NCBI GenBank assembly: GCA_902791625.1
Contig: CADAWN010000003.1
Coordinates: forward strand, 30,465-94,464
Direction: 5' to 3'
Length of the DNA stretch: 64,000 bases
Source of the DNA: an uncultured Erysipelotrichaceae bacterium
GTDB lineage: Bacteria > Bacillota_I > Bacilli_A > RF39 > UBA660
The position numbers were made by a program, and so were the translations under genes. Shown here in pieces: positions 1 to 64,000 of the stretch; the stretch's first letter is position 1; each line of letters starts with the position of its first letter. Under the pieces are notes generated by a model that saw only the letters and a program-made list of their open reading frames with translations, searched no databases and had not been told where the DNA came from.

Positions 1-279
1 AACTATATAATGAGTGATTTAAAATTAGAAGAAAGAGAAAAAATAATAATAGCTTATGAACCTAAATGGGCTATTAATGTAGATATAGATTTAAATGTTA
101 AAGATATTAGTACAATAGTAGAATTCATTCATCATATATTTATAAACAATAAAATACTATATGGTGGTGGAGTAACTATTGAAAACTATAAACATCTTGA
201 AAAAGTAGAGTATTTAGATGGTGTTTTAGTAGGAAGATTTGGAAATAATATAGATAATTTAAAACAAGTATTAAAATAA
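1..279 (+). CDS. tpiA: triosephosphate isomerase, C-terminal part (truncated by window edge)
   Basis: IAYEPKWAI catalytic-loop motif, LYGGGV and DGVLVG motifs of TIM. Confidence 0.9.
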   Translation, partial: NYIMSDLKLEEREKIIIAYEPKWAINVDIDLNVKDISTIVEFIHHIFINNKILYGGGVTIENYKHLEKVEYLDGVLVGRFGNNIDNLKQVLK

Positions 280-328
280 TTTGACAAGATTTTACTTTTC
301 GACAAAACTTGTCATTTTTTATTCTACA
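280..328. promoter_or_regulatory. cluster of Spo0A boxes upstream of spo0A
   Basis: Perfect TTCGACA (=TGTCGAA) at 298-304; variants TTTGACA 280-286, TGTCATT 310-316, TTCTACA 322-328; TATAAT at 348-353. Confidence 0.6.
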
Positions 329-386
329 AAAAAATACAAAAGTATTATATAATGAAAAAGCGTAGTAGTATATGAAAGGAGATATA

Positions 387-1163
387 ATGGGAAAAACTCG
401 CGTACTAATGGTAGATGATAACATCGAATTAGTGAATATGGTAAAGGAGTATTTTAGTAGTAATAAAGAAATAACAATTAACTTAGAAGCACATAATGGA
501 GAAGAAGGTCTTAATATAATTGAACATAGAAAAGACGAATATGATCTTGTATTACTAGATCTTGTTATGCCTAAAAAAGATGGTAAATCAGTATTAGAAG
601 AAATGAGAAGTAAGAATATTGATAAAAAAGTAATAGTGTTAACATCTTATAATACACCTGATATGATTAGAAAAGTATCAGAGTTAGGTATTAGTTATTT
701 TATTTTAAAACCTTTTGAACTAAAAGAACTAGAAAAGACTATTAAAGAAGTAGTTGAACCAGAAAAGTTTGGTAATAAATCAATAGATTTATTTCATAAT
801 AACTTAGAAAAATCTATTACTAAAGTATTACATGAATTAGGTGTTCCTTCACATATTAAAGGATATCAATATATAAGAGATGGTATATCAATGATATATA
901 ATAAACCAGGTATGATTGGTGGAATAACAAAAGAGTTGTATCCAGATATAGCAAAGAAATATGATACTACAGTATCACGTGTAGAACGTGCAATAAGACA
1001 TGCGATAGAAGTAAGTTGGAACAGAGGTAACTGGGACTTAATGGAAGAAATATTTGGTCACAGTGTTGATATAGATAAAGCAAAACCAACAAACTCAGAG
1101 TTTATAGTAACTGTTGCTGATAAACTAAGATTAGAGTTTCATGAAACAGCTGTAATTTTATAA
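387..1163 (+). CDS. spo0A: sporulation master regulator Spo0A
   Basis: Receiver domain (VDDN, LLDLVMP) plus Spo0A C-domain ([34 protein letters not shown]); ATG 387 follows AAGGAG. Confidence 0.97.
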
Positions 1164-1193
1164 GAATAAAGATGTAAAACTTTATTCTTTTTT
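1162..1193 (+). terminator. intrinsic terminator after spo0A
   Basis: AAGAATAAAG...CTTTATTCTT hairpin followed by T run. Confidence 0.6.
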
Positions 1194-1215
1194 AGTGTAT
1201 AAAACCTTGTTTAAA

Positions 1216-1244
1216 TTGACAAAATAATAAAAATATGATATAAT
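1216..1244 (+). promoter_or_regulatory. sigma-A promoter
   Basis: TTGACA-N17-TATAAT with extended -10 TG. Confidence 0.75.
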
Positions 1245-1269
1245 ATGTCCAATTTAAGGGGGTTATATT

Positions 1270-1773
1270 ATGAAGGGGAGAAGGTTTATACTTTTGATTG
1301 TTTTAGCTGTCTTAATGAGTACAACTACAGTTTATGCATATAAAAAAGATTTAATTAAAATAAACGATGGTAAAGCATCTGTATTTGATATTACTTATAA
1401 TAATGTAAGAAAACTAGATGGTAATGGTACAGTAGAAGTAAAAGATAATACAGATATTAATTTAAATACAGAACTAAATAATCCAGGAGATTATACCGAA
1501 TATATTATTGATATTAAAAACAACAGTAATAAAACTGCTGTTATAGATACAGTAGATAAAGAAGAGTTATCTGAACAAGCTAAAAAATATATAGACTATT
1601 ATATAGAGTATTTAGATGGAGAAAAAGTAAAAGTAGGAGATATATTTAAAGCTGGTGAAACAAAAACAGCTAAGATTAAAGTTGAATATTTAAAAGATGT
1701 AACTTTAGAAGATTTACCTAAAGAAGATGAAAATATTAAATTCTCATTTAATATAACAATGGTTGAAAAATAA
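1270..1773 (+). CDS. secreted TasA/camelysin-like protein, distant paralogue of the 57-61 kb array
   Basis: Signal peptide ending VYA; NNPGDYTEYIIDIKNNSNKTAVI matches the KKPGDxxxYTFDxxNxxxxxAKL core of the array proteins. Confidence 0.6.
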   Translation: MKGRRFILLIVLAVLMSTTTVYAYKKDLIKINDGKASVFDITYNNVRKLDGNGTVEVKDNTDINLNTELNNPGDYTEYIIDIKNNSNKTAVIDTVDKEELSEQAKKYIDYYIEYLDGEKVKVGDIFKAGETKTAKIKVEYLKDVTLEDLPKEDENIKFSFNITMVEK

Positions 1774-1774
1774 T

Positions 1775-1806
1775 AAAAAGAACTTTTTAAGTTCTTTTTA
1801 TTTTTG
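1775..1806 (+). terminator. intrinsic terminator
   Basis: AAAAAGAAC-N7-GTTCTTTTT hairpin plus T tail. Confidence 0.65.
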
Positions 1807-1836
1807 TTTATGGTATAATATACGAAGGAGGTAACT

Positions 1837-2733
1837 ATGAGTTTATTATTGAAAAATGTATCTAAAAAATACGGAAATAAAACAGTTGTAAATAATATCT
1901 CATTTGGATTAGAAAAACCTGGTGTATTTGGTTTACTTGGTACAAATGGTGCTGGTAAAACAACAACTATCAGAATGCTTCTTGGAATACTTAAAACTAA
2001 TTCTGGTGAGATTACTTGGAAAGGAAAAGCAGTAAATAGAAAAGAAGTTAACTTTGGATATTTACCAGAAGAAAGAGGAGTATATCCAAAAATAAAAATT
2101 GTTGATCAATTAGTATACTTCGCTGAATTAAAAGGTATGAGCAAAGAAGATGCTTTAAAAAGCATTGATAAGTGGGCAAAAGTATTAAAAATAGAAGAAT
2201 ACTTAAATATGCCTGCAGAAAAATTATCTAAAGGTAATCAACAAAAAATACAGTTCTTAACAGCTATTATTCATGATCCCGAATTAGTAGTGTTAGATGA
2301 ACCATTCAGTGGATTAGATCCAGTTAATACAGAAATAATTAAGAATGTAATTATTGATCTAGTAAAAGCAGGTAAATATGTAATTATGTCTGCTCATCAA
2401 ATGGTAACTATAGAAGAATTCTGTAGTGATATTTTAATACTAAATAGAGGCAAAACAGTCTTACAAGGTAACTTACAAGATATAAAGGATACTTATCCTG
2501 CTAATAGAGTATTAGTTAATTGTAATACAGATATTAAAGATTTAGTTAAAAAACAAAAATTAACTATAGAAAATGAAGTTAATAATAATTATATTATTCA
2601 CATTGATAAAGAGGAACAAGCAGATAAGTTATTAACAGAACTTGTTAAAAATAAAGTAAAGATAGAGAAGTTTGAAATTATGAAACCTACTCTAAATGAT
2701 ATCTTTATAGAAAAGGTTGGTGGAGATAAATGA
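1837..2733 (+). CDS. ABC-2 type exporter ATP-binding protein (YhaQ/NatA-like)
   Basis: Walker A GTNGAGKT, signature LSKGN, Walker B VVLDEP. Confidence 0.9.
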   Translation: MSLLLKNVSKKYGNKTVVNNISFGLEKPGVFGLLGTNGAGKTTTIRMLLGILKTNSGEITWKGKAVNRKEVNFGYLPEERGVYPKIKIVDQLVYFAELKGMSKEDALKSIDKWAKVLKIEEYLNMPAEKLSKGNQQKIQFLTAIIHDPELVVLDEPFSGLDPVNTEIIKNVIIDLVKAGKYVIMSAHQMVTIEEFCSDILILNRGKTVLQGNLQDIKDTYPANRVLVNCNTDIKDLVKKQKLTIENEVNNNYIIHIDKEEQADKLLTELVKNKVKIEKFEIMKPTLNDIFIEKVGGDK

Positions 2734-3947
2734 GAGATATATTAATCGTAGCTAAATTTTCTATGAAAGATATATTAAGAAAGAAATCTTTCATAGTATC
2801 TACAATAATAATATTATTATTAATAGTTGCTGGTTTTCAAATACCTAGAATAATAAAAAATTCTAAGTCATCAAATCCAAAAGTATTAATAGTAGATAAT
2901 GAAAACTTATTTGATAATCAATTAGGAGAATTAAATAATTTAAAATTAGATTATGAATTTGTAATTGAAAATAAAGATATAAAAGAAATTAAAAAAGAAA
3001 TTAATAAAGACAAGATAAAGAGTTCAATTATTGTTAATAAAAGTGAAGATGGAATTAAATTAAATTATGTAGTTAAAAATAAAATGTATGTAGAAAGAAT
3101 ACCTGATGATTTATTTACATCACTTACATCACTATATAAAAATGTTCAAATTGGTAAACTTAATTTAAGTGATGAACAAATAAAAGCAATCTCACCATCA
3201 TTTGAATTTGAAATAATTCAATCAGAAAAAGAAACAAATGAAGGTAATGTTGTTCTAGCAATGGCAATAAGTATGTTACTATACTTTGGAGTTTATTTCT
3301 TCGCATATCAAATATCTACATCTATAACAACAGAAAAAACATCAAAGATTATGGAAACACTTGTTACTTCAACTTCACCTAGATCAATAGTTTTAGGAAA
3401 AACATTAGGTCTTGGAATAGTAGGAATAATTCAAGTTATTCTTATAGGAGGAGTGGCTTATATAACAGCTATTAATTCATTTGATGCAAGTACAATTAAT
3501 AGTTTACTTGATATGAGTAAGATTACACCATTCCTTGGATTTATTATATTAATATACTTTATATTTGGATATTTAGTATATTCACTATTATATGCCTTAA
3601 CAGGTTCTACTGTATCAAAACCAGAAGATGTACAATCAGCTAATACTCCACTTGCAATAATAAGTTTAGCAGGATTCTATTTATCATATTTTTCAATGAT
3701 GAATCCAACAAGTGCATTAAATAAATATGCAGCAATCATTCCAATTTCATCACCATTCTGTATGCCTTGTAGAGTAATGATGGGATTATCTAGTACAAAA
3801 GAAATAATACTTTCATTAAGCGTATTACTTCTTACTATATTATTAGTAGCTAAAGTAGCTATAAAAGTTTATTCAAGTGCTATATTAAATTATGGTACTA
3901 AATTATCATTTAAAGATATCTTCAAAATGTTTAAATCTAAAGATTAG
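2730..3947 (+). CDS. ABC-2 type permease (YhaP/NatB-like)
   Basis: N-terminal TM, extracellular domain, several C-terminal TMs, EKTSKIMETL motif; ATGA overlap with the ATPase. Confidence 0.85.
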   Translation: MRDILIVAKFSMKDILRKKSFIVSTIIILLLIVAGFQIPRIIKNSKSSNPKVLIVDNENLFDNQLGELNNLKLDYEFVIENKDIKEIKKEINKDKIKSSIIVNKSEDGIKLNYVVKNKMYVERIPDDLFTSLTSLYKNVQIGKLNLSDEQIKAISPSFEFEIIQSEKETNEGNVVLAMAISMLLYFGVYFFAYQISTSITTEKTSKIMETLVTSTSPRSIVLGKTLGLGIVGIIQVILIGGVAYITAINSFDASTINSLLDMSKITPFLGFIILIYFIFGYLVYSLLYALTGSTVSKPEDVQSANTPLAIISLAGFYLSYFSMMNPTSALNKYAAIIPISSPFCMPCRVMMGLSSTKEIILSLSVLLLTILLVAKVAIKVYSSAILNYGTKLSFKDIFKMFKSKD

Positions 3948-3958
3948 GAGGAATCCAT

Positions 3959-5500
3959 ATGTATATTAATAATAAAATATTAATCGGTAAAAACGATGAA
4001 CAAGAACTATTCATATTACCTAATATGGCTAATAGGCATGGTATTATAACTGGAGCATCTGGTTCTGGTAAAACTATAACTTTAAAAGTCATGGCAGAAG
4101 GGTTTTCTGATTGTGGTGTACCAGTATTCTTAGCTGATGTTAAAGGTGATTTAGCTGGATGCGCAGTTGAAGGTGTACCTAATGAAAATGTAGAGTCAAG
4201 ACTACAAAAACTAGGAATTGAAGGATTTGATTATAAGAAATTCCCTGTAAGATTTTGGGATTTATATGGTATGAGAGGTCATAATGTAATGGCTAAAGTA
4301 TCAGATATTGGTCCTGAAATATTATCTATTATGTTAGGACTTTCAGAAGCACAAGAAGGAACATTAGCAATCGCATTTAGAGTAGCTGAAGACGAAAATA
4401 TGCCTCTAGTAGATTTAAAAGACTTACGTGCACTTCTACAATATATTGGAGATAAAAGAAATGATTATACATTAAAGTATGGTAATGTCGCATCTCAAAG
4501 TGTAGGTGTTATTCAAAGAAGCTTATTAACACTTGAAAATCAAGGAATAGCTAATTTCTTTGGAGAACCAGCACTTGATATTAATGATTTCTTAATAAAA
4601 TCAGAAGATGGAAGAGGAACAATTAATATTTTAGATGCAGTTGAACTATTTAAAAGTCCAGATTTATATGCATCATTCCTATTATGGATGTTATTAAAAC
4701 TTTATAATACATTACCAGAAGTAGGAGATGTAGATAAACCAAAAATTGTATTCTTCTTTGATGAAGCACACCTATTATTTAAAGATATGCCATCATATAG
4801 ATTAAAGAAGATTACTCAAATAGTTAAACTAATTAGATCTAAGGGTATTGGACTATACTTTATTTCTCAAGCTCCTAACGATATACCAGATGAAATTAGT
4901 GCTCAGCTTGGTAACCGTGTTCAACATACCCTAAGAGCTTATACTCCAATTGAAATTAAAAATGTTGATGCAGCTGCTAACTCATTTAGAGAAAATCCTA
5001 AATTTGATACAAAAAAAGCAATATTAGAATTAGGAATAGGTGAAGCTCTTATTAGTTTCCAAAATGAAAAAGGTGAACCTAATATAGTAGAAAAAGCTAC
5101 TATCTTACCACCTCAAAGTATGATGGGAACAATAGATGATATGACTAGAAATAAAGTCATTAATAATAGTTCCTTAATTGGGAAATATGATGAAAAAATA
5201 GATAATGAATCAGCTTATGAAAAAATAGAAAAATATACACAAGAAAAACAAGCAGAAATTGAAGCTGCAAAACAACAAAAATTAGAAGAACAACAAGCTA
5301 AAGAAGAAGAAAAATTAAGAAAAGAACAAGAAAAAGAAGAATTAAGACAAAAGAGAGAAGAAGAAAGAGAACAAAAAAGATTAGAAAAAGAAAAAAATAA
5401 TTCTTATGAAAATAAACTAAAGAGAAAAGTTATTAACAAAGCAGAAAATAAAATTATAGACAAAGGATTAACTAGTTTATTTAGAAGACTATTTAAATAG
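3959..5500 (+). CDS. HerA-like P-loop ATPase (YjgR/DUF853 family)
   Basis: NRHGIITGASGSGKT, DVKGDL, FFFDEAH, QLGNRVQH motifs; C-terminal coiled coil. Confidence 0.88.
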   Translation: MYINNKILIGKNDEQELFILPNMANRHGIITGASGSGKTITLKVMAEGFSDCGVPVFLADVKGDLAGCAVEGVPNENVESRLQKLGIEGFDYKKFPVRFWDLYGMRGHNVMAKVSDIGPEILSIMLGLSEAQEGTLAIAFRVAEDENMPLVDLKDLRALLQYIGDKRNDYTLKYGNVASQSVGVIQRSLLTLENQGIANFFGEPALDINDFLIKSEDGRGTINILDAVELFKSPDLYASFLLWMLLKLYNTLPEVGDVDKPKIVFFFDEAHLLFKDMPSYRLKKITQIVKLIRSKGIGLYFISQAPNDIPDEISAQLGNRVQHTLRAYTPIEIKNVDAAANSFRENPKFDTKKAILELGIGEALISFQNEKGEPNIVEKATILPPQSMMGTIDDMTRNKVINNSSLIGKYDEKIDNESAYEKIEKYTQEKQAEIEAAKQQKLEEQQAKEEEKLRKEQEKEELRQKREEEREQKRLEKEKNNSYENKLKRKVINKAENKIIDKGLTSLFRRLFK

Positions 5501-5509
5501 GAGAAGTAT

Positions 5510-6124
5510 ATGAGTGAAGATTTAAAAAGCATGGTTGGAGAAGAAGAAAAGATAATGTGGGAAGGAAGACCTTCAAAAAAATGTTTTATACTAGAAAGCA
5601 TATTTAATCCATTATTACCTTTCGCACTTCTTTGGGCAATTATAGACTTTGGTTTTATTGGTGGTTTCTCTAAGTTTGGTACTGGTGGAATGGGCTTCTT
5701 TTTAGTACCTTTCTTTCTAATTCATTTAATGCCTGTATGGTTATATCTATTTGGAGTAATTTTCTCATTTAGAAGATATAAAAATACATATTATATAGTT
5801 ACTGATAGAGGAATGTATTTATCTGAAGGAATGTTTTCTAAAAAATATGATATGAAACCATTCGCAGAACTTTCTCATGTTAACCTAAAGAGAGGTATAT
5901 TTGATCAAATGTTAAATTGTGGTGATGTTGAAGCTACAACTAGTCAAATGAATCAAAATGGTATACCAGTATCAATTACATTTAAAAGTATCAGTAATTA
6001 TGATGAAGTATATAAGATTGTTAAGAAATTACAAATTGATATATACACTGATGTTATGTATCCAAATGATAAAAGACCAAAAGAAAATCATGGATATAAA
6101 ACTGAATATAAAGGAGAAGAGTAA
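5510..6124 (+). CDS. membrane protein with bacterial PH domain
   Basis: WEGRP start, two TM helices, then YIVTDR...RGIFDQMLNCGDV typical of bPH domains. Confidence 0.65.
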   Translation: MSEDLKSMVGEEEKIMWEGRPSKKCFILESIFNPLLPFALLWAIIDFGFIGGFSKFGTGGMGFFLVPFFLIHLMPVWLYLFGVIFSFRRYKNTYYIVTDRGMYLSEGMFSKKYDMKPFAELSHVNLKRGIFDQMLNCGDVEATTSQMNQNGIPVSITFKSISNYDEVYKIVKKLQIDIYTDVMYPNDKRPKENHGYKTEYKGEE

Positions 6125-6189
6125 TCTTCTCTTTTATTATTTTAAAAAATAGTATATAATACTACTAGTTCATGAAGGAGGTGTTTATT

Positions 6190-8136
6190 ATGTTTAAATT
6201 AGTATCTAAATACTTGCCATCTGGAGATCAACCAGAAGCAATTAAAAATTTAGTAGAAGGTATTAAAGAAGGAAAAAGAGATCAAGTTCTATTAGGTGCA
6301 ACAGGTACAGGTAAAACATTTACTATTGCTAATGTTATAAAAGAAGTTAATAAACCTACTTTAGTACTGGCACATAATAAAACACTTGCTGGACAACTTT
6401 ACTCAGAGTTAAAGGAATTATTCCCGGAAAACAGAGTAGAATACTTTGTCTCATATTATGACTATTATCAACCAGAAGCATATGTTCCTTCAACTGATAC
6501 TTATATAGAAAAAGATTCATCTATTAATGATGAAATAGATGAGTTAAGACATGCTGCAACAAGTGCTCTTTTATCAACAAGAGATGTAATAGTAGTATCA
6601 AGTGTTTCTTGTATATATGGTATTGGAGAAGTAGAAGAGTATAAAAATAAAATGTTAAGCCTATCAGTAGGAGAAGAAATAAGTCGTGATAAAGTATTAA
6701 TAAAGTTAGTAGATATGCTTTATGAAAGAAATGACTTAGATTTTAAAAGAGGAACATTTAGAGTAAGAGGAGATATACTTGAAATAATTCCCGCATCTCA
6801 AGATAAAACAGGTTATAGAATAGAATTCTTTGGAGATGAAATAGATAGAATTAGTGAAATAGATGTTTTAACTGGAAGTATTATTTCAAATAAAAAGAAC
6901 TTAAGTATCTTTCCAGCTAGTCACTTTGTAATAGGTGATGAAAAATTAAAAGAAGCAATTAAAAGAATAAAAGAAGAAGAAATAGAAAGAGTTAAATATT
7001 TTAAAGAACATAATAAACCACTTGAAGCAGAGCGCATTGAACAAAGAACTAATTATGATATTGAGATGTTAGAAGAAACTGGTTTTTGTACAGGAATAGA
7101 AAACTATTCTAGACATATGGCAGGACGTAAAGAAGGAGAAACTCCTACTACTTTAATGGATTTCTTTGGTGATGATTATCTACTTGTTATAGATGAATCA
7201 CATGTTACTCTTCCTCAAGTTAGAGGTATGTACAATGGAGATAGAGCTAGAAAGCAAAACTTAGTAGATTTTGGATTTAGACTTCCAAGTGCTCTTGATA
7301 ATAGACCACTCAAGTTTGATGAATTTGAAAAAAAGATAAATCAAGTTATTTATGTTTCAGCAACTCCTGGGGATTATGAATTGGAAAAAACTAATAATCA
7401 TTTTATTGAACAAATAATTAGACCTACTGGACTTCTTGATCCAACGATAGAAGTAAGAAAAACAAAAGGACAAATAGATGACTTAATTGGAGAGGTCAAA
7501 GAACGCATAAAATGTAATGAGAGAACACTTATTACAACTTTAACCATTAGAATGGCTGAAGAATTAACTAATTATTTAAAAGAATTAGATATTAAAGTAG
7601 CTTATCTTCATTCAGAAGTTAAGACACTAGAAAGAATGCAGATTATTCATGATTTAAGAACAGGTAAATATGATGTATTAGTTGGAATTAACTTACTAAG
7701 AGAAGGTTTAGATATTCCGGAAGTGTCATTAATCGCAATACTTGATGCAGATAAAGAAGGTTTCTTACGCAGTACTAGAAGTTTAATTCAAACAATAGGT
7801 AGATGTGCAAGAAATAGTAAGGGACACGTTATTATGTATGGAGACAAAATGACTGATAGCATGGACGAAGCTATAAAAGAGACAGCCAGACGTAGACAAA
7901 TACAAGAAAAGTATAATCTAGAACATGGTATAACCCCTAAAACAATACAAAAAGAAATAAGAGATGTAATTAGTAATGTTGATACAACTAAGGATAAAAA
8001 ACAAAAAATAAGTAAGAAAGAACTTCTAAAAACTATTAATGATATAGAGGAAGAAATGAGAGAAGCAGCTCGTAATTTAGACTTTGAAAGAGCAATGGAA
8101 CTAAGGGATATATTATTTGAATTAAAGTCGGAATAA
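6190..8136 (+). CDS. uvrB: excinuclease ABC subunit B
   Basis: [29 protein letters not shown]-terminal UVR domain; ATG 6190 after AAGGAGGTG. Confidence 0.98.
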
Positions 8137-8161
8137 AAACAATCAAATTGATTGTTTTTTT
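8135..8161 (+). terminator. intrinsic terminator after uvrB
   Basis: AAAAACAATC-AAATT-GATTGTTTTT hairpin plus T run. Confidence 0.7.
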
Positions 8162-8207
8162 ATTGTAGATACGATATAATACAATTAGAATAAAGTAGGT
8201 GTAGGAT

Positions 8208-11200
8208 ATGAATATATATATATTGGATAGTGAAAAACTAGTTAAGTATCAATTACCGACAAAGGTAGAAGAAGATTATTCTATTAGTTATAAACCTTAT
8301 GGTTATACTAATACTTTTTTAATTACTTTAGAAGCAAGAAATGGTAACTGGATAATTAAAAGTAATGGTAGTGTTAATGTAATGAATAATGAAATGATTA
8401 TGGACGAATCATTTTTACAAAATTACTATATATATCCACTTAAAATGGTTGGGGTAAATAGACTTATTTATGTCTATGCGATGCCTGCAGAAAATGATTG
8501 TATATTCAGACTTTCTTTAGATAAGATTAATCAAATAACAGTTGGTAATGCTGCTAACAATAATATTAGTTATAATAATCCTGCACTAGGAGACTTTCAA
8601 CTAGTAATAAATAAAAAAGAAAACTTTTGGGAAATAGATTTAGTAAATGTTAAGTTTGCAGTATATATCAATAATAATCTATTAAAGACAAAAACAAGAC
8701 TATTAAAATATGGTGACGTAATATTTATATATGGACTTAAAATAATAGTCATGAAGGACTTTATTGAAATAAATAATCCAAATAATCAAGTAGGAGTAAA
8801 TGCAATGTTTGCTTACAATGATAGTGATGATAATACTAACTATCAAGAAGTAAGTGAAGAAGATAAAAATGTAGATTTATATTCAGAAGATGATTACTTC
8901 TTTCATACACCAACTATAAAAGAGGTACTAGAAGAGCAAGAAATAAATATAGATACTCCACCTGGAAATCAAAATGATAGAAATGGATCTATGCTAATGA
9001 CTGTAGGTATGTCTATTACAATGGTTTCTAGTACTTTCATGATGGGTTATTCTGTATTTAATCAGTTAATTAGTGGAAAAGCTTCAATGAAGGAAAGTAT
9101 ACCACAAATAGTAATGCTAGTAGCTATGATAATAGGAACATTGTTAATACCAACAATTGTTAGACGAATTGAAAATAGAAAAAAGAAAAAGATGGAAAAG
9201 AAAAGACAAGTTTTATTTTCAAAGTATTTAGATGAGAAAGAAAAAGAAATAACTGCTACTATTAGTAATCAAAAGAACATAATTAATACTAATTCACCAA
9301 CATCTGAGCAATGCAAGGAAATAATATCGAAGAAAGGCAGATTGTTCTGGAGTAGAGAATTAAGTGATAATGATTTTTTGGATATTAGGCTTGGAATAGG
9401 AACTATAAAATCAAAAGTGAAAATACTAGCACCTGAACAACATTTTGAATTAGAGACAGATAATTTAATGCAAAAAGTATATGATTTATGTGAAAAATAT
9501 AAGATGACATCTGATTTCCCAATATGCATAAATTTAACAAAAAAGAAAGTAAGTGCTATAGTATGTGGTGGAGAAGAAAAACAAAAATATGCAGATTCAG
9601 TAATAATGCAATTAATTACATTACATAGTCCGATTGATTTAAAATTATGCTTTATCACTAATGAGGATAATTATAGTAAATGGGAATATGTAACTATGTT
9701 ACCACATTGTTGGAATGCTACAAAAGACACAAGATTATTTGCTACCAATATAGATGAGGCTAAGGAACTATCTGAAAAGCTAGAAGAAGTATATAAATTA
9801 AGACGAGATGGTGACAAGAATAAATCTGAAGAGCAAACAGAAGAGAAAAAAGTAGAAGAAGGTAAAGAATATAGTAAATATGAAGATTATTATTTATTAA
9901 TAGTAGATGATTTCAAAATAGCTAAGAATCTACAAATAATTAATGACATTCAAAATTCTCAAAATAATTATGGATTCTCAATATTATATTTAGGTAATAA
10001 TTTAAAACAATTGCCAGCTGCTTGTACAAGCTTTGTTGAAGTTGGATCATTAGATGGAGCATATTTAGAAAAAAGTATGTCATCCGATAATCAATTATCA
10101 TTTAAAATTGAACCATTTAATAATGAAAACATGATGGGTTATAGTGTTACAACTGCTAATATACCTACAATAACTAAGAATGGTGCTATGGAATTACCAC
10201 AATCACTTAGCTTTTTAGAAATGTATGGTGTATCTAAAATTGAACAATTAAATATTAGCAATAGATGGAAAAATGATAGTCCGGTAAGTACTTTAGCCAC
10301 ATCAATTGGTGTTCAAGAAGATGGTGAATTATTTAAGTTAAATTTACATGAAAAATATCATGGACCACATGGGTTAATTGCTGGATCTACTGGATCAGGT
10401 AAATCTGAATTTATTATTACGTATATTTTATCAATGGCAGTAAACTATCATCCATATGAAGTACAATTTGTTTTGATTGATTATAAGGGTGGTGGACTTG
10501 CAGGAGCATTCGAAAATAAAGAAACTGGTGTTAGCTTACCACATTTAACTGGTACAATTACAAACTTAGACGTTGCAGAGATGAATCGTACTTTAGTATC
10601 TATAAAAAGTGAATTACAAAGAAGACAAAGAGTATTTAATGAAACAAAAGATAAGCTAGGAAAAAGTACTATTGATATTTATAAATATCAAAAATATTAT
10701 CGTGATGGATTAATAGAAGATCCTATGTCACATTTATTCATTATTTCAGATGAGTTTGCGGAACTAAAACAACAACAACCTGAATTTATGGATGAATTAA
10801 TAAGTATAGCTCGTATAGGACGTAGTTTAGGAGTTCATTTAATACTTGCAACACAAAAGCCAAGTGGTGTAGTAAATGATCAAATTTGGTCTAACTCTAA
10901 GTTTAAGGTATGTCTTAAAGTACAAAGTAGATCAGACAGTATGGAAATGATAAAAAGACCAGAAGCTGCAAGTATAAAAGAAGCAGGAAGATTTTATTTA
11001 CAAGTAGGTTATGATGATTTATTTCAATTAGGACAATCAGCTTGGGCTGGTGCTAAATATATTCCTTCAGACAAAATATTGAAGAAAGTAGATGATTCAA
11101 TCAATTTCATTTCACATACAGGAGATAAATACAAAAATATAGAAGACTTAGTGACTGTAGATACTACTCAAGATTATGGTGATCAATTAACTAATATTGT

Positions 11201-12842
11201 TAAATATATTTGTGATTTAGGTAAAAAAGAAGAAATTAAAACATCTAAATTGTGGTTGGATGCTATACCAGAAAAAATCTTTGTTCAGAATTTAAAAACA
11301 AAATATAATTATCAACCAGAACCATATAATATTACACCTGTAATTGGTGAGTATGATGATCCAGCTAATCAGAAACAAGGTATTTCTTTGCTAAAAATAA
11401 GTGGAGGAAATACATTGATATTTGGTATAGGTGGAAGTGGTAAAGAGAATCTACTAAATACAATAATATATTCATGCATTACTGAACATAGACCAGAAGA
11501 GATTAATTTCTATATTGTTGATTGTGGAGCAGAAACATTAAAAGTATTTAACAAAATACCACATGTAGGAGCGGTAGCAACTACAGGAGAAGAAGAGAAA
11601 ATATATGGAATATTTGATTATATAGTTGAAGAAATAGATAGAAGAAGAAATCTATTTGCTGATTTCGGAGGTAGTTACAAGGAATATATTGCAAATTCAA
11701 ATGAAAAACTTCCTCTTATAACAGTAATAATTAACTACTATGATACATTTGAAGAAAATTATGGAAAATTAGCTGATAGTTTAACTACTTTATATAGAGA
11801 TGGTAGTAAATATGGTGTTATGTTTATTATTACAGCCAATTCTTCAAACTCTATAACTTCTAGAAATAGACAACATTTTAATAATTTCATCACTTTAAAA
11901 CTATCTGATGATACAAAATACATGGATGCGATAGATGCACCAAAAGGATTAATACCTAGTAACTTCTTTGGTAGAGGTTTAATAAAAGTTGATAAGTCTA
12001 TTTTTGAGTTTCAGACGGCTTTATTTGCAGAAAGAAACCAAATGGTTGCTGGAATTAGACAATTAACTGAGCAAATGTCAAAAACATATTCATATAGTGC
12101 TAAGCAAATTAATGTTTTACCATCAGAAGTAAATATAAGTATGTTTGATAATACAGAAAAATCTTTAGATAAATTACCAATCGGTTATTCAGAAAATAGT
12201 AAAGAACCATACTTCTATAATTTCACTATTAATAAGATTAATTCAATAGTGGCTAATGAAATGGATGATGACAAAATTTACTTCATTTTTGCACTTATTA
12301 ACTTATTGTCACACCTGGAAAAAACAAATATAACTTTGGTTGATTTTGCAAAAGTATATGATAGAAATTATGATAATGTAAAAGTTATAAATGAGGATTA
12401 TAATAAAGGTATAATTGAATTAAACAATGATTTCATCAAAAACAAAGAAGTCGATAGTAAAAATATTTGTATTATCTTAGGAATAGGTCAAATAAATGAA
12501 CAACTTGATTCTGGTTCAAAAGAAGTATTGCAACATTTTATTGAGAATATAAATACAATGGATAATGCTTCTATAATATTAATAGATACATATTATTCAT
12601 ATAAAAATATTCAACTTGAAAGTTGGTATATGACTAATGTAGATAAATCATATGGAATATGGTTAGGTACAGATGTAGGAAGTCAAGTGGCAATTAATAT
12701 AACTAATCTATCTACAGATGATAGAGAAAATGATTTCCCACAAATTGGATTTGCTGTTTCAAAAGGTACCAAAGAAACTATAAAATTTGTTATTGACAAG
12801 GGGGATGAAGAAAATGAAGAACAAAGTACTAGTACAAATTAG
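8208..12842 (+). CDS. essC: type VII secretion ATPase EssC (T7SSb, FtsK/SpoIIIE family)
   Basis: 1544 aa; N-terminal FHA-like region, two TMs, [53 protein letters not shown]; second ATPase domain GIGGSGKE; degenerate third domain. Confidence 0.95.
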   Translation: [1544 protein letters not shown]

Positions 12843-13068
12843 TGTACCTGAAATTAATGAAGAATATGATATATATCTTCCTGTTAATAGAACAATAGGA
12901 AATGTTATTAATCTTATATGCCATTCTATATATGAATTATCAAATGGTACTTTTAATGGTACCAACAAAACCTTTTTATATAATTCATTAACAGGTGAAA
13001 AATATTCATCTGAAGTATTAATTAGAAAGACAAATATTAGAAATGGCACAAGATTAATACTTATTTAG
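12814..13068 (+). CDS. esaB: EsaB/YukD ubiquitin-like T7SS protein
   Basis: 84 aa, YDIYLP...IRNGTRLILI ubiquitin-fold pattern; overlaps the essC 3' end; AAGGGGG RBS. Confidence 0.8.
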   Translation: MKNKVLVQISVPEINEEYDIYLPVNRTIGNVINLICHSIYELSNGTFNGTNKTFLYNSLTGEKYSSEVLIRKTNIRNGTRLILI

Positions 13069-13079
13069 GGGGAACTAAA

Positions 13080-14726
13080 ATGAAAATAAGTAATTTAAAA
13101 ATTTATATAACAGAGATAGGTCTTATTGCCAGTGCATTATGCACTGGCTGTACTTTAAGTACTAGCAGTACCAATAGTAATCAAATAGAAACAATAAAAG
13201 ATGTTTCTACTACAGAAACAACATCAACTTTTTCAGAATCTAGTAGTGATTATAGTTCAATTACTAATAGTGAAATTGATAATACAGAAGATAGTATAAA
13301 TGTAGATGAATTAAGTGAAAATGAAAAGTCATATCTCCAGAAAAAAAGCACAATAAATATAAGCTTTTCAAAAACTTTAGATATAATAAATAATACTGAT
13401 ATTAATTGTAAATACAATAATTTATTTGAAATAGATAAGGCATTACATATGTATAATTCATCTAAAATAGAAAATATTAATAATGTTGGTATTATAATTA
13501 ATAATAAGAAGGTTAATAAAGAAAAATTAAAAGAATCAATAATAAGAAATAGTAATAGTAATATTGATGGTGAAATATTAAATAAATGTGTTGATATTTT
13601 AAAAAATAATATAGACTATTTTTTGCAAGATAATAATATAAATATTAATAGATTAGAAAAAAAATTAGAACTTTTAAAAATAGAGGATAATACAGACTTT
13701 GCTTACGCTTATTATTCTCCGTCAAAAAACACATTAGCTATAAATCCAAGAAGTTTAAAAACTATTTCAAATCAAGAAAACTTATCTCTCGATGAGACTT
13801 ATGAAAGAATAGTAGGACATGAAACAAATCATCTATTGCAAGCGATAACAGAAAAAGAAATTAAAGATAATAATTATACTGAATGGTTCGGACCATGCAT
13901 TAAAAGTCCTAATTTAAAAGTTAATTCATTATATTGGGAATGGTATATTGAATCATCTGCTGAACAAATGATAGTAGAAAAAGGTAAATATGATTCTCCA
14001 CTTTTATATCAATTTGAAATAAATGCACTTGATGGTCTTAAAATTGCAACTTTATTTAATGATAAAAAAACAACAGATTTAGAAAGAATAAGTTTATCAA
14101 GCGATATAAATGAATTATATAAGTATTTTAATTGTAATACTGAATATGAAAAAAAAGAATTATTAGAACTATTTTATAAACTAAATTTGATATGTCAAGA
14201 TTCTTTCACTAGCTCATCAGCAGATTTCTACAATTATTATGAAGCTAAAAATGGTTATAGATTATTAGGTGAAGAAAAAGAAAAATTTTTATATAATGTT
14301 TGTACTTCTGTAGCTATGGATGAGGCTAAGTTATTCTATAAGAATTTGATTAATAATATATCAAATAAAGAATGTAAATTAGAAGATATACTTCACTTAA
14401 TATCAATAGAAGAAGATGAATTAGCAATAATTTTAAAAACAAATGTCAAAGAATATGAAGATGATTATACAAAATTTTTAGAAGCTTATATGAATATTCA
14501 AAAATCGTTCTTTGAAGAATTAAGTATATATTATGGAAAAACAAGTGAAGAAATTCAAGAAATATATGATAAATATCATATTTCAAGCCATCAAGATATA
14601 GAGTTATTAAAAGAAGAAAACAGTAATTATTATAAAAAAATGGAAGAGAATAGAAGCACACAAAAGTATTATAGTATAAACGTATTACAAAAATATAATA
14701 TACAAAAGAGTGTAAAGTTAAAGTAA
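13080..14726 (+). CDS. putative lipoprotein with zincin-like HExxH motif
   Basis: LCTGC lipobox-like signal, S/T-rich linker, GHETNH motif, downstream ESSAE. Confidence 0.55.
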   Translation: MKISNLKIYITEIGLIASALCTGCTLSTSSTNSNQIETIKDVSTTETTSTFSESSSDYSSITNSEIDNTEDSINVDELSENEKSYLQKKSTINISFSKTLDIINNTDINCKYNNLFEIDKALHMYNSSKIENINNVGIIINNKKVNKEKLKESIIRNSNSNIDGEILNKCVDILKNNIDYFLQDNNININRLEKKLELLKIEDNTDFAYAYYSPSKNTLAINPRSLKTISNQENLSLDETYERIVGHETNHLLQAITEKEIKDNNYTEWFGPCIKSPNLKVNSLYWEWYIESSAEQMIVEKGKYDSPLLYQFEINALDGLKIATLFNDKKTTDLERISLSSDINELYKYFNCNTEYEKKELLELFYKLNLICQDSFTSSSADFYNYYEAKNGYRLLGEEKEKFLYNVCTSVAMDEAKLFYKNLINNISNKECKLEDILHLISIEEDELAIILKTNVKEYEDDYTKFLEAYMNIQKSFFEELSIYYGKTSEEIQEIYDKYHISSHQDIELLKEENSNYYKKMEENRSTQKYYSINVLQKYNIQKSVKLK

Positions 14727-14741
14727 AAAATATTTAAAATG

Positions 14742-14770
14742 TTGAAATAGTAAATAAAAGGTGCTACTAT
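14742..14770 (+). promoter_or_regulatory. sigma-A promoter of the WXG100 pair
   Basis: TTGAAA-N17-TACTAT with extended TG. Confidence 0.6.
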
Positions 14771-14822
14771 AGTGATAGTAGAAGGGATTCTATTAATAGG
14801 AAAAATATGAGGAGGAAATGGT

Positions 14823-15167
14823 ATGCCAAATTTTAAACTTGATAATCAAAATATGACAATTCAAGATGCAACTTATGGTATTAGTAAAACTGGAATGGAG
14901 CAATATATCAATTCATTAAATGCTTCATTAATTGGTGATACAAAAAAGATACTAGAACAAGTAGAAGGTATTCAATCAGCAGTAGATGCAGGATGGAATG
15001 GTTCTGCAAAGGCCAGTTTCTTAAAATCATTGCAAGAATCAATAATAAAAGTAGAACAAGATCTTGATAAAGAAGAAGTAAGTTTGAGAAGAAGATTAGA
15101 TGAATTACAAGCTTCATATATTTATCAAGAAACACATATTGCAAAGGCTATTGATGAACAAAGATAA
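14823..15167 (+). CDS. WXG100-family T7SS substrate (EsxA-like)
   Basis: 114 aa helical, central WNG, C-terminal YxxxE (YIYQE), strong GAGGAGG RBS, T7SS context. Confidence 0.75.
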   Translation: MPNFKLDNQNMTIQDATYGISKTGMEQYINSLNASLIGDTKKILEQVEGIQSAVDAGWNGSAKASFLKSLQESIIKVEQDLDKEEVSLRRRLDELQASYIYQETHIAKAIDEQR

Positions 15168-15185
15168 TAAAGGAGGAAGTTTTAA

Positions 15186-15680
15186 ATGAAGACATGGTTT
15201 GAAGGTGCTGCTGCTGCACATGGAGATTTTAATGCAAATAAATTTGTAAATGATACAATTGAAAAAAGATCAGATACAAGAACAAAAGAAACTGAACAGT
15301 TTAATTGGACAGGAGGTATTACTGTAGTAGGAATTAATGCTCAAAAGATACCTGCTATGATTGAAGCAATTAATACTTATGTAAATAAAGTTAAAAATCA
15401 TTTAGATGGAATTAAACCAACAGCAGATGCAAATGGTGCATATAAGGGTGAAGAAGTACAAAAAGCAGTAGAAAACTACGTTAATAAAGTAAAAGAATAT
15501 TGTTTTAATTTAACAAGTCAATTAAGAGCATTTAACGATAAATTATCTGATATTGCAAGTGCATATGATAAGAATAAGAGAAAACTTGCTGAAAATATCA
15601 ATACTGATACAGGAAGTTATGCTGCTGGTACTGAATATAAAACTGGTACTAATGCTAATGGAGGAACAGTAGGACGTTAG
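15186..15680 (+). CDS. WXG100-like protein with N- and C-terminal extensions
   Basis: Helix-turn-helix core with YKG at the turn; co-transcribed with the WXG100 gene; strong RBS. Confidence 0.55.
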   Translation: MKTWFEGAAAAHGDFNANKFVNDTIEKRSDTRTKETEQFNWTGGITVVGINAQKIPAMIEAINTYVNKVKNHLDGIKPTADANGAYKGEEVQKAVENYVNKVKEYCFNLTSQLRAFNDKLSDIASAYDKNKRKLAENINTDTGSYAAGTEYKTGTNANGGTVGR

Positions 15681-15681
15681 T

Positions 15682-15709
15682 AAAAAACACTTTTAGGTGT
15701 TTTTTTTTT
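15682..15709 (+). terminator. intrinsic terminator
   Basis: AAAAACAC...GTGTTTTT hairpin plus long T run. Confidence 0.7.
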
Positions 15710-15728
15710 GCATTTTTTTTTATAATTA

Positions 15729-15757
15729 TTGAAAGAATAGAATAAATGTAGTATTAT
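15729..15757 (+). promoter_or_regulatory. sigma-A-like promoter of the small-gene operon
   Basis: TTGAAA-N17-TATTAT. Confidence 0.5.
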
Positions 15758-15775
15758 ATAATAAGATAGCGGGGT

Positions 15776-16126
15776 GTGCATGTGGGAAGTGTTAATTATT
15801 CATTTAGTTTAAATGAAATTGCTATTAATAATATTATATTAGATATTGATAACTATCAAAGGAATATTAAACAAATTTTAAATAGTATGGCAGATATATA
15901 CAAAGATCTATCAAACAATACTAACTACAATGGTAAACAAACATATTTAGCTAAAGCTAATACAGTTGCAGAAAATAATAAAATAATATGTATTAATTTA
16001 GATAATTACAAAGCTGATTTAAATAAAATAAAAACATTATATAAAAAAGCAAGTATTGATGCAGCAGATAAACTAAATAAAGATGCAAGAAATATGTATG
16101 TTGGTACTGAATATAGAAATAAGTAG
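15776..16126 (+). CDS. WXG100-like helical protein
   Basis: About 115 aa helical with central YNG; T7SS context; start may be GTG 15782. Confidence 0.5.
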   Translation: MHVGSVNYSFSLNEIAINNIILDIDNYQRNIKQILNSMADIYKDLSNNTNYNGKQTYLAKANTVAENNKIICINLDNYKADLNKIKTLYKKASIDAADKLNKDARNMYVGTEYRNK

Positions 16127-16131
16127 GTGTA

Positions 16132-16404
16132 ATGATGGAAGAAAACTTAACTCAAGTTATAGAAAAATATGAATACATAAAAACAAGAATGAATTATTAT
16201 AAAAACTATACACAGTACGCTTTAAATGATTTAAATAAAATTATACCTATATTAGAAAAAAATAGAGATTCTGTGTGCATAGGAAGTTATTTAAAAGAGT
16301 TAAAGGCAATAAGAGATAATATAAGTATAAATAGAAATAGAATTATTTATACGTTATTACCAGCTTTAGATATTAAATTAACACAACTAAGAAATCAGTT
16401 GTAG
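16132..16404 (+). CDS. small helical protein, putative T7SS accessory or substrate
   Basis: 90 aa amphipathic helices, AGGTG RBS, tight operon spacing. Confidence 0.45.
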   Translation: MMEENLTQVIEKYEYIKTRMNYYKNYTQYALNDLNKIIPILEKNRDSVCIGSYLKELKAIRDNISINRNRIIYTLLPALDIKLTQLRNQL

Positions 16405-16416
16405 GAGGTTGATAAA

Positions 16417-16698
16417 GTGAGTCAAATCATAATGAATACTGATAAAGTAAAGAGTGATGGACAATCTTTGATGAATTTATCAAAAAATCTAAATGAACAG
16501 CTTAATGGTCTTTTTAGAGTTTTAGAAAACTTAGATAAGATAGGAGCTTGGAAAGGTCAAGCTTCACTATTATATTCAAGCAAAGTAAAAATGGATAAAT
16601 CACAATACTATGCATTTAAAAATAGTGTATATAAAGATGGTAAAAATGCATTTGACGTTGCTTCTTACATGGAAACAGAAATGAGGAAGTTGATATGA
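16417..16698 (+). CDS. WXG100-family T7SS substrate
   Basis: 93 aa, MSQIIMNTDKV N-terminus, central WKG, C-terminal YxxxE (YMETE), GGAGGT RBS. Confidence 0.75.
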   Translation: MSQIIMNTDKVKSDGQSLMNLSKNLNEQLNGLFRVLENLDKIGAWKGQASLLYSSKVKMDKSQYYAFKNSVYKDGKNAFDVASYMETEMRKLI

Positions 16699-17000
16699 TA
16701 GTAAAATATGATAATAGTGCATTAATTAATAAAGTATTACCGGGAATAAATACTGCAAAAAGTAAAATCTCAACAAGTGAAATGTATAATATAAAAAGCA
16801 AGTGTCCAGATGATTTTAATTGTAGAAATTTATTAAATCAAGTACTAAATGAATTACAAGCAGATGTTACAAGATTAACAACACTTTCAAATAATATTAA
16901 TACCAAAAATACTAGAATAACAGTTATAGATAGAAATATTAAAAATAGACTTTATTCAGATAAAGTTGAGACAATGAAAATACAGAAACCGAAGATATAG
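16695..17000 (+). CDS. small helical protein, putative T7SS accessory or substrate
   Basis: 101 aa, ATGA-coupled to the WXG100 gene, helical hairpin pattern. Confidence 0.45.
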   Translation: MIVKYDNSALINKVLPGINTAKSKISTSEMYNIKSKCPDDFNCRNLLNQVLNELQADVTRLTTLSNNINTKNTRITVIDRNIKNRLYSDKVETMKIQKPKI

Positions 17001-17010
17001 GAGGAAAAGA

Positions 17011-17913
17011 ATGAAAAGGGAAATATTACCAATAGGTACAATTTGTGAATTAGATAATAGTAAAATAATAATGATTATAGGATATAAAAATATTTCAATA
17101 GATAATAAAAATATATCTATAAAAGATTATGTAGGAGTAAAATATCCAGAAGGAACTTTATCTACTGAAGAATATAAATTTGATAATGAGAATATAAAAT
17201 CAATATTATATATGGGTTATGTAGATGAAAAATTTGAGAATATAAAAGCTTTATTAAATGATGAAGTAGATTATGAAGAGAAAAAAATGGAATCTACATA
17301 TACATTTGATGAAAATGGAGTTATTACTTCTGAAACTAAAACACCAGTAAAGAATCCCTTCTCTGTGGAAGAACCAAAAGTAGAAAAATTAGATGAAGAT
17401 CCTGGTGATTGGCCAATATTTAAGAATATAGAATTTGATGAAAATGGTGTTGTTGTATCAGCAGAGGAGTATACGCCTTCCAATATACCAGATCAATCAG
17501 ATGTTTTAGGACCAAAATATCAATTTGATGAAAATGGAGTTATTATAGGTGTCGAAGATGAAGAAACACAAAATGAAAAAATAACATTAGTTAATGAGTC
17601 TGAACCAGTTTATGAGTTTGATGCAAATGGTGTTGTAGTAGGAGTAAAAGAAGAAGATTCTACTCAAGAAGAACAAACAGAAGCAAGTGAACCAGAATAT
17701 GAATTTGATGAAAATGGCATTGTTGTAGGAGTAAAAGAAAAAGAATCTGCTAAAGAAGAACAAACAGAAGCAAGTGAACCAGAATATGAATTTGATGAAA
17801 ACGGCGTTGTTGTAGGAGTAAAAGAAAAAGAACCTACTAAAGAAGAACAAAAAGATACAAGTGAACCAAAATATGAGTTTGATGAAAATGGAATGGTTAT
17901 AGGTGTAGAATAG
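17011..17913 (+). CDS. DUF4176-domain protein with long acidic repeat tail
   Basis: LPIGTICEL, IMIIGY, DYVGVKYPEG, FDNENIKSILYMGYVDE match the DUF4176 pattern; seven FD(E/A)NG motifs follow. Confidence 0.75.
   Translation: MKREILPIGTICELDNSKIIMIIGYKNISIDNKNISIKDYVGVKYPEGTLSTEEYKFDNENIKSILYMGYVDEKFENIKALLNDEVDYEEKKMESTYTFDENGVITSETKTPVKNPFSVEEPKVEKLDEDPGDWPIFKNIEFDENGVVVSAEEYTPSNIPDQSDVLGPKYQFDENGVIIGVEDEETQNEKITLVNESEPVYEFDANGVVVGVKEEDSTQEEQTEASEPEYEFDENGIVVGVKEKESAKEEQTEASEPEYEFDENGVVVGVKEKEPTKEEQKDTSEPKYEFDENGMVIGVE
17601..17910 (+). repeat. 87-bp (29-codon) coding tandem repeat, about 3.5 copies
   Basis: GAACCA..TATGA.TTTGATG units begin at 17602, 17689, 17776, 17863. Confidence 0.9.
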
Positions 17914-17971
17914 AAAACATTTAATTGTTTTCTTTTTTTTATCATGATATAATATGCTACAGGTGATGTAT

Positions 17972-20791
17972 ATGGATAAAATTATTATTAAAGGTGCTAG
18001 AGAGAATAATTTAAAAAATATTAATCTTGAACTTCCAAAGAACAAATTAATTGTTATGACTGGAGTATCTGGTTCTGGTAAAAGTAGTTTAGCTTTTGAT
18101 ACTATTTATGCTGAAGGTGAAAGAAGATATATGGAAAGCCTTTCTGCTTATGCAAGACAATTCTTAGGTAATAGTGAAAAGCCTGATGTAGATTCTATTG
18201 AAGGATTATCTCCAGCTATATCGATTGATCAAAAAACTACTAATAACAATCCTCGTTCTACAGTAGGAACAGTAACTGAAATATATGACTATTTAAGACT
18301 TGTTTTTGCACGCGTTGGAGTGCCATTCTGTCCTAATCATAATATACCTATAACTAGTCAAAGTGTAGAAGAAATGACTAATAAAATAATGGAATATCCT
18401 ATGGGAACCAAACTAATTATTATGTCACCAGTAGTACACGGAGAAAAAGGAACTCATAAAGATTTATTAGATGACCTTAGAAGAGATGGATATATTAGAG
18501 TTAGAGTTAATGGTGAAATGATTGATTTAAGCGAGAATATATCATTAGAAAAAAATAAAAAAGATAAAATTGATGTAGTTATTGATAGAATAGCATTAAA
18601 AGAAGATTCAAGATCTCGCCTTTTTGAAGCAATAGAACAGGCTACAAAACTTTCTAATGGAAAAGTAGTAGTACAAATCTTAGGATATGAGAAAAAAGAA
18701 TTAGTTTTTTCTGAACAATATGCCTGTCCATATTGTGAGTTTTCTCTTCCAGAATTAGAACCTAGAATGTTTAGTTTTAACGCACCATACGGAGCTTGTC
18801 CTGATTGTAATGGATTAGGAGTAAAACTCCAAATAGATGAAGATATTCTTATACCGGATACTAATAAATCAATTCAAGAAGGTTGTATTAAAACATTAAC
18901 TGATGATCCAGAAGGAATGGATTATTTAAAATTAGAATGTTTATGTAAACATTATAAGATAAAGATGGATATACCATGGAAAAAACTAAAAAGACGCGAA
19001 CAAGAGTATATTTTATATGGAAGTGACGAAATAATTCATTTTGAATATTCATCTAGAGGCGGAACAAAATATAATAAAAAAGAGTTCTATGAAGGAATTA
19101 TCAATAATTTAGAAAGAAGACATATGGAAACTAGCTCAACATGGGTTAGAGAATGGTTAGATAATTATATGATAGAACATACTTGTGATACATGTCATGG
19201 AGCAAGATTGAATGATTCAGTCTTACAAGTAAAATTAGGTGGAAAAAATATATATGAAGTAACAGAAATGTCTATTAGTGAATTAATTCCATTTTTTGAA
19301 AATTTAAAACTATCAAAGGAAAAGATTGAAATAGCTAAACTTGTTATTAAAGAAATATTAGATAGACTACACTTTTTGTCTAATGTAGGATTAGATTATC
19401 TAACGTTATCTAGGAGCGCTGGTACTTTATCAGGAGGAGAAGCTCAACGTATAAGACTTGCTACCCAAATAGGTTCACATCTTACTGGCGTTTTATATGT
19501 TTTAGATGAACCTAGTATTGGACTTCATCAAAGAGATAATGATAGATTAATTAAATCATTACTTGAAATGAGAGATCTAGGTAATACATTAGTAGTAGTT
19601 GAACACGATACTGATACTATGCTTGCAGCTGATTATTTAGTAGATATAGGACCTGGAGCTGGAGATAAAGGTGGATATGTAGTAGCAGCTGGAACTCCAG
19701 AAGAAGTAATGAAAAATGAAAAGAGCCTTACGGGTATGTATTTAACAGGTAAAAAATGTATTGATACACCAAAAATAAGAAGAAAAGGTAATAAAAAATT
19801 CTTAAAAATTAGAGGCGCAAAAGAAAATAATTTGAAAAATATAGATATAGATATACCACTAGGAACATTTACTTGTGTAACAGGTGTTTCAGGTAGTGGA
19901 AAGTCATCTCTTATAAATGAAGTACTAGTAAAAGCATTATCACAAAAGATATATGGAAGTAAAGAAAAACCTGGTAAGTATGATAAAATACTAGGAATTG
20001 ATAATATAGATAAAATAGTAGCAATATCTCAAAATCCAATAGGAAGAACACCTAGAAGTAATCCAGCAACCTATACAGGTGTATTTGATGATATAAGAGA
20101 ATTATTTACAACTACAAAAGAATCTAAAATGTATGGATTTGAAAAAAATAGATTTTCATTTAATGTAAAAGGGGGAAGATGTGAAGCTTGTCGAGGTGAT
20201 GGAGTTAAGAAAATAGAGATGCATTTCTTACCTGATGTATATGTACCTTGTGAAGTATGCCATGGTACTCGTTATAATACAGAGACATTAAACATAAAAT
20301 ATAAGGGTAAAAACATTGCAGAAGTACTTGATATGAGAGTATCTGAAGCATTAGAATTCTTTGAAAATATTCCTAAGATAAAAAGAAAACTTCAAGTAAT
20401 TGAGGATGTAGGACTTGGATATATTAAATTAGGACAAAGTGCTCCTACTTTATCAGGTGGAGAAGCAGAACGTGTAAAACTTGCTAAAGAACTACAAAAA
20501 GTATCTACTGGAAAGACTTTATATGTACTTGATGAACCAACAACAGGACTTCATACTGATGATATAAAACGCTTACTTGCTATTTTACAAAAAATAGTAG
20601 ATAATAAAGATACAGTAATAGTAATTGAACACAACTTAGATGTCATTAAGACAGCTGACTATATAATAGATTTAGGACCTGAAGGTGGTAACCTTGGTGG
20701 AGAAGTTATCGCATGTGGTACACCAGAAGAAATAATTAAGAATCCTAAATCATATACAGGAGAATATTTAAAGAGAATAATGAAAAAATAG
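17972..20791 (+). CDS. uvrA: excinuclease ABC subunit A
   Basis: GARENNLKN, two GVSGSGKSS Walker A motifs, LSGGEA signatures, CxxC zinc fingers. Confidence 0.98.
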   Translation: MDKIIIKGARENNLKNINLELPKNKLIVMTGVSGSGKSSLAFDTIYAEGERRYMESLSAYARQFLGNSEKPDVDSIEGLSPAISIDQKTTNNNPRSTVGTVTEIYDYLRLVFARVGVPFCPNHNIPITSQSVEEMTNKIMEYPMGTKLIIMSPVVHGEKGTHKDLLDDLRRDGYIRVRVNGEMIDLSENISLEKNKKDKIDVVIDRIALKEDSRSRLFEAIEQATKLSNGKVVVQILGYEKKELVFSEQYACPYCEFSLPELEPRMFSFNAPYGACPDCNGLGVKLQIDEDILIPDTNKSIQEGCIKTLTDDPEGMDYLKLECLCKHYKIKMDIPWKKLKRREQEYILYGSDEIIHFEYSSRGGTKYNKKEFYEGIINNLERRHMETSSTWVREWLDNYMIEHTCDTCHGARLNDSVLQVKLGGKNIYEVTEMSISELIPFFENLKLSKEKIEIAKLVIKEILDRLHFLSNVGLDYLTLSRSAGTLSGGEAQRIRLATQIGSHLTGVLYVLDEPSIGLHQRDNDRLIKSLLEMRDLGNTLVVVEHDTDTMLAADYLVDIGPGAGDKGGYVVAAGTPEEVMKNEKSLTGMYLTGKKCIDTPKIRRKGNKKFLKIRGAKENNLKNIDIDIPLGTFTCVTGVSGSGKSSLINEVLVKALSQKIYGSKEKPGKYDKILGIDNIDKIVAISQNPIGRTPRSNPATYTGVFDDIRELFTTTKESKMYGFEKNRFSFNVKGGRCEACRGDGVKKIEMHFLPDVYVPCEVCHGTRYNTETLNIKYKGKNIAEVLDMRVSEALEFFENIPKIKRKLQVIEDVGLGYIKLGQSAPTLSGGEAERVKLAKELQKVSTGKTLYVLDEPTTGLHTDDIKRLLAILQKIVDNKDTVIVIEHNLDVIKTADYIIDLGPEGGNLGGEVIACGTPEEIIKNPKSYTGEYLKRIMKK

Positions 20792-20800
20792 GGTGATAAA

Positions 20801-21631
20801 ATGGATAGAGTTGCAATAGACTTAGGATTTATACAAATATATTGGTATTCAATATTTATTTTACTTGGAATACTTGTTGCGGCAATCTTAATATATAAGG
20901 AATGTAAAAAACAAGGTCTAAAAAGCGAAGAATTTACAGACCTATTATTTAATACTGTAGTATTTGGAATAATAGGTGCTAGAATTTATTATGTATTATT
21001 TAACTTCTCTTATTATTGGAATAATAAAATAGAAATACTTGAGATATGGCATGGAGGACTTGCTATACATGGAGGACTTTTATTTGGAGCTTTATATGTA
21101 TTACATTTTTGTAAAAAACATAAACTTAATAAATTAAAATTAATGGATATGATAGTAGTTGGAGTAATTATTGGTCAAGCTATAGGAAGATGGGGTAATT
21201 TCTTTAATGGAGAAGCTTATGGACCACTTACTACATATGCTGCTCTTAAACAAAATTTAATACCAGAATTTATAATCAAAGGTATGAAAATACTTGGACA
21301 GTATTATGAACCAACATTCTATTATGAATCGCTATGGAATATTAATGGATTTATAATATTATTACTTGCTAGATCAAGAAAGAAAATTAAGATTGGTCAA
21401 ATAACAGGAATATATTTCTTATGGTATTCGATTGGTCGAATGTATATAGAATCTTTAAGAGCAGATAGTCTTATGCTTAAAAACTTTAAAGTTGCTCAAA
21501 TAGTATCTGGAATATTAATAATAGTAGGTTTAATACTAATAATTAAACCAATAATTAAGAAAGAAGATAAATTATATAATAATAAATCTACAACCAGAAC
21601 TAGTGATTATGAAGAAGATATGATATCTTAA
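20801..21631 (+). CDS. lgt: prolipoprotein diacylglyceryl transferase
   Basis: GARIYYV, WHGGLAIHGG, IGRWGNFFNGE motifs. Confidence 0.95.
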   Translation: MDRVAIDLGFIQIYWYSIFILLGILVAAILIYKECKKQGLKSEEFTDLLFNTVVFGIIGARIYYVLFNFSYYWNNKIEILEIWHGGLAIHGGLLFGALYVLHFCKKHKLNKLKLMDMIVVGVIIGQAIGRWGNFFNGEAYGPLTTYAALKQNLIPEFIIKGMKILGQYYEPTFYYESLWNINGFIILLLARSRKKIKIGQITGIYFLWYSIGRMYIESLRADSLMLKNFKVAQIVSGILIIVGLILIIKPIIKKEDKLYNNKSTTRTSDYEEDMIS

Positions 21632-21643
21632 AGAGGTGAGATA

Positions 21644-22597
21644 ATGAAGAAAAAAGTAGTAATATTTGGAGGAGGAACCGGACTTTCTACTCTATTAAAA
21701 GGATTAAAAGATTTCCCACTTGAAATAACTGCTATTATTACAGTTTCAGATAATGGAAGATCTACCGGAAGACTTAGACAAGAGTTTAATATGCCTGCTG
21801 TTGGAGATATTAGACAAGTTATTTCTAATTTATCAGATACTAATGATAGTATAAAAGAAATGCTTGAATATAGATTTGAAACTTCTAGTGATTTAAATGG
21901 TCATACTGTTGGTAATTTAATATTAACTTCTATGTTTAATATTACTGGTAGCTTAAAGAAATCTATTTCTAATCTTTCTAAACTACTTGATGTTCATCAC
22001 AAAGTATTACCTTTATCAGAAGATAGAAAAATAACATTAATGGCTACAACAAAAAGTGGAAATATAGTAGAAGGAGAAAGTGAAATAACAGAATGTAATG
22101 AAAAAATTGATCACATCTTCTATAAAAAAGAACCACATGTATTACCAGAAGTTATTGATGCGATAGGTAATGCTGACTTAATAATATTTAGTATGGGGAG
22201 TCTTTATACAAGCTTACTTCCAAATATTATATGTAATTCAGTACTTGATGCACTTGATAATACAAAAGCACCTATTATGTATATATGTAATGCCATGACT
22301 CAACCAGGAGAAACAGATCATTTTACTGTAGGTGATCATATAGAAATGATAAATAGTTATTTAAATAAAAGAAAAATAGATGTTGTTATCGCAAGTAATT
22401 CTAAAATAGATAAAGTAATTACTAAAAAATATGAAACACAAGAACAAAAAGATCCTGTAAAAATAGATAAAAGTAAAATTAATAAGTTAAATGTTGAATT
22501 AATAGAGTCTGATATCTTTAAAATAGAAGGTGGATATTTAAGACATGATAGTATAAAACTTGCAACGCTTATAATGTATTATTTAATGAGGGATTAA
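21644..22597 (+). CDS. yvcK: YvcK/GlmR (CofD-like) gluconeogenesis factor
   Basis: GGGTGL, VSDNGRSTGRLR, GSLYTS, NAMTQPGET; precedes whiA. Confidence 0.92.
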   Translation: MKKKVVIFGGGTGLSTLLKGLKDFPLEITAIITVSDNGRSTGRLRQEFNMPAVGDIRQVISNLSDTNDSIKEMLEYRFETSSDLNGHTVGNLILTSMFNITGSLKKSISNLSKLLDVHHKVLPLSEDRKITLMATTKSGNIVEGESEITECNEKIDHIFYKKEPHVLPEVIDAIGNADLIIFSMGSLYTSLLPNIICNSVLDALDNTKAPIMYICNAMTQPGETDHFTVGDHIEMINSYLNKRKIDVVIASNSKIDKVITKKYETQEQKDPVKIDKSKINKLNVELIESDIFKIEGGYLRHDSIKLATLIMYYLMRD

Positions 22598-22598
22598 T

Positions 22599-23522
22599 AT
22601 GTCATATACAACAAAGATTAAAAATGAAATAGCTAAAATAGAAAATACTAAATCAGAGTCAATAGCTGAATTATCTGCTTTTATTAGAAATAATGGTTAT
22701 ATAGATAATAACACTTTATATTTAACTACTGAAAATGAAAATATACTTAATAGATTAACTAAGTTTTTAACTAGTTTATATGATATTAAAGTAGAATTAG
22801 AGAAGAAAGATAACCTTAATTTCTCTAAGAAAAAGTTAAATGTTATTAAAGTAAGTGATAAAGTTAATTATATTTTACAAGATATAGGTTATTACTCTAG
22901 TAATAATACTTATTTAGAATCTCCACCTAATTATATAGTAGGAGCTAATGAAGAGATAAGAGCTTACCTTAGAGGAGTATTTTTATGCCAAGGAAGTATA
23001 AATGATCCAGAATCTTCTTATCATATGGAACTTCTTGTTGATAAACCAGATGAAGCAGTATTTATACAAAAGCTTCTTAATATATTTGATTTAAATGCAA
23101 AGATATTAACTCGTAATAATGGTTATATGATATATATTAAAGAAGCTGATAAGATAGGTGACTATTTGAGAATATTAAAAGCTAATCAGGCTGTACTTTA
23201 TTTTGAAAATATAAGAATATATCATCAAGAAAAAAATATTGCGAATCGTCTTAATAATTGTGAACAAGCAAATATTGATAAAATCATTCAAACAGCAAGT
23301 GAACAGCTAAAATATATTAGTATTATTGAAGAAAATATGGGTGTTGAACTTTTAGATGATAAAACTAAAGAAGCACTTCTTTATCGTAAAAAGTATCCAG
23401 AATCTTCACTAAAAGAATTAAGTGAAATAATATCACTTGAAACAGGTAAAAAAATAACTAAATCAGGACTTAATCATAGATTTAGAAAAATAAAAGAACT
23501 AGCTACACGTTTAAGTAATTAG
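22599..23522 (+). CDS. whiA: DNA-binding protein WhiA
   Basis: [36 protein letters not shown]. Confidence 0.95.
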
Positions 23523-24101
23523 TTCTTTTTTTTCTATTATTTTATCTATTAAACCATATTCTAAAGCTTCACAACTACTCATATAAAAATCTCTATCAGT
23601 ATCCTTTTCAATAGTAGATAAATCTTTATCAGTATTCTTAGATAATATCTTATTTAACTTATCTTTTAATTTTAAAATATGTTCCGCAACTATTTTTATT
23701 TCTGTTGCTTGACCTTTCGCTCCTCCAAGTGGTTGATGAATCATAATCTCACTATTAGGAAGAGAATATCTTTTACCTTTTTCTCCACTACTAAGTAAGA
23801 ATGCACCCATTGATGCAGCCATACCTACACAAATAGTAGAGACATCACTTTTTATAAAATTCATAGTGTCATATATAGCCATTCCTGCAGATACACTACC
23901 TCCTGGAGAGTTAATATATAGTGATATATCTTCATTATTAATTGAATCTAAATAAAGAAGTTGACTTACAATACTACTAGAAGTATTCTCATCAATTTCT
24001 CCAGTTAAAATAATTATTCTATTCTTAAGTAATCTTGAATATATATCATAACTTCTCTCACCATTATAATCTTTTTCTACCACAACAGGAACTAAATTCA
24101 T
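23511..24101 (-). CDS. clpP: ATP-dependent Clp protease proteolytic subunit
   Basis: [32 protein letters not shown]. Confidence 0.96.
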
Positions 24102-24204
24102 AAAATCACCTATAAATATTTTAATGTAAAAACATAAAAAATATACATTTTAAAATCCGTCAAAATATGATACAATATGAATAAGATATAAGAGGGTGAA
24201 AAAA

Positions 24205-25860
24205 ATGAGTCTAGATACAGTTAAAATAACAGTAGATGGAAAAGATTTTTATACTAAAAAAGGAACTACTTTGGAAGCAATAGCTAAAGAATTTGAAAAA
24301 GATTTTAAACATCCAATATTAGTTGCTAAAGCAAATAATTCTTTAAAAGAATTAAATTATAAAGTAGAAAAACCTAAAAACATAACTTTTTTAGATTTAA
24401 CTAGTAAAGAAGGAAATAAAATACATATTAATACACTTGTATTCATTCTTTCAGTTGCAGTAAAAGAATTATATGGAATTAAATATGATATTTGTTCTAG
24501 ACATTCTATAGATAAAGGACTATACATTGGAACTAATTTTGTTCTAACTGAAAGTAGACTAGAAGATATTAAGAAAAAGATGGAAGAAATAATAAACGAA
24601 GAAAGACCAATTGCTAAGCTAAATGTTGATAGATTAGAAGCTAGAGATTACTTTAGTAAAATAGGAGATAAGTCTAAAGTTAATATTTTAAAGTATACTA
24701 CTAATTCATATATAACTTTATATAAATTGGGTAACTATTATGATTATTTTTATACTAGAATGCCAATAAATACTAAATATGTTAAAGAATTTGACTTAAC
24801 ATATATTTCAAAAGATGGCTTAGTACTAAGATTCCCAACTATATATAATAGTGATACTATAAAAGAATATCAAGATCATCCAGGTATGTTTAAAGCATTT
24901 AAAGATTGTTCAGATTGGGCTAAAAATATGAATGTAACAGATGCATCTTTACTAAATGATGTTGTATCTACTGGAAAGATAGATGAGTTTATTCGTATAA
25001 ATGAAGCTAAACAAAATAATGAGTTATTAGAACTAGCTAAAAGAATTAAAAATAATGGTGAACTAAAAGCAGTATTACTTGCTGGACCATCTTCATCTGG
25101 TAAAACAACTACATCTAAAAAATTATGTATGTTTTTAAAATCATTTGGAGTAAAACCCTTAGTTATTTCTATGGATGACTATTTTGTAGAAAGAGAAGAA
25201 ACTCCAGTTGATGAAAATGGAAAACCTGATTATGAATGTTTAGAAGCAGTAGATTTAAAACTATTGGATAAACAATTACAAGAATTAGTAAGTGGTGAAG
25301 AAGTAACACTTCCTACATATAATTTCTTAACAGGAAAAAAAGAATTTAAAGAAAAAGCTAAACTAGACCCTAATGGAATTATAGTTATGGAAGGTATTCA
25401 TGCACTTGATGATAAAATATTAAAGAATAGTAATGGTAAAAATGTATTTAGAATATATATATCTGCTCTTACAGAATTAAATATAGATAATCATAATTGT
25501 ATTTCAACAACAAGTAATAGATTACTAAGAAGAATAGTAAGAGATAATAAAACTCGCGGACATAGTGTTCAAAAAACATTATCTTCATGGGGTGAAGTAA
25601 GAACAGGAGAAGAAAAATATATTTTCCCTTATCAAGATAACGCAGATTATGTATTTAACTCTGGATTACTATATGAAATAGGAATACTAAAAACATATGT
25701 TGAACCACTACTTTATTCAGTAGATCCAAGAGATAGTTGTTATGAAGAAGCTAAAAGATTAATTAACTTCTTAGGTTTCTTCTTACCAATACCAGCTGAT
25801 GCAATACCACAAGATTCAGTATTAAGAGAATTTATTGGAGGAAGTTGTTTTTACGAATAA
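24205..25860 (+). CDS. uridine/nucleoside kinase with N-terminal ThrRS-like (TGS) domains
   Basis: N-terminal TGS-like region, AGPSSSGKTT, SMDDYF, EGIHAL, RRIVRD. Confidence 0.8.
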   Translation: MSLDTVKITVDGKDFYTKKGTTLEAIAKEFEKDFKHPILVAKANNSLKELNYKVEKPKNITFLDLTSKEGNKIHINTLVFILSVAVKELYGIKYDICSRHSIDKGLYIGTNFVLTESRLEDIKKKMEEIINEERPIAKLNVDRLEARDYFSKIGDKSKVNILKYTTNSYITLYKLGNYYDYFYTRMPINTKYVKEFDLTYISKDGLVLRFPTIYNSDTIKEYQDHPGMFKAFKDCSDWAKNMNVTDASLLNDVVSTGKIDEFIRINEAKQNNELLELAKRIKNNGELKAVLLAGPSSSGKTTTSKKLCMFLKSFGVKPLVISMDDYFVEREETPVDENGKPDYECLEAVDLKLLDKQLQELVSGEEVTLPTYNFLTGKKEFKEKAKLDPNGIIVMEGIHALDDKILKNSNGKNVFRIYISALTELNIDNHNCISTTSNRLLRRIVRDNKTRGHSVQKTLSSWGEVRTGEEKYIFPYQDNADYVFNSGLLYEIGILKTYVEPLLYSVDPRDSCYEEAKRLINFLGFFLPIPADAIPQDSVLREFIGGSCFYE

Positions 25861-25892
25861 CTTTCTTTTAATATAAAGAAAGGAGTACTAAT

Positions 25893-27197
25893 ATGCTAAT
25901 AGATAATCCACTTAATAAAAGATATGATATAGATGAAATAGAAAAATTAATGTTTGATGATTTTAATTCTAAATCAGAAGAATTGTACAGGATGTCATGT
26001 GAAGAAATAGTAATAGATTCTAATGCATCAGAAAAAGAAATAGAAGATTTGAAGAATATTAATCATAAATTAAGAAAGTGCGAAATTTTAGTAAAAGATA
26101 ATGAAAAGAATAGTATTGAAAAAGTAAAAAAAATTGTAGATATATTAGTAGATAATAATCAATACGTAATTTTAAAAATATTTAAAGAAAAAGATTTTCC
26201 TTTTAGTGAATTTAAAAATACTAAATATATAAACAAAGTAAAAATAGGAGATTTTCAATATGGTGTTGAAATTTCACAAGCTATAAGAACAGATGAGTTA
26301 TTAAATATTTTTGTTAAAGATATAAAAGAATCAAATTTAAGTCCATTTGAAAAATATATTAGTGTTTATAATATCGTAAAAAAGTATAAACAGTATAATG
26401 AAACACCAGGAGAAGTAACTGATGAAAAGATGAAATCAAGAAATATTTATAATATACTTTTTAATGATTATATGGTGTGTGTTGGGTATTCAGAAATGTT
26501 GAAAGCTCTATGTAATAAAATAGATATACCATGTACATCTATAGATTGTTATATGAATGAATCAGTGTTAGAAGGAAAAGAATTTGATGATAAAGCATAT
26601 GTTGGTCATGAAAGAAATATGGTATATTTAAAAGATCCTAAGTATAATCTAGATGGTTATTATTATGCAGATGCTTGTTGGGATAATTTCTTGGATAAAG
26701 ATAGCTACACTTATCTTGCTTTAACACCTAGAGAAATAACTAATATATCAGTTAAACCTTTAAAAATGCAAACGGAAGATTTATTAGATGTTGATAATAT
26801 AGATGAATTTCTAAGAAAACTTAATTATTTACCTTCTTATAGTTTTAATGATTTAATTGAACTTATTAAAAATATAGATTCAGAGTATTATGAAGAAATT
26901 AGAGAAAAATATGATTTGAGTGGACTATTTATAAAAAAAGATCCAAAACTAATAGCTGATTTATATACTCATATTCAGTCTAAAACTAAGAATAAAGAAA
27001 TAGATGGTAAAACAATTGAAAGAGCAGTAAGAACTGTTCATAAAAGAATATATCCTGATCTTTCTCAGGAAAAAAGAATTGATGATTTAGTAGATATGTT
27101 AGTATATAATGATATACGTGCAGAACAAGAAAAAATAGAAAAAACTAATGATGAGGGAACCGAAGTAATTGGTATAGGAGATAAATTTAAATTTTAA
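25893..27197 (+). CDS. transglutaminase-like (Cys-His-Asp) domain protein
   Basis: VCVGYS, GHERN, ADACWD spacing fits the transglutaminase-core triad; no signal peptide. Confidence 0.55.
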   Translation: MLIDNPLNKRYDIDEIEKLMFDDFNSKSEELYRMSCEEIVIDSNASEKEIEDLKNINHKLRKCEILVKDNEKNSIEKVKKIVDILVDNNQYVILKIFKEKDFPFSEFKNTKYINKVKIGDFQYGVEISQAIRTDELLNIFVKDIKESNLSPFEKYISVYNIVKKYKQYNETPGEVTDEKMKSRNIYNILFNDYMVCVGYSEMLKALCNKIDIPCTSIDCYMNESVLEGKEFDDKAYVGHERNMVYLKDPKYNLDGYYYADACWDNFLDKDSYTYLALTPREITNISVKPLKMQTEDLLDVDNIDEFLRKLNYLPSYSFNDLIELIKNIDSEYYEEIREKYDLSGLFIKKDPKLIADLYTHIQSKTKNKEIDGKTIERAVRTVHKRIYPDLSQEKRIDDLVDMLVYNDIRAEQEKIEKTNDEGTEVIGIGDKFKF

Positions 27198-27253
27198 TTG
27201 CCAAAACCTTTATTTTATGGTAATATATTACTAGTCGAGAAACGGAGGCATAT

Positions 27254-27466
27254 ATGAAAGTATTTTTATTAGTAATATCAATCCTATTAATTATAATAGT
27301 TTTACTTCAAAGTGGTAAATCAGGAGATGCTGCTAAGATATTATCTGGTGGTAATAGTGATTTATTCTCTAAGAGAAAAGAAAGAGGAACAGAACTAGCT
27401 TTAACTAGAATTACATTTGTATTAGGTATTACATTTTTTATAATTTGTTTAGTATCTTCTTTTTAG
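27254..27466 (+). CDS. secG: preprotein translocase subunit SecG
   Basis: VLLQSGK, LF..RKERG, two TMs; precedes rnr. Confidence 0.92.
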   Translation: MKVFLLVISILLIIIVLLQSGKSGDAAKILSGGNSDLFSKRKERGTELALTRITFVLGITFFIICLVSSF

Positions 27467-27534
27467 ACCGTAAGGTCTTTTTTTTCTTGGTATTTTAAGT
27501 ACAATTTGTTATAATATAGTTGAAGGTGAAGAGT

Positions 27535-29637
27535 ATGAAGGACAAGGTTGTTGAAGTATTAAAAGAAAGTGATAAAGCACTTACTATTTATGATATACAA
27601 GATAAATTAGGAATAAAAGAAATAGATGATATAAAAGAGTTACAAAGTATTTTAAATAACTTAGAAAAAGAAGCTATTATCTATCATTCTAATAAAGATA
27701 GATATATGATGTTAGAAGATAGTCACCTACATAGAGGAATAATGAGAGCTAATAAGAAAGGTTTTGGATTTGTTGATATAGACAATTCAGAAACTGATGT
27801 ATATGTTAGTGAAGATAATATGAATGGTGCTCTTCATGATGATATAGTATTAGTAGAAATAACTAGTAAAAAAGGAATAGATAGACCAGAAGGAAGAGTA
27901 TTAAGAATAGTAGAAAGAAAAAATGATACTTATGTTGGAGAAATTAACTTTAAAAAAGATAAAGGAATAGTATCTCTAGATGATAATAAGTTAAGAATTA
28001 AAGTACAAGTACCAAAAGATAAAACTATGAATGCTGTAGATGGACATAAAGTAGTAGTTAAACTTGGTAAAAGAATAGACAATCATACTTTTCAAGGTGA
28101 AGTAATAGAAATAATTGGACATAAGAATGATCCAGGAATAGATATTTTATCAATAGTTAAAAAATATAATATAGAAACTGATTTACCAGATGATGTTAAA
28201 GTTGAATTAAAAGATTTTCCTAATGAAGTAACAGAAGAAGAAATTAAAGGTAGACGTGATTTACGTAACGAAGTTATATTTACTATTGATGGTGATGATA
28301 CTAAAGATATAGATGATGCAATATCAATTAAGAGAAAGAATAATGGTAATTATATATTAGGAGTACATATCGCAGATGTAAGTTATTATGTTAAAGAAGG
28401 AAGCCCACTAGATAATGATGCAATGGAAAGAGGTACTTCTGTATACTTAGTAGATAGAGTTATACCAATGCTTCCACATGAACTATCTAACGGAATATGT
28501 TCACTTAATCCAAATGTTGATAGACTTGCAATATCATGTGTAATGGAATTTAACGCACAAGGAAGACAAGTAAATTATGAAATATTTGAAAGTGTAATTA
28601 GATCAAATATTCAAATGACTTATAAAAAAGTGAATCAAGTATTAGAAGAAAATAAGGTTCCAGAAGGATATGAAAAGTTTGTTAAAGACTTAAAATTAAT
28701 GCATGAACTTGCTGATATTTTAAGACATGAAAAAGAAAATAGAGGATATATTGATTTTAAAGTAGATGAAGCTAAGATTTTAGTAGATGAAGATTGTGTT
28801 CCATATGAAGTAACACTTAGAAATAGAGGAACAGGAGAAAGACTAATAGAAGATTTTATGATTGCAGCTAATGAATGTGTTGCAACTCATATTTACTTTA
28901 TGAATCTACCATTTATATACCGTGTACATGAAATGCCAAAAGAAGAAAGAATAAGAGAATTCTTAAGCTTTATAGGTACACTTGGATACAATACTACAGG
29001 TAATTTAAAAGAAAATACTCCTAAAAATATTCAAAAACTAATTAAGTTATTAGAGGATAAAAAAGAGTTTAAAATACTATCAAGCTTACTACTTAGAAGT
29101 ATGCAGAAAGCTGAGTATAAACCAATTAACTTAGGTCACTTTGGACTAGCAAGTAAATGTTATACACACTTTACCTCACCAATAAGACGTTATCCAGATA
29201 CTACTGTTCATAGACTTTTAAGAACTTATCTCTTTAATAATAAGTTAGATGATGGTACAATAAGACATTGGGAAGATAAATTAGTATATATAGCTGATCA
29301 CTCTTCAGCTAAAGAAAGAGCAAGTATTAACTGTGAAAGAGAAGTTGAAGATATGAAGATGGCTGAATATATGGAAAAACATATTGGTGAAGAATTTGAA
29401 GGAATGATATCATCAGTTATGAGTTTTGGTATGTTTGTTGAGTTAGATAATTTAATTGAAGGATTAGTATCTGTTAAAGATATGAAAGGATTCTTTAATT
29501 ATAATGAAGAAAGAATGTCTTTAACTAATGAAAAAAGTGGAGAAAAGTACATAATTGGAGATAGGGTAATAGTTAAAGTAATAAGAGCTTCAAAAGACGA
29601 GAAAACAATAGATTTTGAAATAGTAAAGAAGGTGTAG
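27535..29637 (+). CDS. rnr: ribonuclease R
   Basis: CSD, TIDGDDTKDIDDA, HFTSPIRRYPD, C-terminal S1; secG-rnr-smpB synteny. Confidence 0.95.
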   Translation: MKDKVVEVLKESDKALTIYDIQDKLGIKEIDDIKELQSILNNLEKEAIIYHSNKDRYMMLEDSHLHRGIMRANKKGFGFVDIDNSETDVYVSEDNMNGALHDDIVLVEITSKKGIDRPEGRVLRIVERKNDTYVGEINFKKDKGIVSLDDNKLRIKVQVPKDKTMNAVDGHKVVVKLGKRIDNHTFQGEVIEIIGHKNDPGIDILSIVKKYNIETDLPDDVKVELKDFPNEVTEEEIKGRRDLRNEVIFTIDGDDTKDIDDAISIKRKNNGNYILGVHIADVSYYVKEGSPLDNDAMERGTSVYLVDRVIPMLPHELSNGICSLNPNVDRLAISCVMEFNAQGRQVNYEIFESVIRSNIQMTYKKVNQVLEENKVPEGYEKFVKDLKLMHELADILRHEKENRGYIDFKVDEAKILVDEDCVPYEVTLRNRGTGERLIEDFMIAANECVATHIYFMNLPFIYRVHEMPKEERIREFLSFIGTLGYNTTGNLKENTPKNIQKLIKLLEDKKEFKILSSLLLRSMQKAEYKPINLGHFGLASKCYTHFTSPIRRYPDTTVHRLLRTYLFNNKLDDGTIRHWEDKLVYIADHSSAKERASINCEREVEDMKMAEYMEKHIGEEFEGMISSVMSFGMFVELDNLIEGLVSVKDMKGFFNYNEERMSLTNEKSGEKYIIGDRVIVKVIRASKDEKTIDFEIVKKV

Positions 29638-29638
29638 T

Positions 29639-30841
29639 ATGACAAAAGTAAAGAAAAGAAAAATGAAGAAATCAGCTAAAATAATTATTTTCTTTTCTAT
29701 AATCTTAATAGGAGTAGGCGTAGGACTAGAATATAGAAATTATAAAAATAAAGATAATAAACCAACACCTAAGAAGGAAGTAAAAAAAGAAGTAAAGAAA
29801 GAAAAAGATTATAAAGCATCAATTGTAATGGTTGGAGATGCCCTAATACACTGGGGTGTTTATAATGATGCTAAACAAAGTGATGGATCATATGATTTTA
29901 AGCCACAATTATCAGAAATAAAGCCAATTTCATCAAAATATGATCTAGCATATTATAATCAAGAAACAGTTCTAGGGGGTACTGCTTTAGGTGTTGCAAG
30001 CTATCCTAGATTTAATTCACCTCAAGAAGTAGGAGATGCATTCTTAGATGCAGGATTTAATATGGTAAGTTTAGCTACTAATCATACAATGGATAAGGGT
30101 GAAGCTGGAGTATTAAAATCAGTTGAATACTGGAAGAAAAAGGAAAATGTCGCAGTATCAGGACAATGGAGTAGTTTTGAAGAAAGAAATGCTTCAGTTG
30201 CCAAAATATATGAAAAAAATAATATTAAATATGCATTTATCTCATATACTATATGGACTAATGGTTTAAATACACCAGCTGGTAAAGAATATTTAAATAA
30301 TGTTTATAGTGATGAAAAAGCAAAAGCTGATATTGAATCTGTAAGAGATAAAGTAGACTTTGTAATAGTAGCTATGCACTGGGGTACTGAATACTCATTT
30401 AAAGTAGATCAAAAACAAACAGAAATAGCTAATTATTTATCTAGTTTAGGAGTAGATTTAATAATAGGAGCTCATCCACATGTTATTCAAACAGTTGAAT
30501 ATATAAATGATGGAAAGACTTTTGTAGTATACTCTTTAGGTAACTTTATAAGTGATCAAAATGATGTAGATAACTTTACTGGTTTAATGTTTGAAGTAAC
30601 ACTACATAAACATGTAGATTTAAAAGATCAAGTAACAAATAAAGTAATTGATCCAAAAGCAGAACTTATTTATACTACAACTTCTAGAACTAGAGGATAT
30701 AATACTAACTTTAAAGTAGTACCATATCCTAAACTAAATAATTCACAACTTAATAATTATCAAACATATTATGAAAAGTATAAAGCAATTGTTAATGAGA
30801 GATATCCAAACTTAACATGGGGATTAACACACGAGGTATAA
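29639..30841 (+). CDS. CapA/PGA_cap family metallophosphoesterase, membrane anchored
   Basis: N-terminal TM, VGD, NQET, LATNHTMD, MHWGTEY, GAHPHV, YSLGNF. Confidence 0.88.
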   Translation: MTKVKKRKMKKSAKIIIFFSIILIGVGVGLEYRNYKNKDNKPTPKKEVKKEVKKEKDYKASIVMVGDALIHWGVYNDAKQSDGSYDFKPQLSEIKPISSKYDLAYYNQETVLGGTALGVASYPRFNSPQEVGDAFLDAGFNMVSLATNHTMDKGEAGVLKSVEYWKKKENVAVSGQWSSFEERNASVAKIYEKNNIKYAFISYTIWTNGLNTPAGKEYLNNVYSDEKAKADIESVRDKVDFVIVAMHWGTEYSFKVDQKQTEIANYLSSLGVDLIIGAHPHVIQTVEYINDGKTFVVYSLGNFISDQNDVDNFTGLMFEVTLHKHVDLKDQVTNKVIDPKAELIYTTTSRTRGYNTNFKVVPYPKLNNSQLNNYQTYYEKYKAIVNERYPNLTWGLTHEV

Positions 30842-30842
30842 T

Positions 30843-31283
30843 ATGGAAATTGAAAACAGACAAGCAAGGCACAATTATTTTATAGAAGATACATATGAAT
30901 GTGGTATAGTTCTAAAAGGTACTGAAATAAAATCTGTACGTGCTGGTAAATGTAATTTAAGAGATAGCTATGGAATAGTTAAGAATAATGAAGTATATCT
31001 TTTAAATATGTTTATTTCTTCTTATAAAGAAGCAAGTATATATAATGTATCAGAAACTAGAACTAGAAAATTATTACTTCATAAGAAAGAAATAAAAAAG
31101 ATAAAAGAAGATATTGAACAAAAAGGTTTAACTCTTATACCTTTAAAACTATATTTTAAAGGTTCTAATGTTAAGATAGAACTTGGAGTATGTAAAGGTA
31201 AAAAGAATTATGATAAGAGAGAAACTATAAAACAAAGAGATGAAAAAAGAGAAGTTGCTAAATTATTAAAGAATAGATATTAA
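30843..31283 (+). CDS. smpB: SsrA-binding protein
   Basis: NRQARHNY, GIVLKGTEIKS, RKLLLHKKEI, KNYDKRE. Confidence 0.97.
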   Translation: MEIENRQARHNYFIEDTYECGIVLKGTEIKSVRAGKCNLRDSYGIVKNNEVYLLNMFISSYKEASIYNVSETRTRKLLLHKKEIKKIKEDIEQKGLTLIPLKLYFKGSNVKIELGVCKGKKNYDKRETIKQRDEKREVAKLLKNRY

Positions 31284-31395
31284 AGTATAAAAAATGTATA
31301 TATCTTTCATAAATAATAATATAAAGTAGATAAAGGTTCTATTTCAGGACCTTTTTTCTTTACTTTTTACTTATTTTTTTGTATAATCTCCTCAT

Positions 31396-31775
31396 GGGGA
31401 TGCAATGGTTTCGACGGTATTATTATCGCATAGATGGCAAGTCGAGTGCTTACGTAAAAAGCAAAAAGCAATAAATGCAAACAAAGTAAAAAATGCTTTA
31501 GCTAATTTATTTGGTTCTAAGAACCAAGAATTAGCTTTCGCCTAATTAATTAAAAGGCAAGCGTCTCTACTATTTTTACCTAGCAAATAGATAGGGATTC
31601 ATTTTATAGGTTATAGCTATCTTTTGCCTAGAAGATAGAAAGAATAATCAGGCTGGTACATTTATTTTGTCGTTAACTACTTGATAAGTGTATAAGATTA
31701 TTTAGTTAACTAAACTTGTAGAGGTTTATGTAGAGGTAATATCGGACAGGAGTTCAATTCTCCTCATCTCCACCA
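31396..31775 (+). ncRNA. ssrA: tmRNA; tag reading frame 31477-31545 encodes ANKVKNALANLFGSKNQELAFA
   Basis: 5' GGGGATGCAATGGTTTCGAC, 3' GTTCAATTCTCCTCATCTCCACCA, tag ending LAFA; follows smpB; TATAAT at 31382. Confidence 0.95.
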
Positions 31776-31787
31776 TCATCTCCACCA
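31764..31787 (+). repeat. 12-bp tandem duplication of the tmRNA 3' end
   Basis: TCATCTCCACCA at 31764-31775 and 31776-31787. Confidence 0.9.
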
Positions 31788-31800
31788 TTATTGAATTATT

Positions 31801-31825
31801 CGAACTTTTCTAGTTCGTTTTTTTT
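31801..31825 (+). terminator. terminator after ssrA
   Basis: CGAACT...AGTTCG stem followed by T run. Confidence 0.6.
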
Positions 31826-31907
31826 ATTTTTGGTATACTTTACACAATAATCAAAAAAATAATTAAAATCTCTAAATAAGTGATACAATTATAATAGAGG
31901 TGAACTT

Positions 31908-32486
31908 ATGAACGATAACAATGATAAAAAAAGATATTGTCCTAATTGTGGAGCTCCTTTAACATCAGAAATATGTCCATATTGTAATGGTGTAACTGGT
32001 GTAGAAACACAAGATTTGGTTATGGAATATCCAGTAATTCAATGTAAGGAAGCTAATTTAACCTTTATTACTTCTACATTTTTTATAATTTTTGGAGCCT
32101 TTTTTATACTTATAGGAGTAGGAGTACCATTAGCACTTATGTTTTCTATGAATGAAATTGATATCATGCTTCCAATGGTTATAGTTATATTTGGTGGTAT
32201 AGGATTAGGAACAATAATATTTGGACTTAATAGAGTAATAAGAAATAAAAAAGTTAAAACATATGGAAAAGAAATAGATGCAACTGTATATGGATATATG
32301 AATGATCAATATCAGGGTGATGCAGAAGTAGTAAAATTACTTGTAGATACAAATGAAGGTAAAAAATTCATTTTATATCAAACAGGAAAAAATACAAAAC
32401 CATATAAAATTAACAGTACAATAAAGCTATTAGTATATAAAGATATGTTCTTAATAAAAGAAGATAATAAATACTATTTTCAATAA
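31908..32486 (+). CDS. zinc-ribbon membrane protein
   Basis: CPNCG...CPYC N-terminus, two TMs, small C-terminal beta domain. Confidence 0.6.
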   Translation: MNDNNDKKRYCPNCGAPLTSEICPYCNGVTGVETQDLVMEYPVIQCKEANLTFITSTFFIIFGAFFILIGVGVPLALMFSMNEIDIMLPMVIVIFGGIGLGTIIFGLNRVIRNKKVKTYGKEIDATVYGYMNDQYQGDAEVVKLLVDTNEGKKFILYQTGKNTKPYKINSTIKLLVYKDMFLIKEDNKYYFQ

Positions 32487-32524
32487 TAAAATTTATGGTA
32501 TAATGATGATAAGGAGATAAGGTT

Positions 32525-32782
32525 ATGAATTTAGAACAGGAAGTACTTAAAATTCAAGAAAGAAATAAAAGAGTAGAATTAGATAAATCATGGGAGACTA
32601 GTTGGTTAAGAAGAATTTGTATAATGATCTTAACTTATATTGTAGTTATTGTTTATTCTTATCTAATTAGAAAGTATGATAATATCTTTCTAACTTCTTT
32701 AGTTCCTGTAATAGGTTTTACTTTATCTACACTATCATTAAAAGCAGTTAGAAAAATATGGGAGAAACTATCTAAAAAATAG
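32525..32782 (+). CDS. small two-TM hypothetical protein
   Basis: ERNKRVELDKSWETSW then two hydrophobic segments; AAGGAG RBS. Confidence 0.6.
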   Translation: MNLEQEVLKIQERNKRVELDKSWETSWLRRICIMILTYIVVIVYSYLIRKYDNIFLTSLVPVIGFTLSTLSLKAVRKIWEKLSKK

Positions 32783-32841
32783 TATTAATCAATCTTTTTG
32801 GATTGATTTTTATTTTTGTTAATAATAGGAGGAGTAAATTT

Positions 32842-33864
32842 ATGTTAAAAGAAGTAAAAAAAGAAACTAAGAAAATTGATATTAAAGCAGGAATGGCTTT
32901 ATGTGATATACAAGATGATTTTGATAGTTTTAATCAAGAAATTAAGAAAATTATGACTAGTAGTAATAGTACTATTGATATATATAGATTATATAGAATT
33001 TCTATGGGTGAAAAAATAAAAGGTGTCAAGGAAAATGAGAATCTAATAAAATTTTATCTTCAAAATGAAGAAGTAATAACAAAAATAAAGAAAAATTGCT
33101 CAATCAATGATTTTATATCTAACAACTATACTCAAGAAGGTAATATTTCTGATACTTCTTGTATAAAAGAATTACATGAATACTTAAACAAACATAAGAA
33201 TAATAAAGAACAAATATTAAAATTACTTAATAAACTTAATAATTTAGGATTTTCTAGTATTATTTTTGATGAAGAATTAGATTTCACAAATGATAAATAT
33301 AGTATTAATGATATATTTAATCGTAATGAAGAAGTAGTATATTTAGATAATATAGATGTAGTACCAAATTATGATTTTGGAGTAGTTGATTATAGAACTA
33401 AAAATTCTAATTATAAAATGATTTTAAAAACATTATGTTTTGATTTTTCAAGAAGTAATAGAACTATAGCATTAAATAGTTTGTTATTTAATATTGATGA
33501 ACTACCAAAAAAAATAGATAAAGAAACAATATTTGATAGTATTATAAATTTAAAAAAAGAAAAGAAAAATGAATGTAAGAAAATTACTAATTCAGTAGAT
33601 TTAAGTGTTAAGATAGATGACTTTTATAATCAATTTGCTTTATTAAATGAATCAGTAGATAAATTAGATACTATGACTAGTACCAAAGAAATAAAAGATG
33701 TATTAAAAAATATTAAAGAACTAATAGATGAATTAAAGAATAGAAGTTGTGAATATGATAGTAATCTTTCTAAAACAGAGGAAAATATAACATTAGAAGG
33801 ATTAAAAAATGAAAAAATTAAATTGCTTGAAAGAAGAGAATGGAAAAAAGAAAATTGTTGTTAG
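32842..33864 (+). CDS. hypothetical protein with C-terminal coiled coil
   Basis: Long ORF, AGGAGG RBS before ATG 32842. Confidence 0.6.
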   Translation: MLKEVKKETKKIDIKAGMALCDIQDDFDSFNQEIKKIMTSSNSTIDIYRLYRISMGEKIKGVKENENLIKFYLQNEEVITKIKKNCSINDFISNNYTQEGNISDTSCIKELHEYLNKHKNNKEQILKLLNKLNNLGFSSIIFDEELDFTNDKYSINDIFNRNEEVVYLDNIDVVPNYDFGVVDYRTKNSNYKMILKTLCFDFSRSNRTIALNSLLFNIDELPKKIDKETIFDSIINLKKEKKNECKKITNSVDLSVKIDDFYNQFALLNESVDKLDTMTSTKEIKDVLKNIKELIDELKNRSCEYDSNLSKTEENITLEGLKNEKIKLLERREWKKENCC

Positions 33865-33873
33865 GAGAATAAT

Positions 33874-34503
33874 ATGAATAATAATGTTAATGAATGGTCA
33901 TATCAAAGATATGCAAGATTTTATGGAACTGATGAATTAAAAGATAAAGAATTTCAAAATAAAATTGAAATTATAAAAAAATTAATTTTAGAAGATGGAC
34001 TTACAAATCTTCATGATATTGCGAATGAATCTAATTGTACTTATGATGAATGTATTTTAAAAATTTGCTATTTAAAGAATAAACGAGTATTAGGGGATTA
34101 TTATGTTGATGCAGCTGCGGGATTAGTTGCTTTATGTAGTCCTGAAGATCTTATGCTTTTAAAGAAGTATCAGCATCCAATTTACTATAAGAATGAGTCT
34201 GTTGATGAAATGGCAGAAGAATTAAAAATGAATAAAGAAGATGTATGGAAAGAATTAATATATCTTGATAATAAAAGACTTCTTAATGGAGTAATTTTGG
34301 ATTATGTTGATGATAAAATAGTGTATTATAGATTAGGAAAAAGAGAATTAGAAAAAGATTATGTAACTATAAATTGTTCCAATTGTGGAGCACTTCTTGA
34401 TGTTAAAAGAGGTAGTAAAGTAAGGTGTAATCATTGCGATACTATTGTAGAAGACAAACAAGTAGAAGAAGCAGTAATTAAAATACTTAATAAAAAAAAA
34501 TAA
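33874..34503 (+). CDS. hypothetical protein, possible winged-helix regions and C-terminal zinc ribbon
   Basis: CSNCG...CNHC; helical HTH-like segments; AGGAG RBS. Confidence 0.55.
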   Translation: MNNNVNEWSYQRYARFYGTDELKDKEFQNKIEIIKKLILEDGLTNLHDIANESNCTYDECILKICYLKNKRVLGDYYVDAAAGLVALCSPEDLMLLKKYQHPIYYKNESVDEMAEELKMNKEDVWKELIYLDNKRLLNGVILDYVDDKIVYYRLGKRELEKDYVTINCSNCGALLDVKRGSKVRCNHCDTIVEDKQVEEAVIKILNKKK

Positions 34504-34529
34504 CATGATATTTAGATCATGTTATTTTT

Positions 34530-34691
34530 TTATCTGTAATGATTATTACAGCTGTTATTGTTTCCAAAGAATAAGAAGAAAATTATAAATAAAACAATAA
34601 TTATTGCCCAAACCCATCCTGAACCAAATCCATCATTATTGTTATTATTATAGTTAGGATAAGGATATGCTGGATATATATAACCGTACAT
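34530..34691 (-). CDS. 53-aa YjcZ/SscA-like small sporulation membrane peptide (absent from the ORF track)
   Basis: GAAAGGAG RBS; MYGYIYPAYPYPNYNNNNNDGFGSGWVWAIIIVLFIIFFLFFGNNNSCNNHYR; divergent from the spore coat genes. Confidence 0.6.
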   Translation of the reverse strand: MYGYIYPAYPYPNYNNNNNDGFGSGWVWAIIIVLFIIFFLFFGNNNSCNNHYR

Positions 34692-34787
34692 AAATAAACT
34701 CCTTTCAATATAGTATATTTAATAAATATTTTTTAAAGTATAATATTTACCTACTTTGTTAAAGATAATATAGAAAGGAGAAAAAAT

Positions 34788-35006
34788 ATGAATTATGAAC
34801 AAGCACCAAAAGTGTTTACTAGTAAAGATTTAAATTACTTATGTGATATGTTTAAATGGCATTATGGAGCATTCAAAAAGACTGCAACAAGAGAAGATAA
34901 TGTAGATGATGAAGAAATAGAAGAATTAATGGATAGAGCAGCAGGAATATATTATAGACATATGGAAATTATTTTAGAAATACTAAAAGGAGGTTCAAAT
35001 GAATAA
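34788..35006 (+). CDS. small spore coat-associated ferritin-like protein
   Basis: KDLNYLCDMF..W pattern; coupled to the Coat F gene; AAAGGAG RBS. Confidence 0.55.
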   Translation: MNYEQAPKVFTSKDLNYLCDMFKWHYGAFKKTATREDNVDDEEIEELMDRAAGIYYRHMEIILEILKGGSNE

Positions 35007-35322
35007 TAATGAAATATCTAATCCTAAAACAGAAGTAGAAAAAGGATTAACACTTAATGATAAAGATTACTTAGAGAGTATACTTACTGTTTGTAAAGAT
35101 TTAGAAAAGAATTTGGTAATAGCGATGACTGAAGCATCACATGAAGAATATTATGAAAAGATTCATGAAATGTTTGAGAATATTTCAGAACTTCAAAGAG
35201 ATGCATATGAATTATACTTTAGAAAAGGTTGGTTTGTAATAGAAAAAGAAGATGAAGAAAAACTAACTAGAAAATATAATATGTTACAACAAGAATTAAA
35301 TGATTTAGAAGTAGATAACTAA
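34999..35322 (+). CDS. spore coat protein, Coat F domain
   Basis: LNDKDYL...AMTEAS...LQRDAYELYFRKGWF matches the CotF-like family. Confidence 0.75.
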   Translation: MNNNEISNPKTEVEKGLTLNDKDYLESILTVCKDLEKNLVIAMTEASHEEYYEKIHEMFENISELQRDAYELYFRKGWFVIEKEDEEKLTRKYNMLQQELNDLEVDN

Positions 35323-35442
35323 TAATCCACAAAAACTGTGGATTTTTTATTATAATTAACGTTTTTTGACACATTAAATCTTTTAATAATTTAATATTTA
35401 CAAGTTATAATAGTATAATATATATAGGGAGTAAGTGGTTTT

Positions 35443-36063
35443 ATGGAAATAGTTACAAAGTCCATCAAACTTTACTTGAAAGAAGTAATAAAAAAATCAG
35501 CTAGTAAAATAGGCTATAGTGATCTTCTTAAAGTAGAGGGTATTACAATAGATGGAAAAAATGATAATGGAGAAAAACAATTAGTATCTTTTGGAGAAGT
35601 AAAACTTCTAAAGAATTTAAGATATTTAGAAATAAGAAATATCTTAATAACAGATTATATTATAAAGATCTTAGAAGATATGGATTATTTAGAAAATATT
35701 ATATTTAAAAATTGTACATTTAGAAAAACTATTACAACTATGAATGGTTTAAAACCACTTAGACAAATAAGAATAGAAAACTGTAAGAATTTTAATTTAA
35801 AATATATTAATAAAGTAAAGATTAAATCCCTAACGTTAAAAGATTTAAATATTAGTAATATTGGAAATATAAATAATAGTGTTGAAATATTAGATGTAAG
35901 TGGATCTACTATTACAACTAATAAAAACATTGATAAACTTAAGATTAGTAAGATTATAGTTTCCCATAATGATCATATAAAATATAAAAGAGACTTTGAT
36001 AAAGTTAAATATGAAGTTGTAGTTATGGCAGATGAGGGATATTATATAGAACTTGGTATATAA
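35443..36063 (+). CDS. leucine-rich-repeat-like protein
   Basis: Repeated LxxLxIxN units (LKNLRYLEIRN, LRQIRIENC, VEILDVSGS). Confidence 0.5.
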   Translation: MEIVTKSIKLYLKEVIKKSASKIGYSDLLKVEGITIDGKNDNGEKQLVSFGEVKLLKNLRYLEIRNILITDYIIKILEDMDYLENIIFKNCTFRKTITTMNGLKPLRQIRIENCKNFNLKYINKVKIKSLTLKDLNISNIGNINNSVEILDVSGSTITTNKNIDKLKISKIIVSHNDHIKYKRDFDKVKYEVVVMADEGYYIELGI

Positions 36064-36069
36064 AAAGAG

Positions 36070-36798
36070 CTATTTTAAACAGCTCTTTTTTTTATACATT
36101 TTCATAAATTCTTCATATAATTTATTACATTTATCTTTATCCATCTCAGGAGTATCTTCTAAAGGATAATTAATATTCATTCTAATATATTTTTCTCTTC
36201 CTAATTTATGATATGGAAGAAAATCTATTCTCTCAACATTTTTAATTTCTTTAATAGTTTTTACTAAACTTTCTAAGTATTTATTATTATCCATTATTCC
36301 AGGTACTATTACTTGCCTTATCCAGACCTTTTTACCACTTTTATTTAATTGTTCGATAAATTTATCCTGGATATCTTTATTTCCTCCTGTAAGGGCTTTA
36401 AAACCTTCTTTAGAGGTATGTTTGATATCTAGAAGAACTAAATCTACATACTTGAGTATTTCTTCTACGTTATCAGTAGTATATCCTGCAGTATCAAGTG
36501 CAATATGAATACCTTCTGCTTTTAATCTTTTACAACATTCAAGTAAGAATTCCTCTTGTAGAAGTGGTTCACCACCAGAGAATGTTACACCACCATTATT
36601 TTTAAAGTATGGTTTACTACGAAGTACTTTTTTAACTACTTCATCTGTTGTCATATTCTTTTTACCCATCTTCCAAGTTTCTGGATTATGACAATATTTA
36701 CATCTAAGAAAACAGCTGTTTAAAAAGACAACTGTTCTTATTCCTGGACCATCAACTAGTCCCATTGTTTCAATTGAATTAACGCTTCCTGTTATCAT
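36070..36798 (-). CDS. pflA: pyruvate formate-lyase activating enzyme
   Basis: VDGPGIR, CFLRCKYCHNP radical SAM motif, SGGEP; follows pflB. Confidence 0.95.
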   Translation of the reverse strand: MITGSVNSIETMGLVDGPGIRTVVFLNSCFLRCKYCHNPETWKMGKKNMTTDEVVKKVLRSKPYFKNNGGVTFSGGEPLLQEEFLLECCKRLKAEGIHIALDTAGYTTDNVEEILKYVDLVLLDIKHTSKEGFKALTGGNKDIQDKFIEQLNKSGKKVWIRQVIVPGIMDNNKYLESLVKTIKEIKNVERIDFLPYHKLGREKYIRMNINYPLEDTPEMDKDKCNKLYEEFMKMYKKKSCLK

Positions 36799-39029
36799 TA
36801 CATTTTCTCATGGAAAGTTCTTGAAATAACTTCCTCTTGTTGCTTTCTTGTAAGTTTATTAAATCTAACTGCATAACCAGAAACTCTTATTGTAAGTAGT
36901 GGATATTTATCAGGATTATTCATCGCATCTATTAACATTTCTCTATTTAAAACATTGACATTTAAGTGATGAGCACCTTGTACAAAGTATCCATCTAATA
37001 GTGTTACTAAATTAGTAATTTGTTCTTCTTCATTAGTTCCTAATGCACTAGGAATAATTGAGAATGTATTTGAAATACCATCACGACAACAGTTAGTCCA
37101 ATCTAGTTTAGCTACTGAGTTAAGTGATGCTATAGCTCCACTTTCATCTCTTCCGTGCATTGGATTAGCTCCAGGTGCGAAAGGAACACCAGCTTTTCTT
37201 CCATCAGGTGTAGCACCAGTATTAGAACCATATACTACATTAGATGTTATTGTTAATACTGAAAGAGTAGGATGAGCATTTCTATAACATTTATGACTTG
37301 ATAATTCTTTATAGAAGTATGCAAGTAACTCTTTTCCTATTTCATCAACTCTATCATCATCATTACCATATTTAGGATAATTTCCTTCTACTATAAAGTC
37401 AGTAGTTATTCCATCTTTATCTCTTACTGGTTTTACTTTAGCATATTTAATAGCAGAAAGTGAATCTACTGCAACAGAAAATCCTGCAACTCCATAGGCC
37501 ATTAATCTGTTAACATATGTATCGTGTAGAGCCATTTGACCAGCTTCATAAGCATATTTATCATGCATATAGTGAATTATGTTCATTGCATCACTATAAA
37601 TACGAGCAACTACTTTAAGCATTTTAAAGTAATTTTCTTTTACTGTTTTATAATCAAGTACTTTATCAGTATTCTTTTCAAATCCTTCAACAACTAATTC
37701 TTTTTTTACTTCATCAACTCCACCATTAAGTGAATAAAGAAGTGCTTTAGCAAGATTACAACGAGCTCCAAAGAATTGCATATCTTTTCCTTCTCTCATA
37801 GCAGATACACAACAAGCAATCGCATAATCATTTCCCATACTAGCTCTCATTAAATCATCATTTTCATATTGAATAGAATCAGTTTTAATACTTATCTTAG
37901 CACAGTACTTTTTCCAATCCTCAGGTAAGTCTTGAGCCCATAAAATAGTCATATTAGGTTCAGGAGCACTTTCTAAGTTTTCAAGAGTATGAACTATACG
38001 GTAAGAAGTTTTATTAACCATACTCTTCTTATCTTCAGTAAGTCCACCTAATGAACAAGTAACCCAAGTAGGATCTCCTGAGAATAATTCATCATATTCT
38101 GGAGTTCTTAAGTGTCTAGCAGCACGTAGTTTAATAACAAATTGATCTATTATTTCTTGTGCTTCTTCTTCAGTAATTTTTCCTTCTTCTAAATCTCTTT
38201 CAAAATAAATATCAAAGAATGCATCAACTCTACCTAGTGACATAGCTGCACCATTATTTTCTTTAATAGCAGCTAAATATCCAAAGTATGTCCATTGTAC
38301 TGCTTCTTTAGCGCATGTTGCTGGTTTTGAAATATCTATTCCATAACTCTTAGCCATTTCTTTAATTTCTTTTAAAGCTCTATACTGCATTGATATTTCT
38401 TCTCTTAAGCGAATAGTCTCTTCATCCATAACATCAATCTTCATGTTATCCCAGTCATTAAATTTCTGTTCCATTAAATAATCAATACCATAAAGAGCAA
38501 TTCTTCTATAATCACCAATTATTCTTCCTCTACCATAAGCATCAGGAAGACCAGTTAATAACTTATTATGACGAGCTTTTCTTATCTCTTTAGTATAAGC
38601 ATCAAATACACCATCATTATGTGTTTTAACCATATTAGAGTTTAAGAATTTATCAAGAGTAGGATCCATCTTATATCCATAAGCATCAAGCTCTTGATAT
38701 ATCATCTTTAATCCACCCTTAGGTACAATAGATCTCTTACATAAAGAATCAGTTTGTAGTCCTACAATGACATCATCTTCCTTACATATATATCCAGGCT
38801 TAAATGCATTAATACCTGCTGGATTAACAACATCTATATCAATAACATGTTTTTTAACTTCTTCTTTACAAACATCTTCATAAACTTTTAATACTTTTTT
38901 AGTTTTATTAGTTGGCCCAGATAAGAATGATTCATCACCATCATATGCCTTATAATTCTTTTCAATAAAGTTTTTAACATTTATCTCTTTATCCCATAAA
39001 TCTTTTTTAAAATTTCTCCATGCTTCCAT
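36798..39029 (-). CDS. pflB: formate acetyltransferase (pyruvate formate-lyase)
   Basis: [23 protein letters not shown], glycyl radical motif IRVSGYAV. Confidence 0.97.
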
Positions 39030-39186
39030 AAAATCACTCCCATCATATATTAATTATAGCATCTTATAAAAAAAATAAAAGAATAACTCACTTAGTTTAC
39101 AGAATAAATTTTTATTTTAACTAAAATCAGTAATTGCTTTTTTAATAAAAATGATATAATATATAGATAAATAAGGAGTTGGTTAC

Positions 39187-39693
39187 ATGAATAATAAGAA
39201 AAAAACATTATTAGCAGTACCAGTTTTATGTATAGCTATAGTACTAATTATTGTATTATCAGGAAAAAAAGAACTTACTGAAGAAGAAAAGAAACTAGCT
39301 AATGTTAAATTTGACGATGTATCATTTATTAATATTAGATATAATAATGCTAAGGATGTTATAGTAGTAACCAAAGATAAGGATTATAAAGTTGAGTATT
39401 CTGGTTTTGATGAATCTGGATATGATATAACTGATTCAAATGGTAATCAAAAAATCAATACAACTAAATTATCTAGTGATGTTAAAGACTATTTAATTAA
39501 AGATGTTCTTCCTAATTTAAAAGAATATAAAGAAGGAAGTACAGATTGGTATATAAGTATGAATGTAAATGGCTTAACTAAAACTACACTTAGAGGTAAA
39601 AAAGGAAAAGAACCAAGTTGGTTTCTTAAATTACTAGAAAAATTTGAAGTAGAAAAATATGGAAATATGTCATTAAGTAAAAATAAGAAATAA
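39187..39693 (+). CDS. membrane-anchored hypothetical protein
   Basis: N-terminal TM, AAGGAG RBS. Confidence 0.55.
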   Translation: MNNKKKTLLAVPVLCIAIVLIIVLSGKKELTEEEKKLANVKFDDVSFINIRYNNAKDVIVVTKDKDYKVEYSGFDESGYDITDSNGNQKINTTKLSSDVKDYLIKDVLPNLKEYKEGSTDWYISMNVNGLTKTTLRGKKGKEPSWFLKLLEKFEVEKYGNMSLSKNKK

Positions 39694-39762
39694 GAGCATT
39701 ATAAATTAATGCTCTTTACTTTTTGTAAAAAAAAGACTATAATCTATATTAGAGGTGAAAAG

Positions 39763-40683
39763 ATGAAAATATGTAAGAATTGCAATGCACAAAATGATGA
39801 TAATCAAGCATTTTGTGGACAATGCGGAACAAAATTTGAAGAAAGTGTGGTAACACCAGTAGAGGTTGTAACTCCAGTAGAAGAAAATGTACAACCAGTG
39901 GTAAATAATCAAGTACCAAACCAAGAAAAAAAACCAAATATAATTTTAATTGTTTCGATAGCAGTATCAGCAACATTAATATGTGTTTTACTTGTTATAT
40001 TTGTAATTAAACCATTACTTACTGACAAAACAAGTGGTAATCCAAATGGAAATGGAACAACTACTGAAAATAGCGGTAACAATGAAACAAAAAAAGTTAT
40101 AAGAACATTTAAAGTTGGAGAGCAAGTAACTTTATTAGATGATTCTTCATGGCATGTTATAAGTGTTTCTGGCGATAAAGTAACTTTATTATTAGATAAG
40201 TTAGTTGCTGACAAAATGGGATATTCATTAGCTTCAGATGAAGAACATCAAAAATATGCAAATTCTAATGTAAAAAAATATGTTGAAGAAACATATTTAC
40301 CAGAATTAAAATCATCATTAGAAAAGTATAAAGGTGATACTACTAATTTAAAAGCTAGATTAATAACAATGGATGAATTCTTAAAATTAGCAGGACAAAA
40401 AATGGTTAGTGATGGTATGTATTCAAATGTTGATTTTGATAGAACTGATGAACAAGTACAAAATCAAGAATGGTTAAAATTAACTGGTACATTTTGGACA
40501 ATGAGTAATGTAAAAGATTATAATCCTTCTTATGAAAAATATGGAGCTTATGCAGTACTTGTAAGAGATGGTACAATATTATTATGGTCAGATTATTCTG
40601 CTAACTCAAATACAGAACTTTACAAAGGATCATTCTTTGGAATAAGACCAGTTATTGAAACTACAGCAAGTAATATAAAATAA
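39763..40683 (+). CDS. zinc-ribbon, TM and extracellular domain protein (DUF6273-like C-terminus)
   Basis: CKNC...CGQCG, single TM, C-terminal FWTMS...GIRPVI. Confidence 0.55.
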   Translation: MKICKNCNAQNDDNQAFCGQCGTKFEESVVTPVEVVTPVEENVQPVVNNQVPNQEKKPNIILIVSIAVSATLICVLLVIFVIKPLLTDKTSGNPNGNGTTTENSGNNETKKVIRTFKVGEQVTLLDDSSWHVISVSGDKVTLLLDKLVADKMGYSLASDEEHQKYANSNVKKYVEETYLPELKSSLEKYKGDTTNLKARLITMDEFLKLAGQKMVSDGMYSNVDFDRTDEQVQNQEWLKLTGTFWTMSNVKDYNPSYEKYGAYAVLVRDGTILLWSDYSANSNTELYKGSFFGIRPVIETTASNIK

Positions 40684-40699
40684 AAAAATAGTCAAATGA

Positions 40700-41575
40700 C
40701 TATTTTTTTTGTATGTTTTTAATTTTTTTAGTTGATTTAATATGATTACCAATAATTTCGGATACATCAGTAATTGTTATAAATACAGATTCATCAATTT
40801 CTTCAGCTATCTTTCTTAATTCAGCTACTTCAAGTCTAGTAAGTACACAATATAAAACTTCTTTCTTACCAGATATTAATCCATCACCTTTAATAGTAGT
40901 AGTAGTTCTACCAAGTCTTTTATATATTTCTTTAGATATATCTATTGATCTATCAGTAATTATCATAGCTGCTTTACCTTGTTCTAATCCTTCTGATACA
41001 AAGTCAATCACTTTATATGTAATAAAATAAGTAAGTAAGGAATATAGAGCTCTATCAATACCAAATATAAAACCAGCTACTCCAAATATAATTATATTAA
41101 AGATTAGAATAATTTGACCAATCGATATAGGAAACTTTTTACTTATAACCATTGAAACAGATTCTGTACCATCTAGGCAACTTCCCATTTTAATCACTAT
41201 TCCACAACCAAGACCAAGTAAGAAACCTCCAAATACAGTAGCAAGTAATATTTCATCAGTTAAAGGTTCTAGTCCACTAAATAAATACAAGAAAAAAGTA
41301 AATACTGCCATACTATAGATTGTTTTAAATAAGAATCTTTTACCTAGATGTCTATATCCAACATATATAAAAGGAATATTAAGAACAAAAACTAATTGAC
41401 TTAAATTAAGAGGAGTAAGTTTTGCAATAATTATTCCTATACCAGTAACACCACCATCTAATATAGTATTAGGTATTAAAATAGTTTCCAGGGCATAACT
41501 AGAAATAATAACACCAATTGTAATAATAACGTATGACATAAATTCTTTAAATATAGAATTATTTATCTTCACCAT
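40700..41575 (-). CDS. YitT family membrane protein
   Basis: DGGVTG, LNIP, DGTE motifs; C-terminal DUF2179-like domain. Confidence 0.88.
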   Translation of the reverse strand: MVKINNSIFKEFMSYVIITIGVIISSYALETILIPNTILDGGVTGIGIIIAKLTPLNLSQLVFVLNIPFIYVGYRHLGKRFLFKTIYSMAVFTFFLYLFSGLEPLTDEILLATVFGGFLLGLGCGIVIKMGSCLDGTESVSMVISKKFPISIGQIILIFNIIIFGVAGFIFGIDRALYSLLTYFITYKVIDFVSEGLEQGKAAMIITDRSIDISKEIYKRLGRTTTTIKGDGLISGKKEVLYCVLTRLEVAELRKIAEEIDESVFITITDVSEIIGNHIKSTKKIKNIQKK

Positions 41576-41689
41576 ATAATCACCTATTATAAGTATAACT
41601 CTAATAATAAAAAAATAAAACAAATTTAAAAAAATAGTGTATTTGTTGTCATACTATGTTAAACTATGTGTATACGCGGAGGGTTTGGG

Positions 41690-43897
41690 ATGAATATTGA
41701 TAATGAAGAGTTTAGATTAAAGAAAATATTAAAACAAGCTAAAGATGGAATAACAAAAGAAGAAATTCTATCTAAATTTTCTGATGAAAAAAAAGATTTT
41801 GTTGAGTTCTTAATATCAGTTGAACTAGATAAGTATGATTTAATAGAACTAGATAATAAATATATTCATATTGATAATACGGATTATAGAGTAGGAACTT
41901 ATAAAGAAAAAAAGTATAATAATAGATTTGTAGAAATAGGTAAAAATTTTTATACTCCTAATGTAGATACAAATGCGATAAGTGGTGATACTGTTTTAGT
42001 TAGAATAAAAGATAAAAAATCTAAAACATGTCATATAGAAAGAATATTAAGTCGTGAATTAAAGAGTATTTATGGAGAAGTAGTACTAATTAAGAATGAT
42101 TATATTTTAGTACCAGATAATCCTAAATATAAGAAATTACATATTAATTTAAATAATAATAAAGAAATTATATGTGGTTCTAAAGTAGTAGTTGAATTAA
42201 ATGATGAGATTAGTGAAAATACATATAATGGAACAATAACAGGATTAATTGGTTATAGTAGTGATCCTGGTATTGATATTTTAATGGAAGCTTGTAAATA
42301 TGAGATTAATTCTGCTTTTCCAAAAGAATGTGAAGAAGAATTAGAAAATATTCCAATGGAAGTAAGAGATATAGATAGAATTAATAGATGTGATTTAACT
42401 AAAAAAGAGATATTTACTATAGATGGTGATGATACTAAAGATATAGATGATGCAATAAGTTTAGATGTACTTGATAATGGTAATTATTTATTAGGAGTAC
42501 ATATTACTGATGTAACATATTATATTAAAAAGAATTCAGCTCTAGATAGAGAAGCATATAGTAGAGGAACAAGTTCTTATCTTGCTAGTAAAGTTATTCC
42601 AATGTATCCACCAATTATTTCAAATGGTATAGGTTCACTAAATCCAAAAGTTGATAGATTAGCTATTACTTGTGAAATGGAAATAGATGCAAATGGAAAT
42701 ATTATAAGAACAAATATATTTGAATCAGTAATTAATTCAAAAATTCAAATGACTTATAAGAAAGTAAATGATATTTTAGATAAAAATATAGTTGCTCCAG
42801 AATATAGAGATTTTGTTAAGACGTTAAGAACTATGAGAAAACTATCATTAAGACTTGCTAGAAAAAGATTATTAAGGGGAGCAATGGAACTTGATAATAG
42901 TGAATTAAAGATTGAATTAGATGAAAATGGATTCCCTAAGAATTTTTATGTTAGAGAACCAGGAACTGGTGAAAATTTAATAGAAGAGTTTATGATAGCA
43001 GCTAATGAAGCAGTTGCTGAAGCTTTAGAAAGTAAAAGTTATCCAGCAATGTATAGAATTCATGAAGATCCTTCATGTGAGAAAATAAGTGATTTTGTAG
43101 AATGCCTAAATAAAGCTGGTATAAGTTGTACTTTTAATGGAAGCGGCAACTTACAACTAGAAATTCAAAAAATAGTTAATCAACTTTCTAGTTATGATGA
43201 AATAGGTAAGATGATGGCATATCCATTAATAAGAACTCTAAGAAAAGCAAGATATAGTCCAGATAATATAGGACACTTTGGTCTTGCAAGTGAAGGTTAT
43301 GTACACTTTACATCACCAATAAGACGTTATCCAGATGATACTATTCATAGAGCTATAAAAAAATATATTTTAAGTAAAGAATATGAAGAAGATGAAGAAG
43401 AACAAAAAAGAGATTACTTAGAATTAGAAGAACAAGCTATGCATCTATCAGATAGAGAAAAACAAGCAGAAAAATGTGAAAGAGCAATTACTGCTATGAA
43501 GTGTGCTGAATATATGGAAAAACATATAGGAGATACATATAAAGGAAGAATTTCTCAAATTGATAATAGTGGTATAACTATTCAATTGGATAACTTAATT
43601 GAAGGAAGAGTAAAGATTAATACGTTACCATGCCATTATGAATATAATGAAGAAACTATGTCTTTAGTAGCTTTAGATGATGCTTATGAAGATTACTATT
43701 ATGGAGATTTATTACAAGTAGAAGTAAGTAATGCAAGTAAAGAAAATAAAACAATAGAGTTTGAAATATTAAAGGTAATTCAACAAAATAAATATATTAA
43801 ACAAGGTATTAATGAAAATAAAAGATTAGAGGCTATGAATAAAAGTCTAAAAAAGTCAAAAAGAAATGAAAAAAGAAGAGCTAAATGGAACATTTAA
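41690..43897 (+). CDS. second RNase R/RNB-family exoribonuclease paralogue
   Basis: TIDGDDTKDIDDA, IEEFMIAANE, HFTSPIRRYPD, S1 domain; divergent N-terminus. Confidence 0.88.
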   Translation: MNIDNEEFRLKKILKQAKDGITKEEILSKFSDEKKDFVEFLISVELDKYDLIELDNKYIHIDNTDYRVGTYKEKKYNNRFVEIGKNFYTPNVDTNAISGDTVLVRIKDKKSKTCHIERILSRELKSIYGEVVLIKNDYILVPDNPKYKKLHINLNNNKEIICGSKVVVELNDEISENTYNGTITGLIGYSSDPGIDILMEACKYEINSAFPKECEEELENIPMEVRDIDRINRCDLTKKEIFTIDGDDTKDIDDAISLDVLDNGNYLLGVHITDVTYYIKKNSALDREAYSRGTSSYLASKVIPMYPPIISNGIGSLNPKVDRLAITCEMEIDANGNIIRTNIFESVINSKIQMTYKKVNDILDKNIVAPEYRDFVKTLRTMRKLSLRLARKRLLRGAMELDNSELKIELDENGFPKNFYVREPGTGENLIEEFMIAANEAVAEALESKSYPAMYRIHEDPSCEKISDFVECLNKAGISCTFNGSGNLQLEIQKIVNQLSSYDEIGKMMAYPLIRTLRKARYSPDNIGHFGLASEGYVHFTSPIRRYPDDTIHRAIKKYILSKEYEEDEEEQKRDYLELEEQAMHLSDREKQAEKCERAITAMKCAEYMEKHIGDTYKGRISQIDNSGITIQLDNLIEGRVKINTLPCHYEYNEETMSLVALDDAYEDYYYGDLLQVEVSNASKENKTIEFEILKVIQQNKYIKQGINENKRLEAMNKSLKKSKRNEKRRAKWNI

Positions 43898-43906
43898 CTC
43901 TTTAAT

Positions 43907-43982
<76 letters not shown>

Positions 43983-44046
43983 TAAGACAATAACGAACAT
44001 AAAGTTCGTTTTTTTTTACAAAATAAAGGACACATAAGTGCCCTTT

Positions 44047-44511
44047 TTAATATCCTAATTTATCAATAAATTTCTTAACACTATTCTTATGAGATAGTTC
44101 TACTTTTACATATAATAAAGTATTATCAATTCTACTAAGGTAATAATAATTTACTGAAGTAGTAAGTGAATATGTATTATAATTTCTTATATTAGAAGAA
44201 GCATCAACGTTTTTATCTGTTTTATCTTTTTCAAAAGTAGCTTTGTTTTTATCAAACATCTCTTCTGCACTATCAGAATCTTTTAATTCATAAAACTCTA
44301 CTTTCCATCCTCTTAGGTTAGCAGCTACATATCCTTTCTTAATAGAAGGAGATTTCTTATATTGATCAGTAACATTATAAACAGTAAGTTTATCTTTCTT
44401 TGAGATAGAAATAAATCTATCACTATTAATTGAGTTTTTCTCCATACATCCTGTAAGAGTAAATATAAAAATTATTAAAAATATTAGTGAAAAAAATTTT
44501 TTTATTTTCAT
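44047..44511 (-). CDS. hypothetical lipoprotein
   Basis: Lipobox LTGC after a hydrophobic stretch. Confidence 0.7.
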   Translation of the reverse strand: MKIKKFFSLIFLIIFIFTLTGCMEKNSINSDRFISISKKDKLTVYNVTDQYKKSPSIKKGYVAANLRGWKVEFYELKDSDSAEEMFDKNKATFEKDKTDKNVDASSNIRNYNTYSLTTSVNYYYLSRIDNTLLYVKVELSHKNSVKKFIDKLGY

Positions 44512-44795
44512 AAGATTCACCTCTAATAAATTATATAATATAGGTATAAAAAAGTCTATTAAAAAAAGTTGTGGATAAAATTATTTAAAATGTATTTGAA
44601 AAACATTTTTGTAAACTTAAAACGTCAAAAATAACATATTTTAGTATTTATATATTGTAAAAATATTATAAAAATGATATTATTTTAATATAAGAAAAGG
44701 GTATAATTAATAGTGTGAACTAGACTTATTTTTTATTAACAAATTTGACATATTTTAAGTTTTATTCTACTATTAAATAGCTAAGGAGATTTTTT

Positions 44796-45638
44796 ATGAG
44801 TATAACATTGACTGATTTAATATCAATTTTAAAAAAGATAATAGATATATCATTAGTATGGTTTATTTTTTACTACATACTAAAAAATATACGTAATAAT
44901 GTTAAGCTTTCTTTAATATTTAAAGGAGTAGCTTTTGTAATAATATTAAAAATAATAAGTGATGCATGTGGATTTACAACAGTAGGATTATTACTTGAAT
45001 ATGTAATTATGTATGGACCACTAGCTTTAATAATAATATTTCAACCTGAAATTAGAAGTATTCTAGAACAATTAGGTAGAAGTCAATTATTAGGAAGACA
45101 TAAAGTATTAACAGTAGATGAACGTGAAAACTTAGTTTATCAAGTTGTTGGTGCGATGGATAGTTTAAGAAAATCTAAAATAGGTGCGATTATAGTTATT
45201 GAAAGAGATATAAGCTTACACCCATATATAGATAAAGCTAAAAAAATATATGCAGATTTATCAAGTGATTTATTACTGTCAATATTCTTTCCACATAATC
45301 CACTTCACGATGGTGGAGTAATTATCCAAGGAGATAAAATTACTTGTTGTGGAGCAGTATTCCCTACAAGTAATAGTTCTAAAATTAATAAAAGATTAGG
45401 TACAAGACATAGAGCTGCAGTTGGTATAACAGAAGAAACAGACTGTATTGCTTTAATTGTTTCTGAAGAAACAGGAAGAATGTCTATAGCTATTAAAGGT
45501 GAATTATACTATAACTTAACAATAGATGATGTAAGAATGATGTTAATAGATGAATTAAGACCAAAGAAAGAATCACTAGAAGATGATTTTGATGAAGAAA
45601 TAGAAGAAGAGGAAGAGATATATGAAGAAGATATGTAA
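44796..45638 (+). CDS. cdaA: diadenylate cyclase CdaA
   Basis: Three N-terminal TMs, FQPEIR, PLHDGG, GTRHRAA, VSEETG. Confidence 0.93.
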   Translation: MSITLTDLISILKKIIDISLVWFIFYYILKNIRNNVKLSLIFKGVAFVIILKIISDACGFTTVGLLLEYVIMYGPLALIIIFQPEIRSILEQLGRSQLLGRHKVLTVDERENLVYQVVGAMDSLRKSKIGAIIVIERDISLHPYIDKAKKIYADLSSDLLLSIFFPHNPLHDGGVIIQGDKITCCGAVFPTSNSSKINKRLGTRHRAAVGITEETDCIALIVSEETGRMSIAIKGELYYNLTIDDVRMMLIDELRPKKESLEDDFDEEIEEEEEIYEEDM

Positions 45639-46977
45639 ATTTTTTAAAACTGTATTTCGCGCTATTTTCTCATTCTTTGATAGATGGTTAATCACACCAA
45701 TTACTAAGCTAATATTAAAAATAACACATGGTCTAAAAGGTAATAATAGAGGTTTAGAAAAATTATTGAATAAGAAGTCAACATTACTAGTTATATCATT
45801 ATTACTTGCTTTTGGAGCATTCATAATAATTGATAGAAATTCAAATGTAATGATTGATCAATATGCAGAAATACTATATAAACAAAAAGTAACAGCTAAT
45901 TATAATGAAGAATTATATGTTGTTGAAGGATTACCTAAAACAGTAGATATTACTTTAATAGGTCAAAAAAGACATATATTCCTAGCTAAGCAAAAACCAT
46001 CTGGTGGAGTAACAGTAGACTTAACTGGATTAAAGCCAGGAAATCATAAAGTAACATTAAAATACTCACAACAAATTAAATCAATTAATTATAGAGTTGA
46101 TCCATCTAATGTAACAGTTACTATTTATGAAAAAGTATCAGAAACTAAACCACTTACTTATGATATACTTCATAAGGATAGTCTAGATAGTAAATTATAT
46201 ATAAGTAATGTTAAATTAAATAGAGATAATGTAATAGTTAAAGGTGCAGAATATAAACTACAAAAAGTAGCAACAGTAAAAGCATTAATTGATGTAGATA
46301 ATATGGTTAATCCAAAAGCTGGAGAACTAACATTAAAAGATGTACCATTAGTTGCTTATGATGATAATGGTGAAGTAGTAGATGTAGAAATAGTACCATC
46401 TAAGTTAAATGCAGATATCACAATTACATCACCAAGTAAAGAAGTACCAATTAAAGTTATACCAAAAGGTGATTTAGCATTTGGTCAATCAATTAAATCA
46501 ATCACACCAAGTTCAACATCACTAACAGTGTATGGTACAGAAGATGCTGTAAATAAAATTAATGTAATTGAAGTACCAATTGATGTTAAAGGATTAGAAA
46601 ATGATAAGACATATAATATTACATTAGGAAAACCTACAGGTATAACAGAGTTAAGTGTTAAAACTATTTCAGTAGAAGTTAAACTAGATAAATCAACTAC
46701 AAAAGAATTTACAAATATTCCAATAGAAACTGAAAACTTAGATAGTAAATACAGTGTACAAGCACTAAACAAAGAAGACAGTAGCGTAACTGTAGTAGTT
46801 AAAGGAAGTAAAGATATAGTTGATGCAATAAAGAATGAAAATATTAAAGCATACATAGACTTAAAAGGTTTAACGCCTGGAGAACATGAAGTAGATGTTA
46901 AAGTTAAAGGTGATGACTTGAAGTTATCATACACATCTAAGACTAAGAAAGTAAAAGTTAAAATTACTCAAAAATAG
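45622..46977 (+). CDS. cdaR: CdaA regulator CdaR (YbbR repeats)
   Basis: TM plus repeated V.V.G...A.IDL.GL..G units; overlaps cdaA. Confidence 0.88.
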   Translation: MKKICKFFKTVFRAIFSFFDRWLITPITKLILKITHGLKGNNRGLEKLLNKKSTLLVISLLLAFGAFIIIDRNSNVMIDQYAEILYKQKVTANYNEELYVVEGLPKTVDITLIGQKRHIFLAKQKPSGGVTVDLTGLKPGNHKVTLKYSQQIKSINYRVDPSNVTVTIYEKVSETKPLTYDILHKDSLDSKLYISNVKLNRDNVIVKGAEYKLQKVATVKALIDVDNMVNPKAGELTLKDVPLVAYDDNGEVVDVEIVPSKLNADITITSPSKEVPIKVIPKGDLAFGQSIKSITPSSTSLTVYGTEDAVNKINVIEVPIDVKGLENDKTYNITLGKPTGITELSVKTISVEVKLDKSTTKEFTNIPIETENLDSKYSVQALNKEDSSVTVVVKGSKDIVDAIKNENIKAYIDLKGLTPGEHEVDVKVKGDDLKLSYTSKTKKVKVKITQK

Positions 46978-46979
46978 TA

Positions 46980-47009
46980 AAAGATGCATTTAAGAATGCA
47001 TCTTTTTTT
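46980..47009. terminator. bidirectional terminator
   Basis: AAAGATGCATT-TAAG-AATGCATCTTT hairpin between convergent genes. Confidence 0.75.
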
Positions 47010-47208
47010 ATCTTCTATCATTATCAAATAACATAGTTATAGATATTAAACCACATATACCTATTAAAATATAAACAACTCTAGCTAGAATATTAGTTGA
47101 ACTACCAAATATAGTCGCAACTAAATCTAATTGAAAAGCTCCCACTAATAACCAGTTAATCGCACCAATTATTACTAAAACCAAAGCAATTTTTTTTATT
47201 GTTTCCAT
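47008..47208 (-). CDS. DUF378 (YuzA-like) small membrane protein
   Basis: LVIIGAINW.LVGAFQLDLVATIFG...VYILIGICGL. Confidence 0.8.
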   Translation of the reverse strand: METIKKIALVLVIIGAINWLLVGAFQLDLVATIFGSSTNILARVVYILIGICGLISITMLFDNDRR

Positions 47209-47318
47209 TTTACCATCCTTTCTTTCTGATATTATTCTAATCAAAAAAAACTAAATTATACGGAATAATTAACAAATAATAACATATAGTTAAAATGAAA
47301 AAGATTAGAGGTGAAATT

Positions 47319-48305
47319 TTGAAAAAGTTTTTAGGATGTTTTTTATTAATACTAATTGTTACTGGATGTGGGAAATATAATCAAGATGATGTTATTAAAG
47401 ATTTAGAATCTAAAATAGATAATAACTATTATTTAGAAGGTAATTTAGAAATGGTTAATAATGATGAAGTATATAACTATGAAGTAAAATCTTCATATAA
47501 GAAAAGTGACAACTATAAAGTAGAATTATTAAATAAATCTAATAATCATGAACAAGTAATACTTAAAAACAGTGAAGGAGTTTTTGTAGTAACACCATCA
47601 CTTAATAAAAGTTTTAAATTTCAAAGTGATTGGCCATATAATAATTCACAAATATATTTATTACAATCAGTTGTTAGTGATATAAAAAATGATAATAAGA
47701 AAGAATTTAAAAAGAAAAAAGATGAATATATATTTACAACAACAGTTAATTATCCAAACAATAGAAAACTAGTTAAACAAGATATTATTATGGATAAAAA
47801 TCTAAATATAAAGAAAATAAAAGTATATGATGAAAATAGTGTCGCACTAATTACAATGAACTATAAAAAAATAGATTATAATCCAACTTTTAAGAAAAAC
47901 TATTTTTCTTTAGATAAAGTATTGGAGAGCTCATTACAAAAAGAAAAAGTTAAACAAGTATCAAATATAGAAGATAGTATATATCCACTTGCTTTACCTA
48001 CTGGTACAAAATTATCAAAAGAAGAAAAAGTAGCAAAGACAGATGGAGAAAGAGTAATATTAACATTTGATGGAGAAAAACCATTTTTATTAGTAGAAGA
48101 AACTGCAAATGTATTTAATGAATTTACAATAATACCAACAAATGGTGATCCATATATATTACAAGATACAGTAGGAGTACTAGGAGAAAATTCACTTAAT
48201 TGGACAACTGGAGGAATAGAATACTACATAGTTAGTGATGTACTAAATCAAAATGAATTAATAGAAATAGCAAGTTCAATAAACTCAATACCTACAATGA
48301 AATAG
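47319..48305 (+). CDS. sporulation lipoprotein YdcC/SsdC-like (LolA-like fold)
   Basis: TTG start after GAGGTG; lipobox VTGC; QVILKNSEGVFVVTPSLNKSFKFQSDWP.NNSQ.YL motif. Confidence 0.8.
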   Translation: MKKFLGCFLLILIVTGCGKYNQDDVIKDLESKIDNNYYLEGNLEMVNNDEVYNYEVKSSYKKSDNYKVELLNKSNNHEQVILKNSEGVFVVTPSLNKSFKFQSDWPYNNSQIYLLQSVVSDIKNDNKKEFKKKKDEYIFTTTVNYPNNRKLVKQDIIMDKNLNIKKIKVYDENSVALITMNYKKIDYNPTFKKNYFSLDKVLESSLQKEKVKQVSNIEDSIYPLALPTGTKLSKEEKVAKTDGERVILTFDGEKPFLLVEETANVFNEFTIIPTNGDPYILQDTVGVLGENSLNWTTGGIEYYIVSDVLNQNELIEIASSINSIPTMK

Positions 48306-48356
48306 TACTTTTATTATTATTTAAACCATGATATAATAATAATGGTCGGTGATAAT

Positions 48357-48872
48357 ATGAGCAAAAGAAATAATGGTAATAGAAGACAAAGAAGAAAAGA
48401 ACAACCAATAGTAGAAGAACAACAAAATATAGAATTAAAAAAAGTTATAAAAATATTAATAGTTATGGCTGTTACACTTGGAGTATTTTATTTATTAACA
48501 ATGGGTATACTAAGTAAGAAGGATCCAATTATAACAACACCTAATCCTTCTATACAATATAATAAATTATTAGTTGGAGAGAGTTTTACTCAGAAAGAAA
48601 AAGATTACTTAGTATTATATTATGATAGTACTAAAGATAATATGGATACAGTACATAACTTAATATCAAATTATAATGATAAAAAAGAGAAACTATATTT
48701 ATATACTGTAGATATGAGTGAAGCTTTTAATAAAGAGTATATAAGTAATGAATCAAATAAAAGTGCAACTAAAGCAGAAGAATTAAAAATAGCAGGATTA
48801 ACACTTATTCATTTCAAAGATAATAAAATAGTAGAATATGTAACTGATAATATAGATTCATATTTAAAATAG
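48357..48872 (+). CDS. membrane-anchored protein with thioredoxin-like fold lacking CxxC
   Basis: TM followed by YLVLYYD...LYTVD...TLIHFKDNKI pattern. Confidence 0.5.
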   Translation: MSKRNNGNRRQRRKEQPIVEEQQNIELKKVIKILIVMAVTLGVFYLLTMGILSKKDPIITTPNPSIQYNKLLVGESFTQKEKDYLVLYYDSTKDNMDTVHNLISNYNDKKEKLYLYTVDMSEAFNKEYISNESNKSATKAEELKIAGLTLIHFKDNKIVEYVTDNIDSYLK

Positions 48873-48890
48873 AGTAGAAATACTCTTTAT

Positions 48891-48967
48891 GCCTCAATAG
48901 CTCAGCTGGTTAGAGCACTTGACTGTTAATCAAGGGGTCCTAGGTTCAAGTCCTAGTTGGGGCGCCA
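48891..48967 (+). tRNA. tRNA-Asn(GTT)
   Basis: GCCTCAA/TTGGGGC acceptor, CTTGA-CTGTTAA-TCAAG anticodon arm, G73, CCA. Confidence 0.93.
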
Positions 48968-49033
48968 TTTATTAGGATAGAAAACTATCTTTTTCTTTTT
49001 TTAAAAAAGAGTTTTAAGTATAGAGGTGAAGAT

Positions 49034-50263
49034 ATGGCTAAAAATAAGAAAAAAAAGAATAAAACAAATAAAACAAATAAGCCAAATAAACAAAGAGATA
49101 TAAAAGACTTTTTTTCTATGAAAGAAGTTTTAGTTATAACAGTAATGGCAATCATCTTTGGATGGTTTATGGGTAGTATCATTACTAGTAAAACAGCTAA
49201 AGTAAATGAGTCAGAAGATATCAAAAAATTTACTAATGTTTATAATCATATAGCAAATAACTACTATAAAAAAGTAGATAGAAAAAAACTAGTTGAATCA
49301 GCTATAAATGGTATGCTTAATGACTTAGATGATCCATACACTTCATATATGGATGAAGAAGAAACAGATTCATTTAATAGAATAATGGATGGAGAATATA
49401 AGGGTGTAGGTGTAAGCATAGTAAAATATAAAGAAGATATAATAATAATAGGAGCATTTAAAGGTTCACCTGCACAAGTTGCTGGAATAAAAGCAGGAGA
49501 TATAATTCTAGAAATAGATGGTAAATCATTTAAGAATAAAGATGCGGATGATGTTATAAAAGAAGTACAAAATAAAAAAGAAATAGAAATAAAAATAAAA
49601 AGAAAAGAAGAAGAAAAAACATTTAAAATAAAAGTTAAAAAAGTAGAAATACCATCAGTAAGTTCTGAAGTAATAGAGAAAAATGGTGAAAAAGTAGGAG
49701 TAATAAGTATTAGTGTTTTTGCTCTAAATACTTCAACACAATTTAAAAAAGAATTACAATCATTAGAAAAGAAAAATATAAAATCATATATATTAGATTT
49801 AAGAAGTAACCCAGGAGGTTATTTAACAGAAGCTACTAATATTCTTTCAGAATTTATGGATAGTAGTCATGTTATATATCAGATAAAAACAAAAAAAAGA
49901 ACAGAAAAGTTTTATTCAGAAGGAAAGAAGAATAAAAACTATAAAGTAGTTGTATTATTAGATGAAAATTCAGCATCAGCATCAGAAGTAGTTGCAGCTG
50001 CACTTAAAGAAAGTTATGGAGCAACTATAGTAGGTAAAAAATCATATGGTAAAGGAACAGTTCAAAGAACTGCTAAAATAACAGGTGGAGGAACTATTAA
50101 ATATACTATAGAAAATTGGTTAACACCAAAAGGAAACTATATAAATAAAAAAGGAATAGAACCATCAGTTGAAGTAGATTTAAATGAAGACTATTATGAT
50201 GAACCTACAAACGATAATGATAATCAATTACAAAAAGCTTTAGAATTAATAACAAAAAAGTAA
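49034..50263 (+). CDS. carboxyl-terminal processing protease (S41A, CtpA-like)
   Basis: DPYTSY, PDZ (GSPAQVAGIKAGD), LDLRSNPGG, SASASE, SYGKGTVQ. Confidence 0.92.
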   Translation: MAKNKKKKNKTNKTNKPNKQRDIKDFFSMKEVLVITVMAIIFGWFMGSIITSKTAKVNESEDIKKFTNVYNHIANNYYKKVDRKKLVESAINGMLNDLDDPYTSYMDEEETDSFNRIMDGEYKGVGVSIVKYKEDIIIIGAFKGSPAQVAGIKAGDIILEIDGKSFKNKDADDVIKEVQNKKEIEIKIKRKEEEKTFKIKVKKVEIPSVSSEVIEKNGEKVGVISISVFALNTSTQFKKELQSLEKKNIKSYILDLRSNPGGYLTEATNILSEFMDSSHVIYQIKTKKRTEKFYSEGKKNKNYKVVVLLDENSASASEVVAAALKESYGATIVGKKSYGKGTVQRTAKITGGGTIKYTIENWLTPKGNYINKKGIEPSVEVDLNEDYYDEPTNDNDNQLQKALELITKK

Positions 50264-50273
50264 CATAATAATG

Positions 50274-50810
50274 TTACTTTTTTAATATGCCACGTATTAT
50301 TAGTTGTTTACCCTTAGAATCACTACAAGTAGTTAAAATTATCTCATCACTATTAATTCTATTTCCAGTGATATAACCATTCTTTAATACCTCTTTTTTA
50401 TCAATTACTATATATTTATAAATAGTATTATTATAACTAAGTATAACTTCATCATTACTACTTAAATACTTTAAATCATTAAAATAAGCATTACTTCCTG
50501 TACCAGAGTGAGCAGCTAAAAATACTATACTATTATTGCCATCAGGGAATATAGTTTCTTTTAGGACTTCTACGTTATATTCAATATTATTCTTATTACT
50601 ATTAATACTAAATAAATTCTTTTTTAAATTAATTTTAGGTATATAAATATATCCAATATATTCACTATCTACTACTTTAGATATCTTAGTATCCATAGTT
50701 ATTTTAGATTTAAAAGACTTAGAATACTTAGTATATATAGTAATACAAGATACTAAATATATAACTAGTATAAAACTAACTAATAATAACTTTTTTAACA
50801 TATAATCCAC
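50274..50810 (-). CDS. sortase
   Basis: N-terminal TM, IGYIYIPKINL, LAAHSG, FNDL, LTTC. Confidence 0.85.
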   Translation of the reverse strand: MDYMLKKLLLVSFILVIYLVSCITIYTKYSKSFKSKITMDTKISKVVDSEYIGYIYIPKINLKKNLFSINSNKNNIEYNVEVLKETIFPDGNNSIVFLAAHSGTGSNAYFNDLKYLSSNDEVILSYNNTIYKYIVIDKKEVLKNGYITGNRINSDEIILTTCSDSKGKQLIIRGILKK

Positions 50811-52200
50811 TTATTAGTAGTATTAAATAAATGAAATAGTAATTATCATCACTTCTAGTATCAGGTACTTTAATCTTATAATCAACTAAATTAAATACTT
50901 GTTCATCCCTTGAATTATTATCAATAACAACATTAAAATCATCTACATATGAATATCCTTCTTTAGAAGTAGCTTGCCTAAAAGTATATATTCCATACTC
51001 TAAAGTAATAGAAGCATCACCACTACTATCAGTAGTAATAGTATCTATATATTTATCGTTACTATATATATCAAACTTAACATTTTCTTCAGGATAATTA
51101 CTGTTATTTATATTAAAATCTTTATGTACTTTAATATTATTCTTTATTTTCTCATTATATATCTTTAAATTCTTATTATAATCATCTAAAGATATTTCTA
51201 TCTTGTATAACTCATCATTTAATTTATAGCCTAATCCAGCCTTATCTTCTTTAATAAAATAAATACCAATATCTAAATCATCTATTACACTAGAACAATT
51301 ATCATCTAAATAAATATCCCTTATAACATTCATATCTTCATCATATAACTTAAAACTAGAACTACAAAGATCTTTATTCCTAATAGTATTATCATCTTTA
51401 TCGTACTTTTCTAATTCTATAGTAGGTTTATATATCTTAATATTTAAAGTAAAACTAGGTACATAAGTATTACCTATAGTCATTAAGTTTTGACTACTTT
51501 CATTATAATAGAACAAGATACTTTCTCCTCTATTAACCATAATCTTTTTAAAATTAAAAGTATAATTACCAGGTTCTAGTTTAGAAATATCTATTTTGTT
51601 ATTACTAATAGTTATACTATTACTATCAGAAGTAAAACCATCTATTATATTATTCTCATCTATTATATATTTTTCTCCATACTTAATATTTATACTTTTA
51701 TTACTAAAACTAGGGAGTTTGTCATGATTGTTAACTAAGTTATTGATCTCATTAATTTCATCTTCAAAACGACTAATTCTATTACCATTTAAAGTATCAG
51801 TAAAAAAGAATTGATCATTCTTATTAGTTTCTCTCCATATCATGAGTTGAGTAATCGCATACCATTTACTATCAGTATGATTCTCATAATTATATCCATA
51901 GTACGCTATTAAAGATATTTTCTTTAATACTTCATCACTAATATTATTAATATCATCAATATTACTATATTTATGATCTTCATAGAAAGATTCGAATGGT
52001 TCAATACAATAAGCTTCTTTATTATCACTTTTTCTTCTAAAGAACCTAGACTTTTGGAAATGAGCTTCTCTACCTCTAACACTCTTTGTATATATATTAT
52101 CTATCTTTTCTGCTTCATAAAACTCTACTTCTTGGGCTTTAACATTACCACTAATAAAAAATAAACAAACTATTGTCATCAAGAATACTATTTTTTTCAT
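50776..52200 (-). CDS. thioester-domain (TED) surface adhesin with SpaA/CnaB-like domains
   Basis: Signal peptide, AYCIEP and YAITQLMIW thioester motifs, two CnaB-like domains, VPDTR + TM + KK tail. Confidence 0.8.
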   Translation of the reverse strand: MKKIVFLMTIVCLFFISGNVKAQEVEFYEAEKIDNIYTKSVRGREAHFQKSRFFRRKSDNKEAYCIEPFESFYEDHKYSNIDDINNISDEVLKKISLIAYYGYNYENHTDSKWYAITQLMIWRETNKNDQFFFTDTLNGNRISRFEDEINEINNLVNNHDKLPSFSNKSINIKYGEKYIIDENNIIDGFTSDSNSITISNNKIDISKLEPGNYTFNFKKIMVNRGESILFYYNESSQNLMTIGNTYVPSFTLNIKIYKPTIELEKYDKDDNTIRNKDLCSSSFKLYDEDMNVIRDIYLDDNCSSVIDDLDIGIYFIKEDKAGLGYKLNDELYKIEISLDDYNKNLKIYNEKIKNNIKVHKDFNINNSNYPEENVKFDIYSNDKYIDTITTDSSGDASITLEYGIYTFRQATSKEGYSYVDDFNVVIDNNSRDEQVFNLVDYKIKVPDTRSDDNYYFIYLILLISGLYVKKVIIS

Positions 52201-52365
52201 ATAATTCCTCCTTTTTCTTTTTGACGCCACATATAATAATTAATGTATATTCATATTTCAAATAGCTAAATTTATAAATTAGTGGTAAAATATATACGAA
52301 TACATCAAAAATGTATAGGGAAATATACAAATTGAATAGTAAAATGTAGTGAAAGAGGTGAGATT

Positions 52366-53982
52366 ATGACAGATATAGAAATAAGTAGACAAGCTAAAAA
52401 ATTAGATATTAAGAGTATATGTAGTAATTTAGGTATTAAAGATGATGAAGTTATTCTTTATGGAAATGATAAAGCTAAAATAGATTTAAAAGAGATAAGT
52501 CCTAAAGGTAAATTAATACTTGTTACTGCGACTAATCCAACTCCATATGGAGAAGGTAAAACTACAGTTTCTATTGGTTTAGGAGATGCCTTAAAAAGAC
52601 TTAATAAAAGTGTTGTACTTGCTTTAAGAGAACCATCAATGGGACCAGTATTTGGTATGAAAGGTGGCGCAACTGGTGGAGGATATAGCCAAGTAGTACC
52701 AATGGAAGATATTAATCTATTCTTTACAGGAGATATGCCTGCGATAGAAGCAGCTAATAACTTAATAAGTGCAGCTATTGACAATCATATCTATTTTGGG
52801 AATGAATTAGGAATAGATAGAATTGTTTTTGAAAGATGTGTAGATGTTAATGATAGAGCCTTAAGAAATGTAGAATTATCAAGTGGTAATACTAGATTTA
52901 ATATAACTGCTGCAAGCGAAATAATGGCATTATTATGTTTATCTAATGATTTAAATGATTTAAAAGAAAAAGTAGGAAACATAATAATAGGTTATACAAA
53001 AGAAGATAAGCCTGTATTTGCTAAAGAATTACATATAGAAGGATCAGTTGCTGCAATACTAAAAGATGCTATAAAACCTAATATTGTTCAAACACTAGAA
53101 AATACACCAGCTATTATACATGGTGGACCATTTGCTAATATTGCTCATGGATGTAATAGTATTATTGCAACTAAAACAGCTTTAACACTAGGTGATTATG
53201 TAATAACTGAAGCAGGATTTGGCTCTGATTTAGGAGCAGAAAAGTTCTTTGATATAAAATGTAGAAAAGCAGGACTAAAACCAGACTGTGTTGTATTAGT
53301 TACAACAATAAAAACACTAAAGTATAATGCTTTAGTTTCTAAAGAAGATATTTTAAAACCAAATCCCGAAAAAGTAAAAGAAGGACTACCTAACTTAATA
53401 GTTCATATAGAGAATATGAAAAAGTTATCCACAAATGTAGTAGTTGCTCTAAATAAATATTCCACAGATACTGTGGAAGAAATAAATATAGTAAAAGAAT
53501 ATTGTGAACAAAATAATATTTTATTTGCTATAAGTGATGCTTATATGAATGGATCAGAAGGAGCTATAGAATTAGCTAATAAAGTAGAAGAAGCACTAGA
53601 AAAAGAAAACAAAGTAAATTATATATATGAACTTAATGATAGTATAAAAGATAAAATAGAGAAGATTTCAAAAGAAATATATAGAACTGAAGATGTAGAA
53701 TATAGTGAAGAAGCCAATAAAATTATAGACTATTTAGAGAGAAATAATATGTCTAATCTTCCTATTTGTGTAGCCAAAACACAATATTCATTATCAGATG
53801 ACGCTAAAAAATTAGGAGCTTTCTATCAACATACTATTCATGTAAGAGATATAAAAATATATAATGGAGCAGGTTTTATAGTAGTATATTTAGGAGATAT
53901 AATTTCGATGCCAGGACTATCAAGAAAACCTAATTATTTAAATATAGATGTTGTTGATAATAAAATAGTTGGTTTATCATAA
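52366..53982 (+). CDS. fhs: formate--tetrahydrofolate ligase
   Basis: PTPYGEGKTT, KGGATGGGYSQV, HGGPFANIAHGCNS, TEAGFG. Confidence 0.96.
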   Translation: MTDIEISRQAKKLDIKSICSNLGIKDDEVILYGNDKAKIDLKEISPKGKLILVTATNPTPYGEGKTTVSIGLGDALKRLNKSVVLALREPSMGPVFGMKGGATGGGYSQVVPMEDINLFFTGDMPAIEAANNLISAAIDNHIYFGNELGIDRIVFERCVDVNDRALRNVELSSGNTRFNITAASEIMALLCLSNDLNDLKEKVGNIIIGYTKEDKPVFAKELHIEGSVAAILKDAIKPNIVQTLENTPAIIHGGPFANIAHGCNSIIATKTALTLGDYVITEAGFGSDLGAEKFFDIKCRKAGLKPDCVVLVTTIKTLKYNALVSKEDILKPNPEKVKEGLPNLIVHIENMKKLSTNVVVALNKYSTDTVEEINIVKEYCEQNNILFAISDAYMNGSEGAIELANKVEEALEKENKVNYIYELNDSIKDKIEKISKEIYRTEDVEYSEEANKIIDYLERNNMSNLPICVAKTQYSLSDDAKKLGAFYQHTIHVRDIKIYNGAGFIVVYLGDIISMPGLSRKPNYLNIDVVDNKIVGLS

Positions 53983-54016
53983 TAAAAAAAAGATTGCAAT
54001 TTGCAATCTTTTTTAA

Positions 54017-54886
54017 TTATTTCTTTTCTTTATAGTAAACTGTAAGAACAACACCATCATTAACTGTTAATGGGAAAGTATAATTAGTTTTATTTTCATC
54101 TATTTCTTTCTCACAATTAGTAAATTTATCTGAGAATACTAAATCACTCTTTTCAAGTAAGAATGACTGTTCTTTGGTCTTTATTGTCTTCTTAACAGTT
54201 TCTGAATTACTACCACATACATATTTAATTGTATAAGTAACACTATTTATAACTTGAATAGGTTGTTCTTCATAAATATTAACAATACCTGTATATACTT
54301 GATTATCATATGAAATAGTATATTGATAATCACCTGCTACTTTATTATTTACTTTAGAAATATCAAGTGTTATAGCTTTTAACATTTCTTCTGTTAATTC
54401 AGTATCAACATATTGTTTAACATCTGTAGGAATTTCCTCATTTAATTTAAATTTTAAACTCTTAATTTGTAAAGAAATAGTTTTCTTTTCTTTTTCTTTT
54501 ACAACAACATTACCAGTATATTTTTTACCATCGTAACTTATTGTATATGTATATTTACCTGGTTGAGTAAGATTAACTAAAGAAGTATCTAGTTTAAAAT
54601 CTCTAAGAACACTATGATCAATATCATCAAGATTATCAATGTATTCTTTAACATCAACACTAATAGGTTCATTAACCTCTACTTCCAACTCTTTTAAAAC
54701 AGGGATATTAGTTTTAATTCTAGATACTTGCTTTTCAACTACTTTAACATTAATTTTGTTTTTAGTAGGTTTAATATCCATAGAATTAAGAACTATACCA
54801 CTAGTAGTAGATAAAAGACCTGAAAAAGTAAGAGAAAATATTAATAATTTCAAACCTTTGTTGTCACTCATTTCTATCATCCTCAT
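54017..54886 (-). CDS. membrane-anchored protein with two bacterial Ig-like repeats
   Basis: Two copies of DVK.Y....LD.S.VN....G.Y.YTISYD. Confidence 0.6.
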   Translation of the reverse strand: MRMIEMSDNKGLKLLIFSLTFSGLLSTTSGIVLNSMDIKPTKNKINVKVVEKQVSRIKTNIPVLKELEVEVNEPISVDVKEYIDNLDDIDHSVLRDFKLDTSLVNLTQPGKYTYTISYDGKKYTGNVVVKEKEKKTISLQIKSLKFKLNEEIPTDVKQYVDTELTEEMLKAITLDISKVNNKVAGDYQYTISYDNQVYTGIVNIYEEQPIQVINSVTYTIKYVCGSNSETVKKTIKTKEQSFLLEKSDLVFSDKFTNCEKEIDENKTNYTFPLTVNDGVVLTVYYKEKK

Positions 54887-54953
54887 CTTATAAATTAATT
54901 ATAATATATGAAAAAAAATAATACAATAATTTATTACAAAAAAAAGAGATATT

Positions 54954-55898
54954 TTACACTACTTTATCACCTTGGTAAATATCTCTTTTAACCATTTCTT
55001 TATCAATGTCATTTAATACACAAAATTTCTTTACTAACCATGTTGGTTCAATCAAATCATTTATATCAGGATCACCTGTAATACGATTAATAACAATACT
55101 ATCTCTTAAGTATTCTAATTCAGTTACTACAATATCAATATATTCTTCCTTTGTTAAAATATGAAACTTATTTTTCTTATAATACTCTTCTAAAGGAGTA
55201 TTCTTAAGTACACTTAACATATGTATTTTAATACCTTGTATATCAAGATTATTTAAGTATTTAACTGTTTCTATCATATCTTCTTTAGATTCTCCTGGAA
55301 GACCATTAATTATGTGTACAACTACATTAATATTTCTTTCCCTTAACTTGTTAACCATATCTTTAAAACATTCTAAAGAATGACATCTATTAATAAGTTT
55401 TGATGTTTTTTCATGCATAGTTTGTAGCCCTAACTCAACAGTTAAATAAGTTCTTTTATTTAAGTCAGTTAAATAATCTAAACACTCATCACTAATAGCA
55501 TCACACCTAGTACCTATATTAAGACCAACAACTCCTTCTTGTTTTAAAATAGGTTCATATACTTGTTTTAGTCTTTCTACAGGTGCATAAGTATTAGTAC
55601 GAGCTTGAAAATATCCAATGTATTTAGCATTAGGCCATTTCTTTAACATCATGTTTTTAACTTTATTAAACTGAGTAACTATATCATCACTTGTTTTACC
55701 AGCAAACTCACCACTACCACTCTTAGAACAATATATACATCCACCATATCCAACTGTTCCATCTATATTTGGACAACTAAATCCAGCATTAAGACTAACT
55801 TTAAATATTTTAGAATTAAATTTATGTTTATAAAAGTAGTTTAGAGTATGATATCTCTTATTATCATCACTATATTTAAATTTATTTAAACTTGGCAT
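54954..55898 (-). CDS. TIGR01212 radical SAM protein (YtqA/YhcC family)
   Basis: FSCPNIDG..GYGGCIYC, VELGLQT, HIINGLP, GIKIH. Confidence 0.9.
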   Translation of the reverse strand: MPSLNKFKYSDDNKRYHTLNYFYKHKFNSKIFKVSLNAGFSCPNIDGTVGYGGCIYCSKSGSGEFAGKTSDDIVTQFNKVKNMMLKKWPNAKYIGYFQARTNTYAPVERLKQVYEPILKQEGVVGLNIGTRCDAISDECLDYLTDLNKRTYLTVELGLQTMHEKTSKLINRCHSLECFKDMVNKLRERNINVVVHIINGLPGESKEDMIETVKYLNNLDIQGIKIHMLSVLKNTPLEEYYKKNKFHILTKEEYIDIVVTELEYLRDSIVINRITGDPDINDLIEPTWLVKKFCVLNDIDKEMVKRDIYQGDKVV

Positions 55899-57069
55899 TA
55901 ATAATCACCACTTCACTATCAGTACCAACTCTCATATTTGGTCCATATACACCTATACCAGAAGTTACAATACTATGCATATTATTATATTTTTTATATC
56001 CATAATTATTATCCCATATAATAGCTGTACCAATAGTTAAAGGAAAGAACTGTCCTGCATGAGTATGACCAGCTACATGTAAGTCAACTTTTTTCTTAGA
56101 AATATCATCTAGATCTTTAGGTTCATGTTCAAGTACTATAACAAATTTATTAGTATCAACTTTCTTAACTAACTTATCAATACTTAATCTATTATTCGTA
56201 CCATCTCCAGCCTTAGAATAATCTTTTCTACCAATAATATAAAAGTCTTCTATTTCTTCTATTTTATCATTTAAAATCTTAATACCAGCTTCTTTTAACA
56301 TATTTTCCATACGATCATCTCTTATTGCTTTTTTACCTTCACTAATAGAAAATCCTGCGAATAATTTTTCCTTAACATCATGATTACCAAATACCGCATA
56401 TGTACCATATTTACTCTTTATACTTTTTAAATATTCTTTTATTTTATCAGGTTTATCCATAGAATCATAACTATTATCGAATATATCACCCGCAATTAAT
56501 ACTAAATCAACATCTTCCTTATTTATTTTATCAACCATTTTCTTAGTCATTTTATGACCAACACTATAACCTAAATGAAGATCAGCAACCAAAGCAATTT
56601 TAAGTTTCTTCTCTTTAATCTCTTTATTCTTAACAACAATATCATACTTAGTTACTTTAACATCTTTCGCATGTATAAAACCATATAAAGAAAGTCCACC
56701 AACAAGAGTAAGAGTTATAATAGCGGCACTAAATATGTACTTTTTAGTATAGAAGAAATTTTTATCTTTATGTAACACTCTTACTGAAATAAGAATAATT
56801 AAATCTGATATTATGGCTGCAATTAACATATAAAACATCGTACCAGTAAAGTAATTAGAAAACTTTAATATTAGTTTCTGTGTACTAGATACTGGTAAGA
56901 AATATCCAAGTATTACTGATAGAAAACAAGCTAAATATATAATACTAATTAAAGCTTTAATAACAATACTACTTCTTTTAAGTTTAAACTTAGAAAACCA
57001 GAGTATTACTTTTCTACATAAATAAAAATTTAAAAATCCATATAACAATATAATAATAAATAACTTCAT
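55882..57069 (-). CDS. membrane-bound metallophosphoesterase (YkuE-like)
   Basis: N-terminal TMs; DLHLG, GDIFD, GNHD, GHTHAGQ. Confidence 0.88.
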   Translation of the reverse strand: MKLFIIILLYGFLNFYLCRKVILWFSKFKLKRSSIVIKALISIIYLACFLSVILGYFLPVSSTQKLILKFSNYFTGTMFYMLIAAIISDLIILISVRVLHKDKNFFYTKKYIFSAAIITLTLVGGLSLYGFIHAKDVKVTKYDIVVKNKEIKEKKLKIALVADLHLGYSVGHKMTKKMVDKINKEDVDLVLIAGDIFDNSYDSMDKPDKIKEYLKSIKSKYGTYAVFGNHDVKEKLFAGFSISEGKKAIRDDRMENMLKEAGIKILNDKIEEIEDFYIIGRKDYSKAGDGTNNRLSIDKLVKKVDTNKFVIVLEHEPKDLDDISKKKVDLHVAGHTHAGQFFPLTIGTAIIWDNNYGYKKYNNMHSIVTSGIGVYGPNMRVGTDSEVVIINAKFK

Positions 57070-57226
57070 TTCTACCTCCAAATACTTCTATAGTATACAA
57101 TTTTTTTAAAAATATAACAATAATATGTAAAGTTTTATACAAATAATTTCTATTTGATTGACAATAAAAAAATTATAGTGATAGTATAAAATTATAAAAT
57201 ATAAAGATAGGAGAGGAAAGAAAAAA

Positions 57227-57790
57227 ATGCAAAATAAAAATAAGAATATACTTATTGTTGCGTTAATTATTGGATTAGTTTCTATGACAGTTGCGTATGC
57301 GGCATTTTCTACTACATTAACTATCTCAAGTACTGCAAAAGTAGCTGCTACTAAATGGGATGTTAGATTTGCAAACTGGACTCAAGTTACTGTTTCTAAC
57401 TTAAATGGTGGAACTAGTGAAGCTTCTGTTAAAGCAAGTCCATCAGAAACTGCTACTGCTATTACTGGAATAGAAGTTACATTCAATAAACCAGGTGATG
57501 CTGTTAGATTTACTTTTGATATCCAAAATCAAGGTGATATTGATGCTCAATTAACTGGTGCAACTGGAATGAGTGAAACTAAAAGTGGTGTAACTAAGAC
57601 AGTTAAATGTGCAAATGCAACACCAACTGCAAATAATGCAGCATTTGATTTAAGTAAGAAAGTTAACACAACTCCAGGAAGTATTTCATGTGTAATGGAT
57701 ATTTCATATAACAAAGATGCAACTACAATGCCTGGTACTTTACAAACAGTTTCACTTACTGATGTATCATTCATTTATGGTCAAAAATAG
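57227..57790 (+). CDS. TasA/camelysin-like secreted protein with SipW-type signal peptide (array gene 1)
   Basis: KNKN-hydrophobic-AYAAFSTTLTI; WDV.F; KPGD..FTFDI.N.GDIDA; two Cys; C-terminal FIYGQK. Confidence 0.7.
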   Translation: MQNKNKNILIVALIIGLVSMTVAYAAFSTTLTISSTAKVAATKWDVRFANWTQVTVSNLNGGTSEASVKASPSETATAITGIEVTFNKPGDAVRFTFDIQNQGDIDAQLTGATGMSETKSGVTKTVKCANATPTANNAAFDLSKKVNTTPGSISCVMDISYNKDATTMPGTLQTVSLTDVSFIYGQK

Positions 57791-57913
57791 AGCTATATTT
57801 TAGGCTCTTTTTTTGTAGAAAAAACACTTAAATTTTACTAAAATATTATTGACAATTATAAAAATTTAGTGATAACATTAAATTGTAAAATATTGAAGAT
57901 AGGAGGAAAAGAA

Positions 57914-58480
57914 ATGCAAGAAAAAACTAAGAACATACTTTTAGTAGTATTAGTTGTTGGATTAGTGTCTATGACAGTTGCTTATGCAGCATTATCAACT
58001 ACTTTAACTATTTCAAGTAGTGCGAAAGTTAATAACACTAAATGGGATATTCAAATTACTGATTTTACAGAAGTTTCAGGACAAAATAATAATGTTTCAG
58101 GATCAAGTGAAGCAACAGTAAAACCAGGTTATTCAACTTCAGGAACTACTATTACAGGAGTTGAAGTTACATTCAAAAAACCAGGAGATGTTGCTAAATT
58201 CTCATTCAATCTTAAGAATTTAGGAGATATTGATGCTAAATTAACTGGATTTACTCTTGGAGAACCAGCTGCTAACACTAAAGTAACAAAAACTGTTAAA
58301 TGTGGTTCACCTACAAAAGTATTACCAGTAGTAGAAGATGCAGGAATGAATCTTGCTAAAACAACTGGTACTATTCCATGTGAAATGACACTTACTCTTG
58401 CTAATGATGCAACAATACCAACAGATGCGGCAACAAGTGTTACAATTCCAGATACATCATTTGTTTACGGACAAAATTAA
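57914..58480 (+). CDS. TasA/camelysin-like secreted protein (array gene 2)
   Basis: Same motifs; ATG 57914 after AGGAGG; ends FVYGQN. Confidence 0.7.
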   Translation: MQEKTKNILLVVLVVGLVSMTVAYAALSTTLTISSSAKVNNTKWDIQITDFTEVSGQNNNVSGSSEATVKPGYSTSGTTITGVEVTFKKPGDVAKFSFNLKNLGDIDAKLTGFTLGEPAANTKVTKTVKCGSPTKVLPVVEDAGMNLAKTTGTIPCEMTLTLANDATIPTDAATSVTIPDTSFVYGQN

Positions 58481-58527
58481 TATGTTGAGAAAAGCTTCAT
58501 TTGAAGCTTTTTTTTGTTGAAAAATTG

Positions 58528-58563
58528 CACTAAAATTTTATTGACAATTATAAAATTTTAGTG
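58528..58563. promoter_or_regulatory. perfect 14-bp inverted repeat flanking a -35 box (candidate operator)
   Basis: CACTAAAATTTTAT-tgacaatt-ATAAAATTTTAGTG; degenerate copy at 57837-57870. Confidence 0.55.
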
Positions 58564-58605
58564 ATAAGATTAAATTGTAAAATATAGAAGATAGGAGGAA
58601 AAGGA

Positions 58606-59175
58606 ATGCAAGAAAAAACTAAGAATGTACTTTTAGTAGTATTAGTTGTTGGTTTAGTATCTATGACAGTTGCTTATGCTGCATTTTCAACAACATTAAA
58701 AATTGAAAGTAGTGCGAAAGTTAATAACACTAAATGGGATATTCAAATTACTGATTTTACTGAAGTTGCAAGTCAACCAAACAAAGTTTCAGGTACTAGT
58801 GAAGTAACTGTAACTGGTCCTACATCAACTTCAGGAACAACTATTACTGGACTTGAAGTAATATTTAAGAAACCAGGTGATGTTGCTAAATTTACATTTA
58901 ATCTTAAGAATTTAGGAGATATCGATGCTAAATTAACAGGATTTACTCTTGGTAATCCAGATTCTAGTACTAAAGTAACTAAAGAAATAGTATGTGGTAC
59001 TGGTACAAAAACTGAACCAACTCCATTGGCTGCAGGAATGAATCTTGCTAAAACAACTGGTACTATTCCATGTGAAATGACACTTACTCTTGCTGAGGAT
59101 GCAACAATACCAACTGGTAATACACCAACAAGTGTTACAATTCCAGACACATCATTTGTTTACGGACAAAATTAA
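58606..59175 (+). CDS. TasA/camelysin-like secreted protein (array gene 3)
   Basis: Close paralogue of gene 2 with divergent loops. Confidence 0.7.
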   Translation: MQEKTKNVLLVVLVVGLVSMTVAYAAFSTTLKIESSAKVNNTKWDIQITDFTEVASQPNKVSGTSEVTVTGPTSTSGTTITGLEVIFKKPGDVAKFTFNLKNLGDIDAKLTGFTLGNPDSSTKVTKEIVCGTGTKTEPTPLAAGMNLAKTTGTIPCEMTLTLAEDATIPTGNTPTSVTIPDTSFVYGQN

Positions 59176-59315
59176 TTTGTTAAGAAAGAGCTTCATTTGA
59201 AGCTTTTTTTGTTGCTATAACTACAAATTACTTAAGTGAAATTTGTAGTTTTTTGTTTGCTTTAAGAGTGAATTTGTAAAATTGGTTATTTGATTAGAAT
59301 TAGTATTTAATATAT

Positions 59316-59350
59316 AACAACATCACTTCCAGAAAGGAGGTGATGTTGTT
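59316..59350 (+). promoter_or_regulatory. 15-bp hairpin sequestering the RBS of the Rpn gene
   Basis: AACAACATCACTTCC-agaaa-GGAGGTGATGTTGTT (one G-U pair). Confidence 0.7.
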
Positions 59351-60201
59351 TGGAAAATAAAGTATTTTATACATGTAAGAAAGATAGAGCGTTTAAAGAA
59401 ATATTTATGAAAGAAGAGAATAAAGACTTACTTATTGCTTTACTTGAAAGTATATTAGATATTAAGATAAAAGAATTAAAATATTTAAATTTAGAAAAGA
59501 ATGTAGATAATGTACACGTAAGAAGTAAAAGATTTGATATTCATGTAAAAACAGAAAATGAAAATATTCAAATAGAAGTTAATTCGCAGATGCATGACTA
59601 TATAAGACCAAGGAATGCAAGTTTTCTATTTGATACATATTCACATAATGTAGGAGTAGGAGAAAAGTATGATGAGAAAACACTTTTTGTTCAGATAAAT
59701 TTTACATATGGATTAGGTAGTGATAGTAAATATTTTAATAAAAAAGAAGATGAAAATATAAATATATTTATGTTAAGAAATAATAAGGGTAAGCCTTTTA
59801 TAGATAATTTAAAATTAATAGAGTTTAATATGGACTATTTCACTAAATTATGCTACTCTAATGATGAAAAGTTGATAGATAAATATAAGTATGTAATAAT
59901 GATGAATTTAGGGATTAAAGACTTAGAAAAACTATCAAAAAAAGATAAGGTGGTCGAAAGATATATGAGTGAAATAGAAAGAGTAAATGAAGATCCTGAT
60001 TTTAGAGAATATATAAGTGCTGAAGAAGATGCAAGAAAGATAGAAAATTCACTAAGAGATGAATATAGAAGAGAAGGACTTGCCGAAGGAAGAGCTGAAG
60101 AAAAAAGAGAAACTGCTAAGAAGATGAAAGAAAAAGAAATAGACACTTCTATAATTAGTGAAGTAACTGGTCTTACAATAGAAGAAATTAATGAATTATA
60201 G
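59350..60201 (+). CDS. Rpn-family / PD-(D/E)XK nuclease-family putative transposase
   Basis: DRAFKEIF, RFDI, IQIEVN core; C-terminal EGLAEGRAEEK..TAKKM...ISEVTGLTIEEINEL. Confidence 0.85.
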   Translation: MENKVFYTCKKDRAFKEIFMKEENKDLLIALLESILDIKIKELKYLNLEKNVDNVHVRSKRFDIHVKTENENIQIEVNSQMHDYIRPRNASFLFDTYSHNVGVGEKYDEKTLFVQINFTYGLGSDSKYFNKKEDENINIFMLRNNKGKPFIDNLKLIEFNMDYFTKLCYSNDEKLIDKYKYVIMMNLGIKDLEKLSKKDKVVERYMSEIERVNEDPDFREYISAEEDARKIENSLRDEYRREGLAEGRAEEKRETAKKMKEKEIDTSIISEVTGLTIEEINEL

Positions 60202-60229
60202 AGACTTTATTCTTACTAAAGTCTCTTTT
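60200..60229 (+). terminator. terminator after the Rpn gene
   Basis: AGAGACTTTA...TAAAGTCTCT hairpin plus T run. Confidence 0.7.
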
Positions 60230-60300
60230 GTTTAAAAAAAACTTGACCTATTTTAAATAAAATATTAATATATACTTAGAGTAATAAAATAGGAGGTATT

Positions 60301-60867
60301 ATGAAAGAAAAGAAGATGAGTCGTAAAGATTTAACTATCGTTGCTTTAATTGCTTGTATTACATCTTTATCAATTGCTTATGCAACTATTTCTACAACTT
60401 TAAATATTACAAATAATTTAACAGTAAAAGCACATGATTGGGATATTCATTTTGAAAACTTAGAACAACAAAACATAACTGGTAACAATACTGCAAATGT
60501 TGTTAAATCAGCTAAAATACAAGAAGATACTACTAAAATTTCTGGTTTAGAAGTAAATTTTAAAAAACCAGGAGATTCTGTATCATACACTTTTGATGTA
60601 ACTAACGCTGGTGGAATTGATGCTAAACTAACTAGCATTACAATTGGAACACCTGTTTGTAATCCTACAAGTGTTATTTGCAATGATATAGAATATACTT
60701 TAAAATACGCTAATGGTAATGATCTTGGTATGAATGACGTTTTAAATGCAGGAGATACTGTAAGCCTAAAATTAACTATTAACTATAAATTATCTTCAAC
60801 ACAAATATCAAATACAGATATTAATATAACTGGACTTGATGCAATATTAGTTTATTCACAAAAATAG
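60301..60867 (+). CDS. TasA/camelysin-like secreted protein (array gene 4)
   Basis: AYATISTTLNI, WDIHF, KKPGDSVSYTFDVTNAGGIDAKL, two Cys, ends YSQK; own TTGACC-N17-TAATAT promoter. Confidence 0.7.
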   Translation: MKEKKMSRKDLTIVALIACITSLSIAYATISTTLNITNNLTVKAHDWDIHFENLEQQNITGNNTANVVKSAKIQEDTTKISGLEVNFKKPGDSVSYTFDVTNAGGIDAKLTSITIGTPVCNPTSVICNDIEYTLKYANGNDLGMNDVLNAGDTVSLKLTINYKLSSTQISNTDINITGLDAILVYSQK

Positions 60868-60882
60868 TTAGGAAGGATAATT

Positions 60883-61440
60883 ATGAAATCTAGTACTAAA
60901 AACATATTATTGATTACATTACTTGTAGGAATAATATCAATTTCAGTTGCATATGCTGCATTATCAACTAGTTTAAATATTAGTGCTAGTGGTAAAATTG
61001 CAGCAACCAAATGGGATGTTCATTTTGAAAATTTAACACTTGTTCAAAACACTTCTGGTAATACTGGAACTGTTATTCATCCAGCACAAATTCAAGCTAA
61101 CACTACTCAAATTAGAGGACTTGTTGTTGATTTAAAAAAACCAGGAGATTCAGTAACTTATACATTTGATATAGTTAATGATAGTGATGTTGCAGCTAAA
61201 CTTACATCAATAGTTTTTAATACACCAAATTGTGGTGCAGATCAAGATGAATGTTCAAAATTAGAATACTCATTAAAATATACAACAAGCGGACAAACAC
61301 CAGCAGTTAACAATGTATTACAAAAGAAAACAAGAATTAATACAACACTGACAATAAAATATAAAGAAAATAGTCCGATTACAGATGAAGATGTTTCTGC
61401 TAGTGGGATAGATATAACCATGACATATGGCCAAAATTAG
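60883..61440 (+). CDS. TasA/camelysin-like secreted protein (array gene 5)
   Basis: AYAALSTSLNI, WDVHF, KKPGDSVTYTFDI, two Cys, ends YGQN. Confidence 0.7.
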   Translation: MKSSTKNILLITLLVGIISISVAYAALSTSLNISASGKIAATKWDVHFENLTLVQNTSGNTGTVIHPAQIQANTTQIRGLVVDLKKPGDSVTYTFDIVNDSDVAAKLTSIVFNTPNCGADQDECSKLEYSLKYTTSGQTPAVNNVLQKKTRINTTLTIKYKENSPITDEDVSASGIDITMTYGQN

Positions 61441-61473
61441 CATATTTTATATGCTAATTTTCTTTTTCTTTTA

Positions 61474-61502
61474 TTGACATACAAGTATATCTAAGTTATA
61501 AT
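61474..61502 (+). promoter_or_regulatory. consensus sigma-A promoter of the sipW operon
   Basis: TTGACA-N17-TATAAT. Confidence 0.75.
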
Positions 61503-61562
61503 AGTAATTGTAGAGTAGGGGTCTATACCTAACGAAAAAATAGAGAATAGGACGTATGTATA

Positions 61563-62693
61563 ATGAAAACAAGTGTAAAAAAAATACTTACAATTGAGAT
61601 TATTATGCTTATAACTATACTTACAGGTTTTTTTGTACCTTATTTATTTGAAAATGAGAGATATATTATCTTTCTAGTACTAATGGGTGTAGTAACATAT
61701 TTTGCAGTAGGATTAGATTTTGGAAGATATAAGAATGAAAAAGAAGTATTAAAAAGTTTGGTAATCTATTTAATGTTTTTTTTCATTCTTAGTTATTTAT
61801 TTGGTCTATTTATTGGATTTAATAAAACAATATATTCTTTTGGTTTAACTAATCTTGCTAATAATATTGCACCAACTTTTGCGTTAATATTAGTAAGTGA
61901 AATATTAAGATATCAGTTCATAAAAAAATCAAATAAAGATAAGCTTGTAGTTATATTAAGCGCAATAATATTTACTGCAATTGATGTTTGCATTGCAAAT
62001 ACCTATTATAATTTAGGTGTTCAAAATCAATTATATGAATTTATAGGATTAATAATAATATGTGGTATTACAAAGAATGTTTTACTAACTGTAATGGCAA
62101 TTAAGTATGATTATGTAATACCTATTACATATAGATTAGCAATGGAATTATACGAATTTATTATACCTATTGTTCCAGGGTTTGGACCATATTTTAAATC
62201 AGTAGTAATGATTGTTTATCCTTGTATACTAGCAGTTGTTATGTATAAGGGAGAAAAATTAAAATTAAATCCAAAGCCTCAAGAATTATCTAAAAATAAA
62301 ATAGTAGTAGCTATAGTAATGTTAGTACTAATATTTATAGTACTATTGAATACAGGATTCTTTAAGTATAGAACACTTGTAATCGGTTCTGACTCTATGA
62401 AAAAATATATTTCTAAAGGTGATGTAGTCTTAATAAGAAAAACAACTTTAGATGAACAAAAAGAATTTAAAAAAGGTGATATAATAGCCTTCAATACAGG
62501 TTCTAAAATTATTGTCCACAGAATTTACAAAATAGTAGAAAAAGAAGAAACTCCATATTTTATTACAAAGGGGGATAATAATAATCAAGTAGATCAAGGA
62601 ATAGTAGAACCGTCTAATGTAGTAGGAAGAGTATTATTAAGAATTAAAAAAGTAGGATTACCAAGCATCTGGCTTGACGAATTGTTCAAATAG
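61563..62693 (+). CDS. sipW: SipW-type (S26B) signal peptidase I fused to an N-terminal multi-TM domain
   Basis: IGSDSM (Ser), KGDVV, IVHRI (His), TKGDNN..D; preceded by about 270 aa with many TM helices. Confidence 0.8.
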   Translation: MKTSVKKILTIEIIMLITILTGFFVPYLFENERYIIFLVLMGVVTYFAVGLDFGRYKNEKEVLKSLVIYLMFFFILSYLFGLFIGFNKTIYSFGLTNLANNIAPTFALILVSEILRYQFIKKSNKDKLVVILSAIIFTAIDVCIANTYYNLGVQNQLYEFIGLIIICGITKNVLLTVMAIKYDYVIPITYRLAMELYEFIIPIVPGFGPYFKSVVMIVYPCILAVVMYKGEKLKLNPKPQELSKNKIVVAIVMLVLIFIVLLNTGFFKYRTLVIGSDSMKKYISKGDVVLIRKTTLDEQKEFKKGDIIAFNTGSKIIVHRIYKIVEKEETPYFITKGDNNNQVDQGIVEPSNVVGRVLLRIKKVGLPSIWLDELFK

Positions 62694-62704
62694 AGGTGAT
62701 TTTA

Positions 62705-63697
62705 ATGAAGAAAAAAGAGATAATTTTATCGATACTAGCATTAATATTATCAATAACATGCTTTGTCTTGTATGATAAATCTAAAAATATGGTAGTGTTA
62801 AATGAAATAAAATACAAAGAAAATGGGTATTTAAGATATAAAGTTCATTTAACAGATAGCTCATATTATGGAACAGATTATCTAGATGAAGATATGCAAT
62901 ATATTTCTAGTATTATAGACAAATTAGAAGTAAATTATAATTATAATGCAGAGTTTGATAAACAAGATAAGTTTGAAATTATAACAAATTTAACTGCAAA
63001 TATAAGAATTGTAGATGGACAAACTGGTAAAGTTATTTATACAAAATCAGAAGGTCTAAATAATAAAAAAGAAACTAAAAAAGAAATTGGCATAGAAGAT
63101 AAAGTAACTATAGATTATAAAAAATATAATCAATTAGCTAATGAATTTAAGACAAAATATGGAATAAGTGCCAATTGTAAATTAAGTTTAAGCTATGTAA
63201 TTCAATATAGAGATGATAAAACAGGTATAAGCCAAAGTAGATTAATGACTATGGAAATGCCTCTATCAGAACAAATGATTACTATAACAAGAACAGCAGA
63301 TATTAATAATAATTCTTCTTATATTGTTTCAACAACTAAGTCATGGTTAAATACATTGTTGTTTGTAGGAGCAATTGTAATATTAATAATAGACTCTATT
63401 TGTATTGTTAAACTAATAGATGTTGTTAAAAAAAGATTGGATTCAGAAAGTAAATATGATAGATTTATTAAGAAAACATTAAAAGAATATGATGCTTATA
63501 TAACAGTTTCTAATTCTGATTATGAAGTTGGTGGAAAGAAAGTATTTAATATACCATCATTTAAAGAATTATTAGATGTTAGAAATAATTTGGAGAAGCC
63601 AATTATTTACTACAAAATAGATGAAGATCATAGCAAATTTAGTATCATAAGTGATGAAATTTATGAGTATGAAGTATCAAGAAAAGAGATGGACTAA
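62705..63697 (+). CDS. DUF5305-like membrane-anchored protein
   Basis: N-terminal TM, beta-rich ectodomain, second TM, cytoplasmic SFKELLDVRNNLEKPIIY tail; coupled to sipW. Confidence 0.6.
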   Translation: MKKKEIILSILALILSITCFVLYDKSKNMVVLNEIKYKENGYLRYKVHLTDSSYYGTDYLDEDMQYISSIIDKLEVNYNYNAEFDKQDKFEIITNLTANIRIVDGQTGKVIYTKSEGLNNKKETKKEIGIEDKVTIDYKKYNQLANEFKTKYGISANCKLSLSYVIQYRDDKTGISQSRLMTMEMPLSEQMITITRTADINNNSSYIVSTTKSWLNTLLFVGAIVILIIDSICIVKLIDVVKKRLDSESKYDRFIKKTLKEYDAYITVSNSDYEVGGKKVFNIPSFKELLDVRNNLEKPIIYYKIDEDHSKFSIISDEIYEYEVSRKEMD

Positions 63698-63824
63698 TTA
63701 GTTCATTTTTTTTATAAAAAAAAGTCCGATTTTTCGCTATTTTTTTGCCTTTTTAAGTTGACTGTTTTTTATAAATATTATATACTATATATAGTATGTA
63801 TAATAAAGAATGGTGGTGGTGTAG

Positions 63825-64000
63825 ATGAAAAAGAAATACAATAGAATTATCTTATTTTTTTCTTTATTTTTAGTCATCGCTACTACTATTGCTTATTCCG
63901 CTTTTAACTCATCACTACAAGTTCAATCTGAAGCAAAATTAAGAGCTGTTTCAGATATTAGAGTAACAGATATAACGCTAGAAAATAGTAATGGAGCTAC
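63825..64000 (+). CDS. further protein with SipW-type signal peptide (truncated by window edge; absent from the ORF track)
   Basis: MKKKYNRIILFFSLFLVIATTIAYSAFNSSLQVQSEAKLRAVSDIRVTDI; TTGACT-N17-TATACT promoter at 63758-63786. Confidence 0.7.
   Translation, partial: MKKKYNRIILFFSLFLVIATTIAYSAFNSSLQVQSEAKLRAVSDIRVTDITLENSNGA

Follow-up and report, generated by a model that had tools for sequence, protein, structure and literature searches.

A type VII secretion cluster between uvrB and uvrA of an uncultured ruminant-gut bacterium, from a family in which EssB, EssA and EsaA were not detected

Which parts of the T7SS (type VII secretion system) are needed to carry a folded helical dimer through membrane and wall is a long-standing question in the Bacillota. 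An island located between uvrB and uvrA in a 64,000-nucleotide stretch of DNA (here called the window) from an uncultured ruminant-gut bacterium with a small genome poses it in a compact form: can a cluster built on EssC work without the usual membrane partners? The island consists of ten intact genes on the same strand, tightly packed with overlaps or intergenic gaps of at most 97 bp, and encodes an EssC ATPase, a ubiquitin-like protein, a 548-aa protein, six small helical proteins and a DUF4176-repeat protein. The initial annotation had placed and ordered these genes in the same way, in agreement with the open reading frame (ORF) and domain results. The features are:

6172..8136, + strand: uvrB, left flank (UvrB_inter, 117 bits; UvrB, Helicase_C and UVR domains)
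8208..12842, + strand: EssC1, EssC/TsxC-type membrane ATPase of 1544 aa, N-terminal FHA domain weak (TIGR03928, 944.2 bits; cut-off 778.4)
12814..13068, + strand: TsxB, predicted ubiquitin-like (EsaB/YukD-type) protein of 84 aa (AlphaFold model and Foldseek)
13080..14726, + strand: candidate gluzincin-like zinc metallopeptidase of 548 aa, exported or membrane-anchored (motif, hhalign and model)
14823..15167, + strand: WXG hairpin protein of 114 aa, fam3, WNG at residue 58 (fam3 profile, E 3.1e-15)
15186..15680, + strand: partner helical protein of 164 aa, fam4, YKG at residue 86, LXG/WXG superfamily (fam4 profile, E 2e-15)
15776..16126, + strand: small helical protein of 116 aa, weakly fam5-like (fam5 profile, E 1.4e-5)
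16132..16404, + strand: small helical protein of 90 aa, weakly fam6-like (fam6 profile, E 7.8e-4)
16417..16698, + strand: WXG100-like protein of 93 aa, fam1, WKG at residue 45 (fam1 profile, E 1.5e-14; TIGR03930, E 0.0063, below cut-off)
16695..17000, + strand: partner helical protein of 101 aa, fam7 (fam7 profile, E 3.2e-9)
17011..17913, + strand: DUF4176 domain (residues 5-74) fused to a repeat tail of YEFDENGVVVGV units (PF13780, 58.8 bits against 25; DUF7776, 27 bits, at its cut-off)
17601..17891, no strand: 87-bp tandem repeat, 3.3 copies, within the DUF4176 gene (TRF score 456)
17954..20791, + strand: uvrA, right flank (UvrA_inter and UvrA_DNA-bind domains)

Six transpeptidase and five Mur-ligase matches indicate a cell wall in the host, a gut bacterium of the Bacilli with a small genome. 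The uvrB gene is 84% identical to uvrB in same-genus genomes.

The TIGR03928 score of EssC1, together with an FHA domain detected at 22.2 bits (cut-off 20.7) when the first 240 aa were scanned alone, places it among EssC ATPases with an N-terminal FHA domain, as found in T7SSb. Its D1 motifs are intact (Walker A, GSTGSGKS, at residue 726; Walker B at residue 843), a hydrophobic segment spans residues 296-314, and the D2 Walker A reads GKE, not GK[ST]. EssC1 shares 41-43% identity with the nearest clade and 25% with a canonical EssC. The EssC phylogeny, proposed as a check in the initial annotation, placed it in a clade of six tips (support 1.0), sister (support 0.995) to a clade of 22 tips, hereafter the sister clade.

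The start of tsxB overlaps the end of essC by 29 nt (an alternative TTG start at 12787 would give 93 aa). Neither Pfam nor NCBIfam contained a match for TsxB of the window. The Pfam YukD model matched 3 of 19 members of the TsxB family (best E 0.027), ubiquitin-like hints in Pfam were likewise weak, and the family profile found no YukD or ubiquitin among PDB sequences (best E 0.14, an unrelated enzyme). The best Foldseek matches of the AlphaFold model (pLDDT 93.2) were the EccD ubiquitin-like domain in ESX-5 (7npt_D8, E 9.3e-6), ubiquitins and YukD of the B. subtilis T7b core unit (9qks_A, E 1.1e-4). As judged from the predicted structure, TsxB has a ubiquitin fold, and the EsaB/YukD assignment made at the outset holds by fold, not by sequence.

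Of 101 genomes sampled from the family, one for each genus, 37 had EssC over its cut-off; the TsxB profile matched in 39, comprising all 38 genomes with EssC at E<=1e-50 and one of the 63 without EssC. In each two-copy genome of this sample the number of TsxB matches equals that of EssC matches. Among 93 EssC loci, TsxB is present in 79 and is the directly next gene in 64. The initial annotation had recognised no EsaA/YueB, EssA, EssB or LXG, the first three being membrane parts regarded as indispensable in model bacteria, and this was borne out by profile searches of the whole host genome and of the 101 family genomes. In the host genome, EssB (PF10140, TIGR03926) and LXG (PF04740) had no matches, the best EssA match (TIGR03927) reached 21.6 bits against a cut-off of 32.45 and lay inside a 610-aa frame, and the best EsaA match (TIGR03929) had an E-value of 0.12. 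None of the 101 family genomes contained EssB, EsaA or EssA over the cut-off; six sub-threshold EsaA matches (47-70 bits) were seen, only two of them in EssC-bearing genomes. The B. subtilis control passed each cut-off of these searches, and a class-level relative with the canonical order WXG100-725aa-138aa-73aa-YukC(171 bits)-EssC served as a positive control. Two findings had been named beforehand as speaking against a genuine subtype, namely canonical essA, essB and esaA elsewhere in the genome, and relatives in which the locus is the decayed form of a complete cluster. Neither was made, and no complete ancestral cluster of which the island would be a remnant was seen among the relatives. 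EssB, EssA and EsaA are absent lineage-wide in these searches while EssC and TsxB strictly co-occur, which makes this large and diverse gut family a natural deletion experiment.

The host genome carries a second, different EssC locus (EssC2, the C28 locus). EssC1 and EssC2 are only 41-42% identical and belong to separate, well-supported clades. Genus-wide, the EssC2 locus lies between housekeeping genes and contains only TsxB and two small genes. Since the host genome is a metagenome-assembled genome with 93.5% completeness and 6.3% contamination, the assembly may have missed a gene, or its two EssC loci may derive from two strains; the same-genus genomes likewise have two to three EssC matches, which runs counter to the mixing of two strains. 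Contamination as the origin of the second EssC was judged unlikely, given that four genomes of the same genus share the C28 locus in synteny and that uvrA of the window is 88-89% identical to same-genus uvrA. Elsewhere in the genome there are at least two WXG100/DUF4176 effector-type loci, and true WXG100 genes, over the cut-off, were found on contigs C7 and C17. The second EssC locus and the effector-type loci refine the initial picture of the island.

A hydrophobic helix opens the 548-aa protein at its N-terminus and leads into a disordered linker rich in Ser and Thr. In lipoproteins, the lipobox consensus L-[AS]-[GA]-C follows the signal peptide. Here the sequence reads ...LIASALCTGCTLS, and neither Cys is preceded by the usual -3 to -1 residues, so that "exported or anchored" is a safer label than "lipoprotein", the term used initially. 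Gluzincins are defined by HExxH and a downstream Glu as the third metal ligand, and the protein has both, as HETNH (residues 247-251) and E291; H247, E248, H251 and E291 occur in every one of the 107 aligned sequences. An HExxH...E family of membrane-anchored metallopeptidases, fam8, is linked to EssC in the sister clade and keeps HExxH in 104 of 104 representatives. Aligned with hhalign, the 548-aa protein and fam8 gave a probability of 89.6% (E 1.9e-6; control 0.6%). The model of the 548-aa protein (pLDDT 82.5) best matched M1, M4, M9, M30 and M36 peptidases in the VIA structure comparison (Z 6-8.2, a range rated middling by the tool); Foldseek returned no PDB match at E<=0.001 and only a local one, to selecase (probability 0.82), and the rows from the Atlas count as leads only. 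Pfam and NCBIfam had no match for the 548-aa protein or fam8, fam8 profiles built from 21 and 138 sequences and searched against the window proteins left it unmatched, also with filters off, and the fam8 A3 profile had no match in the host's own genome. Profile-profile comparison, motifs and model nevertheless suggest that the 548-aa protein is probably a distant relative or member of the fam8 metallopeptidases.

The fam8 gene lies beside EssC in 21 of the 22 sister-clade loci, despite shifts in position and strand, and the sole locus without an HExxH protein ends 1.2 kb upstream of EssC. All five fam8-positive genomes of the family sample also have EssC. No other membrane protein family is retained beside EssC in the 93 loci (fam8 being retained in 21). 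The gene of the 548-aa protein stands directly after TsxB, the place occupied by fam8 in several sister-clade loci. The five nearest EssC relatives mostly have no metallopeptidase gene, and neither do the C28-type loci, which marks the metallopeptidase as accessory and not core.

The six small helical or WXG100-like proteins of the initial annotation are all present, and by profile each belongs to one of six conserved families (E 3e-15 to 8e-4), the assignments of the 116- and 90-aa proteins being weak. Pfam and NCBIfam contained nothing for four of the six, and WXG100 models gave weak sub-cut-off matches in only two of the six ORFs (19.6 against 27.3 bits; TIGR03930, E 0.006-0.011). The families are kept in order in all 22 sister-clade loci, save one family in one locus. 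W-x-G is invariant in 25 of 25 fam3 sequences, one fam4 member has DUF6507 at 25.8 bits with weak LXG and WXG100 matches, and one fam5 member has a weak WXG100 match (23.2 bits). The 90-aa gene begins 5 nt after the 116-aa gene, and the 101-aa gene overlaps the 93-aa gene by 4 nt. A heterodimer of the 114- and 164-aa proteins was predicted with a complex score of 0.77 (best of three controls, 0.00), a value that may gain from likeness to solved WXG100 dimers; the score mark is reached by 116 of 157 solved complexes and 2 of 215 mismatched pairs. In this prediction own alignments were used, the runs share at least 76% of contacts and the partner pLDDT is at least 60.

In the last gene of the island, the DUF4176 domain is fused to a 220-aa repeat tail of variable copy number. 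DUF4176 proteins are described as chaperones of LXG toxins (PMC12482557). The island protein resembles them in its DUF4176 match over the cut-off and its location within a T7SS locus, but no LXG toxin lies beside the gene and the repeat tail is fused to the domain.

The initial annotation had described uvrB and uvrA as adjacent in B. subtilis and many Bacilli, which calls for a correction, as they lie within 1.5 kb of each other in only 9 of 24 other genomes. The synteny comparison that it proposed showed that the uvrB-uvrA gap varies within the genus, being empty (about 100 bp) or holding one ORF or three genes, and that among five genomes of the genus the island occupies it in one species only. 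Nineteen sequencing runs hold at least half of the island's sequence words; the island holders number 20 and come from 14 studies, one of which is the possible source, and no RNA run is among the holders listed. A 16.6-kb contig of one run (X3) spans uvrB, the island and uvrA, so that both junctions are bridged in an independent sample. It differs from the window at 24 positions over 11.2 kb, and its only length change is an in-frame difference in the repeat, where 174 bp (2 x 87) between 17683 and 17858 are skipped. The island is present at uvrB-uvrA in independent samples, and it is nearly identical across independent gut samples of cattle, sheep and goat. Joints skipping large parts of the island were also seen in the run data; they had only 20-24 letters on one side and were set aside as chance or other organisms.

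The island shares with T7SSb (S. aureus Ess; B. subtilis YukE/D/C/B-YueB/C) a free ubiquitin-like protein encoded beside EssC, small WXG-type helical proteins and a DUF4176 gene. It differs from T7SSb in that EssB/YukC, EssA/YueC and EsaA/YueB were not found in the host genome or its 101 relatives, in the low identity of EssC1 to canonical EssC, in having three non-identical small-protein pairs instead of one EsxA, and in its metallopeptidase gene. In B. subtilis, YukC belongs to the YukB/YukC/YukD membrane core; the first T7SSb core structure places the pseudokinase YukC/EssB within the channel scaffold, and YukD docks on YukB, stabilising it (as reported in PMC12637312). Subtypes T7SSc-T7SSj have a common TsxA/TsxB/TsxC set and subtype-specific accessories (Garrett, Higginson and Palmer 2024, PMC11217815, main text, also for the comparisons that follow). 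The island, in which TsxA, TsxB and TsxC are found in one cluster as in the broad-sense definition of a T7SS, likewise combines this set with accessories of its own, and two subtypes can coexist in one genome. T7SSg, too, is simple (A1, A2, B, C, L), and T7SSe and T7SSg also have non-identical WXG pairs. However, TsgC has no FHA domain whereas EssC1 has one, and neither the DUF5050 beta-propeller type of TsgL nor the Tad pilus genes adjacent to T7SSg have counterparts by domain in the island or its flanks. The kinase TsxD, PPM phosphatase TsxF, DUF6382-FHA TsxJ, Ig-like TsxI and AAA+ TsfV of T7SSd/e/f/j have no such Pfam match in the ten island proteins or the C28 locus, and neither a beta-propeller TsgL nor an EspG-like TsxG is encoded in the island. 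No metallopeptidase component is named in that main text, whose survey covered RefSeq; the close relatives of the island system are nearly all titled uncultured or metagenome-assembled genomes. Compared with the same text, the island fits none of the ten published subtypes T7SSa-j and is best read as a variant of a known machine. The open-access papers and preprints searched contain no account of a T7SS from this lineage, of a metallopeptidase linked to EssC or of any subtype past T7SSj.

Taken together, the island is an intact and probably functional type VII cluster, its function being deduced from gene content, and would represent a subtype able to do without EssB, EssA and EsaA. Initially two proposals had been made, a stripped-down subtype built on EssC, EsaB and WXG proteins, or a system whose other parts are dispersed. 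The first stands as regards the lack of canonical partners; the island is not merely stripped, as it has six small families and a probable metallopeptidase. EssC1 would form the membrane channel and the motor through its own lateral contacts, with TsxB docked on its FHA/DUF region and stabilising it, by analogy with YukD on YukB. The gene pairs for 114+164, 116+90 and 93+101 aa may give rise to EsxA/EsxB-like helical-hairpin heterodimers, which would be exported substrates or co-secreted targeting partners, and the DUF4176 protein may act as a cytoplasmic chaperone. On the membrane's outer face, the putative zinc metallopeptidase could process exported proteins or open the wall locally, a role comparable to that of the mycosin of T7SSa with no relation in sequence. 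Mycosin MycP is a subtilisin-like serine protease of actinobacterial T7SSa, membrane-anchored on the outer face. It is named as a T7SSa membrane component (PMC11217815, PMC12637312), and the likeness, a membrane-anchored outer-face protease in a type VII cluster, would be one of role only, given that the island protein is an HExxH...E zinc enzyme. The whole island may be a second system, added to the variable uvrB-uvrA gap beside the genus's own EssC2 system and akin to a clade whose members belong mostly to other families.

Other explanations bear on different parts of this reading. It is improbable that non-homologous membrane proteins, encoded elsewhere and common to both EssC loci, take the roles of EssB, EssA and EsaA. 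The family searches detect sequence likeness only, the genome is incomplete, and each new T7SS subtype has its own accessories, some of which neighbourhood analysis can miss (Garrett et al., PMC11217815, main text); yet the EssC2 locus present throughout the genus holds, amid housekeeping genes, nothing beyond TsxB and two small genes, fam8 is the one membrane family retained beside EssC, and the genomes are only 0.8-1.7 Mb in size. Dependence of the island on the EssC2 system, to which it would add a variant EssC and its own substrates, appears very unlikely: it encodes a TsxB and a full-length EssC of its own (D1 motif intact), TsxB and EssC counts agree in every two-copy family genome, the two EssC proteins are divergent members of different clades, and the EssC2 locus has no extra machinery to share. 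This explanation has on its side the two EssC loci in one small genome, the two to three EssC matches of other genus genomes, the many small substrate-like genes of the island, and a resemblance to staphylococci, in which essC variants reportedly come with variant downstream genes.

The possibility that the island is a decaying or silent leftover of a horizontally acquired cluster can be nearly dismissed. Its restriction to one species among the five genus genomes and its slightly lower GC (0.22-0.28) would agree with acquisition, but none of the ten closely spaced ORFs is disrupted, the residues that define catalysis and fold are retained, the sequence is close to identical in independent cattle, sheep and goat samples with an in-frame length change, and full-length relatives of the 548-aa protein exist at 88% and 67% identity. 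That the 548-aa metallopeptidase is a Sec-exported enzyme without a type VII role is less likely than not. The protein bears its own N-terminal export signal, has only 11 relatives among 5.8 billion proteins, is mostly missing from the nearest EssC clade and missing from the C28-type loci, and is not linked to fam8 by profile-to-sequence searches; on the other hand, its gene directly follows TsxB as fam8 does in several loci, fam8 is retained next to EssC in nearly all sister-clade loci and never without EssC in the family sample, and the hhalign probability far exceeds that of the control.

Returning to an intact cluster without EssB, EssA and EsaA, we tentatively put forward a further reading, in which the machine is naturally minimal: an EssC hexamer with a ubiquitin-like clamp would be the whole membrane apparatus throughout the family, and one branch, the island included, would have recruited an outer-face zinc metallopeptidase as a convergent counterpart of mycosin. 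If this is true, EssB, EssA and EsaA are lineage-specific additions, not requirements of type VII export. Its size of ten genes, or four in the C28 type, would allow reconstruction of the cluster in a laboratory host, and the EssC-linked metallopeptidase family (598 representatives at E<=0.001, no Pfam model) is a new candidate accessory part. Here, genomes of 0.8-1.7 Mb devote space to effector loci and to as many as two systems of this kind, which points to contact-dependent competition or host interaction in the rumen and gut.

As for signals in the DNA itself, an Rfam search of positions 5500-21000 gave no family, no terminator-like site was located at either island border, and the scans yielded 80 promoter sites (92.8 expected) and seven terminator-like sites (2.0 expected).

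The ten genes between uvrB and uvrA constitute a real, intact, second type VII secretion cluster of an undescribed subtype, whose function and mechanism we infer. This island is devoid of the canonical membrane partners and carries a conserved set of small proteins of its own, together with a probable metallopeptidase accessory. The genome, whose contig C3 contains the window at 30465-94464, comprises 1.53 Mb in 61 contigs (93.5% complete, 6.3% contamination, about 26% GC). All ten ORFs of the island are intact and lie on the plus strand, where neighbours either overlap or are no more than 97 bp apart. The genes for EssC and a ubiquitin-like protein are followed by one for an exported protein of 548 aa, six for small proteins and one for a DUF4176 protein. 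The flanking genes are:

6172-8136, plus strand, uvrB, left flank of the island
17954-20791, plus strand, uvrA, right flank of the island

The first ORF encodes the 1544-aa EssC1, scoring 944.2 bits with the NCBI T7SSb EssC model (cut-off 778.4). Its D1 Walker A/B pair is intact, and its N-terminus, scanned alone, was barely over the Pfam cut-off for FHA (22.2 vs 20.7 bits). In a tree of 91 EssC sequences (FastTree, LG), rooted with the canonical sequence of the class-level relative L044, EssC1 was placed in a 6-tip clade (support 1.0), sister to a 22-tip clade (support 0.995). No relative more than 45% identical to EssC1 was found in the relatives' genomes and one-genome-per-species contigs.

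The second ORF (84 aa, counted from the ATG at 12814) had been called EsaB/YukD in the initial annotation. Its product has no match in Pfam or NCBIfam, and the Pfam YukD model gave no match in the genome. The AlphaFold model (19-sequence alignment, pLDDT 93.2) adopts a beta-grasp fold, and its best PDB matches are the EccD ubiquitin-like domain (ESX-5 complex), ubiquitins and YukD (B. subtilis T7b core unit); the call is therefore right, by fold alone, with the sequence families silent. Among 101 family genomes (one per genus, 0.8-1.7 Mb), a profile of this protein's family matched in 39, i.e. all 38 with EssC (E<=1e-50) and one of the 63 without, and in two-copy genomes the numbers of both genes were equal. 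A neighbourhood survey of 93 EssC loci, drawn from relatives and one-genome-per-species contigs, revealed the ubiquitin-like gene in 79, in 64 of them as the immediately next gene.

All loci of the 22-tip clade contain EssC, the ubiquitin-like gene and six small-protein families (fam5, 3, 4, 6, 1 and 7), with one small family missing once; in one locus the set is bordered by secG, rnr and smpB. Profiles of these families, built without the window's own proteins and then run against the window, matched all six small proteins, two of them weakly:

114 aa, fam3, E 3e-15
164 aa, fam4, E 2e-15
93 aa, fam1, E 1.5e-14
101 aa, fam7, E 3e-9
116 aa, fam5, E 1.4e-5 (weak)
90 aa, fam6, E 8e-4 (weak)

The W-x-G motif is kept in 25/25 fam3 sequences; fam4 keeps Y-K-G, and one of its members matches DUF6507 and, weakly, LXG and WXG100. 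The six genes are arranged as three tight pairs. For the 114- and 164-aa pair, the complex prediction speaks for binding (0.77 vs 0.00 for the best of three controls); its runs share at least 76% of contacts, and the partner's pLDDT is at least 60. Of 157 solved complexes, 116 scored this high, as did 2 of 215 mismatched pairs; these counts hold only roughly here because the pair's own alignments were used, and resemblance to solved WXG100 dimers may raise the score. In two sister-clade loci, L071 (with EssC starting at both 9707 and 16978) and L119, EssC or the small-protein set is duplicated in tandem, fam3, fam4 and fam5 being present twice, which suggests local amplification of the module.

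The 548-aa protein, initially described as a lipoprotein, is exported or membrane-anchored and probably a metallopeptidase of the type of fam8, a family of HExxH proteins built from sister-clade EssC loci. A search of 5.8 billion proteins yielded only 11 relatives, and profile-to-sequence searches gave no link to fam8. A profile-profile comparison of its small family with fam8 yielded a probability of 89.6% (E 1.9e-6); the aligned stretch of 117 columns ends in the HExxH helix, and an unrelated control alignment reached 0.6%. In the merged alignment of 107 sequences the sole invariant columns are H247, E248, H251 and E291, which we take to be the gluzincin signature. The model built with this alignment has a pLDDT of 82.5, exceeding 90 at most positions from residue 80 onward (the Atlas single-sequence model: 0.54). 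A structure search against all representatives placed M1 aminopeptidases, thermolysin, collagenases, M30 and M36 on top (Z 6-8.2, rated middling by the tool), and Foldseek gave no match at E<=0.001.

Members of fam8 (about 470 aa, no Pfam model) occur in 21 of the 22 loci of the 22-tip clade, the exception being broken off 1.2 kb upstream of EssC. They consist of a short cytoplasmic head, a single membrane-spanning helix and an outer domain, in which HExxH is present in 21/21. The family has 598 representatives (E<=0.001) among 1.84 billion sequences; HExxH is present in 104/104 representatives of 400-600 aa, many of which begin directly at the membrane helix, as does the 548-aa protein. Five of the 101 family genomes encode fam8, and all five encode EssC. 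The 548-aa protein thus probably belongs, as a divergent member, to a family of outward-facing zinc metallopeptidases linked to EssC. The five nearest EssC loci and those of the type found on contig C28 mostly do without the protein, which makes it an accessory.

The last gene encodes the DUF4176 protein (58.8 bits), which ends in a tail of 87-bp repeats. At 17601-17891 the contig of an independent sequencing run, X3, differs by two units (174 bp, 2 x 87), an in-frame change in the length of the YEFDENGVVVGV-type tail. DUF4176 proteins are described as stabilising LXG toxins (PMC12482557); the island's domain has no adjacent toxin.

Profile searches of the genome revealed two effector-type loci (C7 and C17), in addition to the second EssC locus (C28) and a solitary DUF4176 gene on contig C6:

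C28 (L009), 3191-9658, holin-like protein (112 aa), signal-less M23-like protein (219 aa), EssC2, ubiquitin-like protein (84 aa), two small helical genes
C7 (L156), 3946-10872, minus strand, 412-aa protein, WXG100 (41.7 bits), second WXG-like gene, proteins of 140, 1200 and 86 aa, DUF4176 (182 aa)
C17 (L157), 4295-8123, WXG100 (33.5 bits), proteins of 106, 171, 276 and 478 aa, DUF4176; directly upstream of uvrC (8174-9937)

EssC2 (1537 aa, 1048 bits, FHA E 2e-14) lies in a locus flanked by rplM-rpsI and spoIID, whose synteny extends to four genomes of the genus and to further ones; the holin/M23 pair is absent in L029 and L032. No Pfam toxin domain was recognised in the large proteins of C7 and C17, and the 1200-aa protein, without any Pfam match, may be a polymorphic toxin whose targeting domain escapes recognition. 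With C17 at uvrC and the island at uvrB-uvrA, two T7SS-related insertions lie beside excision-repair genes, which may reflect chance or shared regulation, e.g. by DNA damage.

The reported absence of EssB, EssA, EsaA and LXG was borne out by HMM searches of the genome, in every one of which the B. subtilis control exceeded the cut-off. There were no matches to EssB (two models) or LXG; the best EssA match (21.6 bits, within a 610-aa frame) was under the cut-off, and the best for EsaA had E 0.12. EssC exceeded the cut-off in 37 of the 101 family genomes, and EssB, the EsaA N-terminus and EssA in none; sub-threshold EsaA-like matches (47-70 bits) occurred in six, only two of which have EssC. L044 shows the textbook gene order (WXG100 80.7 bits, YukC 171 bits), so the method is able to see such genes in kin. 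The host is walled (six transpeptidase and five Mur-ligase matches). The absence of EssB, EssA and EsaA is a lineage trait and not local decay. The island is more than a stripped-down system, having conserved small families of its own and a probable metallopeptidase.

T7SSa-j all contain TsxC (EssC-type) and TsxA (WXG-type) and nearly all TsxB (ubiquitin-like), with subtype-specific accessories (Garrett, Higginson and Palmer, PMC11217815). The island carries none of the accessories listed there, and the main text of that paper names no metallopeptidase component. No description of the island's arrangement was found in open-access papers and preprints. YukD is reported to act as a clamp on YukB, at its FHA and DUF regions, and to promote YukC binding, and YukB subunits contact one another directly (Oka et al., PMC12637312); this would make an EssB-free EssC ring conceivable.

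The distance between uvrB and uvrA is at most 1.5 kb in 9 of 24 other genomes. Within the genus, the two genes are separated by about 100 bp (G003), one ORF (G002, G001) or three genes (G004), and in other genera by one (G014) or six genes (G008); none of these gaps (L150-L155) contains EssC or T7SS cargo. Given the differing contents, the gap is a variable spot and the island species-specific among those sampled; the site looks like an insertion hot spot. Neither island border in the window has a terminator-like site, and the uvrB-uvrA region may therefore be one transcription unit. At least half of the island's words are contained in 19 runs from cattle, sheep and goat gut, and its 20 holders are spread over 14 studies, among them a possible source. 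A 16.6-kb contig of X3 extends from uvrB through the whole island into uvrA and shows 24 differences over 11.2 kb, and contigs of another run, X7, span the uvrB-EssC junction and cover 10870-17713. The island is stable.

Upstream of uvrB, positions 1837-6124 encode a 298-aa ATPase of the ABC type, a protein of 405 aa, a 513-aa protein resembling HerA_C helicases (618 bits) and a 204-aa protein with a bacterial PH domain. Counterparts of the HerA_C and PH-domain proteins are absent from all six uvrB-uvrA regions of relatives that were compared, and this segment may be a further variable, defence-like insert.
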